Shown: in pieces, positions 1 to 64,000 of the stretch | Layout of the letters: every line of letters starts with the position of its first letter | How positions within the stretch are numbered: the first letter of the stretch is position 1 | DNA from: Cyanophora paradoxa CCMP329 | Lineage: Eukaryota > Plantae > Glaucophyta | Direction: 5' to 3' | Assembly: GCA_004431415.1 (NCBI GenBank) | Contig: QPMI01000144.1 | Span: 1-64,000 of the forward strand | Length of the DNA: 64,000 nucleotides | The notes under the pieces: model-generated | What the model was told of the DNA's origin: nothing | Database searches by the model: none | The model's input: the letters and a program-made list of their open reading frames with translations, nothing else | Program-made: the position numbers and the translations under genes

Positions 1-1417
1 GCTGCGCGGGAGGAGTCAGCAAGGGCCCAGAACTCCGAGACTGAGTCTCGCAGCATGTCTAAGAGTTCTCCCTGTTCCTCGGACTCGTTGGCTGCGGCCG
101 CGAGGTCTTCCGCGACGCGGCGGATGTCCGCGGTCACCTCGGCCCGCTGGGCTGCGGCCGCCGAGTTGAGGGCGAAGCGGGTGTCCTTTGCCGCCCGAAT
201 GATCTCTGCCCAGAGGGCGTCGAACCAATCGAGCCACTCCGGCGTGCCCGTGTCGGGCACGTAGTTCCACCCGGCGAGGTGGCCGGCGCGCGCCGCTGGA
301 CGATCGTCTCGACCTTTTCCCGGAACCGCTGGGCTGCAGGATGCGATCGTCAAAGCGATATCGAGGCGTCGCGCGGGGGACGGCGGATGGAAGAAGGAAT
401 TCGGCGAAGACCGCGTCGTGGTCCGGCCGATGTTCCGGGCCCGCGCACAGAGCGACGCGACGGCAACGGCGCGGTCTGCGATCGAGAGCGCAGGGAAGAT
501 GTAGTCAAGGCGAGCAGCATCGGAGCGGGAGGGCGCGGCTTTTGAGGTGTAGTGCGTGAAGAGTGGCGTCGTCGGCATGCGCCGCCGGAGCACGTCTTCA
601 AGGCCGAGCTGCGCGAGGGCATCAGCCCAATGGTCGAAGGGTTGGTGCGTCCGGTGTCCGCGAGAGTCGAGAGCGGGGTCAGCGAACGCGTTGAAGTCGC
701 CGAGGAATATGAGGTGGGCGGCGCTGAACCGCGGGCTGCTGAAGCAGTCAGTCAGCTCTTCCGCGAGCTCGGCTTGCTTATCCGCGGCGTTCGGGGCATA
801 GATAGCTACGAGGATGATGGTCTCGGGCGGCCGGGGGGACGGCGACGGGAGGGTCAGCTCCACCGCGAGGACGTCGTCGGCCACCGCCGGGGCGAGCTCT
901 GGAAGAGGGAGCTCCCGCACGGCGAACGCGGCTGCCTTGCGCGGCCTGTTGCGAACAATAAAGGCGACCCCGCGCTTGTAACCTGCGCCAGACCGGTCGA
1001 GAGGCGCCGGGCGCGCGATGATGCGATGTGTGTGTTGGAAAGCCGCGGCGGCGGCACGGATGCTACCCGGTTCTGGCCGGAGTGCGGTGGTCCCGGCATC
1101 CTCCTGGTGCCAGCGGTGGTCGACAACTGCCAGGATGTCGGGGTCAGCTTCGCGGAGGAAGGTCGCGAGCCAGGCGATGCGGCTGGGGCCGCGGCTGCTC
1201 TGGGTGTTGATGGAAGCCACCCGAAGCGTCGGGAGGCGGTCAGGCAGCTCCGGCGCGGTCCCGATCGTCGGGATCTGCATGTTAGCCCTCTGGCGAGCGG
1301 GGTGGCTTGGGGAGGTTTTCGGACACGCTTCGGAGTCTCTGCGGGGGCCCACCGGTCGCCGCTATCCCGCGCGCCCTACTCTACGCTCCCGGCGTGCTCC
1401 CAGGGGGGTATCGAATC
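1..1417 (-). mobile_element. Non-LTR retrotransposon (LINE) 5' part: short leader plus APE endonuclease ORF from ATG 1280, running off the window
   Basis: Minus-strand translation from 1280 shows APE/EEP motifs LRVASINTQ, PDILAV, GVAFIV, VAIYAPN, LGDFNA, RLDYIF and (after a frameshift) PDHDAVF; GC-rich with an abrupt composition change at ~1410. Confidence 0.85.
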
Positions 1418-1418
1418 A

Positions 1419-1511
1419 ACCTGTTCTGGGATCATAGAACTTCTTAGCAATCTTCGACTCTTTTGGTGCTGTCTCAGCTGGGAGGGTCTCTGGAATTAAT
1501 TGCTTGACCAT
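1419..1511 (-). pseudogene. N-terminus of rve integrase of element 1, truncated by LINE
   Basis: MVKQLIPETLPAETAPKESKIAKKFYDPRTG aligns with the element-2 integrase start ASRIKQAYYDPETG; same position downstream of pPolB. Confidence 0.7.
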
Positions 1512-1658
1512 CTCTGATCTTTTTAATATTCGACTGCTCTTCTCCTCACTGGAACTGTGATGGGCAGAATATTCCCTCGATCTTCAATTGCTTCTTTTCT
1601 AACAATTCTGGTGGTTGTCTCAATCCTATTTGTGTAGAAGGCATCTTTACCTTATCTC

Positions 1659-4600
1659 TCATATAATAAATGCAAGACTCTGTGTGGAAGGAGAACACAA
1701 TTCCCAACTACTTTGCAATTGAGCCCAATGATCCAGGATTAAGATGTATATGGCTGCTGCATTTAATTCGCGGTTTGTTACTTCTTGGAGAGCGAAACCA
1801 AAGAAAAAGAAAGATTGATGAAGTAGATTAGAGCCCAAATGGATGCTGTGAATTCCATCGTCTAATATCTTCCTTTTGCTATCGAGTTGGTTTAGAGCCA
1901 CCCTTCTGCTCTCCAAATCATATAGGTTGTGGTCTTGTCTTCGCTTGTTTACTACTGCTACTGTTTTGGTGATTCCTTCAAACAAGCATCTTTGAAATCA
2001 TCAAAGTGAAACCTCTTTGGAGGAAGTCCCAGACATTTTTATTTTATCAAAGTCCAGTTCTGAAAGCATAGAGTTTCGATCTCAGACCTACATACTCCAC
2101 AATCTTTGCATTGGGAAACTCGTTTTTATATTTTACCTGGAATCAAGCGATTTCTCCTATCATAGAGAGGGTGGGCAGTATCATAATTACTGCAATCCAG
2201 GTGTTCAGAAATTCGCTTCATCTCATTATTTAGATCATTTGTATGCAGCAGTAGACAGAAAGAATCTGTATCATGGAATAGTAGCTCTGCTGTTTCCCAA
2301 GTTCTCCTCACCACATCATAAAAGAACCTGCTATTATGGAGTTTCGCGAAATCCAGCACAAAAGCACCAATTGCAACAGGTTTATCTAAGTGAACATGCT
2401 TTTGAGTACATCTCAAAGGCAACAGCTTTTTCGTTTAATACATTGGTTGCCTTGATGAGTGGACTTGCAGCATATTTCTTGCAGAGTTTCTCACTGTTAG
2501 CAATCTTAACCACAGAGCGACCCCTGCATGATTCGAGGCATTTACCATAGATTGCATTGTTCATTAATTTAAAGAAGTCACTCTCGAATCTGGACATAGA
2601 TTGGCGCCTCAGTTTCGTATTTAGATCAATATAACTCTTCATAAATGCAGAGGTTGCAAATGAGAGAACCCTGTGAACCTTCGTGATTATAATACCTTTG
2701 CTCACAAGATAGATCAAGAGAGGTTGGGAAATCACATAGTTGTTTTTGGGCGAGAATGTTGCTGTGAGTTTGGGGTCTTTGCTTATCTTCTCACCTGTGA
2801 TATCCAGTAGTTTTTGTTGATACCCACCCAGCATTTCGGTGGTGACATGTTCTTTATTAACTACAAGTGGAAAATCGTAATGATCTGTGAGAGTTTGTGG
2901 TATTCCAGGTCAACTTCAATAAAGGCACTTCGTCCTTGGGTCTCTTTAAGTGCCTCTGTGACATCTTCCCAACGAAAATCTCCAATGGGCAGTTCTTGAA
3001 TGAGAGCATAACCATACAGATTATTTGCATCCAAGAGAACTATATGGTCATCTGGGTTTTCCACCTTTGCATATCGAGTAGGCATTGTAGCAAACCCACC
3101 TCGAATTGCCCTCTCAATAAATTCGTATTGCCCTACATCACTGATCTGCTCGATCTTTGCTCTGGTGTAAATTAGCATTGCATCCCAGGACAATCCAGGA
3201 GCCGAAACATAATGGGCAGGATCTAATCCATATTGGGAAAACGCCAATTCTCGGAATTTCTGGAATTTACCCATTAGATCACTTGCATCCACTGCCTGGA
3301 AGTCCATGAAGTGCGAAGCATCTATGAATTTCCACATGCCCCATTGCAGAGAGAGGTATTGATCGAAATTCTTGCTCAGGATCTCAACACGAAGTTTATC
3401 ATCTTGCTGTGCAATTTTGCGGAATATTTCGTGTCCACATTCATCCATGTGATCCACCACAATTGCTACTTTCGTTTGCTTTGAGATTCTCCTGTGGAGG
3501 TTGCAGTTTCGGCATGCTTTTCCAATAAAAGCTCCTGATTGATGACAATGGTCTCTCACTGGGAAATTCTCATGGGTAAATCGTTCAGCACAGATATAAC
3601 AGTGTTTAGTGATCTTGTATTGTGCTTTCTGCTCCTCTGTGAGTGGATGCATGGGAATATTGGTGAATAGAGTGCGAATTACTTGGGGTCTGATCTCTGT
3701 GAGAGTGGTAAACAGAGCACCAAGGGGATCTGATCCATCAAAATAATGAGAGATCACCTCATCCCCCATCACAACTGTTAGAGAAACCGATTTTACCTCT
3801 CTCTTACTGCGGTTCTCATCAATTGGAACCGAGTGACTATCCATTTTCACATAGCAGATAGCGGGAAGCCACACAGTTTTGCGAAGGTGTTGCAGACCAA
3901 ATGCAATGTGACTTCCAGATTTCGGGCATTTACCTTTGCTCTCCCTCCAATCAATGCAGCGATTCGCTTCTATATGTACATCCAGCTTCTCCTGAGTTCT
4001 GAAACGAGACAGACAGGTCTCACAGTAATAAATGCGACCATCATGGGCTTTATCAAAGGTGGTTTTCAGAAGTCTACTCAGAGACATGATGGTGATATAA
4101 TGCCCTCTATCATCCTCTTCGTTTTCGATTATAAAAGGTTAATCTTGGTCTTTCTCCTGGGGTTGCTGGATTGGTGGAGAGGATAGAAACACTGTGCAGT
4201 ATTATCTGCCCCATAAATGTTGATACTCAGTTCAGGGTTCTGCTCCTCAAATCGATCAATCACCTCTGCATCACAGGCAACTGGAAATTGGATGCCCTCG
4301 AAATTGAGTTCGTTCAACCATCTTCTATACTGGCTGGGTTCATTGCTCTTGTGTTTATTAATATCATTTCGGTGCAGGTAAGCCAAGATTGCATACTTGA
4401 AGCAGTCTTGACCATCAATATTCTTCACATTCACAGTTGCTCTCTTTAATCCAATCCACTCAGGTGTTGAGAAGAAGCAACCACCCACAGGAGCATAGGA
4501 CATTATTACTACTCTGAGCATCTCAATGCGATCCAGTCTGTAACTGTCAACTTGCATCATCTGCTCCTGCATGGATTGAAGGGCATTTCGCAGTTCAACA

Positions 4601-5102
4601 TCAATATTTCGTGATCTTGTGATGACAAAGTAATCACTGTAAATGAATTTGGTGATCCACACCCTTGGATCACTCACTTTGGTGAATTTACAAATGAAGG
4701 TCAACCGAGTCTTAATTGCTCTCAGGTCTTGGAGTTTCTGTCTGAGTCTCTGAGGTAGAGTGGGTGCAATTCTCTCCAAGAATTCAATCCATCTTGGATA
4801 ACCTCCCCTCTTGCTCGATAGGTTAACCAAGAATATGCTTTGTTCATTGCTTCCCATCCTCAATCTCGGTTCAATTGTTCCCAACCTTAAACCTTCATCC
4901 CTGAATTCCTCCATTTTCTCAAACGATCATAGAGGCGATTTGTAATTTCTGTGAGTTGAGATAACCTTGGTCTCCTATCCAAGATTGCTGCCTGGCGATC
5001 ATATTCGAATTCTGTAATATCACCAGTAACTAAAAGGGTTCCTAAAAGACCGAGTATTTCGTTTTTCTTCTCTTTGATGATTCTATTGGATTGGCGGGGC
5101 AT
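1659..5102 (-). CDS. Protein-primed family B DNA polymerase (Maverick/Adintovirus type), in several frameshifted pieces
   Basis: ORFs 4887-5102, 4129-4914, 2861-4087, 2382-2834, 2126-2422, 1659-1985 carry CFKYAIL, DHCH..GKACRNCNL, YGLDPAHYVSAPGLSWDAML, AIRGG, DANNLYGYAL, KLMNNAIYGK, HDTDS, DSKRKILDDGI. Confidence 0.9.
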
Positions 5103-5157
5103 CTTTTACTTTAAGGAACATATTATTTTTGGGCATTTTAAACGCATTTCCCATTTT

Positions 5158-5349
5158 TCAGGTTCTGATAATTCGCACATTCGTGCCTTTGGGGACATAT
5201 ACATTTACTGTGTCGAGTCTGCTTGCATAAACACGCTTCTTTTGATAGGGTCTACCGTTAATTGCTTTGATCTTTGCAATATAATCCGCCACCTCTGCAA
5301 TATCATTCTTTTCGACAAGCTGCCGCCGAATTTCATCGAAATAATCCAT
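5158..5349 (-). CDS. Small hypothetical viral protein
   Basis: 63-aa ATG ORF, co-oriented, filling the gap upstream of pPolB. Confidence 0.5.
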   Translation of the reverse strand: MDYFDEIRRQLVEKNDIAEVADYIAKIKAINGRPYQKKRVYASRLDTVNVYVPKGTNVRIIRT

Positions 5350-5490
5350 TTTCTGTCTTAGTCAAGTGAAACACGCAACGATCCCTTAAATCGCCAGTCA
5401 ATTTTTGTCACAACACACCGATTTCCGATACGTTTGATATCCTTCGATTATTCTTCGGAAAAGTGATCGACCCACAGGGGGAGTCTGTGG

Positions 5491-5634
5491 TTAATTGGGT
5501 GTGACGGTGTGACAGGTGTGACACCTATTTTCAAACTTTTTAAACTTTTTAAAAATCCTCAGACTCCTGAAAACACCTGTCACACCTGTCACACCCGTCA
5601 CAGTCAATTAAAATACCTGTCACACCTGTCACAC
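5491..5634. promoter_or_regulatory. Candidate replication origin: inverted 9-bp iterons (GGTGTGACA/TGTCACACC) around an AT-rich spacer
   Basis: 3 forward and 5 reverse iterons flank ~50 bp of AT-rich DNA, immediately 3' of the helicase gene. Confidence 0.6.
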
Positions 5635-5700
5635 AAACCATTTACAGTAAGGGTTTTAAAAAATTAGAAATTCACAGTATAAGTATTGATTCCGTTTTAT

Positions 5701-8121
5701 TTACTCATCCCCAACCTCCTCATCACTGTCATCCATCAATCTGCGACCATGCTTCTTTATGATCCCAAAGTAACCACGGCAAAGTACACCATTCACTCGT
5801 TTTCTGTCAGACTTCACATTAAAGACTTCGCGAAGTCTCTTCATAATGGTGCAATCTGAGATTTTCTCATCAGATTTGCCCATGTGGTCTCTCTTGAAGT
5901 CACTCATGATGGACTCACTTGTAGTGAAATCGCCTTGACTCTTGGTGAGTTCATAATTCTCTCGAATCCACTCTCCAATCTTGTCATTCTCATTGAAATA
6001 CTCCATACCTTGATCAACAATGGACTGGGGAGGTTTGGTGACGAATGTATTGAGAGAATGGGTTCTCCACATTTCCAGGAGAATGGACATATGCGCCATT
6101 TTATAATCATCATCATTCTTCATGAGGCGCATGAGAGTGGTGTCTGCCTTCTTCTCACCAGGTTGAGGTTCCACCTTGAAGACATTTTCGAATCGGTAGT
6201 AGATAATTCGCCTTTGGATTGCTGCATCTGGTTTACTGATTCCCAGATTGTCATTTGTAGACAAGAACAACTGGAACATGGGAATGAATGTTACAAGATC
6301 TTTGAATAGAGTTCGAACCTTCATCTCATTCCCACCAGTAACTTGTTTGATTTTGTTCAGTTGAAGCATATCACCATCTTCTGCTTCATTACTGAAAACA
6401 ATTCGTTTACCAAGGATGCAAGCGAGTTCTGGGGAAGCCTCTGATGAACTCTTCTTGGTTTCGTCCAATAGGTCATATCCAGTGACCCATAGTATTCACC
6501 AAATGTGTCTTTCACCAACTCTTGGAGCAGAGATTTCCCATTTGCTCCAATTCCAGTCCAACAAGTGTATCTCTGATTTTCTGTCAAACCACTCAGGGCA
6601 TAGGCGATTAATCCCAACATAAATTCGCGGTCTGTATCCGATTCAATAATATCTGCATAGATGGACTTAATCTTTGCAACCTTCTCTTGGTCGATTTCTG
6701 TGGTATAATCGTAGCCAACAGTCTTGCTCACCATATCATCTGGGAGTCCCTGTCGAAAAGTCATGGAGTTCAAGTCAAATACACCATTTGTGAATCCTAT
6801 GATGTTGGGAACAGTATCAAGTCTCTCGAAAAAGGTCTTGTCACTGAACAGAACTGAAAGATCAGACATAAGTGCAGTTCTGTATGTAGTCTGTTTGAGG
6901 CTCTTAGCAATTCCCAGCAGAATCTTTGACCTTTCCTCCAAGGAATTGCGGTTCTCTTCATCACGAAGAGCTCTCTGTGCGAGTTGAACAGAACGTTGAA
7001 GATAAACTGGACAGACCTTGCAGCTCAAACAGAGAAAGATTCGCTTCCCAGTTTCATCCAACTCCCAAATCCCACATATATCATTGAACTTGAACCAGGT
7101 CTTGTTGGAATACTTGTATTTGTCTTGCAGAACAAGATAGGCAACCTGTGCAACATCATAATGGGCACCATCAGATCCAGCAGACCGATCAATCAGATTT
7201 TCGATCTTCACATCTGTCTCTTCCTTCACACGAACAGTGATGCTTCGCTTCTTGCAGTTTGCACTGTAACTCGAAACAATGTACTTGTCTTTCTCCTTCC
7301 CTTGAATAATATACCAATTGTTTGAGTCATGGCTTCCCTTGCAGCAGGGACAGATCAGACCTTTGTTCTCAGCAGTGAAATTGTATCCCATCTTGGTCTC
7401 ATTGATGATTGTGGGCAAGATGAAACCGAATTCTTCGAGTTTAGAAAGAATGTGTTTCTGCAAATTCTCCTCAATGCTCCTCACAATATAAGAATGTGCA
7501 CCTTTGGGGAATTCGTAGTTGTCAACAATCCACTTTTGCAACTCAGCAGTGGGTTCATTTAACTCACACTCAGATGCCCATGGCTCTCTGATCCAGGTTT
7601 TGTTGGGACTGGACAAACATTAATTACCCCAGCAGTCCCAGTGGATGCAATTGTTTTGCAATCGATCTTGGGGTTTCCTTTGAATGCACCCGCTTTATCC
7701 AGATCTTAATGGTGTCGAATTCAGCAGGTCGAGCGAAGAATGCATGATATCCTTTTTTGGTTTTAGCAAGAGGATTGACACCACCGAAATCATCAGGGAA
7801 TTGCTCCTCGAATTTGGCGAAATCCTCCTCTTGGTCAAAGTCAATTACCATGATATTACGAGCGAGAATGCCCCAAGCAGTATACTTACCGGATTTCAGG
7901 GCTTCATCGAATTTATCCCAATTCCAGGCTCCGTCTTTATGAGCGAAAAGGGGTTTTTTGGTATCAGGATCAACAGGAATTACGAGATTCTCAGACAGGA
8001 CATCGTCTTCACGAAGCCAGTCAACAAGGCGTTTCAGGATTTCTTGGCGGCAGCGTTCATTTCGAAAATCGGGGGCTTCTTATACTTAATGGAGAAATTA
8101 ATTTCTCCGGATCCTTGTCAT
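5701..8121 (-). CDS. Prim-Pol primase fused to D5-like SF3 helicase (frameshifted; start uncertain, ~8060-8121)
   Basis: VIDFD..KTKKGYHAFF (Prim-Pol), CPCC..H Zn site, IIGFTNGVFDL (D5_N), Walker A GIGANGKS, VFSNE, KQVTGG, RRI. Confidence 0.9.
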
Positions 8122-8254
8122 TTTTTGGCGCCTAACCTTTAAATACCTTTGGGTTTTCCGATTGGCGCTCGATATATGGTAATGATCCATCGAAACGTCG
8201 ATTGATCATGGTAACAAAAAGGATTCAGCGGATATTTGGGACTTTGGGGGCGGT

Positions 8255-8482
8255 TCAGTATTTCCTGGGACGACCAACTGGGCGTTTTACTGGATTATTG
8301 GGATCCATCTCAGCAGCTTTCCTGCGATAATATCGTTCCAGTGCCTTTTTACGATATAATTCACGAAACTCCTCATCTTGATAGCGTTTCTGGAAGTACA
8401 AGCGGTCATACAACCTTTTCCTCTCATTGGGATCCATTTCGCTCATTGCAAGTTCGAATTCGACCACAGATTCAGTTTCCAT
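8255..8482 (-). CDS. Small basic protein with AT-hook
   Basis: KRPVGRPRKY AT-hook; RYQDEEFRE..ERYYR resembles 48401-48676. Confidence 0.7.
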   Translation of the reverse strand: METESVVEFELAMSEMDPNERKRLYDRLYFQKRYQDEEFRELYRKKALERYYRRKAAEMDPNNPVKRPVGRPRKY

Positions 8483-8683
8483 TTGATATGTTCCTTATAA
8501 TGGGACGAGAAAATAATTTGTCCGGGTTCACCAATCAAACACACCTTACCCTTAAATCCCTTGTCATTTTTTGCAGATCGAGACCAGTTCCTGTCTACGC
8601 TTTTTTATTGCGGCTTCGGATGCATATTCAGCGGATTTCCTGTCAAGGAGAGCATAGATCTCAGAGAGACTGAGCATTCGATA

Positions 8684-8917
8684 TTAATTACCGAGATTTA
8701 ATTTTGGATCTGTGAAAGATACAGAGCGTCGCCTCACAGTCTCTGTTTTAATATGCTCCTCGAAATCCACCGAGTCTGTGGATAATCTCCTACCACCAGA
8801 TCCGTGGCTTTCAGTATCTGAAAACTCGATTTCGACTTTGGTTTCACAGCAGCCACTGTGACAATTGCTCACAATGTGGAGATTAAACATCTCTATGATT
8901 TTTCGCAAGAAATCCAT
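8684..8917 (-). CDS. Small conserved protein with N-terminal amphipathic helix and CCET motif
   Basis: MDFLRKIIEMFNL..SGCCETKVEIEFSDTE homologous to the start of 63398-63802. Confidence 0.75.
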   Translation of the reverse strand: MDFLRKIIEMFNLHIVSNCHSGCCETKVEIEFSDTESHGSGGRRLSTDSVDFEEHIKTETVRRRSVSFTDPKLNLGN

Positions 8918-8944
8918 GATGCTCTCTCTCTTAATGCGAGATAA

Positions 8945-9679
8945 TTAAAGCCATACTCGTCGTTTATATACTGTTGGGGCAACACCTTTATCGACCTCTG
9001 ATTTGGTAGCACCAGGTTCAATGGTGCCCTTCTGGGTTTTGGTCTTCATCTCATCAACTGCCTGCTCATCGATTTGAGTTTCTTTCTTACCAATGAATTG
9101 CTTATCTGGGAGACCAGTGATTCCCATTCTGTACACCTCCTTTCGCAGCATCTCCTTCAATTTCGCTCTCTCTTTCTTCTCAGAGACATACTGTTCGAGA
9201 GCACTCGATTTCGCTTCCAGATCTTTCAGTTTCGCAGTCATTTCGTCCCATTGGGCTTTGGGAATTCGATGAATATTCTGTGTAGGTGCGACCTTGTAGG
9301 TGACCTCACCAGCCATGGATTGAATTACCTTGTCTGATTCTTTGGAGACACCTTCACCTTTGCGAGCCAGTGAGAGATCTTGCAGACCCAGTCCTTTATC
9401 ATCAGCAGCACCAATAATTCGACGAGCACCTTCACCAACTGCCTTCATCTTAGAGGTTTCGGGCGAAATATTGAGTTGATCACTGGTGGATGCTTGGGGC
9501 GCTTTATCATCTGGTGATTCTTCGTAAGCAGCATTAAGGGGATCCTCCTGTTGCTGTGATGCTTTCACTTCATTGACACCATTGAATTTCATGGGATCTG
9601 TGTTAATAGAACCGGTTCCAGAGGATGCAGAATATGACATAGCACCAGCAGGAACACCAACTTTGCGTTTGGAAGGCAT
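8945..9679 (-). CDS. Conserved hypothetical protein with coiled coil (possible virion core protein)
   Basis: Shares KLKDLEAKS..KERAKLKEMLR with 48872-49663; syntenic with the ATPase. Confidence 0.75.
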   Translation of the reverse strand: MPSKRKVGVPAGAMSYSASSGTGSINTDPMKFNGVNEVKASQQQEDPLNAAYEESPDDKAPQASTSDQLNISPETSKMKAVGEGARRIIGAADDKGLGLQDLSLARKGEGVSKESDKVIQSMAGEVTYKVAPTQNIHRIPKAQWDEMTAKLKDLEAKSSALEQYVSEKKERAKLKEMLRKEVYRMGITGLPDKQFIGKKETQIDEQAVDEMKTKTQKGTIEPGATKSEVDKGVAPTVYKRRVWL

Positions 9680-9707
9680 TGTATATTTATTAGAAGCAGA
9701 GATTATT

Positions 9708-10490
9708 TTACAAACCTCTCTTATATCGCATCAGTTTATTCGAATGAACACCACTCTTGACCTCTTTGGGGGCTTCCTCTTTCTGTGGAGGTGGTAATTC
9801 GTCCTCTTTCTTTTTGGGCTTCCTGTGGAACCGAGGAAATGGGAAATCTTTGACCAGATCCGCTTTATCAACATAATAGTTCACCGAATAATTCGCAGAA
9901 GACCACACAATATATTGGTAGGAGTGTACATACTCTTCAAACATCTTATAGAAATCGTCTTTGTTTCGCATGATATTGTATTCCTCTTCAATTGCTTCGA
10001 GCTCTTTGCGATTAGCAGCACTCAGGAACACAGCATAATCCGAATTTACTCGAATTGTTGATGAAACCTTCCTCAGCTTCTGTGTGATGCAGATAATCGA
10101 GATTTTTGAATGGCGACCTCTGGAATAGAGAGATCCCACGATTTTGTCTCGGGTCAAATCAATAATTTCGTTGTCTATGAGATCATCTAAGACCACACAC
10201 AGGTGATTAACAGGTTCCCCTTTTTCGATTTTCTCCTGCCTTTCATCCAGTAATTTAGAAATGTAAGCAGCATCCCATTTCCCAAGTTGCAATGTTGCTA
10301 CTGCATCCCAAAAATGATTGAAGGACGTCCCACTCACAACAAGAACAGTATCAATCTTTTTCGCATCATGCAGCTGTTTCAACCAATATTTCACACATTC
10401 TGACTTGCCTGTTGCAGACTTTCCTATGAAAAGAGCACGAAATGGTGGGGTAATCATCTCAGATGCAACAAACTCCTCTAAATCGTTCAT
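9708..10490 (-). CDS. A32/FtsK-HerA-like DNA packaging ATPase
   Basis: Walker A GKSATGKS, Walker B VVLDD, RGRHSKIS, ITQ, IRVNSDY. Confidence 0.92.
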   Translation of the reverse strand: MNDLEEFVASEMITPPFRALFIGKSATGKSECVKYWLKQLHDAKKIDTVLVVSGTSFNHFWDAVATLQLGKWDAAYISKLLDERQEKIEKGEPVNHLCVVLDDLIDNEIIDLTRDKIVGSLYSRGRHSKISIICITQKLRKVSSTIRVNSDYAVFLSAANRKELEAIEEEYNIMRNKDDFYKMFEEYVHSYQYIVWSSANYSVNYYVDKADLVKDFPFPRFHRKPKKKEDELPPPQKEEAPKEVKSGVHSNKLMRYKRGL

Positions 10491-10552
10491 GGCTTTGTAG
10501 ATCTTTCTTATTAAAGATAGATAAAAATAACGAACTGTTACTGATCATGGTT

Positions 10553-11926
10553 TTAGAGATTAATGCGTCGGAGCCCATCTTTGTCAACAATAATGAAACT
10601 GTGCATGAGAGCACGAACATTAACTGTGATTGTCTGGTCAGAAGGCATGTATAGAGTGAGGAAAGAGGAGGAGGAGTTCGTGAGATCAACATAGCCAGAC
10701 TGGGCAATGTTGCGAATCGCTTTCTCTCCATCAACACAGAATGGTAGACCACTGAGGACATATTTGTCTGCAACCTTGTCCATATTTGAGCACTTGAAGG
10801 CATCCGCAATTAATTCGGCACCTTTGAGGAGAGGGATGGGCTCAGTAGCATAGAGACGTTGACCATTAATTTCAACAGTGAAAGTAATGTCTTTTGAGTT
10901 AGCATGCGTTTTTAGGACACTGTGGGAACCATTGAAACCATCAATACCTGCGGCATCACGAACTGAAACAAGAAGACCATAGACAAGCCCAGAGATCTGT
11001 GACAGGTTAATACGATTTGGTTGAGCATTGCCTTTTGCAGCAAAATTGACACTGTCTACGAAACCAATATCCAGAGCAGGAATAGCCATACCAGTGGTCT
11101 TCACCTTCTCAATGACAGTAGCAAACAGTTCATCAGAAACATTAATAGCATGCATGTAAAGACGAGGAGAAGTGACTTTAATTTCGGGGGTTGTTGTTGC
11201 ACCAATTCCAAAAGTGGTGATTTGTTGACCAACATGGGCAAGAGTAGCATTAGCAGTAGCACCAAGTCCATCATCCTCTGTCTTATCAGCAGCTGTTCCA
11301 CCAACAACAGGAAGAGCACGACCACCATAAGAAGTCTCAACATAACCCTTTCCAGCATCCTTGAACCAGACAGTTACCACCATTTCTCCTGAGAGAGCAC
11401 CAAGAGGTAGGTAGTGGTTTAGCCATGGGACTGGGATTTCAGTGAAAAATGACCCACCAAGTCGGTTGGTTCCATGGGCAGGGATACCATGAACCATTCC
11501 CATTGAACGCTTCTTCTTGGCGAGTTGATCCTCACTGTAATAGATAAGAGGGAAATGAGCGAGGAAATCAGAAGGCACATGGAAGGTGTAAGATCCATAG
11601 GTAATTTCAAGTCGAGAGACAAGAGCACCAACTGGGCGAACGTATCCATTGCGAACAAGGTCGGTATCACCAGCAAAAGTGACAGCTGGAAGGTCAAACG
11701 CAAGTTCGAGTTTTCCACAGAAATTGTAGCGAGGGAGCTTGAAAGAAATGCGATTTCCAGCATTATTCTCGAAAGTGTTGCTTGGGTTCACAACAACAAG
11801 AACTGGCTTCGACTTGGATTCAAGACCAAGCATGAGAGAGTTGTCCAGGAAAAACGCCTTGGCTTCTTCCGGGGTTGTTAGAGCTTCTTTCAGAGAAAGA
11901 CGTTGGAGGGTCGAAGTAATATCCAT
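10553..11926 (-). CDS. Major capsid protein (predicted double jelly-roll)
   Basis: ~457 aa, beta-rich, between ATPase and minor capsid gene; most conserved protein between the two elements. Confidence 0.82.
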   Translation of the reverse strand: MDITSTLQRLSLKEALTTPEEAKAFFLDNSLMLGLESKSKPVLVVVNPSNTFENNAGNRISFKLPRYNFCGKLELAFDLPAVTFAGDTDLVRNGYVRPVGALVSRLEITYGSYTFHVPSDFLAHFPLIYYSEDQLAKKKRSMGMVHGIPAHGTNRLGGSFFTEIPVPWLNHYLPLGALSGEMVVTVWFKDAGKGYVETSYGGRALPVVGGTAADKTEDDGLGATANATLAHVGQQITTFGIGATTTPEIKVTSPRLYMHAINVSDELFATVIEKVKTTGMAIPALDIGFVDSVNFAAKGNAQPNRINLSQISGLVYGLLVSVRDAAGIDGFNGSHSVLKTHANSKDITFTVEINGQRLYATEPIPLLKGAELIADAFKCSNMDKVADKYVLSGLPFCVDGEKAIRNIAQSGYVDLTNSSSSFLTLYMPSDQTITVNVRALMHSFIIVDKDGLRRINL

Positions 11927-11980
11927 GATTATCTCTTTTATTATACTGCAACATAAAAAATTCACCAATGATCCTTGATT

Positions 11981-12990
11981 TTACGCAAAATTCGCAATAA
12001 CTGGATAAGATGGATGTGTTTCCGCCATTCTCCTCTTAAAGTATTCGTACACAGGATCACCAGCAGGTTCATCACCATATCGAATTTCGAAGGTGAGGTG
12101 GACAGGTTGACCCTCGAAATCAATTGGTTCATTAACTGCATTCACAATATCAACCGAAAATGTGGAAAGTCCCAGATTCTTGTTATAGTATTTATAAATC
12201 GGATGGGCTTCTGTCGAATTATAAACGACATGCTCACCATAATCTTTATCTGGAACAACGATTTTGTGGAAATATCCAGTGAGGAGACCATCACCACATT
12301 GAACCAGATCACCCAACTCCTTTACTCTCACAAACAGAACACTATCCCTGGTCTTTTCAGGTTCAAATGAAGATATGATACCATGCACCATCGACCAGTA
12401 AAGATACCATCAGTCAGAGTATTATAAACTTGTGATTGGATTGGGGTGTTACCATATCTCCCAGGATCAAGACCAAGCAGTCGAGCAGAACTCAAAAACC
12501 TCTGAATCTGCGCCTGGGTTGGGTTTATTGCAGTTGAGAAAGCCAGGTAAAACGGTATGGTGGAATGGAATATTACTCGTTTCAGTGTATCATCCCATTT
12601 ACAGCGAATTGCTACTGGTGGCTCTCTCAATGCAAGTTTGGAGTTAATTACATTCACCAGTTGTTGGTGGTTTTGAATGGGTGTGCTGCGACTTATCACA
12701 ATGTGCTTCCATTGCTCATAATCGGCAGCAGGTCGATCAGTTGGAATACCAGTGCTTCCTGCACCAGAATAATATTCAGACCAATAAAGGTAGATTGCAT
12801 TATCTATTGTCACATCTCCTACTTTGGTTTCACCACTCACCATGGGAATGCTGTTATAGAATTCTGCTGAAACCAGTCTTACTGCTCTCACAAATTCATA
12901 GGTGCTGGGGAGGCGAGCAATAAAACTCGAAGTTGGTCCATCTCCCGAAATTGTATTGAAAGAGCTCACTTCGATGTAATCCACAGGCAT
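11981..12990 (-). CDS. Minor capsid (penton-like) protein 1, frameshifted near 12390
   Basis: VRAVRLVSAEFYN..., LSTFSVDIVN...DFEGQPVHLTFEI; homologous to 51912-52868. Confidence 0.8.
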
Positions 12991-13018
12991 CTTCTTTTAT
13001 CTATAAACATATATTAAA

Positions 13019-13950
13019 ATGATTCGGCTGGTCAATATAGATAGCAGAGACCGATCAGATGGACAAATAGAAAACTCCTACAAAGTTTCACTCACAACCC
13101 CAGTGACCAAACCAAGAGAATGTCGAGTTTTGTATGCAGAGATCCCCAACAGCATCTATAATTCCATTGGAACAGACCACCTTCTTCTCAGATTCTTCTA
13201 CCAAGGCATCTCTGAAACCAAACAGGTCTTCCTTCTCCCAAGTGGTTATATTAATCAAGGGCATTTCGGGGTCACCAGTCCATATAATTATGGTCTGAAT
13301 TTCACCTTTACTGGGAGCAACAATCTCACATATGCATTCAAGGTCTACTACAATCCTACCTCCTACAAGTTGGAGTTTTACAGTAATGTTCAATTCGAAT
13401 TGGTAGCATCTACACAGCGATTGGGTAAACTTCTTGGGGTGAGTTCTGTTGATTGGGTCGCTTCAATTGAGCAAACCTACGATTTCCCAGAGTCTGCAAG
13501 GTCTTTATATGCCCCAGAGAATTTCCTATATTTTGCAGGAGTACCAATCACCCCAAACCATCCCAATGGGGAATGACATTCACAGGATATGAATTCGAGG
13601 CATCTCGCTTAAACTACAAGTTAGAAGCAGCCAAGATGACAGATATGAATGCAGAACAGTACTTGTACATGCACATTAAAGAACTCTCCCCATTTGCTAC
13701 AAACCACAATATTGTCCCACAATCTCAACCACAGAATCAAGGGGCGATTCTCAGATTGCAGTTAAGTAAAGATATTGGGCAGTATGTTTATCACAGTGGA
13801 GAGCACAGTGAATACATAAAAATAACCGATCGAAACCTGGTGATTAGAGAGTTAACAGTTGAGTTTCGCGATTATTATGGTGATCTTGTTGATATGAATG
13901 GAATTGACAACTCATTCCAGTTGGAGTTTCTGGCTATTGGTAATGATTAA
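13019..13950 (+). CDS. Minor capsid (penton-like) protein 2, frameshifted near 13570
   Basis: NIDSRDR, YAEIPNSIYN, YLYMHIKEL, LTVEFRDYYGDLVDMNGIDNSFQLEF: typical PLV/NCLDV minor capsid motifs. Confidence 0.82.
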
Positions 13951-14338
13951 ACCGATTCAAATTCACTGTTTCGAAAACATCCAGAAGGGGACTCTTGGGA
14001 TCTTCTGTATACCATTTGCGAATTGTCTTATCCCATTTAGCACCATTCTTTTTCAAGAAACTACAAAGGGTTGATCTCCTTGTAATTCGCAATCCCATCT
14101 CTTGGAAGATCTCATAATGCTCTTGGAGTTTCTTGACAATCAAGAAGTAATGCCCATAGTAATTGTAATACTGCTGGTTAATCGGCATGTTTCCTTTACA
14201 GCATGATGGGAAATCGTTTGTCAATTTTTGGCGAAACGAGAGTATCTCATGAGATAGATGAGAGAATAACAGGTGTGTTTTCAGGGTTGGAGAAATCGGA
14301 GAAACATAGAGTATTGCGATTTCCGAGTTAGTTGACAC
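13934..14338 (-). CDS. Hypothetical protein with DUF5710-like motif
   Basis: C-terminal KKNGAKWDKTIRKWY. Confidence 0.5.
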   Translation of the reverse strand: MSTNSEIAILYVSPISPTLKTHLLFSHLSHEILSFRQKLTNDFPSCCKGNMPINQQYYNYYGHYFLIVKKLQEHYEIFQEMGLRITRRSTLCSFLKKNGAKWDKTIRKWYTEDPKSPLLDVFETVNLNRFNHYQ

Positions 14339-14388
14339 TGAGAAATTCAGAATTTCAGATGGTCTTACTGAAAATGGTCAGATAATCG

Positions 14389-14883
14389 GGTGTGACACCT
14401 ATTTAATTGACTGTGACGCCTGTGACAGGTGTGACACCTATTTTCAAACTTTTTAAAATTCTCACAAATTACAGACTTCTGAAAACACCTGTCACACCTG
14501 TCACACCCGTCACACCCAATTAACAAAAGACTCTATTTCTTACTGAGATATTCAAGAATTTATTGTTGTCTTACTGAAAACAGTCTATGTGACAGGTGTG
14601 ACACCTTCAAAATCCACCCAACAATAGTCGATTTCATGAATACCTTTCTGTCTTACTGAAAATGGTAAGGAGACCAGGTGTGACAGGTAGTTTAATTGAG
14701 TGTGACAGGTGTGACAGGTGTGACACCTATTTTCAAACTTTCTAAATTTTTCAAAAATGACAGACTTCTGAAAACACCTGTCACACCTGTCACACCTGTC
14801 ACAGACATTCTACCCCTCTTACTGACTTTCTCAAAAACAAATATATCTATTACTGAATATCATTTGAATACTACCTGTCACAC
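14389..14883. repeat. Two further copies of the iteron/AT-spacer cassette plus isolated iterons
   Basis: 14403-14523 and 14691-14803 repeat (GTGTGACAG)3-CCTATTTTCAAACTT...CTGAAAACACC-(TGTCACACC)3 seen at 5491-5634. Confidence 0.9.
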
Positions 14884-14916
14884 TTGAATTCAATTATTCT
14901 GTTTTATAGAACATAT

Positions 14917-15175
14917 GCAATCTAATCGATTGTTCAATTGGAGACCATGCAACTCTGTGACACTTTTTCGATCTAAAATATAAATCCGCAATCTCATCGA
15001 TTGTTTAATTGGACATAATGCAGTTCCGATATATTCCAATAGAAAATCCCGCAATCTAATCGATTGTTTAATGGGAGATAATGCAACTCTGTGACACTTT
15101 TTCGGTGCAAAAATGTACATCAGCAATCTCATCGATTGTTCAATTGGACACAATGCAACTCTGTGACACTTTTTG
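14917..15175. repeat. Four degenerate ~63-72-bp subterminal tandem repeats
   Basis: GCAATCT(A/C)ATCGATTGTT(C/T)AAT.GGA...ATGCAACTCTGTGACACTTTTT at 14917, 14988, 15051, 15123 (second copy diverges in its 3' half). Confidence 0.85.
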
Positions 15176-15494
15176 CGTTTTTCGATACAGAATGGGCGGT
15201 GGTCTACTTCAATACATGAGAGTTATATCGAGTTTATGCGAATTTATGCAATTTAATCGCAATTATATCGATCTTTAAGCAGTTTAATGTTAATCTATCG
15301 CAGATTTGTATGTAAACAACAAAGTACATAATCAATCGATATAAGATCAATTGAATCTATCGAAGTTTAATCGAAAATATGCATTTTGGTAAACGCGTTT
15401 TCATTTTTAATACAAAGTTTGCATTATTTTATACAAAGTTTGCATAAAAAGTTTAAGAAATTAATCGAAAAATATGTATTTTAGTATTAAATTA

Positions 15495-15589
15495 ACACAT
15501 ATTGAAAAACGAATTTAAATCCAGAGTGAATCGAGATCGCGAAGCGATCGAGATGAACGAGGGATTTAAATTCGTTTTTCAATATGTGT
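15495..15589. repeat. Terminal fold-back of element 1
   Basis: 28-bp perfect inverted repeat (15495-15522 / 15562-15589) enclosing GATCGC-GAA-GCGATC. Confidence 0.9.
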
Positions 15590-18300
15590 GTGGGCCTGGA
15601 GGGCAGATGCAGAGGCGAACCGAGTGCCGCAGGTGCAGGAGAAGTCAGACGTCCCGGCGGCGGGTCCTGCATCGGGCAGCTGGGGGGAGGGAGGGGCCTG
15701 GGGTGAGGGGGCGACGGGGAGTCGTGCAATTGCTTGGCGGAAGTTTTCCAAGAGAATCCATGGTTGGCCTTCCGAGCCCAATTCGCAGCAGAAGTCGGTG
15801 ATGGAGATGGTATCATGGAGGGAGGGGCGGGGGGGGGGCGGGGGGAGGGGGGGACTGGGCGGCTGCACTAGAGGCGAGCGGGAGGGTTTGGAGTCTGCAT
15901 GTTTGCGGTACCGACGTTTGGTTTTGTCATTGATGCCGTGTCGGAGCTCCCAGGCGTGGTTGCGGGCGCAGCGGTCTCTCCAGATCGCACGGAGGTGTTG
16001 GTCAAGGAGCAGCGCTAGGTCTTTTTGGATTGACGATGAGGTGGTCTTGTTGATGCCCAGAGCTGTGCAGAGGGCAGGCAGTCCTGCCGGGGTACCGAGG
16101 CGCAGGAGAGCGAGGGCGGGGAAGGGAAGCATGTCGGCCAGGGCCGGGCTGAGTTTTTTCCATAGTGTATCGGCGAGGCCGGGGGGGCGGAAGAGAGCCG
16201 GATTTGCGGTGGGGGAGAGAAGGGCGGAATGGAGGGGAGAGGCGGGGTCAGGAGAAACGAGGCGGAGGAAGGGGAAGAGTTGAAAGATGGTATCGTCGTG
16301 TCCTAGTGGTTTGGGCGAGTGGCGGAGAACCCGGGTACGGAGGAAGGTCACGAGTGCGTCCTGGAAAGCTTGGAGAAGGAGGCAAGCGGCGGGGCAAGTA
16401 AATATGTGGACGAAGTCTTCGGGGGGGTGGGTTGTGGGGTCGGGCGGTCTGGGGTCTGCGGCCCTCGGTGGGGAAAAGGGCGAGGGGGAGCCCGGGGGGG
16501 TGCATGTGGCAGGGGGCGGGGAGGGGGGGGGTGGGGAAGCAGCATCTTCGGGGATGGGGGCAGGGGTGGGAGGGAGGTGACAGAAGGGGCAGTGGGCGGT
16601 GCCGTCGGGGAAGAGAGGGCCGTAGAGGTCGGGGTCGTGGAGGAGGCGGATGGTGAGGGAGGGAAGGCTTCCAAGCATGCATTGGAATCTGACTTTGCGG
16701 AGGTGGTCGCCTGTGGGGGTGCGGCGGTCCGGTGGCTTGTCGGACACTAGGGAGAGGGCTGGGGCGAGGGTAACATGGGGGTTGCTGAGGATGGCCCCCG
16801 CGTTGCGAAGTTGGCGCCAGTCAAGGTATTGGGAGAGGGAGGCTTCGGCTAGGAAGTGAGGGCGGGGGTCCCCCTCGACGCGGTACGCATGGAGTCTGCC
16901 TCGGTAGGGCTCGGCCCCGGGGACTGGGCCGTGGGATAGTGGGGGCGGGAGGCCAACACGGATGAGGAAGCATTTGAAACTGTGGGGAATGAAAAGAAGG
17001 GCGGAGAGGGGGGCGTCGGGGGCTGTTTTAGCAAGCTTGTCAACGGCGTCATTGTGGCGGTTGTCAGGGGTGTAGGCTGGGTTCGGGATACGATTCTTAG
17101 CCGGGGTGCGGGCCGCCTCTTTCTGTGCGGCTGTTTTGGATGTTTTGGCGGACCGTGGTTGCGGCAGGGTGGCTTCACGGTGAGCGGCTTCAGTTAGGAT
17201 GGACGCCGCTTCGAGTGGGGTAACGTGGGACGGCCGGAAGAGACGGCGCGCTGTGGCGGAGGCTTCGTTGCGAGCCAGGTCGGCGAGCTGAGAGGCGAGT
17301 TCTTGGGCGTAGCGGGCGCCGGGAGGGAGGGGGGTGGCGGGCCCTTCGGGGCGGGGCGGGGGAGACTCAAGCACAGTTGGGGAGCGCGGGAGGGCTGGAT
17401 GGTTGGGGGAGGATGGTGGGGAGTCGAGGGTAGGGAGGGTGCCGCCGGTGGAGACTGGGGGGCGGCGCGGCGGATGGGTACGCCCGGGGAAGGTCGGCGG
17501 GGGCCGGAGGGCCGGGAGGGTTGGGCTGCAGCATAGGGGGTCAAGGGTGACGGACCCGTAGCAGAGGCTGAGGGTAATATATTCACGGTATCTGCGGAGC
17601 GCTGCAGCGTCGGCCTGAATGTAGGCTGGGGGGCGGGGCAGGTCCGACGGGGTAAGTGCTGAGGAACGACTGAGTAGGTCAGCTGTGAGGAGGAGGAGTG
17701 GACCGCAGGCCGTGCTGTTTGGGGGCTGGAGAACGGAGAGGGATGTCTCCGGGCGTAGATAGGTCCATCTGCAGAAGGGAGTGGGGGGGAGGGGGATCCA
17801 GAGTCGCGCTGACTCCAAGTGGCCGCCAAGTCTTGTGCAAAGGAGACAAGGTGATCAGGGACGTCGAGGGAGCCATTGTAGAAGTAGAATGAGCGCGTCT
17901 GTGGAAATAGGGCAAGTAGGTGCCAGTGTCCCGGAGGTCTGCTGGAGGAAGGGGTCAGCGAGGGGGCTGGTGGGGTCTGTTGAATTGGGCAATAGGTGAG
18001 GATGGGGACGAGAGCGAGGCGGGCATCGAGGAGTCGTCCGTGGGGGATGTATCGGTGTAGGGGGAGGAGGGCAGAACCCCGAGAGTCGAAGTGGGAGGCT
18101 GCGCTAGCAGGGTAGGAGCTGGAGGATAGGAAGTGAGCGGGGTGGGGCGAGGCCAGGGCGGCTTCACGGGAAGAGAGCAGGTCAAAAAAGGCTTCCACGA
18201 GGGGGAGGCTGAGGGGGGCATTCGGACGGAGGTGTATAAGGTCGCCTCGTCGAATGAGTGAGTAACAGTGAGGGTCGGCTCGGGCTCATGCTGTACCCCC
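15590..18300 (-). mobile_element. 5'-truncated LINE fragment: Ulp1-like protease, RNase H-like remnant, zf-RVT, C2H2 finger
   Basis: GHWHLLALFPQTRSFYFYNGSL and QPPNSTACGP (C48 protease), RPSH..HNDAVDKLAK, CPFC..EDFVHIFTCP, IWRDRCARNH; intronless. Confidence 0.7.
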
Positions 18301-18979
18301 CCATAATTACCACCCGAAACAATTTAATTCGGGCTCCACTATTTCACCTATGCATATGTGCATATATATGGGAGGGTTATATACAATGCACTAATTCCCG
18401 ATCAGGTATTTACGATCCATGCGCACTGATTTCCGATCTGGCCGGCCGCCGCCGGTGCCGGGCCGCCGCCGGTGCCGGGCCGCCGCCGGCGGCGCCGCGC
18501 CGGCGCCGGGCCGCCGCCGGCGCGGCGCGGCGTCACCGCCGGCGCCGTCACTAGGTCCGAGTCGATCCGGATCCCCGCGGTCCGACTAGCTCCCGATCAA
18601 TCGATATCCGAGTCGAGAATCACACTGCTGTACATGTGACCTCGCGATCGACAGCTGCAGGATCATGATCTCGAGCCTGTCGATGCATGTCGATCATGCA
18701 CAAAACTTGAAATCCAGGACGTGGACAGGATTGATCGGGTAAACGTGCGGCTCATGATCAGCGGCCGCGGCTGCCATATATGCATGCTGGCGCCCAGCAG
18801 CTGCAGCGCTAGCTAGACTCTGCTGCTAGAGTCAGTGCAGACTGCAGTCTGCGTACGGTATATAGCTGTATACGTATACGTATAGCTAGCTAGCTACTCG
18901 GCGATCCGAGCCCGTCGGTACTGGTATGCGGCGGCGGCACGGCGCGCTGCTTTCGCGCGCCTCGCGCGAATTACTCACT

Positions 18980-21900
18980 CATCGTACGCGCGAAGACGAA
19001 ATCCAACCTGTCGAAGTCTGTTGACATCAACACTTTTCCAATTGCAAGTCAAGTGCGATGGAGCTCGAACTCGTCGCCTTCTCTAGCAAGTGCAGTCGTC
19101 TTGCGGCGCCGGCTGGCGCATGCGCGAGGGCAGCGATTCGCACGGTGACGCATCTTGGTGAGAGAAAGATGCTGCAATCTTTAAAAAAGCTTCTTGTGCA
19201 CAAGCGCGTGCACGTGCCCGTTTACATGTACAAATAATCATTAATGTTCTCCATCGCCTGCGCTCGCGCGCGCAGCTGCTGTGAAGTTCGCGACGTCGAC
19301 GGTCATGATCAAGCAGTTTGATCGCAAGTGCGCTGTTCAGCGTATATTACACGTATACATGCGTCAGTATATTGTACTGATCGCAATGCATGCGCGCGTT
19401 TGCCCAGGCCCGTATCCGCGCTGAGGGCGTTCAAGACCACCGCGAATTATAAATACGCTCTATCGATATCGGCGCCATCGGTGGGCTTCGCCACCTTGGC
19501 GAAGCCGAGGGACGAACCAAGTGCGAAGAACGCTTGTTCGCGCTAGCGCTGCCTAAAATTTCGCGCACCACGCTAACTTCGATTCGGTGCACTTGAACTT
19601 ACAGAGGCGAATGTGGTCATCACAAGCGTTGCAGTCGGCCTTCCCACCCAACCGGTCAGCGAGGACAGCCCAGACAGCCTTGGAAGCCCCGAGACAGCGT
19701 GGCGCCGCCGGTTTGCGGACCCCGCGAACATAGACCACCTACTGCAGGGCGAGAACTTCGTGCACCGCCTCAGCGACGCCCAGAAGCGCGTGGTCCTCAA
19801 CCAGCACGTCGTGAAGACCGTCAAGGACCCCGTAACCAAGGCCCCCGTCACCAAGGAGGTCACCAAGCCAAGCGAAGTCATGCAGGTGCGTTCCATACAA
19901 ACCAAAATACTGAAGAGTAACGTTACATATATATATACAAATGGAACCAAAATCTTCGGTCAGGTGATGTCCACGGTTGACGATCCGAACATCTTGGCGG
20001 AGTACGGCATCGACCAGCACATCGGCGAGGTGTACGATGAAGCTTGCAAGCTCGCCATCGCCGCCGGCCTCGAGGCTGTCTATCAGGCCGGCTTGTGCGA
20101 GGCCGTCGACCCCTTCGACACGATCAAGGATACCGCGCGAGGCAGGGACGCCCCTTCGCCTTTCATCCTTAAGGAGGAGTTCCGCGGCACGACAGGCGTG
20201 GTTTTCGCGGTGCGCGCATGTGCTCAGAGCTCGCTTATAATTATAATTAGGCTTCATAATATAAATACTTTAATTCACGAAAGCATGCTCTGACGAAACC
20301 CCTGCACGCAGTCGAGCTTCCCAGCACTGGATTCGCTTATTCACGAGGTGAGCGAGTACTAGTTTGCGCAACACTGCACTTAATTGTATATATATAACCT
20401 CTGACACTGCACTTAATTATAAGCACCGAAATATTTTGCCGCACGTGCGCAGGTGACGAAGTGCACAGAGGCGCGCGTCTCGAATGGGGCTTTCGATGCT
20501 GCCCTACGGCTTGCAGAGAAGCGCATCCGCGAGGCGCTGCCGTGCGCACGCATTCGCGTGATCGAATTTGCCGCGTGCTCTTATGACCTCCTGCGCAGTG
20601 CTGAGCAGGCGGAAAAGCTGCTGGCTACGCTAGACATCGACGCGAAGAAACGCCCCGCGGAAGGCTACACGTTCGACAAGAAGCTTTTAATGCGCGTCCT
20701 GGTCCTCGCAAACCAGCAACTGGCGCAGCTCATTCATGCCCATGGGTGCAAACTTGTTGATTCTATTCGAGACCTTCAGCATATCTGATCATGAGAATCT
20801 CGGGCTCCAGACCGAACTCCTTCCTCAACACCGCGTGCGCTGGCACGACCGCGGCGATCACTCTCGCTGAGGGTAGGCCTAGTCGACTGACGATGAATAA
20901 TTATATATATATAAACGGCGATATAAATATATATATACTGTACTCATGAGCTGAAACGATCGTACTTTGTCAGATTGGATTCGCACGAAGCGCTGCGAGC
21001 GGGTCATCGTTATCAGCGGCGACAACCCAACGACACGCAACACACTCCCGTACATTGGAACGGGTTTCCTGGCGCTCGGCGCCGCCTCGACGGCTCCCGA
21101 TGTCGATTCTGCATGCGCGCCATTCGACGCGCGTCGCTCCGGTGCGCTATCTTACGCGTACGCGTGGCGGCATGATCGCGATGGCTGATGCGCATGCCCG
21201 ATGTTCTCATCTATTTATAACTTACTTGGAATTTATGGCCGATGGTCAACGCAGGGATGGTTCTCGGCTCGGGCGCCTGCGCCCTTGTGCTTGAGACGGC
21301 GGAGGCCGCGGCCCAGCGAAAGGCAGCACCCGTCTGCCGCCTCATCGGCTCCCACATCGCCAACTCGGGCTTCCACGCGACGTCGATGGACGGGGCGCAC
21401 ATCGCCCGCGAGCTCAACGCGTTCCTCGACCGCGTGGAGCACATGCACGGCATCACGCGCAAGCAGCTGATCGACGGCGGCCTCGTCTACTTCGCCCACG
21501 AGTCCTTCACGCACGTGAACGGCGGCTGCTCCAAGAACGAGGTCGACGCGCTGCGCGCCGCGTTCGGCGAGGAGAGCGTCAAGAGCATCACCCTCGCCTC
21601 CGCAAAGAGCCTCGTCGCGCACGCCATGGCCGTCGGCTACGAAGGTTCGCTAGCGCTCGCCGTTTTTGAATAGAGACTCTTCAGACGAATCCGAAGACAG
21701 TATATCATTATATTAAGGTTTGCCACGGCTCGCTGTCTGATCCCTCGCGCCCGCAGACGTGCTCGCCGCGTGCACGCTGCAGCGGGGCGAGATCCCGCCG
21801 GCCGCACACCACCACGTGCCGGACGAGCGCCTCGGAGCGGTGCGGGTCAGCACTGGAGGCAAGACGGACGCAAAGTTCGTCCTCCGCTTCGCCGCCGGCT

Positions 21901-22001
21901 TCGGCTCGCATCTCGTCTACGCCCTCTACGGCATGCCGACGTCGACTGAGACGACCGTCAAGGTCGCCCAGGAAGTTCAGCGCAAGCAGCTGCAGCAATA
22001 A
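18980..22001 (+). CDS. Host beta-ketoacyl synthase (multi-exon; 5' end uncertain)
   Basis: Exons encode LNTACAGTT (catalytic Cys), APFDARRSG-MVLGSGACALVLE, FAHESFT, KSLVAHAMA, FAAGFGS. Confidence 0.85.
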
Positions 22002-22651
22002 TTTGAGCAGTGAAGTGTGTATAGTTCGAAGGCACGCCATTGTTCGAATTTTCGTTCCAATAAGCACCGTACCAGATATGCATAGGCTTGGATGCATATG
22101 TAGATATCAATCTTCACGATCAGTTTAAAACTCAGTCAACGCTTTTTCTGTCACAGGGGGTGCGGTCGGGGGTGATCATGAGGGGCGCGGGGGGACCGAT
22201 ATCGATGAAGGGCGCGGCGGCGCCCTGCAGCGCTAGCTGGCCGGCCGCCGGCTTCGAAAAGAAGCCTCCGCCGGCCGGCTTCGAATTCGAAAAGAGCTGG
22301 CCGGCCGCCGGCTTCAAAAAGAGCCGGTCAGCTCCCATGGGCCAGCGGCGCGGCGCCCGGGGGGCGGGGGGGCGGGCCTTGGTCTAGATCTCCCCGGAGA
22401 CGAGCCCGCCCGGGGCGGCCGCGGGACATGCGCCCCGCCTCGCGCTTCGCTCGCATCGACTCCAGGATCCGCAGCGGCAGCGTCTGCGCGTGCTCATGAT
22501 CAGCCTAGCCGGCGGGTGGCCGGACGGAGCGGGGGGCGCTGGGGGCGGGCGGCCGCGGGCCTGCATGAGGGGGTGCATGGCGACGACGATGCCATGATGT
22601 GCGCATGCGGGTCGTAGCTCTCGAAGAGCATGCTGGTCGTACCTCTCGAAG

Positions 22652-22717
22652 AGATGCGGTTCGCGGAGGAGCTTATGCGGGAGATCTTCCAGATAAGCTC
22701 CTCCGCGAACCGCATCT
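22652..22717. repeat. Perfect 25-bp inverted repeat with short loop
   Basis: AGATGCGGTTCGCGGAGGAGCTTAT (22652-22676) / ATAAGCTCCTCCGCGAACCGCATCT (22693-22717). Confidence 0.9.
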
Positions 22718-23173
22718 GTGCGCACGCGCCCCGCGCCCGTCGGCGGGTGCTAGAATGGTTCGCGATCGATATCGAGCGCGAGGCACGCCGCGGCGGATTC
22801 AATGGTCAAGTTCGAATTTCGAATTCCATTCCACTCGGCGATTCGCTGAATAAATTAAAGGCCACGCAGGAGTTGACGACAAAACAGGCTCTAATTATAA
22901 ACAGACCAGGCTCCAGGACTAGCGGCGCAGTCTAGCGGGTGACAAGATGCGCTACACATTTATCTAGCTAGAAATTCGAAGGGCTAGCACAGATCTAGAA
23001 GAAGCTATATATAGCTATAGCTGAGCATTGAAATTTAACAACGGACCCTAGGCCTAAAGTACAGCTACTTGCTATAGGCTGATTATATAAGCCCTCAAAC
23101 TGTACAAAGCAAACAACGAGAAACGTACATTACAACTAAAGTTTGCGTCCTGCAGCGAGAAAAAAAACACTAG

Positions 23174-24340
23174 TTATACGAAGCAGAGGTTATTGAAAGT
23201 CTGAAACAAGCCTAGGGGCCTAAGGCCTCGGCAAGGAGGAGGCCGGCCGAGGCGGGGCGGGCGAGGGGCGGGGGCGAGGGTGCGTGCGCTGGGGCGGGGG
23301 CAGGGGCTGGGGGAGGAACGACGCCGGGGGCGGGCTTGGCCTCGGGGTCGGCGTCGGGGGGCTCCTCGGGGCGGGGGCGGGCGGTGGCGAGCAGGCAGAG
23401 GGTCCAGAAGCAGCTGTAGAGGACCATGAGCGTCCCCAGCGCCACCGCCGCCGCGTCCGCCCCCGCCCCGCCCCCGTCCCACCCCGACGCCTCCATCCTC
23501 CCCGGCACCCGCAGCGCCCCCGGTCCCGCCACCGCCTCGAAATCCAGCGCCGGCGGTTTGGCCCCGGACGGGGTTCTGGCGCTCTGCGCGCGCCGGCGTC
23601 GGGGCGAGCGGCGGGGCGAGCGGCGGGGCGGGGGGCGGTGCGGGGGGCGGTGCGGCTGAGCGCACGTGCTGCCAGGTAAGAAGGCCGACGATGGTGAGGA
23701 GCAGGCTGAAGAACGAAGAGCCGAGGCAGGAGGCGGCGAGGAGCGGGACGGCGTCGTCAGCGAGGCAGAGGATGGCGCAGCAGACCGCCAGCGTGAAGGC
23801 ATTCAGCACCGCCGCGGCGCTCTGAAGCTGCAGCGCGATGCCGAGCTGCGGCAGCACGCGTCAGGCGCCCCGAGGCCAGGGCGCTGGGACGGGCGGCGCG
23901 CGCGCACCTTCACCCCGCGCTCGGCGCTGGGGCATTCCCCCTCGATCTCCGAGCGGCACTCGCGCGCCTGAGCGCGAGCCACGAAGACGTCGCGCAGCCG
24001 CTTCACCTGCGGCGCAGGCTAGGTGAGGTCACAGGTCGGAGGGGAACTGAGGTCAAAGAGTCGCACGATAAGCTCAGGCCACGAGCTCAGACCTAGCACC
24101 AAGCGCACGGGCGGCGGCGTCTCCGACTCTCCGGGCCGCCGCAAGCGCAGCTCGCCTCGCAGTGTCCTGTATGACGCGCGTCATGGCTGATCGTGGCGCG
24201 CGCGCGCGCTCGCAAGGGGAAAGGAAGACGGATCGCAATACAGACCACGCGCGGGAGTCCAGAGATGCGGTGGTCGTCAGGGTTTCCGCCACCAAAAGCA
24301 GCATGAAGCAGCAGACCCACGCGGCTGCCGCGCCGCGCAT
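23174..24340 (-). CDS. Putative host multi-pass membrane protein (spliced; model uncertain)
   Basis: Hydrophobic segments AVLNAFTLAVCCAILCL, FFSLLLTIVGLLTW, ALGTLMVLYSCFWTLCLLA, with GT..CAG introns. Confidence 0.45.
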
Positions 24341-24758
24341 TGTGTTGCGCCAAGGACTAGGGTTTCGCCGTCAAGAGCGGTGGGATCGTCGAGGCTGGGA
24401 GAGGAAGCAAGTTAGGGGGGTACGGGGTCGAAACCGGAGCCGCTGCCTTCTTCCGGCGCATCCTGCACCCCGCGTGACCGTCCTCGGCGTCAGCAAGCAC
24501 ACAGGAAGCGATCCGAGCGACGGACGCGGCGAGCACGAGCCTGACGTGCTCTTGTTCTTGTGCGCGATTTGGGTTGAAGATGGAACCGGCACCGGAACGC
24601 CGGCTCCGTGCAGGAATCGGCACATCGAGCAGCTCACACGCATCTTAAGCGAGCCGTGCGACCTCAGAAGCGCAGCAGCGCTTCTTGCTAGACTATAGCT
24701 ATAGCCTCCGATCGGCCGGGATCGGGAGAGCGTTGACGCAGATCTAGGGCCGGCTCTT

Positions 24759-27700
24759 ATGAACCAAATCCACAACGCCGCAGTCGCAATGGAGCAGCCT
24801 GTAGCGCTTGCGGCCGACCCCTCCGTTCACATTCGCCCGAGTTCCACGCCGAACGTGATGTCGTTCCAGCTGCGAGACTCCCCCGCGCCGCCGCTCGGCG
24901 TCGAGTACGTCGAGCCTATGCCAACATTCACAGGTGCGCGTCGCCCGCACGGACGCCGCGCGTCCCGGCGCGCGCTGAGCGCTAGCGCGTACGTATACGT
25001 ACGCGGCGCAGAGAAGGGAGTCGCCGCCGCCGCCGCCGAGAAAGGAGACGGAAGAAAGACGGATCAGAAGAAGGATGCCACGGAGGAGAGGAAGAAACCG
25101 GACCCGGATAAGATGGTGCCCTCCTGCCCTCCTGCCCTCCCGGCCCGGCCCTCAGTGAGCACCCGCACTCGCCCGACGCGCCGGCGCAGGTCTCGTTCTC
25201 CTCGCTGCTCTTCCGCTTTGCGACGCCCACGGACAAGCTGATCATGCTCCTGGGGGCGGTCGGCGCCGTCGCCAACGGCGGCGCTCTCCCCGCCTTCGCC
25301 ATCATCTTCGTGCGCCGCGCCCTCCGGCCCGCCAGCCGGCCCCCGCGCCGCCCCCCGCCCCTGACGGCCTCCCGTGCGCGCAGGGAGAAATGATGAACGT
25401 GAGCCACTGGGCCGCTGAGCGGCTCGGGCCGGCGCCGCCGCTCACGACCGCCCGCGCGCAGAGCCTCAACAGCGCGGACATCGAGGGCCAGGCGCGCCAG
25501 CGACCCCAGCTGTCGCCGCAGCCGCCCCGTCCCGCCCCGCCCCGCCGACCGGCGCGCGCAGGTTGGGTACTACGCCAAGGTCTTCGTGCTCCTGGGCGTG
25601 GGCCTTTTCTTCGCCTCCTGGTGCGGCGTACCCTCCCCGCCCCGCTTTAGGAGTACCCCTCCGTGACGCTCCAGGGGGCGCGCAGGCTGGAGACGGGCCT
25701 GTGGATGATCAACTCGGAGCGGCAGAGCCGCCGCATCCGGACGGCGCTGCTCAAGTCCATGCTGCGCCAGGAGGCGTGCCCCGGGCCCGGACCCTCCCTC
25801 GCACCGAGACGTCCCCGCCGGGATTCGAGCCGGGGCCTCCCCTACCGCCCGCAGGTGGCCTGGTTCGACGGCCACAAGCCCGGCGAGCTCTCCTCCCGCA
25901 TCAACGCCGACGTCAAGCTCATCCAGGATGCGTGCGTACCCCCTTCTCATCCGCCGCTGTACCCCCGGGCCGACGGTACCGGTTGAGGCCGGGCGCCCCG
26001 CAGCATCGGAGAGAAGGTGGGCAGTGCCATACACCACAACGCGACGTTCGTCGGTGCGGCGCCGCACCGACGTCGGGGCCCGGGCCGCCGGCCCGCGGCC
26101 GATGAACGGCCCCCCCCGCAGCCGGGATGGCGGTCGGATTTGCCAAGGGCTGGCACCTCGCGCTGCTGATCATGGGGGTACGCAGCCCCTGCGCCGGGGC
26201 TCGAGCTTGAGCTCCTTTCCTCGAGCCCGTCGCGATCGCCAGGTCATTCCGTTTCTGGGCGCCTGCGGGGCCGTCATGGCGAAGCTCGTCGTGCGCCCCC
26301 TCCTCCTCCTCGGCGCCGGCGTACCCCCCGTACGCCCGCTGAGGCTCTGCACAGAGCCAGGCGAGCCAGAGCGGCCAGGGCGCCTACGCCAAGGCCGGCG
26401 ACGTCGCCGACGAGGCGAGCGTACCGTACCCCCCCCCCCCCCCCCTCCCGGCTTCGTCCCGGAAGCAGAGCCCGCGGCCGATGCCGACCGGCCCGCCGGG
26501 CTCCCCCCGCAGGCCATCACGAGCGTGCGCACCGTCGTGTCTCATTGCGGGGAGAAGCGCGAGCAGGTGCTGGCCCCGCCGCCCCGCCCCGTCCCCGCCG
26601 GCGGCCTGCCCACGCCGCCGGGGAGCAGGAGCGCTACCGCGAGAACCTGCAGGAGGCGCGCCGCTTCGGGATGAAGAAGGGGTGCGCGGAGCGAGGCGGC
26701 ACCCCGCGCGCTTGGCAGGCCCGAACTCGTGTCCCCGCGCAGGCTCAGCGCGGGGATGTCGGTCGGGGCGATGATGCTCGTCATGTTCTGCACCTACGGC
26801 CTCGCCTTCTGGTGCGAGCCCGCGCTGCCCCGCCCCCCGCCCGCCCGCCAGCACCCCCTCACCCCGCCCCCAGGTTCGGGTCCTGGCTCATCCAGCACGA
26901 GGCGCGTCGGCCGCGCCCCTTCCTTTTCCGCCTCCTCCCTCTCCCCTCGAACCGCGTGCGGCAGGTGTGGAACCCGGCGCGGGGCGGGATCTACACGGGG
27001 GGCGACATCATGACCGTCCTCTTCGCGATCGTCATGGGCGCCTTCGGCGTCGGGTCCGCTCCCCGCGCCCCCGCCGGCGCCCAGCGCGGCCGCCTGACCC
27101 GCCGCGCAGGCAAGCGGCGCCGAGCTTCCCCGTCATCGCGGATGGGCGCGGGGCGGCGTTCACCGTCTGGGCCATCTGCGACCGCAAGTCCAGGCGCCCC
27201 CCGCTCCATGCCGCGGGCCCCGGGTCGGAGCTGCGCGCCCGCTGAGCGGCGCCGGCGCCGCAGCATCGACGTCTTCGAGGGGAGCGGGGAGAGCCTCCCC
27301 TCCCTCACCGTGCGCGCCCCTCTCCTGGCGCGCCTCCCGCCCCGCCGGCCTCTGACGGGCGGGGCCGGCGGGGCGCAGGGCGACATCGACTTCCGCGGCG
27401 TCGAGTTCACTTACGCGCGCCCCCCGCGCGAGCCCCGCCCCGCCCCGCCGCGCTGAGGCGCGGGGGCAGCCGACGCGGGCGGACGTGCCGATCCTGCGGG
27501 GCGCCTCCCTCTCCGTGCGCCGCGGCGAGACCGTCGCCCTCGTCGGCCACTCCGGCTGCGGTGCGCCCGCCCCGCGCCGGCCCGAGCCGCCCCGGGCGCG
27601 GCCGGGCCAGGCCTGGGGCGCGCCCTCCGAGGCCGACGCCGGCGGCAGGCAAGAGCACGTGCATGCAGCTGGTCCTCCGCTACTACGACCCCGCCGTGCG

Positions 27701-30700
27701 CCCCGCGCCTCCTCCCCGGGGGCGGGCCCTCCCTGAGCGGGGGCGCTGGCAGGCGGGGGCGGTGACGGTGGACGGGCGGGACCTCAAGCAGCTCAACGTG
27801 CGCTGGTGGCGCTCCCAGATCGGCCTCGTCGGCCAGGCACGCCCCCTCCGCCCGCGGCCGTCCCCTCGCTCCTCCGGCGAGCGCGGGGCGCAGGAGCCGG
27901 TACTCTTCGCCACATCCATCGCCGAGAACATCCGCGTGCGCCCCCGCCCGCGAGCTTCTCCCGCCGCCGCCTTCTGCCGCCCCTGACCCCGCCACCGCCG
28001 CCAGATGGGGAAGGAGGACGCGACGATGGACGAGATCGTCGCCGCCTGCAAGGTCCGACCCGCCCGCCCGCCGCCACGGGCCCCGGGGCGCCTCCGAGTC
28101 GAGCCCTCCGGATCTCGCCAGGCGGCGAACGCGCACGACTTCATCTCGAAGATGCCCAAGGGCTACGACACCTACGTCGGCGACATCGGTGCCCGCCGCC
28201 CATCCAGCGGCTCGCTCGCCGCCGCCGCCGCCCACCGCCGCCGCCGCCGCCGCCGCCGCCCGCAGGCGCGCAGCTCTCGGGGGGGCAGAAGCAGCGGATC
28301 GCGATCGCGCGGGCGCTGATCAAGAACCCCCGCATCCTCCTCCTCGACGAGGTCCGCCGGCCACGCGCCCCCGGAGCCCCCCTCCGACCCTCGCCCCCGC
28401 CCGCCCGCCGCTCACCGTCGCGCCGCAGGCGACGTCGGCGCTGGACACGCAGAGCGAGCGGGTCGTGCAGGAGGCGCTGGACCGCCTCATGCGGGGCCGC
28501 ACCACCATCGGTGCCCCCCGAGCGGCCCCGCCACCGCCGCCGCGCCTCACCGGCCGCTCGCAGTGATCGCGCACCGGCTCTCGACGATCCAGAAGGCGGA
28601 CCGCATCTACGTCTTCGAGGCCGGGGTGCGCGGGGCCGCCAGGAGCCGGGGGGCGTCTCGCTGAGGGGGCGGGGCAGGCGGTGGCGGAGGAGGGGACGCA
28701 CGAGGCGCTGATGGCCCGGGGCGGCCTCTACGCCGGCCTCGTCCACGCCCAGGCGCGCATGCCCCCGGCCCCGCCTCCAGCTCCCTTCCGCCCGCTCCAC
28801 TCCGTTCGCCGGCGCCGGCGCGGTGCTGAGCCATTCTTGGCCGATCGATCGCGGCAGTCGGCGAAGAAAGACGAGGAGCGCGACACGAAGGTCCGCCGGG
28901 CCCCCGCGCCCCTCGTACCAGATCTGATCTGATCGCGTCGCGCCCCCCGCACAGGCGATGGAGGCGGCGGGGCCGCAGGGGGACCCCGACGCGCTCCTGC
29001 CCGCCCCTGCAGTGCGCCCGGGCCCCGGCCCCGGGCCCGCCCGCGCGGCTCTGATCGGCTCCCCCCCCCCCTCTCCTCCGGGCTCCCCTCTCTCAGGCCG
29101 CCGCGCTAGCGCTCCCGGGGGCCCAGTCGGTGCGCGGCAGCGCATGCGAGGGCCCGATAAGCCGACGGCGGCCCGATGAGCCGACGGCGGCCCCCGCGCG
29201 CAGATGCAGAAGGCGCGCTGGACGGGCCCCGCGCCAGCGCCGGCCCGACGGCGGCCCGCCCCTTCAGCTCGGCCCCGGTGCGCGCCGCTCTGCGCCGGCC
29301 GCGCGCGCGCGCGTTGTCCGCGACGCGTGTCGGGCGCAGACTCGCCGGCTGAGAAGGAGGACGCGGAGGGCGAGGGCGGGAAGAAGAAGGGGAAGGCGGA
29401 GAAGATCGCCGTCCCCTGGGGTGCCCTCGATCCCTCCCCCGCCCCTCGTCCCGCGCCGCCCCGCCCTGCTGAGCTCCCGCAGGGCGGGTGATGAGGAGCG
29501 TCTCGGGGAAGTGGTGGCTCCTCCTCCTCGGTGCCCGGCGCCGCGCCCCCGCGAGGCGGAAGGGACGGGCTGAGGGGCCGGGGCGGGGCGGGGCGGGGCA
29601 GGGGCGCTGGGGGGCCTGGGGAACGGGACCGTGATGCCCATCTTCGCGGTCCTCTTCTCCGAGATCCTCGCCGTCTTCTTCAAGTCCGCCCCCCGGAGCA
29701 GTCAGAGCATCTAAGACTCCCAGAAGCCCTAAGCTGCTAGATTAATTATAAGTGTATTTGAGCGTTGTTCTAGCTTTTCAAGCTCTCATGATCATTGGCA
29801 TCAGCCTCTGTATAAATCCTCGCCGTACTCTTCAAGCGCGCCCCCCGGACCTCACCGTGACCGTCGCGCAGGCCGTGGAGCGGGGAGACGGAGGGTGAGG
29901 CGCGCTTCTGGTCCCTCATGTTCGTCGCCATCGGCGGCGCCATCTTCGCCTTCACCCTCACCAAGGTGTGCATGCCTTTAGTTTCTGCGCCAATTCCCTG
30001 GCCGGCGCTCACCCGGCCCGCGCCCCGCCAGATCGCGTGCTTCGACATCGTGCGCGCCCTCGGCGCCGCCGCCGGCCTCGGCTCACGGGCGGGCGGGGGC
30101 AGGTCGGGGAGCACCTCACGTACCGCCTCCGCCTCGACACCTTCCGGTGCCCCCCCGCCCCCGCCCGCCCGCCGCCGCCGCCGACGCTGGGCCGCGCTGC
30201 AGGGCGATCCTGCGGCAGGAGATCGCCTGGTTCGACGAGGAGAAGAACTCGGCCCGCATCGTGCGCCCGCGCCCGGCGCCGGCGCCCGATGAGCCCGAGG
30301 GGTCTGACGGGCGCCGCTCGGCTCGGCGCGCAGGTGACGACGAACCTGCAGACGGACGCGTCGCTCGTGCAGGGCGCCACCACCGCCCGCGTCCGCCCCC
30401 GCCCCGCCCCTCCCCCTCGCCGCCGGCCCGGCCTCGGCGGCCGACGCGACCCCCCGCCGTGCCGCAGCTGGGGATGATGTGCGAGCTGGTGTCGACCGTG
30501 ACGACCGGCCTCGTCATCGCCTTCGTCTCCGGCTGGAAACTCGCCCTCGTCACCCTCGCCGTCGGTGCCTGCCTCTCCTCTCCCCTCCTTTCCGCTTCTT
30601 CCACGCCCTGAGTACTAGTGCGCCCGCGCAGCGCCGACGATCGCCTTCTCGGAAGTGCTGCAGTTCAAGTTCATGACGGGCTTCAGCGCGGGGCGCAACG

Positions 30701-33223
30701 CCTACGAGCAGGCGGGGAAGCTCGCCGGCGACACCGTCGCCAACATCCGCACCGTCGCCAGGTCCGCGGGGCCGCCCCCCGCCGGCGCGGCCTCCTCCGA
30801 CGCCCCGCCGGCCGGCCGCGCAGCTTCGTGAGCGAGCAGCGGCTGCTGGGCGCGTACGACGCGCTCCTGGCGACGCCGCAGCGCGCGGGCGTGAAGAAGG
30901 CGCACGTCTCCGGCATCAGCTTCGGTGCCCTGCGCGCGCGAGCTGCGGGCGATGGGGCGCATGCGCAGCTCACCCCGCCCCTCCACGGCGCAGGGCTCTC
31001 GCAGTTCTGCAACTTTGCGGCCCAGGCCTTCATCTTCTGGTGGGCGGCCCCTCCCGTCGCCCCCGGCCGCCCTCGGGCCCGCCTCACCTCGCCGCGCCGC
31101 GCAGGTACGGCGCGAGGCTGATCGCGAACGGCGAGATGAACTTCATGAACGTGCGCCCCCCGTAATTATAACCCCGGATCCGGACCCTACCAACACTCCC
31201 GCCCCGCGCACAGATGATCCGGACGATGATGGCGATAGTGGTGCGCGGCAGCAGCGCTGAGCTCCGCGCCCCGCCGGGCCCCGCCTGACCGCTTCTCCCC
31301 GCCCTGCCGCAGATGACGGTCGGGCCTCCCCGAGCCCCTCTCACCCACCCTCCCGCCCCTCCCGCCCCGCTCCTAACTCGGTGAGCGCAGGCGATGGGCG
31401 CGGGGCAGATCCACTCGCTGGCGCCCGACTACGAGAAGGCGGTGGCGGCGTGCGGCAAGATCTTCGGCCTCCTCGACCGCGTCGTGCGGCCCCGTCCCGC
31501 CCCGCCCGGCCGGGGGCGGGGCCTGACTGCCGCCTGGCGGGGGCAGCCGGGGATCGACTCGGAGAGCGAGGCGGGGGAGCGGCTGCAGGTCGAGCGGGGC
31601 GAGCTGACCCTCCACAACGTCCACTTCCGCTACGTGCGCCCCGCCCCCGCCCGCGCGCCCCCGCCCCCGGGGCCCTCACTGGGGCGGGGCAGCCGACGCG
31701 GCCGGGGGTGCCGATCCTGCGCGGCCTCGACCTCACCGTCCCCGCCGGCAAGACCCTCGCCCTCGTCGGGCCTTCCGGCTGCGGCAAGGCCCGCCCGACC
31801 CGGCCCCGCCCCGCCTTGCACCCGCCTCGAGCATCTCCCTAACGCGAGGCGGGCTGCAGAGCACGGTGATGCAGCTGGCGCAGCGCTTCTACGACCCCGA
31901 GCAGGGCGCCGTCCTCGTCGACGGCCGCGACCTCAGGCGCGCCAGCGCCCGGGCCGGCGCGCTTGCCTCGCCCCGGGGGCCCTGCACCTGACGCTCGCGG
32001 CAGGACGCTGCACGTGAAGCACCTGAGGCAGCAGGTGGGCGCAGCCCCTCGGGGCCCGGCTCGGCTCGGCGGGGCGGGCGGGGGGCTGAGGCCTAGGGGG
32101 CGGGGCGGGGCGGGCAGGTGGGGATCGTGGCGCAGGAGCCCGTCCTCTTCGCCGCCTCCATCCGCGACAACGTCCGCCCCGCCCCGCCCCGCTGCACCGC
32201 CCCGTTGGGCGGTGCGGGGTTCGCGGGCCTTGGGCGCGGCCTGACGGTCGCGCTCGCGCGGGGCGGCAGATCCGGTACGGGCGGCCGGAGGCGTCGGACG
32301 GGGAGGTCGAGCAGGCGGCGCGCGCCGCCAACATCCACGACTTCATCGCCTCCCTCCCCGCCGGCGTCCGCCACCCCCGCCCTCCCTGCTCCCGCCGTCT
32401 TTCCCCGCGCTCTTCTGACGCGGGCGGGGCAGTACGAGACGTACGTGGGGACGCGGGGCTCGCAGCTCTCCGGAGGGCAGAAGCAGCGGATCGCCATCGC
32501 GCGCGCCGTCCTCAAGAACCCCCGCATCCTCCTCCTCGACGAGGCCCGCCCTAAAATTAGCTCCCCTCTGTCCGGTCCGCGCTGCTGCCTGAGCACTCGC
32601 TCGCGCGCTCGCGAGCGCAGGCGACGTCGGCGCTGGACACGCAGTCGGAGCGGGTCGTGCAGGAGGCCCTCGACCGGGTCATGCAGGGCCGCACCACCGT
32701 CGGTCCGCCCCCCGGCCCCCTGCCTTCCTTCGCGACCGCGCCTGTTTTGCGCTCTCGCGGCCTGAGCCGCCCGGTAGTCGTCGCGCACCGCCTCTCCACC
32801 GTCCGCAACGCCCACCTCATTGCCTTCATTCGGGTGCGCCCGCCGCCCCGGCCCGGCCCGGCCCGCCACGGGGGCGGATGCTGAGGGCGGGGTCGGGGCC
32901 GGGGCAGGAGGGGCGGGTGGCGGAGGCGGGGACGCACGAGGAGCTCGTTGCCCGCAACGGCCACTACGCCCAGGTCCGCCTCGCCCCCAGGACTCCGCCC
33001 CCGCCCCCGCCCCGTCCCCCGAGAGCGCTAGCTCGAGCTTTCTAGTCTGCCTCCGAGGCTCAAACATTAGCTTCATTCACAAACATTCAAAAATAATTCT
33101 CAAGCCTGCCCCCCTCGCGATCGCCCCCATGGCCACGCTCCTGTGCGCTGATCATGAGCCCGGGCCCTCGCACCGCGCGCGCAGCTGGTGCGGCAGGGGC
33201 AGCTCCACCGCGCCCCCGCGTGA
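24759..33223 (+). CDS. Host ABCB/MDR (P-glycoprotein-like) full transporter with dozens of short introns
   Basis: Two TMD-NBD halves: [60 protein letters not shown], each present twice or in close variants. Confidence 0.95.
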
Positions 33224-33835
33224 CCCCGGCCCCGCCCCTCCTCGCCACTTCCGCGCCACCCCGCACCCAAACCGGCAAACTTAGTACTCCCGGCGAACTT
33301 TGGTTTTCCAATTGCAGCTGCGAGCATGCATATTTTCCATTAGGTTCACTAAACGCTTGCAGAACTCTACCGTACCGATGTAGATTTAGAGTTTCATGAG
33401 GATCGGTCTAGGTCTGTCTTTACGTTCACATTGTACAGTTGCTAGATGCTCTCTCCTCGCGTTGTGCACTTCCTCGTCTTCGTTTTCCTCCCTCGCGATC
33501 GCGTCCATGGCCTCCAACGGTGATTTTCTCTTTCTGTTTTTCCTGTTTTCTTTTCGAGTGACGTAGGACGATGGACGACATCGCGAATACGTTTTCGGGT
33601 CGAAAGAGACACATGTTGCACAACTGGTTGTCGAGATCTAGACAATAACCATTGATCGTGAGATATGTCTCAGTGTGCGCCATGATGCAAAACCAGTATT
33701 TGTGCACGCACGTAAACTGGTTTCAAATTTGCAATGACATGACATTTTTGGTTTTCTGTTGGCTGCTAGATCTCTAGATCTCCTGCCGTGTCTCCGACTC
33801 TGCCGCAGTGCCCCTTCTGCTCCTGTCAACCCCGG

Positions 33836-35445
33836 ATGGCGGCCTGCTCTAGATCTGGCGTCTTCGGAGACCGGGTCGAAGGCCTAGGGCGTCCCCGTGC
33901 GCGTTTCGCTTTCGTGTGCGCGCTCGCGGCCGTCGGCCTCCTGCTCCAGTGCCGCACCGCTCTCGCGGAGTGCGAGTTTGCCGATGGTCCCGGTCCCGGT
34001 GAGAACGCGTACGCCTTCACCTAGCTTTAATTTGCGTTGTCGACACGTTTGACGTCTTCGATTCTGCCACAGAGGGGACGTCGGCGCTCGACCTTTATCC
34101 CGCTGCACTGACCCCTGTCACCTCACGCTCGGTGCGCATGCCGCGGCTGCTCGTTTCGCCGGCATGCGCAGGCAGGTCACGCTGTCCGAGGCTCACCCGC
34201 TTAGCGGGCAGGGCACAATTACGGGGAGCGAGCTCGGCGTGCAGGCCCTCGCAGCCGGCTCCTGCAGCTGCAAGGACCGCCTTGATTGCTGGAGCGACTA
34301 CGTCCAGGTGCGGCCGTTGAGCTCCCCGCGCGACTTTGAATCCTCCCAGACAGCCCGCGGGCCGGGGTCCCGTCGCGATCGTGCGCACGCGCAGTTCAAG
34401 TCGGGAGACTCGGAGGAGTCGCTCTCGCGCACGCTGATTCGCTTCGACCTGCCCTACTTGAAAGACGACGACTTCGACGCGTTAGGCGACGCCGAGCTCG
34501 CCGTCAAATTCCGCGGTGCACATGCACATGTTTATAAATTTATTAACGATATTTCACGTTCCTGATGTCGGTCGCCTAATTTGTTCATGTGCACGGCGCG
34601 GGCAGGCCCCGACGGCGGCTGGATTGCGTGGCGCTGGGATGTTCAAGACCAGATCACGAAGGAGTGGGTGTTACTCGGAAACAACTCTGGCATCTCCTGG
34701 CCCGATTCCTGGTGTGCTTTGCGCTTCGAATTATATTAATTACGATCGTCGTTGAACGTTCGCTGTAGGGTGTGGACGACGTTCAATTTCAAGCAGGGCG
34801 GCGCCGCCCGCTTCGTCGACCGCAGCGGCGCGAAGCCTGCAATCCAAGTCCGCCAGAGCTGCACCAGTGCGCATTATTTAGTGGCGTCGACCTGCAAAGC
34901 TCATTTTGGCCCTTTCACATTTTCTCGTGATTGACGGCCGCCGCAGCGACGAGGCCCGACGCGATGAACATCGACTTCATGCGCCTCCGTGTGCAGCTGC
35001 GCTCCGCCGGCTCCGGAATCCTCATCAACGGCACCTCGGCCTCTCAGGCGGTGCGTCGCCTCCGGAAATTCAAAATTTTGAGCCGAACCAAATTGAACTG
35101 ATCGCGACGGCGCTGTTCGGATTCGCAGACCGGAGGGATCGCGTTGGACCGGCCGGCGCGGAACGCGGGCCTCCCGAAGGTGCTCGTGGGCGACGACGGC
35201 CTCGGCGTCGTCCTCTTCCGCAGCACCGAGGGCTGCCCAAGCACCGCGTCCGCAATCTCGCTGTTGTTGAATGATTAAATTATCTAACTTCACGCTACAC
35301 GTCGTATACAAACTAAACCCCGTAATGGCAGGTACCTATCCGTGGCGCACTGCTCCGACAAGAACTGCACGAGTTTCGACAGCGAGCGGATGGTCTTCTC
35401 TTACAGGTTCTCCATCTTTCGCGCGCTTCAATTCGACCCGGGTGC

Positions 35446-35484
<39 letters not shown>

Positions 35485-37281
35485 TTCAGTTTCCAATCTA
35501 CGACATTTGTCCGTATGTGTTCTAATTCAGCGTGCGCTTTCGAATCCGGATTCGGCACCGGTATCGGCGGCGGATATATTTATAATTAGACTTTGCCATT
35601 GGAAGCGACGGCTTCCCCATCATTGCCGTGTCGCCCGATACCGGCCTTCGCTTCATTCACTGCCTGTGAGCAATCTCCTCAATCGATTCTTCTGAATGCG
35701 CGTTCTGAATCTTTAGATCTGGTGCTGAACTCTGCACAGAGACTACAGCTGTGAGAACACGGAGACCCGAAATTTCGCAGAGGTCCCAGCGACGCAAGGC
35801 ACCGTCCTCAGATCGAACGTCGCTCTGTCCGTTGGCGGGGACGGTTTGCCCATCATCGCTGTTGCAAGGACGGTACGGCATCTATAAGCGGGCCCCGCGG
35901 TACTCTGCCTGACCCTCAGCCGCGCGCAGAGCGAGCTGGTGTTCTGCCTGACCCTCAGCTGCGAGCGGGCGGTGACCGCGCCGTTCCGCCTGCCGGGCTT
36001 CCCGCCCACCTACAAGCCCGATGTCGCCGTCCCCTCCGACGGGAACCCCGTCGTCCTGTACAGCGTGCGCCCTGGGTGCCCGTTTTGCGCGCGCGGCGTG
36101 ATCGTACATGTGCCGTGCACGTGCACGTGATCGCGCGAAATTCGGATTCGAAGTTAAACCACAACGCGGAAGCCTGTGTTATTAAATCAAACCGCAATCC
36201 TCCTCTCTTCTCCTGATTCCATCGCGGCGTTTCAATTTTCGCAGTCCGGGACCAACGGATATTACGAAACCGACCAGTTCGTGAACGTGCGAATTTCACC
36301 GATCCATGGCCGGCCGCCTATCCGTACCCGTCTTGACATCTCCGGATTTGCGCTTGCAGATCGCGCGGTGCCGTGACCGGCGCTGCTCCGCCTTCGACGT
36401 GGGCCCCGAGCTGGGCGCCCCCGTCGGGCCGCTGCTCGTCGTCCCCTCTACCGGCGCCGGCGCGACGTCGACGCTCCTCGTCTTCAAGGTCGTCCGCCGC
36501 CAGCTGCCCCCGCCCTCAGGATCCCCATCCGCATCCGACGTGCCTCAAGTTCGTTCAATTATTAAAATTCAAGCCGTGTTGTACCAATCATCATTGAATG
36601 TGCCCGGCTTGCAGTACGAGAGCGCGATCCAAGTGGCGGACTGCGCGGGCGCGTCGTGCACCGGCCCGCTCGCCTTCCGCGACATCTTCTCCATTGCCAC
36701 CGCCGGCAACGAGCCCGGCGTCTCCCCGAGCTCCCTCTCCGCCGCCCTCAGCCCCGCCGGCCGGCCCCTGCTCGCTTTTGCCGTCGGGACGACCGTCTAC
36801 CAGGCGGAGTGCGCCGACGCCGTGTGCACAAGCGCCGAATCGAAGCCCGTTGTCGAGCGCCCGTGCGCCACCGCGCTCGACCAGGTGCGCCCCATGCGAT
36901 CGAATTTGAATTCGTTGTTTGGCGCCTGGCGCGAGGATGGCGATAGTAATGGATGTGACGGGCGGGCATGCGCAGGTCTCCATCGCCTCGCTGGGCGACG
37001 TCACTCTCGTCGCCTACACCCAGGGCGAGCGGGCGCGCACCCCGGCTTCAATAGAAAATTTGAAAAGCAATCTAGATCGTATCGGCTCACGCTCGCGGTT
37101 CGCCGCGGATGCGCAGGACCCCCTGCTGGCGGGGAAGGACATGGAGGCCTTCTCGCGCTTGTACATCGCCAAGCTCCCGCGGTGCGCTCGGCTTGCTGGC
37201 TCGACGTGTAACGTTCTTGGATTGACTTCGCTTATAACCAGGTACACTCGCCTCGCCTGCGCTCGCGTGGACTATCCTTGA
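33836..37281 (+). CDS. Host secreted protein with VAxCxDxxC repeats (beta-propeller-like), multi-exon
   Basis: Signal-like FAFVCALAAVGLLLQ; repeats VAHCSDKNCTSF, IARCRDRRCSAF, VADCAGASCT, AECADAVCTS. Confidence 0.6.
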
Positions 37282-37360
37282 TAATGATCACACTTGTTGT
37301 CATTGTCTCTGGACGGGATCTCCAATGTACAATTACAAAACGATTTATACGTAGACACCT

Positions 37361-39307
37361 CTACAGAATTATGCGAACGCGGTCTCGGATGCAGGCGCGG
37401 CAGTCGGGGCACTCCTCGACCCGCGCGGCGCAGAGCTCGCACAGTCGCGTGTGGCCGCAGGGGCGCAGGGAGACGCCGCGGGGCCGGTCCATGCACACGG
37501 TGCAGCGCTCGGCCTCGACCTGCGCCGCCGCCTCCGCCGCGAGGCGCTGCGCGAGGGCGCCGGCCTCGAGCAGGCCGGCGGCCACTGCCGCGAGCCGCCC
37601 GGGAGGCAGCTCGCGCATGCTGTGCTCCGCGAAGAGGCGCAGAGCCGCCTCGAGGCTCGCGATCGGGACGCCGCGAGAATTCAGAGGCCCACGGCCAGCG
37701 GCGTCAAGCGGGGGAGGGCCGTTGACGTCGACGTCGGCCACGGCGCGCTCCGCAGCGTCCATCGCCTCCCGCTGCCGCCGGAGTGCCGCCAGCAGCCCCG
37801 ACCTCGCCTCCTCGCCCCGCCGCCTCGCCTCGGCCTCCCTCCGCGAGACCGCCGCCTCCGCCTCCGCCGCCTCCGCCGCAGCTCTGGCGACCGCGGCCGC
37901 AGCGGCCGCCTCGGCCGCGGCGAGCTGTTCCGCCGCTGCAGTCGCCGCAGCGGCAGCCTCTGCTCGCTCCTGCGCAAGCAGCGCCTCCACCTGCCCCCGC
38001 TGCGCCCGTTCTACCTCCAGAAGCTGCGCCAGCGCGTCGCGCTCCGCCCACAGCTGCTCCGCTTCGGCCTGCGCCCGCTGCAGCTCCTCCTGGAGCTGGA
38101 GCTGCTGCTGCCTGGCCGTCTCCGCCGACGCAGGAGGGGGCGACGTGGGCTTGGAGACGAGAGGGGGCCTGTACGGTGGGGGACGATCACGGTCACGAGC
38201 TCGAGGAAGTGCAGGCTGTTGCGCGCTGGCTGCAGCTGCAGGCAGGGCTGTTCGCAATTGAGAGCCAGGCTCACGGTTGCGAATGTTCTCCGAATTCGAA
38301 GTCTGTGCTGGCAGTTCAAACTCCGCCAATTGATCATTCGCATCGTGCACGTGAGGCCTAGGCTCGCGATCGATCGATATTGCGAGCTCCGCCTCTGCTC
38401 CCAGTGGCTGCACACGCGGTACGGATGTTGAGATTTTTCGAAATCGCAAAGGCTGCAAAGTAAAGGTTTGTGCAGCCTACAGCTATAGCTAGGCCTGCGA
38501 ACCATGCGAGTGGCCATGGATGTCGACGTGGGGATAGAGCACTCGATCGCGAGCTGAAGATCACGATCGACATCGATGCGATCATGTTCATCGAATTCAT
38601 GATCAGAAGTGCGATTCGGATTCGAATTCGGCTGCTGCGTGGCAAACTGTTAAAGTTATACTTTAGCTTTATTTTTAATTTTTACTTCTTCGAAATTACG
38701 CCACCTTCGCTTTGGACTTCTTCTTCTTGGTCGTCCTTGCAATTGAATATGAAGAGCTTGCGCATGCGACGTCGACTGCAGCTGGCGCGCTCTGCTCTAG
38801 ATCTTTTGCCCCCTGGCCTGTCCATGGGCTCAATGTCGGCTCACTCTGCTTAGAGATGGCAATTGTTAATCTCAGGATCGATATTAAGAGGAGCTCGGGT
38901 ATATCATACCAGCATCGATGTCGATGACGTGCACGTGGTAGCACCTGTACATGTGCATGTATAGCATCCGGGATCCGCGACCGTGCACGTATACGTAGTC
39001 AGCGATCATGTATGCACACGCATAGTGTTTTAATTTATATGTTAGAAAAAAATGCGCCGGCGAGTCGCGCACGTCTGCAGCTGTTGACGTTCGACATGGC
39101 GAGAATTGCATCAGCATGTACTTTCCTCACTGTTTTTTGGCGTATCCTGGCAGAGAGAGCCGGACCGTTGCAACACGACTGCAGCATTTTCAAACACTCC
39201 ACGTCGGACATTTGGGTCACGACATTTGCGAGCTGTCTTTGTGTGTCTTCTGGCAGAGGCAACCTTGGACCTACTTTAAGCCTTGAAAGGTTCTTGGGCT
39301 CCCTCAT
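37361..39307 (-). CDS. Host coiled-coil protein with C-terminal C3HC4 RING finger (upstream exons uncertain)
   Basis: CTVCMDRPRGVSLRPCGHTRLCELCAARVEECPDCR preceded by an Ala/Glu coiled coil. Confidence 0.8.
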
Positions 39308-39400
39308 TAATGTCTGAATTTAATGCAAACGCGCGCATTTCAGCGTTTCAAAATCAAAAAAAGATTTTGCACACGTGCACGTGTGCAAGTATACGTCTAC

Positions 39401-39683
39401 TGTTGTAAAGGGGAGGACCCCCCCCCAAACCAGACCGCCCCCAAAGTCTGGTTTTACCTTCAGGGATCCACCCCTTCTAGCGTCATCAATTAGCGATTTT
39501 TCTGAGATCAGTTAGGCGTGTTAATTAGGCGTGATGATGGACGAGCATGGATTTGAAGATTGGAAGGCGTGAGGGCGAGTGCATTTGGATCTGAGTAGAG
39601 AATATCGAGGGAGCTCTATCTAGGCGCTATCAGGGGCGACCTCCCAAGCGGTACGGGCCCCCAGAGCGGTCTGGTGCGGCCTC
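39401..39683 (+). repeat. Left TIR of element 2 (outer end inferred at TGTTGT, 39401)
   Basis: 39422-39683 is the reverse complement of 63739-64000. Confidence 0.92.
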
Positions 39684-39773
39684 TGGAGATGAGAAACGTC
39701 GAGATTAATATGTACAGTACTAGTGGACCTATAGCTAACTGCTGAACGTAACTGCTCCTCACACAAATCAGAG

Positions 39774-40458
39774 TCATATATCAGAGTCAGAGTCAGAGTC
39801 TGAACTGTTCCTTACTGAGTCAGAGTCAGAGCCATAGAGTATTCTATAGCTAATCATTTGATAGCTATAGAATAATTCAAGATCAATGCGCCACCGACAT
39901 GGAGGGCAGTAATCTGATATATCGATATATAGGTGTCAGAAAGCATTTCAGCAAAGAATGATATATAGTCATTATATAAGTAAACGCACATTTGTGGCGG
40001 TCGGGCACGTCCGCATCCTGTAGAGGACGAGAGTCTGCACACTCGCAGCAGCAGGGCATACAACCGGACTTGACAAGGGCGCATGCTGCCTTTTCGCCGT
40101 AACGGTGAATCTTGCGCGACGGCTCGCACACGTTCATTCTTGCTTCGACGCGCCAGCGGCACGGAGGGCAGTAATCTGATAGATTTTATTAGGCAAGGCA
40201 CAAATTGTACTAAGTGTACGTAATTGCACACGCACACATATGGTAGCGAGAAGGGATGCTAGAACGTATACTAGAATCCATGCACTCGCAACAGCAGGGC
40301 AAACAACCGTACTTTACAAGGGCGCATGTGGATTCGAAATTGAGCTTGTGGGACGGCTCGCACAGGAAGCTGGTAATGTGAAGGCAAATCTCTTCTGGAA
40401 ACGGCAGAACCTCAGTCAACAGCTGTGCAACTTCTGTGACGGTTGCCGATCGCGACAT
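39774..40458 (-). CDS. F-box-like protein with two Cys/His repeats; exons 40458-40236, 40175-39990, 39913-39774
   Basis: LPFPEEICLHITSFL; removing two GTGCGT..ATCAG introns gives one open frame with two CEPS..CALVK.GC.PCCCEC..H.YYCPPCRWR units. Confidence 0.8.
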
Positions 40459-41753
40459 GGCCCAGTGGTCTACTAGGCCCGGGCTAGCGCTAGTACGACT
40501 CTGTAGTAGAGTCTGTACGAGTAGGCTACGCCGCTACTAGGCTACTTACTACTACTAAGTTAGCCGCTAGTAGCCCGCTACTATAGTACGCCGCGACCGC
40601 GACTTGCCAAGTTGCCAAGTTGGCGAGTGTGATAGCTGAAAGCCGCTGAGCACGCCTTTTATACTACGGTTGTGTTTCTTTATTCAGAAAGAAAGATAAT
40701 AATTGCAATTTGGCCGGCTTAAGAAGGTTCCATCAAGTTCTGCTACTTCATATAACAAAATTCGCATTTAACATAAAAGAATTAAATTCTGGGTCCCGAA
40801 GGTTCCAGCTGCCGAGTCAGACGTGGCAGCTTGCCATTGGCCAACGTGGCAGCTCGCCATTGGCCAACTTCAAGAATTGTGCAATTAGCAAAATGAGTTA
40901 TATTCGTATTTGTTTGCGCCATGATATTGAAAAACAGTACAATTGTAAGATTTGTCTATAGCAATTCTCAATTCTATTGCTGAAGTTCTAGCAATTCTCA
41001 ATTCTCTACCTGCCAGGCTGTTGCTGCAACTTCAAATTTCAGGCTTGCTAGCATGCTGGCCTAGCTAGCGCCGCCGTCAAGGCCGACGTACTACTGTAGG
41101 CGTAGTTTTTTAGCCGTTGTAAATAATTCGGCAATTTAGTATGACGGCAATTGCTTTGGGGGTAGGTAAATGCTCAGCCCGCCATAGAGCAGAAATCTGG
41201 ATTCGGCAATTTAATACCACGGCAATTCCGGTTTTGGACAAATTCGGCAATTTTACTACGCGGCAATTTAACTACGCCTAAAGTAGACTACTAGCTATAG
41301 CGCGGTACTAGCGCCGCTAGCTATAGCGGCTAGCGTATTATAATTACATTTGTACATCAAGTCGAGCTGATGTTAATTTGATGCGGATCGGAGTCATGGG
41401 AAAGTTTGCAATTGACTCATTGACTCAGTGATGGCTATCATAGTATTTGAAGCCGCCGCCGTCGACGTCAGTAGGCCTGCACCGCGCGCGACTCAGCTCG
41501 AGAGTCAGAGGCTCAGAGCTAGCGACGCTCAGGCTACTAGGCTAACCCATTAATTAGTACAGCTAGCGCTAGCGCAGCGCCACGCACGTTTGATTTTGAT
41601 AGCTTCCATTTCAACTTCTTCCTTCAGCTTGAGCACGCGACTGCAGATCGCGTCGAGATGTTGCATGCTACTATCGTGCTCTTGCTGGCTCTGCGCAAGC
41701 GCCGCGAGCGTTAGTGCATCGGACTCGCCGACGCCAGCGCTAGTCGCGCTAGT

Positions 41754-41957
41754 CTATCTCCTCACCATATTGTGACTCTTGAGCTCGAGATCATGTCTGA
41801 TTTGCCGCATTCCTGCAGCCATGCTGCTCAAATCCTCGAAAAGGGCCGCAAACATCTGCTCGCTAATTTCTGCTCGCATCGAAACTCGTATGTCGTCGAG
41901 GCGCCGGCGCTTGTTCGACATAGCGTTCTCAAGGCTGTGCTCGGTGTTGTTGGCCAT
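41754..41957 (-). CDS. Small hypothetical coiled-coil protein with NLS-like KRRR (may extend via frameshift)
   Basis: 67-aa ATG ORF. Confidence 0.35.
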   Translation of the reverse strand: MANNTEHSLENAMSNKRRRLDDIRVSMRAEISEQMFAALFEDLSSMAAGMRQIRHDLELKSHNMVRR

Positions 41958-42456
41958 TGGATTTGGGGTCTGTACGCTCGCAAAGCTTGCTGCGCACGCG
42001 TGTACTCTTCTTTTGCTAGCTCTATTGCCTGCTCTGAGCGTCCGGATCCTGATTTATCTGCCCGGTCTAATCTGGCCTTCGCGTTTTTGCAGTCTTTCCT
42101 CAGCCGTGCCTTCTCCGGGTGCTCCGCCTTTTTCCACTTTGCAGTGCGCTCCTTTCCGGGGACTGGCGGCGGCCGCGGCGCTGCAAGGCGCTGGTGCCGG
42201 GCTGGACCGCTTACTAGTTTAACTGAGCTTGCCGGTGCCGCCAGCCTGGCCTAAGAGTCTAGGACTTCCCGGGCCGAAGCTTCGAGGTTTTCCACCGACT
42301 TTCTTTAATTGGCTGAAAAGAAAGAAAGAGAGAAAACACGAAAAAACGTGAAGAAACGAGAAACAGTCAAAAACCAATTGCAATTCGAAAAAAGTCACGA
42401 GTCTCAAAAAAACAACATATTGAACGTGTACCGTCACTACCGTGACATCCGTATCC

Positions 42457-42515
42457 GACGTACGGCGGGTGTGACGGACGTACGGCGGGTGTGACGGACG
42501 TACGGCGGGTGTGAC
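42457..42515. repeat. Three tandem 20-bp repeats GACGTACGGCGGGTGTGACG (degenerate copies at ~42615-42655)
   Basis: Read directly from the sequence. Confidence 0.9.
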
Positions 42516-42817
42516 ACTGTGACAGTCGACGTCAGGCCGCTAGTACTAGCCTAGTAGGCCCGCTACACCCGCTAGCGCTAGCGCTAACCTAGCCTAGTAG
42601 CTGGTACGGCTTGCGGACGTTCGGCGGTGTGACGGACGTACGGCGAGGGTGACGCGGGCGGTCTGCAGTGACACTGTGCAATCGGCTAGCACAGCAGTAG
42701 CGCTAGCGCTAGCGCTAGCTATATATATATAGGTCCTAGCAAGTCTTAGAGATAGCTTCACGATCTAGCGCTACAGCTCCGGCCGCGGATCGAGAGCGCC
42801 ACAATCACTAAGCCAAG

Positions 42818-43486
42818 ATGCCGTCGCACAATCCAACAGCGTACCGGCGTGCTCTGAAAGAGGGGCTGAAGCATCTATGTTCGACGGCACTGGAGCGCCA
42901 AGTAATAAGCCAGCGCGATTATGCGTATTTTGAGCTATTTTTCAGCAGCAACTCGAGGAAAAGTCTTAACTCGATTAACATGTGCATACTATCAATTCAC
43001 AGAATCATGCGCGACGCAAATCAGCAGTACGTGCAAATGATGGAGATAGCTGGGTCGTCCCCTGAGCAAGCTCAACTGCGGGCTGACATCGAACGGGCTT
43101 ATCAACGAGTTGAAGAAGCTGATCTGACTGCGTTTTCCCTAGCGAGTATCAAAACGTTCTCGCACCAGGCTGATTCGATTTGCCCAATTCCAGATGTAGG
43201 CGTTGAGGATTCACAGTCTATCGCTAATGCGTCAGAGACAGCGAGCACCGTACTTGGCGAAGCCGAAGAGCCAGCTGCAGCGGAGGGCATAGCCAGCGCC
43301 GGCCAAGGCGAAAATGACGAGAATAATAATTCAGCACCGGCTGATGCAGCTGCTGAGATCGAACAGGGCTCTGATCGTGAGGAGATCGACGCCACGCGTA
43401 CGGCTCTAGATCTTGATCCAGTGGTTGATGGCTCCGTTCCAGGGGGCTTGGGGTTGGAGGGAGCGAAGTGGTCCGGCTATAGCTAG
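42818..43486 (+). CDS. Hypothetical viral protein with acidic tail
   Basis: 222-aa intronless ATG ORF upstream of pPolB. Confidence 0.65.
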   Translation: MPSHNPTAYRRALKEGLKHLCSTALERQVISQRDYAYFELFFSSNSRKSLNSINMCILSIHRIMRDANQQYVQMMEIAGSSPEQAQLRADIERAYQRVEEADLTAFSLASIKTFSHQADSICPIPDVGVEDSQSIANASETASTVLGEAEEPAAAEGIASAGQGENDENNNSAPADAAAEIEQGSDREEIDATRTALDLDPVVDGSVPGGLGLEGAKWSGYS

Positions 43487-43850
43487 CGCTAGCACCGACG
43501 CCAGGCGAGCTCAGCAGCCTCGCCGGCAGTTGACAGCAGAGGAGCGCGCAGAGCGACTACTGAAGCGTAAGCGTAAGGCGCAGCACGAGCTCTGCCTAAA
43601 ATTGAAAGCAGCTGGGGTTAGAGTGGCTGTGGTGGGAATCAGACGAGAAGATGGCGGCCACTATTTCACAGAGCTCGTCCGACTTCAGAGCAGTTTACAA
43701 GATGGTCACAAATCGTGAACACGATCATGCTGGCCAGCCCTTGACCTCTCTTGCATGGCTTAGAGGTTTCCTGCATTCTATCTAGCAGTCAGAGATTGTT
43801 GCGCTGAAATCCGAAATTAATTTCAGTCCCTCTTCTTGGAAGCGCATGCA

Positions 43851-46800
43851 ATGGCCAGCACTGCAGCACTTAAGGCCGAACTTAGAAATTTAGCGACAGA
43901 ACTTTATGATCGTGGATATGTTCACGGGACATTTCGAAACAAACTGATGCGCCTAGCGGACGCTAGCAGCGGGACCTGGGGCCAAACGATTCGCAAATAT
44001 ATAGCGACACTGCTGCGACTGCGGAGCACGATTCGCCCAGCACGCCGCTTATATGAAGGCCAGCTCGCAGGCCATTTTGGCGCAATTGCAGCAGCTCGCG
44101 CAAACGCGGTTCAGGCCGAGGAGGCGATACTGGAGGACGTTCCTAATATATTTCAGGATGTTGAAGAAATTCCCGTGCCACAAGATCTGGATGGGGTGCT
44201 CTCTCACAGGCACCACCGCTATCCGAATTTACTATTCGATAAGCACGTATATGCAATCGAGCCCACCTACGATCCGGAGTCCGTAAAGAATTTAACTATC
44301 GACGTTCTGGGTCAACTGGGCATTGCAGAGATGATAGGGCGATTTGTGTTAATCCGGTTCCGCTTTGACAATAATCACATGTATACGACCCAGCTGATCC
44401 AAATAAGACAGAACGGGTTGCAGAGTTTGACTGAGAGTTTAGATGAGCGGATTGCGCAGTGGATGTCAGCACAAATGTCATATCAGGAGGACGATTTCTG
44501 GACGGTAACATCGATCGAGGTGTTAATTGCAGACAACGCGGCTGGCGCCCTAGGCAATGTTCCGAAATTGCCATTTTATCATAGGACAGTCGATAAGCTA
44601 TACTGCCCGATGTCCCCAGCGAATGACTGCGTGCTCGAATGCTTTGAGTACGTTAAATTAAATCCACGCGGACTGAGCCTGAAGACAGTAATCGAAAAGC
44701 TGGCAAAGGCACCCTATGCATCTATTCGAGAGCGGCTCGGACTGGGAAAGGGCATGATATCTCTTGATCGCAGCACAGTAGAAGCAATCTGCGGATTTTA
44801 TTCGATAGATACAACTGTGACGGAGTGGGCAAACACGAAATTCAAGGAGCTTTTTCGAACCCAGTTTGATTATTCGAAGCGTGCAATTCTCTGCAACATT
44901 GATGGGCATTGCTACCTGATTAAAAAGGAGGCGACACTAGGTCTGGAGCGGTGCCCTTGCTGCGGAAAGATGTTTGATTTGGCAACGCATGTGGAGCAAT
45001 GCACGTTCTGCAATAACTGCAAACGCGCGTACGACCCCAGAAAAGATCATTCATCAGAGTGCCAGGAGATGACGCGCCGTCAAAACGTGATCGGGCGGCA
45101 AATCAAGCCCTGCAAACCGGAGACAGAATTTACAGCGTTGGACAGCGTTGTCTGCGCGGATTTTGAAACGTTTGCTGCCAACGGCAAGACGCACGTTCCA
45201 TATGCTGTCAGCTATTGCACGATTGAAAAAGGGGAGGTCTCGCCATGCGAGTTAATTTATGGTGAGCAAACGTTGGACTTGTTCATGCGCTGGCTTGAGC
45301 GCCGCAGCGAAAAGACGACGTTGGTGTTCTACAATGGGTCTGGCTTTGACTATATATTTGTCTACAAATGGCTCGTGTTAAATCGACCGAATACAGCATT
45401 AAACGTTCTGCGGTCGAACGGCAAGATCAAGAATATGTCGTGGAAAACGGCTGCAGGCGGGCCTATAAGTACGTTTGATCCGTGCCTGCACATCCAGGCT
45501 TCGCTCAAACAGGCCTGCAAGGACTACGGCTGCACTAACGTAAAGGGAGATTTTGATCATAGCAAGATTAAAACGTGGGAGGACGTTGAGCGCTTTAAAT
45601 CTGAATGGGAGCCGTACGTGGAAGACGACGTTAAGGCAATGACAGAGCTTTACATTAAATATTCGACAGCAGTCTTCGATCTGTACGGCTTAAACGTGAA
45701 CACAACGCAAACAACCACAGCTTCGGCAATGGCGTTCCAGATTCATCGGCAGACGTTGATCAATCCAATTTCGCTACCGACCTACAAGGATGATCAGGTG
45801 CTGCGCCAGGCAATATATGGTGGACGGTGTCTCCCATTTAAACGCAAATTCGTCTCATCGGGCCCGGATGATTATTTAGTCGACCTGGATGTTGTAAGCT
45901 TGTATCCGACGGCTATGTACGAGAATTGGTTTCCAACTGGAAAGTACAAGCATATTACGTCGCCCGATGCGCTGGACAGATTCTGCAAGATATTACAATC
46001 GAATCAGCGTTCGTTGATGTTTATTGCGTGCGTGGACGTGACAATTCCGCAAAATCTGCTGCTCTCTCCGCTGCCACGGCACGAATCTAATCTAGGCTGG
46101 TCTAATCTCAAGCCAATTGAGCGCGGTTGGTATACGTCAGTCGATATTAATCGTGCAATTAAACTGGGATGCGAGGTGACGAAGGTGCGCGAGGTCTACC
46201 TGTTTGACGGTAAAGATCAGATGTTTAAGACCTACATGGAGCGGATGTACTGCCAGAAAGCTAGATCTCGCAAGGGAACAGCTCCGTATGCGACGTCAAA
46301 GATTTACATGAATGGCCTTTACGGTAAATATTGCCAGCGGCCTGTGATCACAACCTCGGATCTGGTCACATCATACAAGCGATTTCGAGAAATTCAGCGA
46401 TCAGCGCAGATCACAGACATTTCGATCGAATCAGACACGCGGATGTTTGTCACGTACGAGATTGAGGAGTCCAAGCGTGATAGAGCTGTCACTAAACCGT
46501 GCTTTATTGGCGCATTTATTCTGTCATATTCGCGGGAGATCATGGACAGGTTTCTGATTGAAATAGGCGCATACTGGAGCATCGATGCAATGCCGTTTTA
46601 TACTGATACGGACTCTTTGATTGTCCATCGAAAATACGCTGATCTGCTGCGGGCAAAAGGTTATATGAAGCCAGCATATGATATAGCGACGGCAACAGAT
46701 GCGGACATTTGCAGGCAGGAACTAGGGAAACTTGACTGTGACATTAAAGGGCGGATTGTGGAAGCGTACTTCATTGGGCCGAAGCTTTATACGTGTTCAT

Positions 46801-47176
46801 TTGTACGTGACAGCGACGCGCAGCTTGATCTGCATGTACGCGCAAAGGGGATTCCGCAATCGTGGATCCAGGAGCACTGGCTACCAGACGAACCAGAGGC
46901 GAGGAAAGGGGCCCTCGACCGCAGGATCGCTCTGGATGCTTACAGGTGCATGCTCGAGGATCCCACGTACCAACCCAAATGCACAATCGAATCAAAGCTG
47001 GCCCGTGTTTATAAACCGAACGGGCGGCAACGGAGAGCGGAATCAGCTTTAGTTCCATGATCCAAATTCCGTTCGCTCGACAGCTGAACAAGTCGCAGTA
47101 TACAAAGCGCAAGATAATTTCGGACGAATACTATAGTAGCGTCCCCCATGAGTACCGCGCAGGCGAGCCGAATTAA
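43851..47176 (+). CDS. Protein-primed family B DNA polymerase with intact exonuclease motifs (frameshift near 47020)
   Basis: ADFETF, YNGSGFDY, YVEDDV, IYGGR, DVVSLYPTAM, KIYMNGLYGKY, YTDTDS, PKLY, AKGI; alternative frame ends KRKII..SVPHEY. Confidence 0.95.
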
Positions 47177-48334
47177 GCAAGCTTATTACGATCCGGAAAC
47201 TGGCTTTCAGTCTGCGGCGAGGATAGCTAAGCGGCTCAATTTACCGCTATCAAGAGTGCAGGACGTACTTTCAAAATTGACGACTGCGCAGCGTTTTGCG
47301 AAACCTGTAAAGGAAAAGCCATCGACCAGCATAATTTACGGGGAGCCCGAAAAGTACTACGAAGTCGATCTGATTGATGTGACCCGTACGCGAGAACTAA
47401 TCGAGGGATTACTTTTATTATGAACGGTATCGATGTGACGACGCGCAAAGCGTATAGCATCCCTATGAAGACGAAATCGGAAAGCACTCTGCTAGCCAGT
47501 TTGAAGAAATTGATTGATGCACTCCCCTCGAAGCCGGACGTCATTCAGACAGATCAGGAGTTCAAAGGAACCGCAGCAACAATGCTAGCGAGTATGGGCA
47601 TCAAGCATAATGCAGTGGAGGCGCATCGCCCGCAAGCAAACGGCAAAATAGAGAGATTTAATGGTACGCTTAAGCGCATCATTGCAAAGTACATGGATGC
47701 GTACGACACGGACAGATATATCGATAAGCTGCCTGCTTTCTTGCGCAATTATAATTCGTCAGAGCATAGGTCAATTGGTACGTCGCCGAACGCTGCAGCA
47801 GAAAATCCGAAGGAGACAATTGCACGCAACGACTACCAGAGAGAAGCGTACGAGCAACAGCACTATTTTGCCCAAGCGGAATTTAAGGTAGGCGATCGGG
47901 TGCGAGTGCAGCTAGAGCGGCAGCGTTTCGACAAGTCTTCAAAGCCGACGTATTCAAAAGAAATCTACACGATCACGGAGATAGGTGGCTTTGGGCCGCT
48001 GCTCAAATTTACGCTTTCGGGCTACGACAAAGCGGTGACCTACCAGCGACTATTGAAAGTAGCGGCAGATTCAGAGGAACGTCGTGCGGGCAATGCAGCA
48101 CAGCGGGCACAGCAGCGCAGGAAGAAAGAGATTAATCTAATGCAAGAGAATCTAGACAAGAGTGATATAGAGAGAGCGCGCAAACTCGAGCGTTTGCAGA
48201 AGCAATTGTTGACTGCAGGTAAAGAGAAGCTGAACCCAGGAGGGGCAACACAGAGATGGTATTCGTCGTTCCAGAATAAAACTGCAGCGTACTCAGCCCC
48301 TGGCAATACGCGAACTCTCCGCCCACGCGCGTGA
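47148..48334 (+). CDS. Retroviral-like (rve) integrase, 1-nt frameshift near 47380
   Basis: YYDPETG, VDLID / NRGITFIMNGIDV, QTDQEF, KIERFNGTLK, YNSSEHRSIGTSP, FKVGDRVRV. Confidence 0.92.
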
Positions 48335-48400
48335 AAAAGAAAGGGAGCCATCTTGGCTTCCTCCTTCTTTCGCTCCCCTCTTTTTACTAATTGCCGGCCA

Positions 48401-48676
48401 TTAGAGAGCTATAACAATTGTTTGTTGGAGGGACTCTAGCAGAGCTAACTTTTCGTAGATTCGATTGCGATAGCGGCGATTGGCCTCCAGATGGCCCTCA
48501 CTGTTATTGCGTTGATATTTCAAACTGGCTTCGATGTGACGTCGCCGGTAATCAGGATCTTCATTGTACCTGCGCCGATGGCTCTCCGCTCGCTTGGCCT
48601 TCCGTGCCGCAGCGATTTCAGGGGTGACAACAATTGGCTTGCGGCCTGGGCGCTTTGGCGATGATTCGGCATCCAT
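48401..48676 (-). CDS. Small basic protein with AT-hook-like KRPGRKP
   Basis: Resembles 8255-8482 (RYNEDPDYRR). Confidence 0.65.
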   Translation of the reverse strand: MDAESSPKRPGRKPIVVTPEIAAARKAKRAESHRRRYNEDPDYRRRHIEASLKYQRNNSEGHLEANRRYRNRIYEKLALLESLQQTIVIAL

Positions 48677-48787
48677 ATTTGCGGGTTTCTCGTCACAAAC
48701 AAGGAGCGAAATAATTTTATGGCATCAATCGCAGAACGACCAACTGCGTTGGATTTCGAGAATTAAATCCGAGATATAATTAAAACA

Positions 48788-49144
48788 ATGCCAGCAACGA
48801 TCCGATTCGGCAAGTATCGAGGGGAGACGCATCTGGAGGTTGTTTACAGGGATCCAAAATATGCAGAATGGTTAATTTCGTGGCCGCATTTGCGCCCATA
48901 CGATAAGCAAAAGCTTGAGCGTGCATTCGAAATGTGCCGCACAATAGAGGGCTCTGAGCTTAGGAAGATGATTGACTTCGCAAAGCAGCAGCGACGTCCT
49001 ACAGTCGAAGCCGATGGGCTGGGCGAACTGATTACAGTCGAATCCGCCGACCTCCAGAGCTCCCTTCATTTGAGAGCTTGTAGAATTGGGCTCAGAAACA
49101 TTGGGGGTAGCTGGCTTTACAGCTGCATCATCGAGAGCTTGTGA
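48788..49144 (+). CDS. Small protein with DUF3820/ExoX-C-like motif
   Basis: IRFGKYRGET..DPKYAEWL; 3' end overlaps the opposite ORF, so the true stop is uncertain. Confidence 0.65.
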   Translation: MPATIRFGKYRGETHLEVVYRDPKYAEWLISWPHLRPYDKQKLERAFEMCRTIEGSELRKMIDFAKQQRRPTVEADGLGELITVESADLQSSLHLRACRIGLRNIGGSWLYSCIIESL

Positions 49145-49663
49145 AGCCTTTTCTTTTTCGATTTTTAAATAGCGTAAATCTGGCACGTCCATAGGTCTGT
49201 GCTTAAACATCTCGCTTCGAAGCATCTCCCGAATTTTCGCTCTCTCTTGCTTTTCCTTAACGTATGATTCGACATTAGCCGACCGCGCTTCCAGATCACG
49301 CAATTTCGCTGCAAGCTCATCGAACTGGCTTTTGCTCAAAGCTGGCGCACGTATTTTCGGGCCAGAGTACCGCGGCTCGCTAGCCATCGCTTGGAGAATT
49401 CTTGCAGCATCATCGTCGATATCGGACTGCATTTCGCTCACGGTTTTAACTTGTCCATGGCGATCGTCGGTCGCACTGGCATTCGCTGCTGCCGAGGCGA
49501 TCGTTTTAGCTACGGGTGCATTTAGGCGGGGGTCACTAGCTAGCTCACCGCTAGGATCAGCAACAGCTGCGCCCTCAGTTGAGCCGCTTTCAATCAGTGG
49601 GGCGTTCGGCTCGGGGAGCACCCTTCGTTCCCGGTAGCCTTTTCTTGGAACACCGCGTGGCAT
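48872..49663 (-). CDS. Conserved hypothetical protein, homolog of 8945-9679 (3' end uncertain)
   Basis: KLRDLEARS..KERAKIREMLR; syntenic with the ATPase. Confidence 0.7.
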   Translation of the reverse strand: MPRGVPRKGYRERRVLPEPNAPLIESGSTEGAAVADPSGELASDPRLNAPVAKTIASAAANASATDDRHGQVKTVSEMQSDIDDDAARILQAMASEPRYSGPKIRAPALSKSQFDELAAKLRDLEARSANVESYVKEKQERAKIREMLRSEMFKHRPMDVPDLRYLKIEKEKASQALDDAAVKPATPNVSEPNSTSSQMKGALEVGGFDCNQFAQPIGFDCRTSLLLCEVNHLPKLRALYCAAHFECTLKLLLIVWAQMRPRN

Positions 49664-49672
49664 CTTTTTCTC

Positions 49673-50416
49673 TTATGGTAAGATTTTAAAACGCTTCTTT
49701 TTGGGATGAACAGGCGTTGAATTTTCTTTCTTAGGCTCTTCTTGTCTTAGCCATTTAGTAAAACGAAAGCTCTTATCTTCAACGGCTTTATCAACGTACC
49801 AGGCCGTATCATACTTAGTTCCATCCAGGACTAGGCACTGATAATCATGCGCCCAAGTCTCGAACAAGGCGATGAACTTATCTTTTGGGAGATGACTGAA
49901 CTCTCTATAGATCGCCTCGAGCTCGGTATGATTAGAATAACTAAAGAAAAAGCAGTAATCGCTGTTTGATCTTATAGATTGACTAAGAGCTGTTAGCTTT
50001 TGCGTCATAAGAATCGTACTTATATTAAAATGGCGGCCCTGCGTAAAAAGTCGATTTACAGCCTTGCTGTTTCGCAGATCAACAGTTTCAGAGGCGGCAA
50101 CTAGATCGTCCAATACAAGCAATATCTGCGGTGCTTTCTCTTTGTTTTCGATCAACTTTCGCTGTGAATCAATGATTTCTGCAACTATGGCGGGTTGAAA
50201 ATCGTCGTAAAGCTCTTTAGTTATTGCAGAGTATTCACCATTGAATTTGGTGGCAGTGAAAACGACGACTCGGTTGATCTTTGGATACAGCAGTCGAAGC
50301 AGATGCTTTGTGCAATAGAACGATTTGCCGCTATTGGACTTCGATATAAATAGGGCTTTGAAAGGGACCCTCATGTCTCCCGGCTGGAACTGTGCGAGCT
50401 CTTGAGACTGATCCAT
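49673..50416 (-). CDS. A32/FtsK-HerA-like packaging ATPase
   Basis: SKSNSGKS, LLVLDD, QGRHFNIS, IRSNSDY. Confidence 0.92.
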   Translation of the reverse strand: MDQSQELAQFQPGDMRVPFKALFISKSNSGKSFYCTKHLLRLLYPKINRVVVFTATKFNGEYSAITKELYDDFQPAIVAEIIDSQRKLIENKEKAPQILLVLDDLVAASETVDLRNSKAVNRLFTQGRHFNISTILMTQKLTALSQSIRSNSDYCFFFSYSNHTELEAIYREFSHLPKDKFIALFETWAHDYQCLVLDGTKYDTAWYVDKAVEDKSFRFTKWLRQEEPKKENSTPVHPKKKRFKILP

Positions 50417-50478
50417 CAAAAAATTAACTACCGAGATTCGCAGGCGCAGCCAAGGCAGCTTGTCTGACGACACTTCGA

Positions 50479-51867
50479 CTAGAGGTTCACCTTGCGAAGG
50501 CCCGCAGCATCAACAATTAGGACAGTGTGCAGGAGAGCGCGAACCTGGACGTAAATCTTGTTGTTTGCATCGTAAGCGGCAGGATTCATGATATTCAGGA
50601 AGCAGCTGCTGCTGTTGGTGAGATCCACGAAACCAGTTTGAGCTGCATTTCGGATCGATTTATCCCCACTAATGCAAAATGGCAATCCACTCAGGACATA
50701 TCTGTTAAGAGGCGCGTCGAGATTTGAGCACTTGAACACATCAGCAATGAGCTCAGCACCTTGCAAGAGTGGCACAGGCTCGTTAGAATAAAGTCGCTGG
50801 CCATTCAATTCGCAGGAAATAGTTATGTCACGAGCATTGGCCTCAGTTTTAAGGACACTGTGTTTTCCATCAGTTTGGTTCATATTTGTCTGCTTGCGAA
50901 TGCTAACAAAAAGGCCATAGCAGAGCCCACTGATCTGCGACAGATTAATCCGTGTAGGTGCACCAGCCCCTGCATAGGTGATCGAGTCAGCATCAACCCA
51001 GCCAACCTCAGTGGCAGGAATGGCGATTCCAGACGATTTGACTTTTTCAATAACCTGTGCAAAAGTAGCCTCATCAACGTTGATGCAGTGAGCTATAATC
51101 TTTGGATTCGATAGCTCGGGATTGGCAGGAGTGACAGTGAGGACATTGGGGGTTATATTCTGGCCAATGTTTGCAGGGGATGCAGCGGCAGCTCCTACGC
51201 TCCCAAGTCCATCATCTTTAGAGGCATCACCGTTTGCGGCATATTCTGCTACAAACCTACCACCATAGCTGGTCTCAACGAAGCCCTGGGCACGGTCACG
51301 GAACCAAACCTCCACAGACACCTCGCCCGATAGCGCACCAATTGGAAGCACTGAGCCCTCCCAGGGACAGGGGATCTTTACACTGAAAATACCTCCAGCA
51401 CGATTGCTCCCCTGAGGTGGTGTTCCATGAAGCCAGCCACCGGATCGGTACTTCTTTTTAAGCTGAGCATCATCATTGAAAATCAGAGCGCTGTGAACAA
51501 GCCAGTCCTCGGGGACAATGTAGCTGTAGGAAGCATATTTGATTTCGATTCGCTTTACGAGAGCACCAACCGATCGCAAATAACCAGTGCGAACCAGGTC
51601 AGTGTCACCAGTAAATGCGGTCAGCTCTGGAAGGGTAAACTGGAGTTCGAGCCCCTGAAGGAAATTGTAGCGGGGCAGGAAATAAGTAACCCTCTTTCCG
51701 AAGCAGTCTCCATAGTCATTGCTTGGGTTGACAACAACACGCACAGGCTTTGTTTGGCTGGTTAGACCTAACATAAGCTCATTGTTCATGAAAAAGTCCT
51801 TAGCTTCCTGCGGAGTTGTCAGGAGCTCTTTGAGACCGAGTCGCTGCAAGTTTTGGGTAACATCCAT
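50479..51867 (-). CDS. Major capsid protein (predicted double jelly-roll)
   Basis: 462 aa, intact, colinear homolog of 10553-11926. Confidence 0.85.
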   Translation of the reverse strand: MDVTQNLQRLGLKELLTTPQEAKDFFMNNELMLGLTSQTKPVRVVVNPSNDYGDCFGKRVTYFLPRYNFLQGLELQFTLPELTAFTGDTDLVRTGYLRSVGALVKRIEIKYASYSYIVPEDWLVHSALIFNDDAQLKKKYRSGGWLHGTPPQGSNRAGGIFSVKIPCPWEGSVLPIGALSGEVSVEVWFRDRAQGFVETSYGGRFVAEYAANGDASKDDGLGSVGAAAASPANIGQNITPNVLTVTPANPELSNPKIIAHCINVDEATFAQVIEKVKSSGIAIPATEVGWVDADSITYAGAGAPTRINLSQISGLCYGLFVSIRKQTNMNQTDGKHSVLKTEANARDITISCELNGQRLYSNEPVPLLQGAELIADVFKCSNLDAPLNRYVLSGLPFCISGDKSIRNAAQTGFVDLTNSSSCFLNIMNPAAYDANNKIYVQVRALLHTVLIVDAAGLRKVNL

Positions 51868-51911
51868 CGAAGTATATAATTGCAGTGAAAGAAAATAATT
51901 TGGGACTTAGC

Positions 51912-52868
51912 TCAATTTGACGAATTGATCCAAGGATATGTCTTCGATCTTTTCTGGAGCTGAAGCTTGGCGAGCTCGTAGACAACATCACCATTGGGTT
52001 CATCTGGGCCATAACGAATTTCGAGTATAAATGAGACAGGACCTCCATTTAAATCAGCAATTCGCTGCATAAAATCGTAAATCTCAATAGTCACAGAGTA
52101 GAGGTCCAGCTTTGAATAAATATACTTGTACAAAGGATGTGCTTCAGTTGAATCATAGTATGCTATCTCGCCTGGACGAAGGACGCTTGGAATGCTCAGC
52201 TTTGAGAAGAAGCCAGGTATTGACGTGTTCGGCATACTGACAAGGTCACCAATTTCAGGAATGCGTAGGAGCACATGATCATCGGGAGTGACATCAGGCT
52301 CATAAGCGCCTGCTATATATTCAGTATTTATAGATAATGTCTTTGACCGAATCGGTAGAATTGATCGCAGCCCTAGAAGCTTTGCAGTTCGCTGAGCCCT
52401 TGCAACGGCCTGGTAGTTTCTGACTTCCCGCCCACCCTGGTTCGTTGGCAACATCAGAGCAATAAAGAACTCGAAGTTAGCTGTGAACCCTATTAATTTG
52501 ATCGCTGAATTATACGTGCACGTGATACCTGTTCCCGTCAACCTTTCGTTTATCTCTGTCACAAGCGAGGTGACGTCGTAATTTCCAGGTGGAATTGCAA
52601 TGTTATTCCACGCTCCAAAGCCGGCCTGAGGTGGGTCGGGTCCTTCATTAGTAGGATCATATTTGCACCAATATATGTAGGTGTCAAAGACCAAATCCTC
52701 TGCTGGATCGAGTACATCAATTGTGCTCATTGTGTTGGGGATCTCAGCTGATACCAAGCGCACGGCTTTCACATCCTGATAAACTTTAGGCAGTCTTACT
52801 TTAAATTTCGAGGTGGATGTCAGCTCCTCCGCTTGGTGACTTGCAATGCAGACGTAGTCCGTAGGCAT
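51912..52868 (-). CDS. Minor capsid (penton-like) protein 1
   Basis: VKAVRLVSAEIPNT, IPPGNYDVTSLVTEIN, DLNGGPVSFILEI. Confidence 0.85.
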   Translation of the reverse strand: MPTDYVCIASHQAEELTSTSKFKVRLPKVYQDVKAVRLVSAEIPNTMSTIDVLDPAEDLVFDTYIYWCKYDPTNEGPDPPQAGFGAWNNIAIPPGNYDVTSLVTEINERLTGTGITCTYNSAIKLIGFTANFEFFIALMLPTNQGGREVRNYQAVARAQRTAKLLGLRSILPIRSKTLSINTEYIAGAYEPDVTPDDHVLLRIPEIGDLVSMPNTSIPGFFSKLSIPSVLRPGEIAYYDSTEAHPLYKYIYSKLDLYSVTIEIYDFMQRIADLNGGPVSFILEIRYGPDEPNGDVVYELAKLQLQKRSKTYPWINSSN

Positions 52869-52895
52869 CTTTTTTATATCAGTTAGAGAATAAAA

Positions 52896-53785
52896 ATGCG
52901 GCTTACCTTTGACAGCAGAGACAGAAGGCCAATCGATTCCGAGGCAAACTTTGTGCTCGAAATCAATGAACCTATAATCAATCCAGTTGCTGTTCGACTT
53001 ACCCAGTGTGAGTTCGCAAACAGCCTTTACACCAGCATTAAAGATGAGTATCTTTCGATCACCTTTCCCTACATTGGGACAGAAAATCTGGCGGTTTTTG
53101 AGCCTGGCATAATTACTACTGCAAATCTGGGCGAAACAGATATTTATAACTTTGGCCTATCGTTTAATATTAGGCTAGAAGGGATCTCAATCGCATATTT
53201 CAAATTGTTTCGAGACCCAGAGACGTTGAAAATGTCTGCCTATTGCAGCCGTTCCTGCACACTGACCTGCCAGTTCAAAGCTCTATCGAATCTGCTTGGG
53301 CTGAACCGAAATGAGTCTCTCCAGCTGTCTCCTATCGTGCTTGAAGGGGGCAAAGACCAGCAACTGCAGCTGAGCGGTATCTCGAGGTTGCTGGCATTCC
53401 AGTTACACCTGCTCACCCTGAGTACGGCATTGATTTCACCGGAAGAATGCGGAGTGAGCCACTTGGTTATGCTGTCGAATTTCCAAAGATAATCGACATG
53501 AACAGCGACCAGTACCTCTTCCTTGTCTGCGAAGAGCTACGGCCATTTGCTTCAAAGCTTCGCCGCGGGGCCAAAACAATGTGCAATTATGGGCTCGCTC
53601 GAATTCAAATGAGCCAGGACGTTGGCAAGTTCGTTTATATAAATCAGGAAAATGACGGCGAGTGGATCCCCATCGAAGAGCGCCTAGTGCTGACCTCTTT
53701 GCGACTGCGCATTGTCGACAGAGATGGTGATGACGTCTCTCTGAATGGCCTGCCATGGTCTGGTGAACTGCAATTTTTAGTTTAG
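52896..53785 (+). CDS. Minor capsid (penton-like) protein 2, frameshifted near 53350
   Basis: FDSRDR, YLFLVCEEL, LRLRIVDRDGDDVSLNGLPWSGELQF; homolog of 13019-13950. Confidence 0.82.
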
Positions 53786-55261
53786 GTAACGTCCCCGGAA
53801 ATCAAGCCGGAACGCATTCACATTTATAAATTCGTTTGTTATAATTTGCACATAGTTATAAACCTGTGGGGTGATCAAATGCGAGTCACTATGCATTAGA
53901 TCAAAGCCTGTCATAGATGGGTTTGCAGCAAGCACATTTGCTAGGACCGTATTCTCAAATAGTGACCCGTCTCGTAAATATCCTAAGTTGGTCAGAATGC
54001 TGAAATTAAATAGGACTCCGGCAGCAAAGGCTGGCCCATACATAATGATTTGATGTAGCTCAAAAGGCTTTGGAAATTCGACTCTGATCCAGGGATTAGG
54101 TAGAGTGCCACCTTGGAACCCTGTTGAGTTGGGTCGCACATGAGAAGGTGGGTGCAATTCCTCAAAGTCGTTGCTTATGATGTTTGCATCTGGAATTATA
54201 AACCAGTTTACATCAAATGGCGGCTCAACTGTTAAAGTAGACGATATGATTAGTCTCTCATCGTTCAGTAGGTCGTAGTTCGCCAATAGAAAGCTGCAGA
54301 GTGCATTTATTTTAGCATTTATTTCGATTTGTTTCAGCCATAAATCTGTTGTGGAAATCAAATAAGAAATATTCGATGGGGAGGCATCATCAAGCTTGCT
54401 CATGACTGCAGCTGGCAGCGGAACACTTAAACGCCAGTATCTAGTTAGATTCCTATCTGCATCAACTGGAAGCAGTTCCTGCATTTGAAAGTGCGATTCC
54501 AGCTCGCTACCTGACATTAGCATAGAAATGATTGGGCTGCCTGAGAGGGATAGGATCCAGCCCAGAGCGCCCCAGCCTGACGTCTCCGAATTCGAAAAGC
54601 CTGCAGTCAATTGCTCACTGGCTTGGACCTCACCACAGCTAATGCTCACAAGAACAATTGGATCTTCTGCATCGTAAATTTTACTGGCGTGGCTGAGTGC
54701 AGCAACTGAGGGATTATTCAAACAGGCTATCGCCCCGTCAACAAGGTTTTTGTCCCCTAGAACCTTCGGTGGAAAGAATGTAGGCGCTGCAGAAGATGCT
54801 CTCACTGCATCACGAATCAGCGTGCTTGAATATGGCCCATCCTTCGTAAAAACTACTGGCTGCATCCGAACTGTATCAAACGCTGTAATTAATACGTCTT
54901 TTGTCGATTCTGCAATTGTGTAGTCCAGGGCAACGTCTGTAAGCACCGACTCCAGAGGATTTGCATCATAGCGGCTTCCTGAGAGCAAGCTTGTCAGTGA
55001 TCTTGGATTTGCAAATATTGTTGGCAGGTTCGTTTGATATAGACTCAAGATATCACCTGCAGAATATCGGTAAGCAAGAACAGAGCCTGGAGTTGATGGG
55101 ATCGCCAATCCGGCCGCTATTATTGCCCCTGTTGAGGTGCCTGCAAAGAAATCAAACAGCTGTGGTATTGCTTTCCCAGTAATCGCCTCAATCCGCTGTA
55201 GAATTCGGGCTATGACTATTCCACGAGCACCTCCACCTGATAGTGAGAGAATGACCTTCAT
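53777..55261 (-). CDS. Patatin-like phospholipase with C-terminal discoidin/F5-8C-like domain
   Basis: GGGARG, GTSTG, SSAAPTFF, DGA; tail PNPWIRVEFPKPFELHQIIMYG..YNYVQI..RLDFRG. Confidence 0.9.
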   Translation of the reverse strand: MKVILSLSGGGARGIVIARILQRIEAITGKAIPQLFDFFAGTSTGAIIAAGLAIPSTPGSVLAYRYSAGDILSLYQTNLPTIFANPRSLTSLLSGSRYDANPLESVLTDVALDYTIAESTKDVLITAFDTVRMQPVVFTKDGPYSSTLIRDAVRASSAAPTFFPPKVLGDKNLVDGAIACLNNPSVAALSHASKIYDAEDPIVLVSISCGEVQASEQLTAGFSNSETSGWGALGWILSLSGSPIISMLMSGSELESHFQMQELLPVDADRNLTRYWRLSVPLPAAVMSKLDDASPSNISYLISTTDLWLKQIEINAKINALCSFLLANYDLLNDERLIISSTLTVEPPFDVNWFIIPDANIISNDFEELHPPSHVRPNSTGFQGGTLPNPWIRVEFPKPFELHQIIMYGPAFAAGVLFNFSILTNLGYLRDGSLFENTVLANVLAANPSMTGFDLMHSDSHLITPQVYNYVQIITNEFINVNAFRLDFRGRYLN

Positions 55262-55285
55262 TTTTAAAAGGGGGCTTATATAAAA

Positions 55286-55376
55286 ATGTCCTACATCTTG
55301 AAGAAGCCAGTGCCACTTCGTAAAGCTCCAGATTTTGTGGATGATCGGCATATAAATATTCGCGTATTTGGGAGTA
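55286..55376 (+). pseudogene. Orphaned 5' end of the long fibre gene
   Basis: MSYILKKPVPLRKAPDFVDDRHINIRVFGS matches MSYLLRKPVPLRRPPESPEEDRLINIRVFGS at 56004. Confidence 0.85.
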
Positions 55377-55895
55377 CTACTGCTGGAAATTCAGCTGCAG
55401 GAATTGCTTATCAGCCTCTAAAGTGTGCACAATAGCAAATGCATCACGAGCACGAGCAGCAGCCTCGGCTGTGTGGAAATAACCTATGTGCTTCTTTTTA
55501 CCATCTACATTAAAATAAGCTCGCCATTTACTACTTGATCTATCAAAGTTGACTCCAATAAATCCTGATGAATTGTTAGATTGGCGGTATCGATTCAAAA
55601 TTTGCTGGCGCCTAGATGCAACTCGCAAATTTTCACGTCGATTGTCGAGGGGATTATGGTTGATGTGATCGACAGATAGGCCTTCTTCGATATTTGGAAA
55701 GAGAAACACTTGAAGTTTAATTGTTGTATACTTCCCGTTTACTTTTATGTTAGCCTGAGCATAGCCATTATTATCCAAGTGCCATTTCTTCTGAAGAACT
55801 CGTTCGGTATCTTCGTGAGACACAAGGGTATATGCACGAATGTTTCCTCGACGATCACGGAGTGGAACCGCCATTGCACCAACAGGAATGTCCAT
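55377..55895 (-). CDS. HNH-AP2 homing endonuclease (phage type)
   Basis: VDHINHNPLDNRRENLR; NNSSGFIGV..KWRAY..HIGYFHTAEAAARARD. Confidence 0.93.
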   Translation of the reverse strand: MDIPVGAMAVPLRDRRGNIRAYTLVSHEDTERVLQKKWHLDNNGYAQANIKVNGKYTTIKLQVFLFPNIEEGLSVDHINHNPLDNRRENLRVASRRQQILNRYRQSNNSSGFIGVNFDRSSSKWRAYFNVDGKKKHIGYFHTAEAAARARDAFAIVHTLEADKQFLQLNFQQ

Positions 55896-56003
55896 TTCGA
55901 TTCCAGCTTACTTAAGCTTGGCTTCTTTACAGTTAGAACCCGACATCTCTTTATAGCATATCAAAGTCTTGATCTGCATTCTTTTATCGAACCATCTACT
56001 ATC

Positions 56004-59000
56004 ATGTCTTATCTCCTGAGAAAGCCTGTGCCTCTGCGACGGCCACCAGAATCGCCTGAAGAGGATAGGCTCATTAATATTCGCGTTTTCGGAAGCATTT
56101 TGGCTGACTACAATGCTGACAAAGATATACACCAGACCGAGTTTAATCGCCCAGCTGCGTTAATTCTGCGCAACTCACATGTTGGCGCCCCGGACATTGC
56201 ACAGAGATTTTGTCTAGGTCCAGCTGAGAACTATGTTGCTGAAATAATTGGATCCAGGGCGTTGCCGCGGCACCTGCGAATTGCCTCCTCAGGCACTGTT
56301 TCCAAGTATGATTCTGGTAGATTAATCTTTAGGCTCCAAAATGATAGAGGGGTCCACACATCAGCTCTACGCCTAATTGATGAATCCAATGCTGTCACAA
56401 ACAAGACTGCGGCTCACATTACAGGGCGAATTCTCCTTGGCGAAGATGCAGGAATATCAGTGCTAGCATCACAAATCCAGCCGTTTCCCTGGGATTTACT
56501 TTTTACAGCTGCACGAGAAGCAAATATTTTATACGGTTTTGATGTAAATCAAATCGATACCGAGCCAGCCACCAGGTTAGATATTCCTGGATGCACCTTT
56601 GGCTCGATCCTGATGGAAGCTGATAGGCACCTGCTCCCGGCGTTGCATGACAGCTACGATCTTGGGCTCCGCACCAGGCAGTGGCGAAATATTCACGGCA
56701 CGTCGATTTACCAAGATGGAAAAAGGTCATCACTGAACCGGAGATAATAAACATTTTCAACTACTACTTCGGACCTATTGTCCCTATACCACCTATACCA
56801 CCTCTTCCAGGGCTACCGAAGCCAAACCCTGAAGGGCCAGGTCGTGAGAGAGTTGCAGATGAAACAATTCCATTCGGGCAAAATATTATTTCGTGGGAGG
56901 CTGTCAGGAATCGCCCCGTGATAGAACGCTATAAGCATCCGCATGAAGAATACCTGCCGCCTGATATTGAAGTTTTCCCGCTCGAAATGTACACAGAGCC
57001 TGAAGAGCAGTTACTTCCTGATGGCTTAGATGTTCAAGAACTCCAGTACGAGCAACCTGTGATTCCACATGAGCAGCTGCTTCCAGACGGCTTTGAACCT
57101 ATTCTCTTCCCTTGGAGTTCACCGTAGATTGGGAATCAATAACCAATAAACCTGGGAGTTTTCCACCAGAGGAACACAGGCATGATTGGGATGAAATCGA
57201 TAATAAACCGTTGCGGTTTCCCCCAGAGGATCACAGACATGATTGGGCTGAGATCGATAATAAGCCTTTACGGTTCCCCCCAGAGGATCATAGACACGAC
57301 TGGGGTGACCTTGATAATGTTCCGCTTGAATTTCCACCGGAAGATCACAGACACATTTGGAGCGAAATAGATGAGCAGCCCGAGTTCGCAAAGATTGAGC
57401 TTCCTGTCACACTAGCTGTCTCTCTCTACAAATCAATTAACACCCCTGAAAGGTTATATTTGAATGACCACTATGTCCACAGGCAGGGAATTCGTGCTAA
57501 CACTGACATGTCAGGCTCTTTGTTTGTAAGGATTCCCCGTGGAATGGAGATAGTTGCTGCTGGCGGGAATATTGGTTTGCAGGACACGTTCCCAAGTATT
57601 TATGTCACAAACTACTACGCCTCTGACATCGAAATGACATCTGTTCTACCTTTTTTGCCTTCACTGCCGTTGGATCCTCTCTCCCATGCTGATTTTCATT
57701 CTGCAATCCAGATTAATGTAACAGATGTTAGCGATTTAGATTCATCGAGACCGAAATTAGTTTTTAGCCGTGAACGCCTTTTACCCAATGCTCTGATAGG
57801 AAATCGAGATGATTATAAGAAATGCGAAATAGCATGGATAAAAACGAACTATAACGGTGGAGTTGGGGAGGGCATTTTAGAAATTAATCAGAGGGCAGCA
57901 GCAAAAAACATTCACAACGAGACTATATCCAGAGTGGTCACAGAGGATTACCTTCAAGCCCAAAATTATGTAGATGAAACAGAGCTCGCTTTAGTTATTG
58001 CAGGTCTAGCTGTGACAGGGAATTACCTGCCCTTGACAGGAGGAACTATTGACGGAACAGTGACTGCTGACAACTTTTTTGTTCACACTGAAAGTGATCA
58101 GACCTTCCCTGTGGTTCACCCAGGAGCTGAGTACGAGATTCCTATTGATCCTGCTATTATGCCCATAAAAATCGATCTCCCTTCCGATTATGTTGGACGG
58201 GGTGAACTGAAAATAATCTCTTTCACAGGAGATTATAATGATCTTTTAAACAAGCCTACTGCTGAGAACCTTCACCCTGTTGCCTATTCAGGAAATTTCC
58301 TCCATTTAAATAATAGGGCACACACCCACACAAAGGCTGAGATCACAGATTTTGCACACACTCACACGAAGTCCCAAATAACAGATTTTGCACACACCCA
58401 TACCCGAGCAGATATAACTAATTTCGCTCACACCCATGTTAAATCAGAGATAACTGATCTTGGGAATGTTGCTTATGTTGGTCATACCCATACCAAGGCA
58501 GAGATTACAGACCTGGGAAATGTATCGTACGTTGGTCATACCCATGATTGGAATACTGATATCTATAACAAACCGGCGTTGTTCTCAGGCAACTACAACG
58601 ATCTGACCAATAGACCCACTCTTGATCCCTTCACAGCCACCACTATCAGAGCCAATAATACAATGTATGTAGGATCAGGTCAGATTGTAGAACCAGCAGG
58701 GCCTATGTTTGAAGAAACATGGTTCTTCCACAATTCGCAGAATTACTTTGATAAAACCTTACTTGTTCGTGGAAATGCCTATGCAAGAAATTTCTATGCT
58801 ATGAACCCCTCAAATAATGCGACCATCAGTCGATGTATTACAGAGGCAGATCTTTCCAGTCAACTCAATGCATATTTTAATGGGAAAATTCAAGCAGGGA
58901 AGTATGTTTACACTACTCCCGTTTTAGATTACAATAATCTCTATGTGTTCAATCTAACTATCTATTTTACCAATGCCTTTGCTTCTCCTCCTGTTGTGAC

Positions 59001-59178
59001 AGCAACAGTAAGGCATGAAGGACAAGATCCAAATTATCAATTAACTCCCGTCGTTTTTACTGTGAACCTGTTGAATGTTTATAGTAACTATTTTACTTGT
59101 GAACTTTTCACTGATCCATATGCAATGATTAATTCATCCAAAACTGTTACAATTCATTACATTGCTGTCGCAATTTAA
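56004..59178 (+). CDS. Long phage-like fibre protein (~1050 aa if the frameshifts near 56725 and 57110 are repaired)
   Basis: YDLGLRTRQWRNIH, (FPPEDHRHDW.EIDNKP)n, YLPLTGGTIDG, (HTHTKAEITDF)n, SGNYNDLTNRP, C-terminal FTNAFASPPVVTAT..IHYIAV. Confidence 0.8.
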
Positions 59179-59197
59179 CTGTTTGGTAATTATAAAG

Positions 59198-60258
59198 ATG
59201 ACATCTGTATTAGAAATCCCGAATTATGAATTAGCAGCCAAATCACTGCATAGCACCTCTCATGAAGTAGTTGATTCTACACCTGGGAATATCTGCACCG
59301 AAACAGCAAGCAATACCTCCTTAACCGAAACCAATATTTTGAGAGTCAAAGAAATACGCTGTGACCGAAATGGAGGCAAGATACGAACTACAGGTATTAT
59401 TATTTCGAATAAAAATCAGGTTCAAGCAGGTCAAGTAGTCCCTGATTCAGCAGTTTATGATAACGTGGGTGGATTCACCACGGCAAAGATCGTAACTTTC
59501 GATAACACAAGCAATAACTCCGCTCTTGTGGTTAAGAGTGGTGGAGCCTATATTGGTGACGGAGCGATTGTAGTGGGGACTGTCACAGCAAATCAATTAA
59601 ACGTGAGTGGTACATGCATTTTCAGTTCTTTGATGACTTTTAACTATGGCCTTTTAGGTAACATAATTTATGGGACTCTTCAGGCATTTCTGAGAGTTCA
59701 AGCACCCGAAATTGGTAGTGGAACAGATTCCAACATGAGCTACAAACGAAATGGTAATGCAATTGTCACTCTTGAAAAAACGACGGTAGCAGAGATAGAG
59801 ATAAACTCATTCACACTTTCCCCAACTTGCTATTTGAAAAGGACTTATTGCCCAAGATTTTGTGTCACAAAACTATTACCTAATCAGGCAGCATCATCCT
59901 CATCATGGTCATCTGGCGTCCGTATTACCTTCACAGTTCCTAATTTCGCTACTTATTATGTCAACAATGAAGGCAACTGGAATGATTCGTATATATTTAC
60001 TGCACCTGTTGCAGGTGTTTACCGGGTTTTTTTCACAGCTCTCAGAATAGATACTCAGACTTCTTATGTGACTATCTTAAAGCTTTCAATAAATGGAATT
60101 GCATCCGATTACGAATTTCAATGTTCATTAACGGGACAAATGGCTATCACATACGAAACTTTACTTACTCTTAACATGGGGACAATGTTGGAGTATTAAA
60201 CTCAACAGGTGTTACCATCACTATTAGCACACGCTGTTACTTGGGTGCTATCTCGTAA
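59198..60258 (+). CDS. Fibre/spike paralog 1 with C1q-like head (frameshift near 60180)
   Basis: Shared N-terminal KEIRCDRNGGKIRTT domain; FTAPVAGVYRV, LNMGDNV. Confidence 0.8.
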
Positions 60259-60291
60259 GTGCTATATAATATTGTCTGTGTAATATAAAGA

Positions 60292-61317
60292 ATGGCTACT
60301 CAAATAGCAGTCCCTGTTTTCTGTTACGCTGCACCGAAAATTCATCAACTCAACCACACTGTAACAGATGCAACTCCGGGTTTTATTTGCACAGAAACAA
60401 CAGGAGCAGATTCATTTTCGCAGAACTCTTTGATTCGATGCAAGGAAATCCGGTGTGATCGCAATGGGGGCAAAGTGAGAACCACAGGTCTCATCGTTTC
60501 GAACAAGAACCAAGTTCAATCAGGACAGATCGTTTCTGATTCCGCAATCTATGATGATGTGGGAGGGTTCACCACACCCAAGATTGTTACGTTTGATAAC
60601 ACAAGTAATAATTCTGCTCTTGTCGTGAAAAGTGGAGGTGCTTACATCGGAGATGGTGCGAGGATTGATGGAAACCTTACAGCTGAGCAACTCACAGTAA
60701 CAGGAACGACTACTTTTAATAACTTAGTAACAGCTAATGGTGGTGTGTATGTCCCTGGTGCTCAGCAGTCTATTGTGACAGCAACTACCAAAATTGTTAC
60801 ACCCGAAGTAGATACAGGTTCGAGCTCAAATCTTCTCTTGAAACGCAATAGTAATCTCATGGCGACACTGGAAGCCAATAGTCTCACTCTAAATACAGGT
60901 TGTTACTTCAAGTACGATTTTCAACCTCGATTCTGCGCACAACTTGGTTACACACATGTTGCTTCAAGTGCTGCTCCTCTGATCAACTGGACAACAGTTT
61001 TTATAGACAACAGAGGTGCCTTCAATACAGGCAATGGAAGATATACAGCTCCTGTTGCAGGACATTACAGATTAACTGTAAATTCTTCCTCAACATCTTC
61101 AACAGCTGTAAGTCTGACTTTGCAGGTAAACGATACTAACCCTGGTGGTCTGACCATCTTCACATCTGGAACTTCAACTACAATTGCAGCGAAACCTCTA
61201 TATATCAACGTTATACTCAATCTTGCTGCCGGAGAATATGTCACAATTGTCACAGGAACAGCTGGTAGTTATGCAAGTCGAACAACATTTACAGCTGAAC
61301 TTCTAAGTATCACATAA
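60292..61317 (+). CDS. Fibre/spike paralog 2 with C1q-like head
   Basis: KEIRCDRNGGKVRTT; FNTGNGRYTAPVAGHYRL, LNLAAGEYVTI. Confidence 0.85.
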   Translation: MATQIAVPVFCYAAPKIHQLNHTVTDATPGFICTETTGADSFSQNSLIRCKEIRCDRNGGKVRTTGLIVSNKNQVQSGQIVSDSAIYDDVGGFTTPKIVTFDNTSNNSALVVKSGGAYIGDGARIDGNLTAEQLTVTGTTTFNNLVTANGGVYVPGAQQSIVTATTKIVTPEVDTGSSSNLLLKRNSNLMATLEANSLTLNTGCYFKYDFQPRFCAQLGYTHVASSAAPLINWTTVFIDNRGAFNTGNGRYTAPVAGHYRLTVNSSSTSSTAVSLTLQVNDTNPGGLTIFTSGTSTTIAAKPLYINVILNLAAGEYVTIVTGTAGSYASRTTFTAELLSIT

Positions 61318-61339
61318 ATTTTCTCTCTATAATGTAGGA

Positions 61340-61606
61340 ATGTCGAATATCTACCAAGTGGTTCTCTCAGATACTGAGAAGTTGGGAATGGAATATTGTG
61401 CTGCTTCTGTTCAGGATTGGATTGATAATGTCGTTCATAACAGGGCAAGAATTGCAATTGATGAGATTGTTCAGAAAGAAATTCAATCTTGCATCTCATC
61501 AGGAGTTCAAATACCAACCTCAAAGGAAGCCATTGTGTCACAGGCATTCCAAAGGGGAACTGTAAAGAAAGGCATCGAGTATAATAATGTCACAGAAGAG
61601 CAGTGA
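61340..61606 (+). CDS. Small phage-like protein next to the C1q fibre genes
   Basis: LSDTEKLGMEYCAASVQDWIDNVVHNRARIAIDEIV; resembles small proteins I recall beside fibre genes of aquatic tailed phages (not searched). Confidence 0.65.
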   Translation: MSNIYQVVLSDTEKLGMEYCAASVQDWIDNVVHNRARIAIDEIVQKEIQSCISSGVQIPTSKEAIVSQAFQRGTVKKGIEYNNVTEEQ

Positions 61607-61654
61607 AGCTATAGCTTGTCTGCAGCCTATTTTTTTCTCTCGCATTTCTATCAA

Positions 61655-62502
61655 ATGACCGAGTACAATCGGGTTCAGCTACCTATCTACTCACTGGGCT
61701 CCCCAGCCATCCATATGAGGCAGCATGAAGTTAGCGATGCTATTGCGGATTAGAGTCCACTGAGCGTCCAAACTCAACTAATGCATTTGATCAACGATCT
61801 GTGATTCGGTGTAAAGAATTGCGCGCAGATAAAAACTCTGGGGTTGTAAAAACAACGCGATTATTAGTCACTAATGCAAATTTTTCCCAGCCCATAACAG
61901 GGGGAGTTGATTCGTACAGTGTTGACCTCCGAAGCATAAACTATGATCAAAACACTGCTGCCCTCACTGTGCGCTCCGGGGGAGCAGCTATTACTGGAGC
62001 TTGCCGTGTTAGTGGAGGACTATCATCATCGATTGCCATCAATGATGTTCCAGACTTTTCATTAGAGAATGTCGAAAATCGTAAACGAGTTCGAATGTAC
62101 TTACCTTGCTGTGACCTCCCCTATGCACAAGCTCTAGTAGAAGTTGAGATAACCATAGCAAATTCAAGTACACCAAATGGTCTGGATGGTGAGAGGTTGC
62201 TTTCAAACAGAGAAATACCGAAGGCACTTCAATCACTCTGTCAGGATCAAAATGATCAGATAGGGCATGTGTATACGTTCTTTGTGCAAGGTCTTGGGCA
62301 TGCTGGCCGGGGATACGTAGTTCGTAATATCAATACAAGGCATCTTTTCGATTTATATGCTACCGCTATAGGCAGATATTCTATCCTAATAATCGGATAT
62401 CGCTCCGATGTAGCTGCATCAGCGGCCACTAGAGGACTGAACCCTGATCCAGCACTCAATAATATGTATGAGGAGAACAATCCAGAAAATCCTATAGCTT
62501 GA
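61655..62502 (+). CDS. Fibre/spike paralog 3 (frameshift near 61747), non-C1q head
   Basis: HEVSDA..GLESTE..RCKELRADKNSGVVKTT. Confidence 0.78.
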
Positions 62503-62530
62503 GTGAAAGTTTTATCTTCTGTTTTCTAAA

Positions 62531-63364
62531 ATGGAAGCTGTTGAAAGAATTGTTGTTCCCTCTTTGACACTAGCAGCCCCAGCAAATCACGTCCTCCAGC
62601 ATGCTGTCTCAGACGACGTGCCTGGTCTGCAATCAACTGAGCAGCAGCCAACTCTAAATACCTTCCGGGAGAATCACATATTACGTTTAGGCGAGGTTCG
62701 ATGCGACAAAAATAATGGGACAATAAAAACAACAAGTCTCCTTGTAACCAATGCAAACTTTAATTCAAATTATGGGGATCCTGATAGCTATGACGATGCT
62801 AATAAGGTCAATACTTTTACCTTTGAATCAAGAACAGGTGCCGTCACCTGCAGATTTGGAGGTGCTTATATTGGCGATGGTCTGAGAGTAGGCGGCGCTG
62901 CTTGTGCTCCTATATTTGTTAATGATCAACCTAACCCTGAAAACACAAATGAAAGAATTCGAACCTATGTGCCTTCTATGAATTCGCCTTACATTATTAA
63001 ACTATTCACCCTAAACATAAATGAGCAAACATCGATTGTAGATAACGTTCAGCCACTCGGAAATCATTTCAAGAGTGTTGTTGATATTCCCCCGGATGTC
63101 TACTTCCTTTGTAGAAGGAATGATGCTCTCCGGCCAAACATAGCTGTTTTGATCAATCCTATCGATAATTTTGGTGTCGCTTTCCATTCGACTCCAGTTG
63201 GGGTTGAAGATTACCAGTTTATTGTGAGGGCCACGCTAATGGGTGCCTACAAAATTATTCTATTTGCTGAAAGAACAGATGTGATTGCAAGCGGGGTCAA
63301 GTATGGTGAGACCTTCAATTCGAATCGTTACTTTCCAATTGGAGGGGCTGATCCCAACCCATAG
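62531..63364 (+). CDS. Fibre/spike paralog 4, head related to paralog 3
   Basis: HAVSDDVPGLQSTE..GEVRCDKNNGTIKTT; RIRTYVPS..PY and GAYKIILFAERTDV match paralog 3. Confidence 0.8.
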   Translation: MEAVERIVVPSLTLAAPANHVLQHAVSDDVPGLQSTEQQPTLNTFRENHILRLGEVRCDKNNGTIKTTSLLVTNANFNSNYGDPDSYDDANKVNTFTFESRTGAVTCRFGGAYIGDGLRVGGAACAPIFVNDQPNPENTNERIRTYVPSMNSPYIIKLFTLNINEQTSIVDNVQPLGNHFKSVVDIPPDVYFLCRRNDALRPNIAVLINPIDNFGVAFHSTPVGVEDYQFIVRATLMGAYKIILFAERTDVIASGVKYGETFNSNRYFPIGGADPNP

Positions 63365-63397
63365 AATCTTTGTTTTTATATATATTACCCCTTGTAG

Positions 63398-63802
63398 ATG
63401 GATCTGCTCCGTAAATGCATGGACATGTTCCATCTCAACGTCACCAGCAAATTGAAATGCAGTTGCTGCGAGACAACTATCAACCTCGAAATATCTGACA
63501 CTGAGGGCTCACGCACCCCTGATACTCAGCTATCGCCTAATAACACACCCGGACTTCTAGGTCCAATTCTCCTTTTACGCGATCTGATTCACCTATACCA
63601 TGGCTTGATTCTGAAAGCCGAAGATCGTCTTGGCCACCCCAAATATCCCGAAGCCCCTGAAAAGAAAGAAGTCCTTGCTATCAAGTTTCAGAAAGGAGAA
63701 GACTCCAGTTGCCGAAAAGCAACCAGATCAAGTGGAATGAGGCCGCACCAGACCGCTCTGGGGGCCCGTACCGCTTGGGAGGTCGCCCCTGATAGCGCCT
63801 AG
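63398..63802 (+). CDS. Small conserved CCET protein, homolog of 8684-8917 (3' end uncertain)
   Basis: MDLLRKCMDMFHLNVTSKLKCSCCETTINLEISDTE. Confidence 0.7.
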   Translation: MDLLRKCMDMFHLNVTSKLKCSCCETTINLEISDTEGSRTPDTQLSPNNTPGLLGPILLLRDLIHLYHGLILKAEDRLGHPKYPEAPEKKEVLAIKFQKGEDSSCRKATRSSGMRPHQTALGARTAWEVAPDSA

Positions 63803-64000
63803 ATAGAGCTCCCTCGATATTCTCTACTCAGATCCAAATGCACTCGCCCTCACGCCTTCCAATCTTCAAATCCATGCTCGTCCATCATCACGCCTAATTA
63901 ACACGCCTAACTGATCTCAGAAAAATCGCTAATTGATGACGCTAGAAGGGGTGGATCCCTGAAGGTAAAACCAGACTTTGGGGGCGGTCTGGTTTGGGGG
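63739..64000 (-). repeat. Right TIR of element 2 (cut by the window edge)
   Basis: Reverse complement of 39422-39683. Confidence 0.95.

Follow-up and report, generated by a model that had tools for sequence, protein, structure and literature searches.

A 64,000-nucleotide window of Cyanophora paradoxa CCMP329 (contig QPMI01000144.1, positions 1 to 64,000) contains two integrated viral elements. Element 1 and its surroundings are organized as follows, with strand given where a feature has one.

1-1361, minus: LINE-like retrotransposon, AP endonuclease part (Pfam Exo_endo_phos, E 3e-7; GC step)
1419-1511, minus: likely rve integrase, a 31-codon N-terminal stub (YDPxTG match to the element 2 integrase N terminus)
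1833-5102, minus: Maverick-type pPolB in at least seven frame pieces, with an EndoVII-like insert
5481-5651: mirror-image block of GTGTGAC words, directly past the helicase gene
5701-8079, minus: PrimPol and D5-like superfamily 3 helicase, three frame pieces (Pfam and Walker A)
8255-8494, minus: short basic ORF, unmatched in element 2
8684-8917, minus: short ORF with a homolog at 63398-63802 in element 2 (40% over 50 aa, E 2e-10)
8945-9679, minus: coiled-coil protein (blastp to element 2)
9708-10490, minus: A32-like packaging ATPase (Pox_A32, E 4e-11)
10553-11926, minus: double jelly-roll (DJR) MCP, 56% identical to the element 2 MCP
11981-12990, minus: likely mCP1, two frame pieces (homology to 51912-52868)
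13019-13950, plus: likely mCP2, two frame pieces (blastp to element 2)
14362-15184: two further GTGTGAC mirror blocks (88-91% like 5491-5611) and an array of ~65-bp repeats
15495-15589: terminal palindrome of 95 bp, where element 1 likely ends
15566-17854, minus: likely C-terminal part of a LINE ORF2, abutting the right end of element 1 (C2H2 zinc-finger match alone, E 0.001)

We take the ORF at 15566-17854 to be a likely LINE ORF2 from its motifs. A LINE also interrupts element 1 at about position 1415, and the left end of the element lies outside the window. The integrase stub agrees with the element 2 integrase N terminus at 7 of 13 positions, a score equaled in 3 of 2,000 shuffles, and has no Pfam match; the original prediction that pPolB is followed by an rve integrase in both elements holds for element 2, and in element 1 extends to this 31-codon stub, cut by the LINE. 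The helicase matches Prim-Pol (E 0.002), D5_N (E 3e-10), and DUF5906 (E 1e-4) and carries the Walker A motif GIGANGKS, and both it and the pPolB are on the same strand as the capsid genes, as predicted. The mirror block at 5481-5651 is likely an origin or regulatory site. GTGTGAC was also considered as a cis element common to both elements and rejected, as the four sites in element 2 (42469-42633) all fall in one tandem repeat. The translation of the 95-bp palindrome is also found at the start of a C. paradoxa MCP fragment listed by Bellas 2023 (PMC10120064) in Table S2.

Element 2 lies 24 kb further along the contig and is organized differently outside its capsid genes.

39399-39683: left terminal inverted repeat (TIR), start near 39399 inferred (262 bp, 100% match to 63739-64000)
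43851-47060, plus: pPolB from a different clade, with exonuclease motifs preserved (DNA_pol_B_2, E 2e-50)
47148-48334, plus: rve integrase, two frame pieces (rve_3, E 1e-8)
48872-49663, minus: coiled-coil protein
49673-50416, minus: ATPase
50479-51867, minus: MCP
51912-52868, minus: mCP1
52896-53785, plus: mCP2
53777-55351, minus: patatin-like phospholipase (Patatin, E 8e-26)
55377-56105, minus: HNH-AP2 endonuclease insertion, missing from most sister copies
57508-63364, plus: five fibre-like genes (PTR-PTR-H_lectin, C1q-like, and paralogs)
63739-64000: right TIR, cut by the window end

The single-copy contig stops at 39428, within the left TIR, in four of four runs. As anticipated, the pPolB-rve pair of element 2 faces the capsid genes, and no helicase match is present among its ORFs. 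The pairing of pPolB with an rve integrase, a criterion for Polintoviricetes, is found in element 2. No adenain-like protease family was found among the element ORFs scanned by Pfam, a search that a remote homolog could escape; the predicted absence of adenain may hold in element 2, element 1 being incomplete on its left. The 18 ORFs between the elements have no Pfam match, and no tRNA is present in the window.

The two capsid modules were compared gene by gene, using blastp with all six-frame ORFs of at least 50 aa, and the comparison concerns these two elements. The five genes are homologous and colinear with 48872-53785, as predicted: the coiled-coil proteins are 37% identical over 120 aa (E 2e-20), the ATPases 37% over 246 aa (E 3e-46), the MCPs 55-56% (55% over 465 aa by blastp), the mCP1 proteins 31% over 184 aa plus 39% over 130 aa (the element 1 copy being in two pieces), and the mCP2 proteins 31% over 143 aa and 35% over 129 aa, an overall range of 28-56%. 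The genes keep one order and relative orientation, mCP2 being divergent in each element, and the DNA is alignable solely in short patches of 69-71% identity. Within the span 8255-13950, the ORF at 8684-8917 is not colinear, its homolog lying in the last part of element 2, at 63398-63802. The far side of the module also differs, with the patatin, HNH-AP2, and five fibre-like genes in element 2, and one short ORF, repeats, and the terminus in element 1. The minor capsid candidates have DUF5901 as their best Pfam match (E 0.12) and no match in a sequence search of the PDB, and a single-sequence model of mCP1 has a pLDDT of 36; the assignment of mCP1 and mCP2 as minor capsid proteins is inferred. 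The gene position and an N-terminal motif would agree with a single jelly-roll minor capsid protein. The C-terminal part of the element 1 mCP2 resembles mCP1.

A model of the element 2 MCP (pLDDT 61) matches the iridovirus MCP (Foldseek E 3e-15) and that of PBCV-1 (7e-15), with a VIA Z score of 15.0 over 306 aligned residues at an rmsd of 15.5. The rmsd to solved capsids is 15-19 Å, which likely reflects mis-orientation of the two barrels in the model. A features search on P0001, the nearest MCP (65% identical to that of element 2), gives Capsid_N clusters, and together these matches confirm the predicted double jelly-roll fold; the element 1 MCP is assigned to it through its 56% identity to the element 2 MCP. 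The best structural matches of the MCP are NCLDV capsids. Both elements code for a DJR MCP and an A32-like packaging ATPase (Pox_A32 above cut-off in each), as in polinton-like viruses (PLVs) in the broad sense of Bellas and Sommaruga 2026, and element 2, at ~24.6 kb with TIRs of at least 262 bp, is within the 15-45 kb, TIR-bounded range of that group. Pfam Sputnik_MCP_1st and MCP_V20_C, the Sputnik/mavirus-type families of Virophaviricetes, are silent on both MCPs, and no HUH endonuclease or VLTF2/3, genes of Mriyaviricetes type, was found by Pfam among the larger ORFs of element 2.

This capsid lineage, proposed as possibly undescribed, is already catalogued from C. paradoxa, unnamed, in Bellas 2023: in Table S2, P0001 is given a match to an iridovirus MCP by HHpred (98.5%), and adjacent to it stands a 465-aa C. 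paradoxa MCP that starts like that of element 1. The same study reports 366 C. paradoxa MCP hits in two 'new' clusters (272 and 94), which appear to have no group name in Tables S2 and S4. An MCP profile search of 1.84 billion proteins gave eight matches, one of them spurious and none named as Maverick; P0004 was rejected as a relative, being a low-complexity false match. Searches of viral and metagenome contigs with the MCP, and of viral contigs with P0008, P0010, and P0132, gave no loci. The lineage thus appears as an unnamed, nearly host-restricted branch, of which the accessible parts of current classification schemes make no mention that we found.

The pPolBs align weakly, at best 26% over 110 aa (E 0.004), and searches with each gave 120 listed matches with no protein id common to the two listings. 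In trees of 54 and 17 rows, which have no outgroup and include no mavirus or reference Polinton sequences, the two are split with support of 100, and an AU test rejects sisterhood (p 7.8e-75), in agreement with the original prediction that they are not sisters. Relatives of the element 2 pPolB adjoin Sputnik-type MCPs at two loci (L042 and L087), which are matched by the same Sputnik_MCP_1st and MCP_V20_C families at E 9e-54 to 2e-33. One capsid lineage with different replication modules is thereby upheld, through the homology and colinearity of the capsid module and the separation of the pPolBs, and the replication-integration arm was likely replaced by recombination beside the capsid module. 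An ancestor with both polymerases, each descendant losing one, or plain vertical divergence would require no such swap; two-replicase elements are described by Barth 2026 (10.64898/2026.10.13.758929), and an unrooted tree does not give direction. We nevertheless regard this as very improbable, since tblastn finds no remnant of the other's pPolB in either element, the MCPs are 56% identical but the polymerases barely alignable, and each pPolB has closer relatives outside the window. Replacement by recombination, the preferred reading, would between these two elements be old because their capsid genes have diverged so far (28-56% identity), and at 56% MCP identity the sequences indicate at least one such old event. 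No recombination junction is seen at base level.

Read depth, expressed relative to the single-copy flank, is level across the modules of element 1 (pPolB 22-33x, helicase 29-38x, capsid 27-39x) and uneven in element 2 (left arm 4-6x, pPolB 7-11x, coiled-coil 5-7x, MCP 28-45x), where the capsid block is ~4 times deeper than the pPolB in four of four read sets; these values are selected from individual rows, and contig depth is not copy number. Summed contigs inflate variable regions, as for the patatin gene (28-80x). The step in element 2 hints at a recent arm exchange, and could also arise from truncated copies or from polymerases less than 90% identical. The 'exchangeable cassettes' of the original prediction are thus supported as far as at least one old replacement, with the depth step suggesting a recent one without proof. 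Depth also bears on whether element 1 is a chance composite of a helicase-plus-capsid virus and a separate, transpoviron-like pPolB-rve unit. The repeats at 5481-5651 and 14362-14807 bracket exactly the helicase and capsid genes, and Barth 2026 describes replicases bracketed by repeats in this way as well as units in tandem, one of the contigs bearing a C. paradoxa accession prefix. However, in four of four runs the two parts of element 1 are similarly deep and neither a step nor host DNA separates them, and the second and third blocks are internal, 700-1100 bp short of the end of the element, making a composite quite improbable.

The element 1 pPolB and its nearest relative, P0011 (46-47% identical), lack the ExoI Asp/Glu, the ExoII Asp, and a segment of ~93 aa that holds ExoIII. 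The four exonuclease acidic residues are kept by 118, 118, 118, and 119 of the 120 listed matches, and none is kept in element 1 or P0011, in which the spacing of the exonuclease motifs is 35 versus a median of 128 (n=109). The element 2 pPolB and 14 of its 14 nearest relatives keep all four. As judged from these residues, the element 1 pPolB appears to have lost proofreading, and the helicase likely offsets this loss. One distant locus, L001 (30%), was recovered with P0011 as query; ExoII and ExoIII motifs are present there, and a helicase match is not. Among 90 loci, 89 of them found through the element 2-type pPolB, there is no phmmer match to the element 1 helicase, and 59 ORFs from the longer loci show no helicase-specific Pfam family; these are partial contigs with distant relatives (23-37%). 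A literature search for earlier reports of exonuclease loss in a Maverick-type pPolB gave just PMC11161782 and PMC5499653, with subscription papers and bioRxiv supplements mostly outside its scope.

If PrimPol-SF3 had instead taken over replication, the element 1 pPolB would be a decaying passenger in a transient state of replicase replacement. The exonuclease loss, the many frame breaks in this copy, and the terminal palindrome and mirror blocks agree with this, as palindromes in Halocafeteria are mostly with non-pPolB replicases and its pPolB plus D5 combination is read as transient (10.64898/2026.07.28.741278). Yet the polymerase motifs are intact, P0011 carries the deletion as well, in an uninterrupted ORF at 46-47% identity, which implies a long-lived state, and of 17 listed places where sister copies differ in the element 1 pPolB, 13 are third codon positions (p 3e-4), these places being drawn from the best-supported 40 of about 500 rows. 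Near several of the breaks, the window and the short-read contigs disagree by single-base indels, which makes the breaks likely to be read errors or peculiar to this copy. A passenger pPolB is on balance unlikely.

Our favored reading, which we hold with reasonable confidence, is that these are integrated PLVs in which one capsid module is joined, through likely arm recombination, to pPolBs of two distant clades, that of element 1 being without proofreading residues and likely partnered with a primase-helicase. Element 2 would follow classical polinton copying, with protein priming at the TIR ends, a self-sufficient proofreading pPolB, and rve integration. In the element 1 family, an exonuclease-less pPolB would be kept under selection, with unwinding by the SF3 helicase, which likely loads at the GTGTGAC mirror blocks, and extra priming by the PrimPol. 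Such swapping likely takes place between copies that are resident together or infect together, the genome having hundreds of such viruses. About evenly balanced is the larger claim that the element 1 family lost the exonuclease and gained a helicase in a third, independent event, now in a Maverick-type pPolB, and shares its genome and capsid lineage with a proofreading, helicase-free counterpart whose arm is still exchanged. If true, the elements form a natural matched pair for asking why such viruses trade proofreading for a helicase.

Reassortment of replicase and capsid is in print (Jeong 2023, 10.1101/2023.08.22.554363; Barth 2026), and the pPolB difference under one capsid set is likely a module swap of this known kind, adding an example and not a principle. 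What is new here is the exonuclease loss in a helicase-bearing Maverick-type pPolB and the depth step of element 2. The mosaic polisuviruses of Barth, Ha, and Aylward likewise have syntenic homologous morphogenesis modules with differing replicases, a pPolB that stays with its DDE integrase, and repeats bracketing the replicases, but their pairs are tandem and 70-100% identical in DNA, whereas ours share patches of 69-71% and lie 24 kb apart; the accessible part of that preprint holds no discussion of exonuclease status that we found. The nematode pPolB1/pPolB2 Polintons of Jeong 2023 similarly combine one capsid set with two pPolB clades (16% identity) in one genome, but have MCPs 92% identical, all exonuclease motifs in both pPolBs, and a protease. 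The PLVs and virophages of Halocafeteria seosinensis are similar in that replication and integration genes move among elements of a single host, pPolB and D5 occur together in one element, palindromes lie at the termini, LINEs have inserted, and the PLVs have no protease, but differ in host and capsid lineage, and their pPolB plus D5 examples are virophages. The accessible part of Bellas 2023 does not describe replication genes for the C. paradoxa 'new' MCP clusters.

Krupovic et al. 2024 (PMC11071308) describe exonuclease loss with a helicase in two cases, the mavirus pPolB plus S3H and PLV pPolB-S1H fusions, and read the helicase as compensatory. Both features, an exonuclease-less pPolB and a helicase, are found by sequence in element 1, which fits this rule, likely as an independent case, the pairing here being that of one lineage. 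It differs from theirs in its Maverick-type pPolB with an EndoVII-like insert and partial exonuclease deletion, in its separate PrimPol-SF3 helicase fusion, and in a capsid that is not virophage-type. A likely independent third case, with an intact control in the same host, makes compensation testable by comparative genomics and enzyme assay.

Two integrated polinton-like viruses (PLVs) correspond to two low-GC islands in the window, element 1 at ~1.4-15.6 kb (37-45% GC) and element 2 at 39.4-64 kb (38-54% GC), surrounded by DNA of 54-80% GC. They code for homologous capsid modules and for non-sister DNA polymerases (pPolBs), with exonuclease loss on the helicase-encoding side only, consistent with the original prediction of a single capsid module with different replication genes. 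The genes for a coiled-coil protein, an ATPase, the major capsid protein (MCP; 50479-51867 in element 2), and the putative minor capsid proteins mCP1 and mCP2 are homologous and colinear, with local identities of 37, 37, 55, 31-39, and 31-35%, respectively (global identities are 28% for the coiled-coil protein, 39% for the ATPase, and 56% for the MCP). DNA-level similarity is confined to three patches of 69-71%, and the modules differ on both flanks. Gene orientations are as predicted in both elements, and the colinearity holds for the five capsid-module genes but not for an ORF at 8684-8917, whose homolog lies at 63398-63802 in element 2. A low-depth contig in three of four short-read runs skips 8696-8922, and this small ORF, shared with the far end of element 2, is thus variable in presence and position. 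The rve integrase ascribed to element 1 is only a 31-codon stub; the reported lack of adenain agrees with a Pfam scan of ORFs in which no protease family was found, but is informative for element 2 alone. In element 2, the end of the coiled-coil gene is overlapped by a small ORF (48788-49144) whose C-terminus carries an ExoX-like motif (E 6e-6); a short ORF of element 1 (13934-14377) is DUF5710-like (E 0.002).

The MCP is a double jelly-roll (DJR) protein, as anticipated: a structure model built with 10 sequences (pLDDT 61) has two beta-rich domains, and every top match in Foldseek is a DJR capsid (iridovirus, E 2.8e-15; PBCV-1, E 6.9e-15). Comparison of the model with solved capsids (VIA) gives a Z score of 15.0 over 306 residues with an rmsd of 15.5, so that the model settles the fold class but not the domain packing. 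A profile of three MCPs matched eight proteins among 1.84 billion, one of them a low-complexity false match, and the sole close relative (P0001) is a C. paradoxa protein in EukProt, which carries an HHpred capsid match in Bellas 2023 (PMC10120064). The available text of that study lists members of the lineage, reporting 366 MCP matches in C. paradoxa that fall into two "new" clusters (21 and 29 by column count), and that of Bellas and Sommaruga 2026 makes no mention of Cyanophora or glaucophytes; the lineage, suggested to be possibly undescribed, is thus already catalogued, although unnamed. Weak profile matches are also present in PLV-like ORFs of environmental loci from the pPolB searches (L001:5865-7286, L045:6800-8338, and L040:6270-7664; E values between 1e-9 and 2e-6, for a small search set). 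These ORFs, associated with both kinds of pPolB, may be distantly related to the capsid lineage.

The element 1 pPolB is broken into at least seven frame pieces between 5102 and ~1833. Most of the matches listed have an Endonuclease_7 domain, with coral, wasp, and beetle as the named sources, and the closest among them is P0011 (43% identity in this search); "Maverick-type" is used here as a label from these matches and the insert, not from Starrett's Alpha/Beta classes. The element 2 pPolB has a different set of matches listed (27-38% identity). Unrooted trees built from the listed matches alone, one of 54 rows (25 and 27 of the 120 matches per polymerase, taken at every sixth position and from the top of the list) and one of 17 rows, separate the two pPolBs with support of 100, and sisterhood is rejected in an AU test (p 7.8e-75, with a log-likelihood 309 lower). 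Adintovirus-like PolB variants are reported in C. paradoxa (PMC8502044). Relatives of the element 2 pPolB adjoin virophage MCPs in two distinct loci (L042 and L087), and in L045 and L040 they adjoin MCPs weakly matching the capsid-lineage profile.

The element 1 pPolB lacks its catalytic exonuclease residues. The piece at 2900-4135, which has no frame break, carries substitutions of both the ExoI Asp and Glu and a deletion of the ExoII Asp, and is short of a ~93-residue segment with ExoIII; the polymerase itself retains motifs A, B, and C. The four exonuclease residues are kept in 118, 118, 118, and 119 of the 120 matches listed. P0011 shares these losses, and because it is only 46-47% identical and has an unbroken ORF, the loss is a lineage trait rather than decay of this copy. 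Differences from sister copies fall at third codon positions in 13 of 17 listed cases for element 1 (p 3e-4) and in 15 of 18 for element 2. All four exonuclease residues are present in the element 2 pPolB and in its 14 nearest relatives, and no helicase was found in element 2. Exonuclease domains of the phi29 type also help strand displacement.

The motif GTGTGAC occurs 25 times in the window (4.05 expected; 0 of 100 shuffles), with 20 copies in mirror-image blocks of element 1:
5481-5651, mirror-image GTGTGAC block directly after the element 1 helicase gene
14362-14807, two mirror-image GTGTGAC blocks near the element 1 right end
These blocks are candidate helicase-matched origins. Tandem 20-mers with GTGTGAC are also present in element 2 upstream of the polymerase arm (42457-42654), though this element is without a helicase.

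Contigs of four short-read runs were compared with two single-copy flank contigs per run, using hand-picked values of contig depth, which does not equal copy number. Depth is level across element 1 (pPolB, 22-33x; helicase, 29-38x; capsid genes, 27-39x) and shows a step within element 2 (left arm, 4-6x; pPolB, 7-11x; rve, 9-11x; coiled-coil, 5-7x; MCP, 28-45x). Binned depth in run X1 is 384-1591 across 39657-49616, with the exception of 4556 at 40985-41648, and 3581-5972 across 49617-56900, with 1353 in the HNH bin. The other three runs repeat this step, located where the coiled-coil gene gives way to the ATPase. Of the capsid blocks of element 2 type, approximately three quarters are therefore likely unjoined to this pPolB at 90% identity; either truncated copies or diverged polymerases would give the same picture. 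The segment at 40985-41648 in the left arm is ~10 times deeper than its neighbors in all four runs and is likely common to many other elements. Near several frame breaks, the short-read contigs and the window disagree by single-base indels, and many breaks thus probably either arose as long-read errors or are peculiar to this copy.

Element 2 is bounded by a perfect 262-bp inverted repeat (39422-39683 and 63739-64000). A single-copy contig stops at 39428 in all four runs, which places the left end at ~39399 and gives a length of ~24.6 kb; a perfect 22-bp palindrome (39367-39388) lies just outside. An HNH-AP2 endonuclease gene (55268-56134) interrupts a resident ORF and supplies a replacement 5' end (61% identity, 38 aa). 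Contigs skipping 55378-56105 in run X1 are far deeper than the one containing it (1518 versus 169), so the gene likely entered recently by homing and is carried by few copies. Five fiber-like paralogs (57508-63364) share an N-terminal domain (30-48% identity) and differ in their tips (PTR/H_lectin and C1q-like); the PTR-PTR-H_lectin architecture has one report, from a C. paradoxa PLV (PMC12220804). A LINE-like AP-endonuclease ORF truncates the left side of element 1 at ~1415, and a 95-bp palindrome (15495-15589) forms its right end; translated, this palindrome is the start of C. paradoxa gene_58741 in Table S2 of Bellas 2023 (PMC10120064). Beyond this start, gene_58741 is fused to the rest of a different MCP, suggesting that capsid genes of other PLVs serve as insertion sites for elements with this type of end. 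Together, the MCP relative P0001, the translated palindrome, and the PTR-PTR-H_lectin architecture point to the glaucophyte Cyanophora paradoxa as the probable host. Between the elements, duplicated GC-rich host segments (27399-28734 and 31618-32970; 71-74% identity, ~4.2 kb apart), with raw ORFs lacking Pfam matches, are likely two halves of one intron-rich host gene.

A mosaic origin of the two elements is highly probable. Recombination beside the capsid module would swap out the replication-integration arm, with element 2 predicted to use protein-primed replication by a proofreading pPolB, and the family of element 1 an exonuclease-less pPolB that may work with the PrimPol-SF3 helicase; the chances that exonuclease loss and helicase are functionally coupled are roughly even. 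Replacement of pPolB under one capsid is already described in nematodes (Jeong 2023, 10.1101/2023.08.22.554363), cryptophyte PLVs, Halocafeteria (bioRxiv 10.64898/2026.07.28.741278), and polisuviruses at large (Barth 2026, bioRxiv 10.64898/2026.10.13.758929), and the arrangement seen here is real and of a known kind, the swap itself being ordinary. For specialists, the point of interest is an exonuclease-less Maverick-type polymerase with a helicase and an intact control, element 2, alongside; our literature search, part of it in partial texts, returned no earlier report of exonuclease loss in a Maverick-type pPolB like that of element 1. Exonuclease loss with helicase gain is described for mavirus (S3H) and for PLV pPolB-S1H fusions, with helicase gain proposed to compensate for the loss, and as a pair, elements 1 and 2 fit this rule as set out in the available text (Krupovic 2024, PMC11071308).

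What the first reader, a model, noticed from the sequence alone, without database searches (positions are those of the whole stretch)
39774..40458. Spliceosomal-intron-containing F-box gene with a duplicated Cys/His domain inside the viral TIRs
Seen: two introns (40176-40235, 60 nt; 39914-39989, 76 nt), both GTGCGT..ATCAG and phase 1, sit at the same position in two tandem Cys-rich units. Splicing joins three short ORFs into ~182 aa: F-box-like motif, 2x[CEPS..CALVK.GC.PCCCEC..H.YYCPPCRWR], and an SD-rich tail. The donor matches host introns, while other viral genes are intronless. Established: F-box proteins are SCF ubiquitin-ligase adaptors often hijacked by viruses. Inference: a nuclear, host-spliced viral gene that could be expressed from the provirus, with an unfamiliar Zn-binding substrate domain.
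Basis: partly seen in the sequence, partly recalled or inferred. Interest (0 to 1): 0.75.

Follow-up and report, generated by a model that had tools for sequence, protein, structure and literature searches.

The report
Spliced F-box-like gene in algal virus
A virus integrated in the genome of the alga Cyanophora carries, just inside its left end, a small gene with two host-type introns (one seen spliced out, the other likely spliced), whose product likely plugs into the host's protein-destruction machinery, although such protist viruses are usually assumed to lack introns.

Summary
The gene is real. Three exons on the minus strand (40458-39774) give 182 aa; 0 of 500 shuffles reach that length. 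One contig from a probable RNA run skips intron 2 exactly. Intron 1 is inferred from its twin position; no spliced contig was seen, and one contig reads into it unspliced. The two repeat units are under purifying selection (dN/dS 0.10). The gene lies 91 nt inside the left TIR of a pPolB/rve-integrase Polinton-like virus of Cyanophora paradoxa. The gene is also not family-wide: DNA depth is about 4x the flank, versus about 60-120x for the capsid and fibre module, so it is variable-arm cargo. No homologue was found. Closest known: the intron-bearing cargo slot of nematode Mavericks, atadenovirus and nanovirus F-box proteins, and punuivirus latency genes. Verdict: new variant of a known kind.

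The parts
40236..40458 (-). Exon 1: start codon, F-box-like motif (about residues 19-50) and most of Cys/His unit 1
   Evidence: Pfam PF12937 E 0.018, residues 21-45; helices 7-17, 21-32, 41-49 in a single-sequence model, pLDDT 65
40176..40235 (-). Intron 1, 60 nt, GTGCGT..ATCAG, phase 1, branch-like CTAAT, in-frame stops; splicing inferred
   Evidence: same position as RNA-supported intron 2; one X20 contig reads 40 nt into it unspliced
39990..40175 (-). Exon 2: end of unit 1 (CxxC) and most of unit 2, which opens with a half F-box copy
39914..39989 (-). Intron 2, 76 nt, GTGCGT..ATCAG, phase 1, branch-like CTGAC; seen spliced
   Evidence: X19 contig skips exactly these 76 nt, CT..AC on +, 0 mismatches, depth 3.7
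39774..39913 (-). Exon 3: last CxxC of unit 2 and Ser/Asp-rich tail with CK2-type sites, stop codon
   Evidence: X19 contig covers 39805-39913
40657..40663 (-). TATAAAA box 205 nt upstream of the ATG; likely RNA polymerase II promoter (inferred)
39400..39683 (.). Left terminal inverted repeat of the Polinton-like virus (right arm 63739 to beyond 64000)
   Evidence: 39422-39683, 100%; loose ends at 39399-39400
39684..43850 (.). Variable left arm (cargo slot): this gene plus orphan ORFs near 42250-41553 (-) and 42818-43715 (+); CTAG-rich, 51% GC, low copy
   Evidence: depth 463-585 in X11 outside repeats; composition; ORFs
41091..41286 (.). MITE-like high-copy insert with 26-nt inverted ends, upstream of the gene
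   Evidence: summed depth up to about 50,000 in X11
43851..47060 (+). Protein-primed DNA polymerase B, continuous ORF
   Evidence: PF03175 E 2e-50
47148..48334 (+). rve integrase (two ORFs in the window; short-read contigs differ by one letter at 47382)
   Evidence: PF13683 E 1.4e-8
49673..52868 (-). A32 packaging ATPase, likely major capsid protein (462 aa) and likely minor capsid protein
   Evidence: PF04665 E 2.4e-9; capsid labels inferred from position, size and copy depth; the only homologue found is a Cyanophora paradoxa protein, 65%
57508..61317 (+). Fibre-like genes: PTR x2 + weak H-lectin, and C1q-like proteins
   Evidence: the same PTR-PTR-H_lectin fusion is listed for one C. paradoxa PLV in PMC12220804

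Best explanation
This is a spliced accessory gene in the variable left arm of one sub-lineage of an integrated Polinton-like virus of Cyanophora, likely transcribed from the provirus by host RNA polymerase II, whose product likely acts as a small F-box adaptor that would dock on host Skp1 and use two predicted zinc-binding Cys/His units to recruit a host protein for ubiquitination. Shown: gene structure, splicing of intron 2, selection on the protein, position and low copy number. Inferred: splicing of intron 1, Pol II promoter, zinc binding, Skp1 binding, and a role while the capsid module is quiet (most likely against a silencing or cell-cycle factor, by analogy only). History, inferred: a one-unit, one-intron gene underwent an internal tandem duplication of about 250 nt that began inside the F-box and carried the intron along.
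For: Exact intron-2 junction in run X19 and not in DNA-type runs X3 and X11. 0 of 500 shuffles match the ORF. Over 35 aligned codons of the two units: 20 identical, 9 synonymous only, 6 amino-acid changes, dN/dS 0.10, Fisher p 2.4e-5; all 9 Cys and the His before the intron are kept. GTGCG is the commonest donor among machine-called host introns, 15 of 47 and 6 of 15. N-terminal F-box-like match E 0.018, or 0.0034 on a 34-aa piece trimmed after the fact, with helices predicted at 21-32 and 41-49. GC3 0.56 matches pPolB and integrase (0.55), not host genes (0.97, 0.87), so it has long been viral. TATA box and the lowest A+T of 19 start regions (30%, against 70-80% for 10 of the other 18). Analogues: Maverick cargo slot, atadenovirus RH and nanovirus Clink F-box proteins, intron-marked latency genes of punuivirus.
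Against: The F-box score is below Pfam's cut-off (15.2 or 17.5 bits against 24.3). Intron 2 rests on one 160-nt contig at depth 3.7 from a run only guessed to be RNA. One X20 contig reads into intron 1 unspliced, and one X19 contig crosses the proposed TATA box, so these runs may hold DNA or unprocessed RNA. The dN/dS blocks were chosen for being alignable (35 of about 55 codons per unit), which lowers dN. The host intron calls come from my own script, which favours G.xCG donors and GC-ending codons. The viral acceptor TCAG is rare in the host calls (0 of 47, 1 of 15). No LxCxE motif, and no known substrate-binding domain. No substrate is identified.
Confidence: 0.5

Rival explanations
1. The gene is real and spliced, but its N-terminus is not a working F-box; the product is a two-zinc-finger regulator with an acidic tail that binds chromatin, nucleic acid or a host regulator directly, like the 'Oncoid' proteins found upstream of PolB in related viruses.
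For: Selection is clearest on the Cys/His core, including the half F-box in unit 2 that could not bind Skp1 alone. Paired CxxC, CK2-type sites and a place upstream of PolB match the Oncoid description. F-box score is sub-threshold.
Against: No LxCxE motif. The F-box-like stretch sits at the usual N-terminal place and aligns from the Pro-x-Glu start through the conserved Cys of the profile. No zinc-finger family matched at E up to 10.
Confidence: 0.25
2. It binds Skp1 but has no substrate: a decoy that lowers host SCF activity.
For: Small size (20.8 kDa); intron 1 retention would give an 82-aa F-box-only product, and one unspliced contig exists.
Against: A duplicated and conserved C-terminal unit argues for a specific ligand.
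Confidence: 0.1
3. It is a captured host gene riding as a passenger with no use to the virus; the selection signal predates capture.
For: Present in only a small part of the family; host-type introns and a CTAG-rich, non-core composition of the arm; low RNA cover.
Against: Codon and intron composition are viral, not host-like. No paralogue at 80% or more in DNA run X11 (depth 462.9 at both 88% and 80% likeness). No relative in a protein collection that holds Cyanophora EukProt proteins (word-based, weak). The frame and both splice pairs are intact.
Confidence: 0.13
4. Chance ORF pieces or an assembly artefact.
For: No homologue was found in any collection searched.
Confidence: 0.02

Closest known systems
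Cargo slot of nematode Mavericks (Widen et al., bioRxiv 10.1101/2022.07.12.499685; passages read)
   Same: A 2-5 kb poorly conserved region inside the left TIR with intron-bearing genes, next to intronless core genes; cargo linked to the ubiquitin system.
   Different: Protist PLV, not an animal Maverick; cargo is F-box-like plus Cys/His repeats, not WASP protease or KRMA kinase; no host family or horizontal transfer shown here.
Atadenovirus RH F-box proteins (PMC7551158; passages)
   Same: Small (about 200 aa) F-box-related genes near a genome end of a TIR-bearing, pPolB-type linear DNA virus (the relation of adenoviruses to Polintons is recalled).
   Different: No sequence similarity shown; animal lytic viruses; no tandem Cys/His unit described in the passages read.
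Nanovirus Clink and polerovirus P0 (PMC3588083; passages)
   Same: About 20 kDa viral F-box or F-box-like proteins without WD40 or LRR domains that bind SKP1.
   Different: Clink has LxCxE, absent here; Skp1 binding is shown for them and untested here.
Punuivirus latency genes in Chlamydomonas (bioRxiv 10.64898/2026.10.09.758095; abstract, outline and passages)
   Same: Integrated algal DNA virus with two gene classes: host-like spliced genes and intronless structural genes with a viral promoter.
   Different: Giant virus with 61 of 506 genes spliced and shown expression classes; here a 25-kb PLV with one supported spliced gene and no time course; 'F-box' does not occur in its main text.
Oncoid proteins of adintoviruses and MELD viruses (PMC8502044; passages)
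   Same: Upstream of PolB, paired CxxC, CK2 acceptor sites.
   Different: The defining LxCxE is missing; an F-box-like start instead.
Introner-bearing Maverick-Polinton-like elements of dinoflagellates (PMC11957031; passages)
   Same: Spliceosomal-type introns inside protist Polinton-like proviruses.
   Different: There, transposon-made introns mostly gained after integration; here two small introns made by one internal duplication, in a selected accessory gene.

Membership tests
F-box protein (PF12937/PF00646) | Profile score at or above the curated cut-off | tested here: not met
   15.2 bits on exon 1, 17.5 on a trimmed piece; cut-off 24.3
F-box protein (PF12937/PF00646) | Motif from Pro-x-Glu helix to the conserved Cys, near the N-terminus | tested here: met
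   Residues 21-45 align with profile 5-28 of 47, E 0.018
F-box protein (PF12937/PF00646) | Three-helix F-box fold | tested here: inconclusive
   Single-sequence model, pLDDT 65, helices 7-17, 21-32, 41-49; fold searches not decisive
F-box protein (PF12937/PF00646) | Binds Skp1 through the motif | not testable with these tools
   Needs a pull-down or two-hybrid test with the host Skp1
U2 spliceosomal intron | GT..AG ends, branch-like motif, host-type donor and length | tested here: met
   host calls: median 69 nt, GTGCG commonest
U2 spliceosomal intron | Removed in RNA: intron 2 | tested here: met
   One X19 contig, exact 76-nt skip
U2 spliceosomal intron | Removed in RNA: intron 1 | tested here: inconclusive
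   No spliced contig in X19, X20, X21; one X20 contig reads 40 nt into it
Polinton-like virus | TIRs, pPolB, integrase, A32 ATPase | tested here: met
Polinton-like virus | Double jelly-roll major capsid protein | tested here: inconclusive
   462-aa ORF beside the ATPase; no Pfam, PHROG or PDB match; not folded
Maverick/Polinton in the strict sense | Adenovirus-type protease | tested here: inconclusive
   No protease hit among the element's ORFs scanned; several ORFs are orphans
Maverick-type cargo slot | Inside the left TIR, poorly shared within the family, intron-bearing | tested here: met
Maverick-type cargo slot | Host gene family of origin, or exchange between species | tested here: inconclusive
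   No paralogue at 80% in X11; no whole genome held
Oncoid / Clink type | LxCxE Rb-binding motif | tested here: not met
GATA-type or tesmin/CXC zinc finger (resemblance recalled; GATA spacing also in the abstract start listed) | C-x2-C-x17-20-C-x2-C spacing | tested here: met
   C56-x2-C59-x17-C77-x2-C80 and C117-x2-C120-x18-C139-x2-C142
GATA-type or tesmin/CXC zinc finger (resemblance recalled; GATA spacing also in the abstract start listed) | Family profile match | tested here: inconclusive
   No hit, but each unit is cut by its intron and only single exons could be scanned

The most novel reading that the evidence does not exclude
A 25-kb protist Polinton-like virus has its own host-style latency module: a Pol II-driven, spliced ubiquitin-ligase adaptor with a new tandem zinc-binding substrate domain that acts from the otherwise quiet provirus, for instance to destroy a host silencing factor or a giant-virus protein, and such genes are hidden across protist PLVs because surveys use prokaryotic gene callers.
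Probability: 0.25. Interest if true: 0.75.

Novelty: new variant of a known kind. Interest (0 to 1): 0.52.

Why it matters
Large surveys of protist Polinton-like viruses call genes with MetaGeneMark or Prodigal, one of them stating that endogenous viruses 'do not contain introns' (PMC10120064; PMC12220804), so genes like this one are missed. A spliced gene must be transcribed in the nucleus, while most capsid and fibre genes here have short A+T-rich leaders; that points to two expression programmes in one small virus. The host is a cultured alga, so splicing, Skp1 binding and the substrate can be tested directly, which bears on what integrated PLVs do for or to their hosts while dormant.

Tried and rejected
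Homologue searches, all blank: exon 2 in viral contigs; exon 2 against 106-2000 aa proteins; exon 1 against 1.84 billion representatives, 0 at E 0.001; two-exon alignment in metagenome contigs and against 131-2000 aa proteins; PDB sequences (amyloid precursor hits at E 0.09 or worse are chance); NCBIfam and PHROGs; earlier notes by sequence. All used single exons, each holding only part of a unit, so sensitivity is limited. Motif scans: 11 viral hits, 4 genome hits and 1 viral hit are out-of-frame or unrelated. One metagenome hit, L012, is a 78-aa Cys-rich ORF beside a recombinase-like gene; about 0.5 such hits are expected by my estimate; its part beyond the motif beats shuffles for unit 2 (9 of 5000) but not unit 1 (671 of 5000); kept as a lead only. 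Fold searches: exon 1 gave no match at E 0.001 in PDB or BFVD (best F-box row: a pandoravirus protein at E 1.5) and only generic helical matches, Z up to 5.6; the exon 2 model was too poor (pLDDT 53). Co-folding of residues 1-62 with a stand-in Skp1 from a giant-virus genome bin (L022) gave no verdict: median 0.32 against a mark of 0.34, controls 0.00-0.03. No run is on record as RNA; X21 has no contig on the gene, and RNA-type runs barely cover the core genes, which cannot rank genes. Related free viruses were not found with the capsid or polymerase. The protein atlas gave no answer. The sigma-70 scan is irrelevant for a eukaryote. 'Separate host transposon' was rejected: no own inverted ends around the gene and the same depth as the rest of the arm. 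The other PLV in the window has no copy of the gene. Literature: no paper on an F-box or a spliced accessory gene in a protist PLV turned up in searches, or in the supplements of PMC12220804 and PMC10120064 (one file was cut when stored); bioRxiv supplements could not be seen, and subscription journals are mostly not searched. Passages of 10.64898/2026.10.13.758929, 10.64898/2026.07.28.741278 and PMC12768974 added nothing on this gene.

Full report
Observation. The minus strand of 40458-39774 holds three exons of 223, 186 and 140 nt, split by introns of 60 and 76 nt. Both read GTGCGT...ATCAG, both are phase 1, and both fall at the same codon of two tandem units. Removing both gives 182 aa. Leaving intron 1 in stops the frame at 82 aa; leaving intron 2 in stops it at 171 aa. 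DNA similarity between the two units is high in the exons, falls inside the introns and resumes at the acceptors. None of 500 dinucleotide shuffles gave an ORF this long under the same splice rules. Short-read contigs of runs X3 and X11 span the gene with no other letters, although the window differs from them by single letters elsewhere in the element.

RNA. Of 24 listed runs none is on record as RNA; six are guessed to be, two of which hold part of the stretch. I laid three of the six. In X19 one 160-nt contig joins 39913 to 39990, skipping exactly intron 2, with 51 nt on the short side, no mismatch and depth 3.7; the join is absent from X20, X3 and X11. Intron 1 has no spliced contig. One X20 contig (40196-40373, depth 3) reads 40 nt into it, and one X19 contig (40562-40712) crosses the proposed TATA box, so DNA or unprocessed RNA may be present. 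X21 has nothing on the gene. Intron 1 is therefore inferred from homology with intron 2, its in-frame stops and the restored frame.

Selection. Over 35 ungapped codons that I chose from the two units, 20 are identical, 9 differ silently and 6 change the residue; dN/dS is 0.10 (Fisher p 2.4e-5). All nine Cys and the His before the intron are kept. The choice of blocks lowers dN, but the high share of silent changes still shows a coding sequence under constraint.

Context. The gene ends 91 nt inside the left TIR (39422-39683 equals the reverse complement of 63739-64000). The element encodes pPolB, rve integrase, A32 ATPase, patatin, HNH-AP2 and fibre-like proteins. The 462-aa ORF beside the ATPase is taken as the major capsid protein by position and copy depth only. 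Its single homologue in the protein collection is a Cyanophora paradoxa protein, and the PTR-PTR-H-lectin fusion at 57508 is listed for one C. paradoxa PLV in PMC12220804. The host is thus a glaucophyte alga, as earlier notes said.

Distribution. In DNA-type run X11 the summed contig depth is 114 on the flank, 463 on the gene and 502-505 on the rest of the left arm. At 80% likeness it stays 463 on the gene but rises to about 1,000-1,700 on pPolB, 2,200-2,500 on the integrase, 7,200-10,300 from ATPase to patatin and up to 13,500 on the fibres. Depth is not a copy count, but the pattern is clear: the arm, with this gene, belongs to a few near-identical elements within a much larger mosaic family. 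X3 shows the same ratio of gene to arm (21.6 and 23.1). The gene has no inverted ends of its own, so it is cargo of the virus, not a nested transposon. A MITE-like insert at 41091-41286 breaks the short-read contigs, so the link from gene to pPolB rests on the window assembly and on equal depth.

Host-like signals, viral composition. My script called 47 introns in a host ABC-transporter gene and 15 in a second host gene; GTGCG was the commonest donor (15 of 47, 6 of 15), median length 69 nt in the first gene. The script favours such donors, and some calls skip small exons. The viral introns are A+T-rich (38% and 30% GC against a mean of 81% in the ABC gene and 38-74% in the second gene) and end in TCAG, rare in the host calls. 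GC3 of the gene is 0.56, like pPolB and integrase (0.55), unlike the host models (0.97, 0.87; partly set by the script). A TATAAAA box lies 205 nt upstream. The 30 nt before its ATG are the least A+T-rich of 19 starts examined (30%; 10 of the other 18 are 70-80%, mostly capsid and fibre genes). I read this as a long-resident viral gene kept under host transcription and splicing. The core ORFs are continuous; two gaps on the right are explained by single-letter differences and open frames.

Protein. Pfam gives F-box-like at E 0.018 and 15.2 bits, under the cut-off of 24.3; residues 21-45 match profile positions 5-28. So the start of unit 1 is the second half of the F-box, and the duplication began inside it. 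A single-sequence model of exon 1 has helices at 7-17, 21-32 and 41-49 (pLDDT 65). Each unit has C-x2-C-x17/18-C-x2-C plus further Cys and His, enough for one or two zinc ions (zinc binding inferred). The tail has CK2-type sites; there is no LxCxE. No homologue was found in any search (see Tried and rejected). The whole spliced protein could not be folded or searched outside my scripts, so the fold of a complete unit is open.

Mechanism. Best reading (0.5): a host-spliced F-box adaptor, made from the provirus, that brings a host protein to an SCF ligase through its two Cys/His units. Rivals: a zinc-finger regulator without a working F-box (0.25), a Skp1 decoy (0.1), a passenger (0.13), an artefact (0.02). 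That it is a real spliced gene carried by the virus is about 0.9.

Comparison. It works like the intron-bearing cargo slot inside the left TIR of nematode Mavericks (bioRxiv 10.1101/2022.07.12.499685, passages), like terminal F-box genes of atadenoviruses (PMC7551158, passages) and Clink or P0 (PMC3588083, passages), and like the spliced latency genes of punuivirus (bioRxiv 10.64898/2026.10.09.758095, abstract and passages). It is not shown to be a member of any of these families: it fails the Pfam cut-off and lacks LxCxE. Introns in protist Polinton-like proviruses are known as introners in dinoflagellates (PMC11957031, passages), while a main survey assumes none (PMC10120064, passages). Earlier scan notes report intron-bearing Polintons in animal genomes (untested here). 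My searches found no report of an F-box or a spliced accessory gene in a protist PLV.

Verdict. Observation confirmed; interpretation partly supported; new variant of a known kind; interest 0.52.

Noticed in passing
window 42320-41553 (-): ATG-less open frames (Lys/Arg/Glu-rich, then coiled-coil-like) preceded by a long polypyrimidine run ending in CAG near 42313 and a second possible short intron near 42299-42251; may be a second spliced left-arm gene. No RNA cover.
   Followed up: partly
window 41091-41286: MITE-like element of about 195 nt with 26-nt inverted ends and internal CGGCAATT repeats; very high summed depth, so a large host-wide family inserted in the viral arm.
   Followed up: partly
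window 39399-39565: In X19 and X20 a contig from another locus runs into the TIR on the + strand; in X20 it ends at 39565 with a short A run, so the TIR may end host transcripts at other insertion sites.
   Followed up: no
window 43850-59700: Depth rises in steps from polymerase to integrase to capsid to fibre genes, and some family members lack the HNH-AP2 gene (joint 55378-56105): a strongly mosaic family.
   Followed up: partly
window 1500-15500: A second PLV with D5 helicase, fragmented pPolB and a 457-aa ORF 55% identical to the likely capsid protein of the first; it has no CTAG in 12.5 kb and carries TGTGAC repeat arrays.
   Followed up: partly
window 40794, 41964, 42625, 43441, 43449, 43678, 47031, 47382, 53348, 56719, 57108: Single-letter differences between the window and short-read contigs; several apparent frameshifts in this element are probably assembly errors.
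   Followed up: partly
window 38000-39335: Run X3 covers the element but not this flank, so either the insertion is absent in that sample or single-copy DNA was too thin to assemble.
   Followed up: no
window 25850-33050: Host ABC transporter gene with about 47 or more short, very GC-rich introns, many with GC donors.
   Followed up: partly
L012:10-246: 78-aa Cys-rich ORF beside a tyrosine-recombinase-like gene in a metagenome contig, sharing the unit's first Cys cluster and a later CxxC; likely a chance or analogous zinc finger.
   Followed up: partly
window 42448-42654: Four copies of a 20-29 nt repeat containing GTGTGAC in the left arm, like the arrays of the other PLV; possible origin or regulator sites.
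   Followed up: no

What the first reader, a model, noticed from the sequence alone, without database searches (positions are those of the whole stretch)
55286..56096. Homing endonuclease that appears to have re-headed its target gene: old and new N-termini flank an antisense HNH-AP2
Seen: ATG 55286 opens MSYILKKPVPLRKAPDFVDDRHINIRVFGS. Similarity stops at 55376, the base adjacent to the stop codon of an oppositely oriented HNH-AP2 gene (55377-55895). The fibre gene then starts again at 56004 with a diverged copy, MSYLLRKPVPLRRPPESPEEDRLINIRVFGS. The orphan start lies 24 bp from the divergent patatin start, like the ~27-bp gap of the divergent minor capsid pairs, so it is probably the original. 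Established: free-standing homing endonucleases in phage and fungal mitochondria can carry a piece of the target gene that repairs it and confers cleavage resistance. Inference: an intron-less, intein-less homing cassette (endonuclease + promoter + recoded 5' end) in a eukaryotic PLV. I know of no description of this in PLVs.
Basis: partly seen in the sequence, partly recalled or inferred. Interest (0 to 1): 0.85.

Follow-up and report, generated by a model that had tools for sequence, protein, structure and literature searches.

The report
Nuclease cassette replacing viral gene start
In an integrated virus of what is likely a single-celled alga, a DNA-cutting-enzyme gene sits 31 codons inside a long fibre-like gene and carries a substitute start for that gene, while other copies of the virus lack the insert and read straight through; it likely arrived as a selfish homing element, but the enzyme may now be impaired.

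Summary
Confirmed. A 726-bp cassette (55379-56104) splits a fibre-like gene of an endogenous polinton-like virus after codon 31. It holds an antisense HNH-AP2 gene, a 108-bp spacer and a second gene head. Contigs from 6 of 6 public runs laid join 55378 to 56105 in frame, at 4.5-10.4 times the cassette's depth. So empty alleles exist and the upstream ATG is the original start.

Corrections: the new head looks like a foreign allele, not a purpose-recoded copy. Its last ~35 nt match other common empty alleles; its first 66 nt occur only with the cassette. The nuclease has Gln where 117 of 120 homologues and I-HmuI (N96) have Asn, and the cassette is rare, so present activity is doubtful.

Best reading (0.65): a 5'-end mirror of yeast WHO elements and fungal mitochondrial mORFs. 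Cleavage is untested. This scan noted the same design before in phages and archaea (unchecked notes). I found no PLV case in nine literature searches or the scan's notes. New variant of a known kind.

The parts
53777..55261 (-). Patatin-like lipase gene, divergent from the old start across a 24-bp gap
   Evidence: Pfam Patatin E 7.4e-26; gap measured
55286..55378 (+). Original head of the fibre-like gene (31 codons), now a stub; its frame runs on antisense to the HNH gene and stops at 55433-55435 (49 aa)
   Evidence: Translation; empty-allele contigs join 55378 to 56105 in frame
55379..56104 (.). 726-bp cassette absent from empty alleles (five other letters stand in its place in one empty allele class)
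   Evidence: Joint 'skips 726' in 4 of 4 runs and 2 of 2 runs; flat single-contig depth across it; no other letters listed inside it
55377..55895 (-). HNH-AP2 endonuclease gene, 172 aa, intact frame; D76/H77/N85/N89/N101 kept, Q98 at the I-HmuI N96 position, Q62/V63 at the usual His-Arg; stop codon overlaps the left junction
   Evidence: Pfam HNH_3 E 3.8e-10, AP2 E 4.9e-5 below cut-off; model pLDDT 96; best PDB fold match I-HmuI, then AP2 domains; column counts over 120 homologues; pairwise with I-HmuI
55896..56003 (.). 108-bp AT-rich spacer between the divergent HNH and new-head starts; inferred bidirectional promoter
   Evidence: GC 0.37, TATA-like words on both strands; promoter function not tested; weak fold z -2.2
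56004..56069 (+). Proximal new head (codons 1-22), found only with the cassette in the runs laid
   Evidence: Depth equals cassette depth through 56064 at 80% likeness in both runs (table 2)
56070..56104 (+). Distal new head (codons 23-34), shared with common cassette-free alleles; candidate resistance-conferring version of the target
   Evidence: Loose ends and depth rise at 56065-56097, no other letters listed in 56070-56119 (tables 2, 3, 7); resistance inferred
56105..56119 (+). 15-nt block shared by the allele classes; inferred right crossover window
   Evidence: Joint lands at 56105; other alleles follow the window to 56119 and then depart (tables 5, 7)
56004..59178 (+). Fibre-like gene, about 1058 codons when read with X at two likely assembly frameshifts
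   Evidence: Pieces of 238, 129 and ~689 codons without stops; PTR repeat and weak H-type lectin; PHROG tail families; residues ~199-236 match repeats in proteins some of which carry tail-spike or S74 domains
39422..64000 (.). Host element: polinton-like virus with terminal inverted repeats, pPolB, rve integrase, A32-type ATPase and a presumed major capsid gene
   Evidence: 262-nt perfect inverted repeat 39422-39683 / 63739-64000; Pfam; the only capsid homologue found is a Cyanophora paradoxa gene model, 65% identical

Best explanation
A 726-bp cassette (antisense HNH-AP2 gene, spacer, substitute gene head) sits after codon 31 of a viral fibre-like gene whose other copies are uninterrupted, and it likely got there as a head-replacing homing element, a 5'-end mirror of yeast WHO elements. 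Shown: insertion, junctions, empty alleles, intact frames. Inferred steps: (1) a related virus carried the HNH gene back-to-back with its own fibre gene; (2) the enzyme nicked or cut a sensitive allele at about codons 31-33 when two virus copies shared a nucleus; (3) repair copied the donor, joining by homology in the 15-nt block 56105-56119 on the right and by a non-homologous join flush with the HNH stop codon on the left; (4) the recipient keeps a full-length fibre from the donor's ATG, driven by the spacer, with a junction sequence predicted to resist cutting; (5) the old head stays as a stub that would give the left homology arm for further homing and likely still holds the patatin promoter. 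The enzyme is probably weak or dead today (I put about 0.35 on retained activity), which would explain why the cassette is rare.
For: In-frame empty joint in 6 of 6 runs laid: 93 nt + 5 letters + base 56105 = 33 codons, collinear with the new head and without indel, so the empty state is ancestral. Both junctions map within 5 nt of each other on the empty allele, as expected from one break. The insert is minimal: it ends at the HNH stop, two codons after the conserved C-terminal LNF motif. The protein is an I-HmuI-type HNH with AP2. Free-standing HNH enzymes can nick the 5' part of the next gene and drive inheritance (T4 MobE, PMC2790892, passages). The new head keeps the protein sequence while 13 of 20 same-residue codons differ. 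Codons 31 and 33 differ in amino acid between the old-type and new-type junctions, as the WHO arms-race model expects at a cut site (bioRxiv 10.64898/2026.08.13.744650, abstract and passages). Every cassette contig seen has the old-type junction on its left. The same interior appears behind two left-flank versions: 0 differences in X3; 6 in X1, X2, X5, X14; 4 over a shorter span in X8. That is what repeated homing would leave.
Against: No cleavage data. Gln98 replaces an Asn present in 117 of 120 homologues and aligned to I-HmuI N96, a catalysis-associated residue (PMC12724721 passage); His62 (110 of 120) and Arg63 (103 of 120) are also changed. The cassette is a minority: depth 1/4.5 to 1/10.4 of the old-type empty joint alone, and about 3.5-5.5% of head depth in two runs (contig depth is no copy number). 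So it has not swept the putatively sensitive copies. The new-type junction is common in alleles with no HNH gene, so it is not private to the cassette. The two left-flank versions never appear in one run and may come from graph simplification or a false consensus in a multi-copy family (PMC10120064 section 7). No donor virus with the HNH gene and a single head was found. Neither start is shown to be expressed.
Confidence: 0.65

Rival explanations
1. One-off recombination with the HNH gene as passenger: two co-resident PLVs recombined, homologously on the right and illegitimately on the left, at a break the enzyme did not make. The duplicated head is a by-product and the cassette does not home.
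For: Altered catalytic Asn; low share of copies; the family is mosaic along this gene, with many joints and loose ends; a single break of any origin puts both junctions at one site.
Against: The insert is exactly nuclease gene + spacer + head, flush with the stop codon. The break lies at the spot where alleles differ in amino acids. The rest of the nuclease is no more eroded than its relatives: 31 of 120 homologues miss at least one of the 14 most conserved columns, as the query does. Two left-flank versions exist. The same design was noted repeatedly with nucleases in other genomes (unchecked notes).
Confidence: 0.22
2. The HNH-AP2 protein is a catalytically dead DNA-binding protein kept as a regulator or as an interference factor against rival viruses, and the cassette is retained for that role rather than for homing.
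For: Intact frame and confident AP2 fold with changes concentrated at HNH-side residues 62, 63 and 98.
Against: Present in a small minority of copies. D76, H77, N85 and N89 are all kept. It does not explain the head duplication, which still needs an insertion event.
Confidence: 0.08
3. The cassette allele is ancestral and the old-type empty allele arose by deleting it.
For: Two other empty classes do look like old-head/new-head hybrids (table 7), so excision by recombination between the two heads is possible for those.
Against: The old-type empty allele has five letters at the joint that lie on neither side and are collinear with the new head (table 5c), which a deletion cannot create. The old ATG sits at the 24-bp divergent spacing typical of this element.
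Confidence: 0.03
4. Assembly artefact, or an intron that is spliced out so that the old start is used.
For: The window has likely indel errors nearby (table 4).
Against: One short-read contig spans the whole cassette with both flanks in 6 of 6 runs (table 8). No Rfam intron match in 55200-56300. The skipped part has ends AC..GC with replaced letters and is skipped in DNA-type runs.
Confidence: 0.02

Closest known systems
WHO elements of Torulaspora/Lachancea yeasts (PMC7282813, passages read; bioRxiv 10.64898/2026.08.13.744650, abstract and passages)
   Same: Intron-less, intein-less endonuclease gene plus a diverged terminal part of the target gene. The recipient's own terminus is left as a fragment on the far side of the nuclease gene. 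Occupied and empty alleles coexist, and alleles differ at the presumed cut site.
   Different: WHO replaces the 3' half of FBA1 with a LAGLIDADG/zinc-finger enzyme in a cellular gene, forms clusters, and allele-specific cutting is proven. Here the 5' 33 codons are replaced, the enzyme is HNH-AP2, it lies antisense, a new promoter is needed, the host is a virus, there is no cluster, and cutting is untested.
Mobile ORFs (mORFs) of fungal mitochondria: Glomus atp6/atp9/cox2/nad3, Allomyces atp6 (PMC3630166, passages read)
   Same: An endonuclease ORF brings a foreign gene terminus and makes a hybrid gene; native and foreign termini are about 63% alike in DNA with mostly kept protein (68% here).
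   Different: C-terminal, LAGLIDADG or GIY-YIG, same strand, mitochondrial; hybrid transcripts were shown there and not here.
Free-standing phage HNH homing endonucleases: T4 MobE (PMC2790892, passages); HNH-AP2 'IPA-HNH' genes of ICP1 (PMC10448857, abstract and passages); I-HmuI fold (PDB 1u3e)
   Same: Same nuclease class. MobE nicks the 5' part of the downstream gene, and the phage's own allele is proposed to escape by polymorphism.
   Different: They are intergenic and the passages read describe no stranded duplicate head. 0 of 32 phage HNH loci with usable flanks showed a short duplicated head in my crude screen.
HNH and GIY-YIG genes in polinton-like viruses (PMC12220804, passages; PMC11296320, passages; bioRxiv 10.64898/2026.10.13.758929, passages)
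   Same: Homing-endonuclease genes, including an HNH_3-AP2 fusion like I-HmuI, are already known in PLVs.
   Different: Described as free-standing or helicase-fused. No insertion into a gene, terminus replacement or empty/occupied allele pair appears in the passages read; supplements were not read.

Membership tests
Terminus-replacing homing elements (WHO / mORF design) | Endonuclease gene flanked by two versions of one terminus of the target gene | tested here: met
Terminus-replacing homing elements (WHO / mORF design) | Empty alleles exist and read the native terminus into the gene body | tested here: met
   In-frame joint in 6 of 6 runs laid
Terminus-replacing homing elements (WHO / mORF design) | No intron or intein around the endonuclease | tested here: met
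   No Rfam intron match; only HNH_3 and AP2 in Pfam, separate antisense ORF
Terminus-replacing homing elements (WHO / mORF design) | Carried terminus differs from the empty allele at the insertion site | tested here: met
   4 of the 5 replaced letters differ and codons 31 and 33 change residue versus the old-type allele; but other empty alleles share the carried version
Terminus-replacing homing elements (WHO / mORF design) | Enzyme cuts the empty allele and not its own | not testable with these tools
   Needs a nicking or cleavage assay
Terminus-replacing homing elements (WHO / mORF design) | Repeated homing (same cassette in different recipient backgrounds) | tested here: inconclusive
   Two left-flank versions in different runs, never in one run; may be a graph artefact
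Terminus-replacing homing elements (WHO / mORF design) | Hybrid gene is expressed | not testable with these tools
   No RNA holder listed
WHO family proper | LAGLIDADG intein-like plus zinc-finger enzyme beside FBA1, 3'-end replacement | tested here: not met
   HNH-AP2 enzyme, viral fibre-like gene, 5' end; works like WHO but is not a member
I-HmuI-type HNH-AP2 endonucleases | HNH_3 domain followed by AP2 domain | tested here: met
I-HmuI-type HNH-AP2 endonucleases | Catalytic set equivalent to I-HmuI D74, H75, N96 | tested here: not met
   D76 and H77 kept; Q98 at the N96 column, where 117 of 120 homologues have Asn and 2 have Gln. Structural member, catalytic competence doubtful
Polinton-like viruses | TIRs, packaging ATPase, polymerase and integrase | tested here: met
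Polinton-like viruses | Double jelly-roll major capsid protein | tested here: inconclusive
   50479-51867 has no Pfam or PHROG match; assigned by size, position and 55% identity to the like gene of a second element in the window; not folded

The most novel reading that the evidence does not exclude
A live WHO-like arms race at the start of a PLV fibre gene inside one algal genome: the HNH-AP2 enzyme cuts despite Gln at the metal-ligand position, the cassette has homed into at least two different recipient heads, and the common old-head/new-head hybrid alleles are resistant repair products that took the junction without the nuclease.
Probability: 0.2. Interest if true: 0.82.

Novelty: new variant of a known kind. 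Interest (0 to 1): 0.6.

Why it matters
The WHO authors call their elements a third category of eukaryotic homing element beside introns and inteins, known from yeasts. This locus puts the same logic, mirrored to the 5' end and run by an unrelated HNH-AP2 nuclease, into a small eukaryotic DNA virus. It gives a concrete mechanism for gene-level mosaicism in PLVs, where nucleases are abundant but their role is described as unclear. Occupied, putatively sensitive and putatively resistant alleles all occur in public runs of one organism, so the model can be tested with one enzyme and three short DNA substrates. If the enzyme is dead, the locus is still a clean record of how such a cassette forms, but of less interest.

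Tried and rejected
No whole genome is held for this window, so other copies were seen only as short-read contigs. No RNA holder was listed; this says nothing on expression. No relative of the fibre N-terminal part was found among 645 candidates of similar length, in viral contigs or by motif scans: 15 metagenome and 1 viral match, none extending beyond the motif. The 75 hits among 50%-identity representatives nearly all rest on one repeat at residues ~199-236. Capsid and patatin scans of viral and metagenome contigs found nothing. The single-sequence fold of the fibre head was useless (pLDDT 31). The Atlas gave no answer. The HNH tree was only the quick version and left the query's place unresolved, so phage or giant-virus origin is open; top structural matches include both. 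The within-element null for flank similarity was swamped by tandem paralogues at 59-63 kb and was not used. CpG o/e of the cassette (0.95) is above its neighbours (0.65-0.70) but below pPolB (1.21), so I did not count it. PMC10448965, PMC5871332 and PMC12344493 passages gave no terminus-replacement case. Splicing and target-site duplication were considered and not supported.
Full report
SETTING. The finding lies in an element of about 24.6 kb bounded by a perfect 262-nt inverted repeat (39422-39683 / 63739-64000). It encodes pPolB, rve integrase, an A32-type ATPase and a patatin lipase, plus a presumed major capsid gene with no family match. GC is 38-54% against 60-80% in most of the flanking intron-rich DNA. 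The only homologue found for the capsid protein is a Cyanophora paradoxa gene model, 65% identical, so the host is likely that glaucophyte alga or a relative (inference). The interrupted gene is fibre-like: PTR repeat, PHROG tail families, a weak C-terminal H-type lectin, and a repeat shared with tail-spike-type proteins. Its two frameshifts in the window fall at homopolymer runs where read contigs carry one more base (table 4); with X at the breaks it is about 1058 codons.

OBSERVATION. ATG 55286 and ATG 56004 open heads with 21 of 31 identical residues and 63 of 93 identical bases; 13 of 20 same-residue codons use a different codon. The score of 100 exceeds all 20,000 shuffles (maximum 48). 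Between them lie an intact 172-codon antisense ORF (55377-55895) and a 108-bp spacer. The old frame stops at 55433-55435. The old ATG is 24 bp from the patatin ATG; divergent minor-capsid-like pairs in the two elements of the window are 27 and 28 bp apart.

EMPTY ALLELES. One search listed 24 runs of one organism, 20 holding the stretch; I laid 6. All 6 show a joint from 55378 to 56105 that skips 726 bases, with five other letters between. 93 + 5 + 1 = 99 nt, so the old head runs in frame into the body. All 6 also hold one contig spanning the cassette and both flanks, at flat depth. The joint is 4.5 to 10.4 times deeper than the cassette contig, and the cassette is about 3.5% (X3) and 5.5% (X14) of the depth of the two listed head contigs. 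The tool warns that contig depth is no copy number, so I take this only as 'a small minority'. The five letters are collinear with the new head and differ from it at four places, so this allele is an intact homologue and not a deletion product. Inside the cassette no other letters are listed in either run, so the nuclease sequence in the window is real.

THE NEW HEAD IS A MOSAIC. In one search, depth over 55405-56064 equals cassette depth, so codons 1-22 of the new head have no other copy at 80% likeness in those two runs. From about 56070 depth jumps. One deep contig follows the old head to 55365 and then continues with 16 letters matching the new head (56087-56102) at 15 of 16, against 7 of 16 for the old head. 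Another has old-type codons and then follows the new head from 56070. Contigs leave the window sequence again after 56119 (table 7). Linking these single-contig loose ends into allele classes is my inference. They imply that common empty alleles carry the new-type junction (Ile-Leu-Ala at the three codons before the body) while the joint allele carries Thr-Leu-Ile. They also place the cassette's right crossover in 56105-56119. These hybrids could be native alleles related to the donor, or repair or excision products that took the junction without the nuclease; short contigs cannot tell.

TWO LEFT FLANKS. The cassette contig matches the window exactly in X3 (785 nt, 0 other letters). It has 6 other letters in X1, X2, X5 and X14, and 4 over a shorter span in X8 (table 8). 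In X14 none is listed inside the cassette, and the two listed next to the junction (55363, 55369) are synonymous. Real double occupancy would match the WHO prediction that each homing leaves the recipient's own terminus as the fragment. But the versions never co-occur in one run, X3 is the deepest run, and false consensus is a known problem for multi-copy viral insertions (PMC10120064 section 7). I count this as inconclusive.

THE NUCLEASE. HNH_3 matches at E 3.8e-10; AP2 at E 4.9e-5, below Pfam's cut-off. The model (pLDDT 96) best matches I-HmuI and then AP2 domains in the PDB, and giant-virus and phage HNH proteins in BFVD. Among the best 120 of 173 homologues, D76, H77, N85, N89 and N101 agree with 114-120 rows. 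Position 98 is Gln where 117 have Asn (2 Gln, 1 Ser); 62 and 63 are Gln-Val where 110 and 103 have His and Arg. Q98 aligns with I-HmuI N96, listed as catalysis-associated in PMC12724721 (passage). Overall erosion is ordinary: 31 of 120 homologues miss at least one of the 14 most conserved columns, and 15 of 120 miss three or more of 23. So the gene is not a long-dead pseudogene, but its one miss among the 14 is a catalytic residue. The ORF ends two codons after the family's terminal LNF motif, and its stop codon overlaps the left junction.

MECHANISM. Shown: a minimal cassette of nuclease gene, spacer and substitute head, inserted after codon 31 with a five-base replacement; empty alleles; junction polymorphism. 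Inferred: a donor virus with the HNH gene back-to-back with its fibre gene; a nick or break near codons 31-33 of an old-type allele; repair by homology on the right and a non-homologous join on the left; later homing, if any, using the stub as the left arm. In a eukaryotic virus a scanning ribosome on the old transcript would stop at 55435 (established knowledge), so the cassette must bring a promoter. The antisense layout lets one short spacer serve both genes, like the element's other divergent pairs. The stub likely also holds the patatin promoter. I give this 0.65, passenger recombination 0.22, a domesticated binder 0.08, the rest 0.05.

COMPARISON. It works like WHO elements (PMC7282813 passages; 2026 preprint abstract and passages) and fungal mORFs (PMC3630166 passages), mirrored to the 5' end. 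It is not a member of the WHO family: different nuclease, target and end. HNH-AP2 genes are known in phages (PMC10448857) and PLVs (PMC12220804). The passages read there and in PMC11296320 and the 2026 mosaicism preprint describe no terminus replacement. Nine searches showed no PLV case; most listed papers were seen only as listings, subscription papers are not covered, and no supplements were read. The scan's own notes list eight similar 5'-end cassettes in other genomes, described as phages or archaea (unchecked) and none for PLVs; the WHO lead came from one of those notes. In a crude screen of 32 of 34 phage HNH loci (2 dropped for short flanks), none showed a short duplicated head; one (L031) had long paralogous flanks.

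VERDICT. Real feature, anatomy proven by empty alleles, homing likely but unproven, enzyme possibly impaired. New variant of a known kind; interest 0.6.

Noticed in passing
window ~2000-15200: A second, AT-richer polinton-like element on the minus strand, with a capsid-like gene 55% identical to the first element's and the same ATPase / minor-capsid block; no homologue of the fibre-like gene, patatin or HNH was found in it. Its polymerase region looks fragmented and includes a Cys/His motif recalling endonuclease VII (recalled label).
   Followed up: partly
window 56719 and 57108: Frameshifts in the fibre-like gene at homopolymer runs; read contigs carry one more base at both, so likely assembly errors.
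   Followed up: yes
window 56800-59450: The fibre-like gene is highly variable among copies: repeat-number changes at 57200-57330 and 58318-58545, and joints skipping 988, 226 and 192 bases (table 5).
   Followed up: no
window 59198-63364: Four tandem paralogues (59198, 60292, 61801, 62531) share an N-terminal domain at 33-49% identity and differ at the C-terminus, one with a C1q-like domain.
   Followed up: no
L031 2500-3700: A phage HNH gene sits between two diverged copies of a ~125-residue segment (score 130); the upstream copy ends near an A7 run, recalling tail-assembly-chaperone frameshift sites (recalled label). May be another terminus-replacing insertion or a paralogue pair.
   Followed up: partly
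window 55904-55918: A short hairpin-forming palindrome in the spacer just upstream of the HNH start (z -2.2 for the whole spacer); could be a binding site or chance.
   Followed up: no
window 14400-15160: Nested direct and inverted repeats at the end of the second element, with a partial copy near 5490-5650.
   Followed up: no

Follow-up and report, generated by a model that had tools for sequence, protein, structure and literature searches.

Four tandem genes of an integrated Polinton-like virus (PLV), g1 to g4, join a conserved N-terminal domain to exchangeable heads and likely encode short trimeric attachment fibers of the virion, a reading to which we give a probability of roughly 0.75. 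The element is about 25 kb long and, judged by its gene content, is a PLV integrated in the genome of a single-celled eukaryote: a protein-primed DNA polymerase B, an rve integrase, an A32 ATPase, and terminal inverted repeats (TIRs), features expected of Polintons and PLVs, are present. Within the window, the whole 64-kb stretch of DNA that was analyzed, its features are as follows.

39422–39683: TIR, matched part of the left arm (262 nt, 100% complementary to 63739–64000)
43851–47060, plus strand: protein-primed DNA polymerase B (PF03175, E 2e-50)
47420–48334, plus strand: rve integrase (PF13683, E 1e-8), its start probably within the 47148 ORF
49673–50416, minus strand: A32-like packaging ATPase (PF04665, E 2e-9)
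50479–51867, minus strand: probable major capsid protein, adjoining the ATPase, with a paralogue in element 1
51912–53785: head-to-head pair of probable minor capsid (penton-like) genes, with homologous pairs in element 1
53777–55351, minus strand: patatin-like phospholipase with a C-terminal extension, a probable entry lipase (PF01734, E 8e-26)
56004–59178, plus strand: g0, long fiber gene of ~1,060 aa, with H-x-H phage-tail repeats, an H-lectin-like tip, and two frameshifts
59198–60258, plus strand: g1, with N-domain (59198–59575), short stalk, and C1q head; frameshift near 60177
60292–61317, plus strand: g2, with N-domain (60292–60669), short stalk, and C1q head (residues ~210–341; PF00386, 26.2 bits)
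61340–61606, plus strand: 88-aa phage-type companion of C1q fibers (38–52% identical to phage genes)
61655–62502, plus strand: g3, with the shared N-domain and a g4-type head; frameshift near 61746
62531–63364, plus strand: g4, with N-domain (62531–62893) and a head (residues ~153–248) of predicted H-type-lectin/gp53-like fold
63739–64000: TIR, right arm, cut by the window end

The start positions given for g1 to g4 in the initial annotation are real. The probable major capsid protein is named by position and paralogy; it has no Pfam or PHROG match, and there are no related loci among viral contigs. The probable minor capsid proteins match no family, and the plus-strand gene of the pair is split over two ORFs. 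No Pfam match was found for the C-terminal extension of the lipase. Gene g0 lies immediately upstream of the array and contains PTR (PF12789, E 3e-7) and H_lectin (E 0.024) domains in Pfam; its PHROG matches are to tail fibers (best E 7e-12), and a profile of the shared N-domain run over six frames of the window does not find the domain in it. The capsid genes and the array are separated by ~5.4 kb, with the lipase, HNH, and g0 between them. This context, a TIR-bounded element with polymerase, integrase, ATPase, lipase, and a phage-type g0, is consistent with the array encoding fibers.

Sequence comparison identifies g1 to g4 as four paralogues with a common, previously undescribed N-terminal domain of ~125 aa. 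The motif first noticed, H.V.D..G..TE...E.R.D.N.G...TT...N with a later GGA.I, is found in all four genes, and local alignment scores for the domain between C1q-type genes and g3/g4 (153 to 214 for the four pairs) compare with shuffle maxima of 52 to 58 (500 shuffles). In six frames of the window the domain profile matches exactly g1 to g4 (g3 in two pieces); it matches nothing in element 1, in keeping with the earlier remark that the visible part of element 1 has no such array. Near-identity of g1 and g2 over ~75 aa had also been claimed; we measured 64 of 75 residues (residues 48 to 122), a conserved core that is 85% identical. Across these 75 codons pS is 0.81 (saturated) and pN is 0.08, and the domain is evidently under strong purifying selection. 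Only 30 of the 75 third positions are identical, so the g1/g2 similarity does not come from recent duplication or gene conversion, both of which we rejected. The initial annotation expected searches of protist EVEs and metagenomes to show many head types on one anchor; several head types were indeed found, but the domain is rare rather than widespread, with seven matches among 1.84 billion representatives, and there are no related loci of the domain or of g1 to g4 in viral contigs or in metagenome contigs. PDB sequence searches with N-domain alignments gave no matches in one case and a single match at E 2 (T4 short tail fiber) in another, the best ESM Atlas score is 0.85 (such matches being leads only), and the pLDDT of the domain is <50 in both monomer models. 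The domain shows no similarity to the minor capsid proteins (hhalign probabilities of 0.3 and 0.2 against two alignments, with shallow profiles that may miss a remote link). It likely anchors each fiber to the particle, either at the capsid or at the long fiber g0.

Frameshifts interrupt g1 (near 60177), g3 (near 61746), and g0 (near 56719 and 57108) in the window sequence, those in g1 and g3 being unstated in the initial annotation, and element 1 is also broken up. These breaks speak for a dead endogenous element in which a tandem duplication is decaying and the heads have diverged under relaxed selection. However, we regard this explanation as largely refuted and very improbable. Short-read contigs have one extra base at all four breaks: at g1 it is carried by all of the covering depth in all four runs, in each of two analyses; at g3 by 43–60% of the depth in all four runs; and at the g0 breaks it is seen in two and four of the four runs. 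The frameshifts are probably assembly errors. Moreover, the two TIR arms match at 100% identity, pN is much lower than pS, and unrelated head classes cannot come from drift.

The g1 and g2 heads were initially described as C1q-like, and for g2 a C1q/TNF fold is confirmed by Pfam (above the PF00386 cut-off of 23.7 bits), by Foldseek (E 9e-8), and by structure comparison, in which the model aligns with Caprin-2 C1q (Z 18.5, rmsd 1.6 over 125 residues), the tip of the cyanophage A-1 short tail fiber (Z 13.4), and PRD1 spike P5 (1yq8, 1yq5; Z 12.0). The g1 head reaches only E 0.2 with Pfam C1q but E 6e-10 with a C1q profile built excluding window sequences, and 34 of 128 positions are identical between the two heads. 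A search with g2 alone yielded no homologue, either in the 7,991 candidates that were scored or in GenBank phages. Since the C1q domains at the tips of g1 and g2 are homologous, the element has two head classes, not four. The C1q/TNF heads are predicted to bind surface glycans, which is their likely role.

That the last two genes share a different head is borne out: g3 and g4 are 34% identical over 267 aa, their heads are related (z 15), and the similarity of the C1q heads to the g3/g4 heads is not above shuffles. This head had been called unrecognized, and it has no Pfam match, but it does have a weak best likeness, at Z ~6, to the H-type-lectin/gp53 fiber-tip fold. The g4 head model aligns with HPA (Z 6.0, rmsd 3.0, 86 aligned), the R2 pyocin tip (6.0), AP22 gp53 (5.9), and Pam1 (5.6), such that H-lectins or phage/pyocin fiber tips make up four of its top six rows, although an unrelated herpesvirus protein also scores 5.9 and a Z of 6.0 is within the range reached by unrelated models. 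With g4, Foldseek finds nothing in the PDB at E ≤0.001, the BFVD matches are mostly phage tail or fiber proteins (best E 6.5e-7), and the ESM Atlas matches, which are leads only, are to phage clusters without names (0.92, low recognition). The g3/g4 type is 61–62% identical over nearly its full length to the metagenomic proteins P0001 and P0002.

By sequence, head swapping is evident among relatives, mostly outside this element. Eight full-length Cyanophora paradoxa proteins have N-domains that are 83–98% identical and C-terminal parts of three unrelated types; they are only 31–42% identical to g1 to g4 in the N-domain and may or may not lie in Polinton-like elements. The Cyanophora homologues include tig00000443_g787, tig00021036_g17384, and tig00021111_g18396. 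The C-terminal part is C1q in P0007, P0014, P0029, and, weakly, P0030; of phrog_34132 type (E 6e-44) in P0006, P0011, and P0012; and of a further unrelated type in P0022; no comparison between classes exceeds z 3. By motif, the second type may resemble the Peptidase_G2 intramolecular chaperone; PF11962 against P0010 gives E 0.12, below the cut-off, and BLAST did not match this type to any true G2 domain. Fifteen of the 23 Cyanophora sequences were left out as fragments (P0016, P0019, and P0021 by length only), and P0026 and P0027 were excluded because, judged by eye, their match came from the C1q head. The N-domain tree (17 rows, none dropped) has only three starred branches, and we relied on a single group in it, the 99/99 Cyanophora clade with its three head types.

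Sister copies of the element were seen through contigs of public runs of the host. Summed contig depth, which does not equal copy number, falls right behind the GGA motif of both g1 and g2 in four of four runs (in run X2, from 7091 to 810 and from 6688 to 600), with the caveat that the g1 and g2 anchors may partly recruit each other's contigs. At 59614, four to six contigs per run depart from the sequence; several of the sister-copy joints rest on sides of <30 letters. Contig cover of g3 and g4 is flat. Heads invariant among relatives would have contradicted the initial proposal; the g1/g2 heads vary among sister copies with shared anchors, whereas the g3/g4 heads do not, and the latter look fixed rather than swapped on this sequence evidence. 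A constant front with a variable tip is nonetheless supported, both by the Cyanophora head types and by the g1/g2 sister copies.

This variation also bears on how the four proteins might assemble. Rather than four independent homotrimers, the genes could encode hetero-oligomeric fibers (g1 with g2, g3 with g4, or a mixed base via the shared domain), as they are tandem and co-oriented in two length-matched pairs, g1 and g2 have a similar core, and there is a precedent in virophage DSLV2, whose tail proteins were co-purified in a 1:1:1 heterotrimer (PMC12724248). We consider this unlikely: with stalks of different length in the two pairs, and no relationship between C1q and g3/g4 heads, the subunits of a four-way heterotrimer could not be kept in register. 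The DSLV2 positions are conserved, whereas the g1/g2 heads vary among sister copies.

Between g2 and g3 lies an 88-aa ORF that the initial annotation missed. It has 299 matching stretches, in hundreds of aquatic phage contigs, and a C1q gene sits directly upstream of the small gene in 37 of 49 distinct viral loci (80, minus 31 merged as duplicates of the small protein); of the others, 8 have a C1q gene elsewhere, 2 have none, and 2 are cut. Cyanophage S-SRM01 has the same order, C1q–C1q–small gene. In NCBIfam the 88-aa protein matches only the chaperone Lep, below threshold (E 0.004; 17 bits, cut-off 60), a result that we did not use. The protein is likely a tip chaperone or accessory subunit of C1q fibers, and the pair of tip and helper gene was likely taken from aquatic bacteriophages. 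It is improbable that the array encodes nonstructural or capsid-decoration proteins instead, such as lectin-like decoys or binders of a giant virus factory or surface; the front domain lacks a known homologue or fold, and PLVs can act as virophages (10.1101/2025.10.09.676808), but both head folds are typical of fiber tips, the companion gene belongs to phage tail-fiber clusters, and the array follows a long tail fiber and a lipase.

Our preferred reading is of short attachment fibers. The front domain would fix each fiber to the capsid or to g0, and recombination would replace the head at a break point just behind the GGA-x-I-G-x-G motif. Genes g1 and g2 would be variable slots, whose heads would contact surface glycans, and g3 and g4 conserved slots with the predicted H-type-lectin/gp53-like tip. 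The 88-aa gene would have come from aquatic phages along with a C1q head, which it would help to fold or cap, and the many endogenous copies would between them keep a stock of tips for one interchangeable anchor. A more speculative extension, which we hold to be doubtful, is that the host genome serves as a population-level receptor library, in which co-reactivated copies mix tips on one capsid via the common docking domain and tips are renewed by capture of phage C1q heads with their helper; the tips could bind bacterial-type glycans (for riding on bacteria, or for recognizing cyanobacterium-derived structures of a glaucophyte-like host) or different giant viruses.

For host choice and entry by PLVs, the element offers small, separable parts for testing: a ~125-aa domain that stays constant, heads of two classes within one genome and of more in relatives, and a phage-derived helper. 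If our reading is true, these eukaryotic viruses adjust their attachment in the manner of tailed phages: they exchange the tips that follow a fixed junction, and they use parts of phage origin for this. As an uncatalogued family, the anchor domain would be a marker for cassettes of this kind, and a testable role can now be assigned to the 88-aa gene in the phage contigs that carry it.

Earlier publications describe modular PLV fibers, virophages with tandem tail paralogues, and pelagiphages with variable C1q tips; in the literature searched, mostly open papers, we did not find the anchor domain, C1q tips in a PLV, or the captured phage pair. The closest system is DSLV2, whose three tandem tail proteins are related to cyanophage tail genes. 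Like our array, it consists of short paralogous tail genes in tandem, whose products combine a conserved base with a binding region that varies, in a small capsid-encoding protist virus, but its proteins have a T4 gp37-like collar (PF07484), are encoded next to the mCP gene, and keep one fold in a heterotrimer (PMC12724248). Here, g1 to g4 have no PF07484 match at E 0.05, the last array gene does not adjoin a minor capsid gene, and unrelated head folds sit on one anchor. PLV fibers have been found in particles, as reported for Gezel-14T Ltf (10.1101/2022.07.28.501842), and phage-like modular fibers are described as common in PLVs (PMC12220804). Two kinds of protein in the latter source resemble g0 and the lipase of our element: one from a Cyanophora PLV with a PTR-PTR-H_lectin architecture, and fusions of patatin with discoidin in PLVs of glaucophytes. 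Its fibers are long and multidomain, however; no short-fiber array on a shared anchor was met in the parts covered, and its main text and two supplements contain no mention of C1q.

Among tailed phages, C1q genes of pelagiphages combine conserved N-termini with heads that under-recruit (PMC3909814), and C1q receptor-binding proteins of pelagiphages and cyanophages likewise vary at the tip among close relatives behind a conserved N-terminus (PMC3909814, PMC7468147). In the S-SRM01 and DC33 records, C1q genes stand in tandem with this small companion gene behind them. Unlike our element, these are tailed phages of bacteria, and their N-terminal domains do not match the anchor (no matches in 84 loci). 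PRD1 and adenovirus presumably belong to the same capsid lineage as the element. The PRD1 spike P5 and adenovirus fiber are trimeric spikes with a C-terminal knob, an architecture like that proposed here, and the P5 knob matches the g2 head, but the P5 N-terminus is highly similar to penton P31 (PMC5850374), whereas our N-domain occurs four times and shows no such similarity to the minor capsid proteins. Finally, the MAT fibers of Bdellovibrio also combine one conserved end with diversified tips, including TNF/C1q-like folds (PMC10769870), but are a cell-surface family of a bacterium, and the likeness implies no homology.

The four fibre-like paralogs g1 to g4, preceded by a long fibre gene (g0) that lacks their shared N-terminal domain, are well supported as a real, modular tip-swapping cassette. 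The genes in this region are:

56004-59178 (+), g0, with two H-x-H repeat blocks of 57-nt and 36-nt units
59198 (+), start of g1
60292 (+), start of g2
61340-61606 (+), 88-aa gene between g2 and g3
61655 (+), start of g3
62531 (+), start of g4; the array ends at 63364

The ~125 N-terminal residues common to all four (the N-domain) give local scores of 153 to 214 against maxima of 52 to 58 in shuffles, and a profile search of the window matched exactly these four genes, bearing out the common N-terminal domain proposed in the initial annotation. The same annotation described g1 and g2 as near-identical over ~75 aa and then divergent in C1q-like heads, and this also holds: 64/75 core residues are identical, as are 33/82 stalk residues and 34/128 head residues. 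The core has a pS of 0.81 and a pN of 0.08, so the likeness is maintained by protein-level selection rather than by recent copying. The g3 and g4 heads share 23/98 residues, and are not related to the C1q heads above the level of shuffles. The N-domain has no match in PDB, Pfam, or PHROG and no clear Atlas match, shows no resemblance to either minor capsid protein of the element, and has pLDDT <50 in both structure models.

The g2 head is a C1q/TNF domain, scoring 26.2 bits against Pfam C1q (cut-off, 23.7) and matching C1q/TNF structures with a Foldseek E of 9e-8 and a Z of 18.5 (rmsd 1.6 over 125 residues); its structural matches include a cyanophage short-tail-fibre tip (Z 13.4) and the PRD1 spike P5 (Z 12.0). 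The g1 head matches a C1q profile made without window sequences (E 6e-10). For g4, the model has a pLDDT of 42 overall, with a usable head (block means of 52 to 79 over residues 151-250) that best matches Helix pomatia agglutinin (Z 6.0), R2 pyocin fibre tips (6.0 and 5.9), AP22 gp53 (5.9), and the Pam1 tailspike tip (5.6); an unrelated herpesvirus protein equals gp53 at 5.9, and the BFVD matches are mostly phage tail proteins. These matches form a coherent class but score low, and an H-type-lectin/gp53-like fold is thus a prediction only.

Relatives of the N-domain are few. It has seven matches among 1.84 billion representatives, together with two full-length g4 relatives; a further search gave nine matches (seven Cyanophora and two apparently by head only), and cluster look-ups gave 23 Cyanophora sequences. 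All named homologues are from Cyanophora paradoxa. In eight full-length proteins the N-domains are 83-98% identical, and the C1q heads of four of these (P0007, P0014, P0029, and P0030) are just 25-38% identical; P0006, P0011, and P0012 carry a phrog_34132-type C-terminal domain, and P0022 one of a further, unrelated type. By sequence comparison, one front domain thus appears with four C-terminal classes (C1q, phrog_34132-type, P0022 type, and g3/g4 type), and in all eight proteins the switch point lies directly behind the GGA-x-I-G-x-G (GGA) motif. Several head types do occur on one anchor, as the initial annotation expected; the domain is rare rather than widespread.

In 20 DNA-type sequencing runs from one organism, 67-73% of the region's sampled words are present, and contigs aligned to the region occupy all identity bands, marking the element as a multi-copy family. 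Behind the GGA motifs of g1 and g2, summed contig depth (80% likeness) drops ~9- to 11-fold and recovers at the next gene, from 7091 to 810 and from 6688 to 600, respectively, in run X2, with the same pattern in 4/4 runs. Four to six contigs per run depart from the reference at 59614, and several contig joints bypass all or part of a head, the intervening sequence being unread. Contig cover stays nearly level across g3 and g4, whose heads are conserved in two metagenomic relatives of g4 (P0001 and P0002). Summed depth does not measure copy number, and the g1 and g2 anchors may share contigs; the depth pattern is accordingly support rather than proof, and suggests two variable slots (g1 and g2) and two fixed slots (g3 and g4). 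A contig in some runs (59490-60598) fuses the g1 front domain to the matching g2 region, as expected for a one-gene copy at the slot or a g1/g2 recombinant. In g0, contigs vary in repeat number, and one joint skips the tip (58919 to 59146, with 29 letters at its side), so that this tip may be variable too.

Most likely, each of the four genes would encode one short trimeric fibre whose constant N-domain docks onto the particle, with recombination among co-resident copies swapping everything behind the GGA motif. The C1q and lectin-like tips would bind surface glycans, and the lipase of the element would help entry. A less likely rival is that the proteins are non-entry binders. Decay is another rival, as the reading frames of g1, g3, and g0 are broken in the window. 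The short-read contigs carry an extra base at every break. This is true of all covering depth for g1 (4/4 runs, both contig surveys), of 43-60% of contig depth for g3 (4/4 runs), and of 2/4 and 4/4 runs for the two g0 breaks. Errors of assembly are the probable source of the frameshifts, which at the least are missing from many sister copies. One contig in most runs, with 192 bases of the g1 front domain (59256-59449) replaced by 40 other letters, represents a sister copy in which g1 is damaged.

The 88-aa protein, whose gene the initial annotation missed, is 38-52% identical to proteins of cyanophage S-SRM01 and Limnohabitans phage DC33, whose genes follow C1q fibre genes; in S-SRM01 two tandem C1q genes precede it, as in the g1-g2-88-aa order. 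The S-SRM01 locus (L002:962-5303) holds its own array of short fibre paralogs that begin alike but differ at the tip (C1q in two of them), a phage parallel to the cassette. In viral contigs 299 stretches match the 88-aa protein, and the best 80 loci reduce to 49 distinct, with C1q directly upstream in 37, elsewhere in the locus in 8, none in 2, and the locus incomplete in 2. Neither the N-domain nor the capsid, ATPase, polymerase, or integrase of the element matched in the 84 loci examined. This linkage makes it likely that tip and companion were acquired from aquatic phages and joined to the element's own anchor, a direction read from abundance and not from a tree. Phage fibre-assembly genes provide analogues for a chaperone or tip-accessory role, which the 88-aa protein may have.

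The ~25-kb element is a Polinton-like virus (PLV) encoding pPolB, an rve integrase, an A32 ATPase, a patatin lipase, and an HNH/AP2 protein, together with probable major and minor capsid genes, whose names rest on their position and on their paralogs in a second element (element 1). The g1-g4 array occupies its right end. GC-rich host DNA containing a gene with many short introns flanks the ~25-kb element. Features of the elements and their surroundings are:

1-1280 (-), GC-rich ORF on the left side of element 1, by eye resembling a non-LTR retroelement endonuclease
1500-15500, element 1, entirely within the window, with GC-rich flanks on both sides
5490-5650, related copy of the element 1 right-end repeats
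8945-9679 (-) and 48872-49663 (-), coiled-coil-like conserved gene after the ATPase in each element
14360-15190, right-end region of element 1 with nested direct and inverted repeats (TGTCACACC units and 59-62 nt units)
25500-33200 (+), ABC-transporter-like host gene broken up by a very large number of short introns, several of which appear to begin with GC (by eye)
39422-39683 and 63739-64000, 262-nt perfect inverted repeat at the ends of the ~25-kb element
53777-55351 (-), patatin lipase with a ~170-aa C-terminal extension lacking a Pfam match

Element 1 encodes pPolB, a D5-like primase-helicase, an ATPase, and the same capsid module, with several genes frameshifted; no fibre array or terminal repeat was found in it, and the scanned ORFs include no integrase. 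Element 1 may be a truncated form or one reliant on sister elements for fibres, and its nested repeats are a possible origin or terminal structure. The lipase extension may be a discoidin-like domain. This guess fits the patatin-discoidin fusions in glaucophyte PLVs reported in PMC12220804, where a PTR-PTR-H_lectin fibre (PTR, phage-tail repeat) likewise resembles g0. Together with the C. paradoxa origin of all named N-domain homologues, these likenesses suggest a glaucophyte-like host.

Published work covers the logic of modular fibres, in PLVs (PMC12220804; 10.1101/2022.07.28.501842; 10.1101/2025.10.09.676808), virophages with tandem tail paralogs related to cyanophage genes (PMC12724248), pelagiphages with variable C1q tips (PMC3909814, PMC7468147), the PRD1 spike (PMC5850374), and mosaic MAT fibres (PMC10769870). 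A term search of a 2026 PLV framework preprint (10.64898/2026.06.19.733378) returned no mention of fibres, and neither C1q tips in PLVs nor the g1-g4 anchor turned up in the literature searched. Hetero-oligomers, as in the virophage DSLV2, are a rival to separate trimeric fibres; the cassette works like the published systems, but by their defining tests it falls outside DSLV2-type tails and P5-type spikes. Fibre modularity itself is known, and what appears new, from the literature searched, is the presence of C1q tips in a PLV and the anchor domain that carries them.
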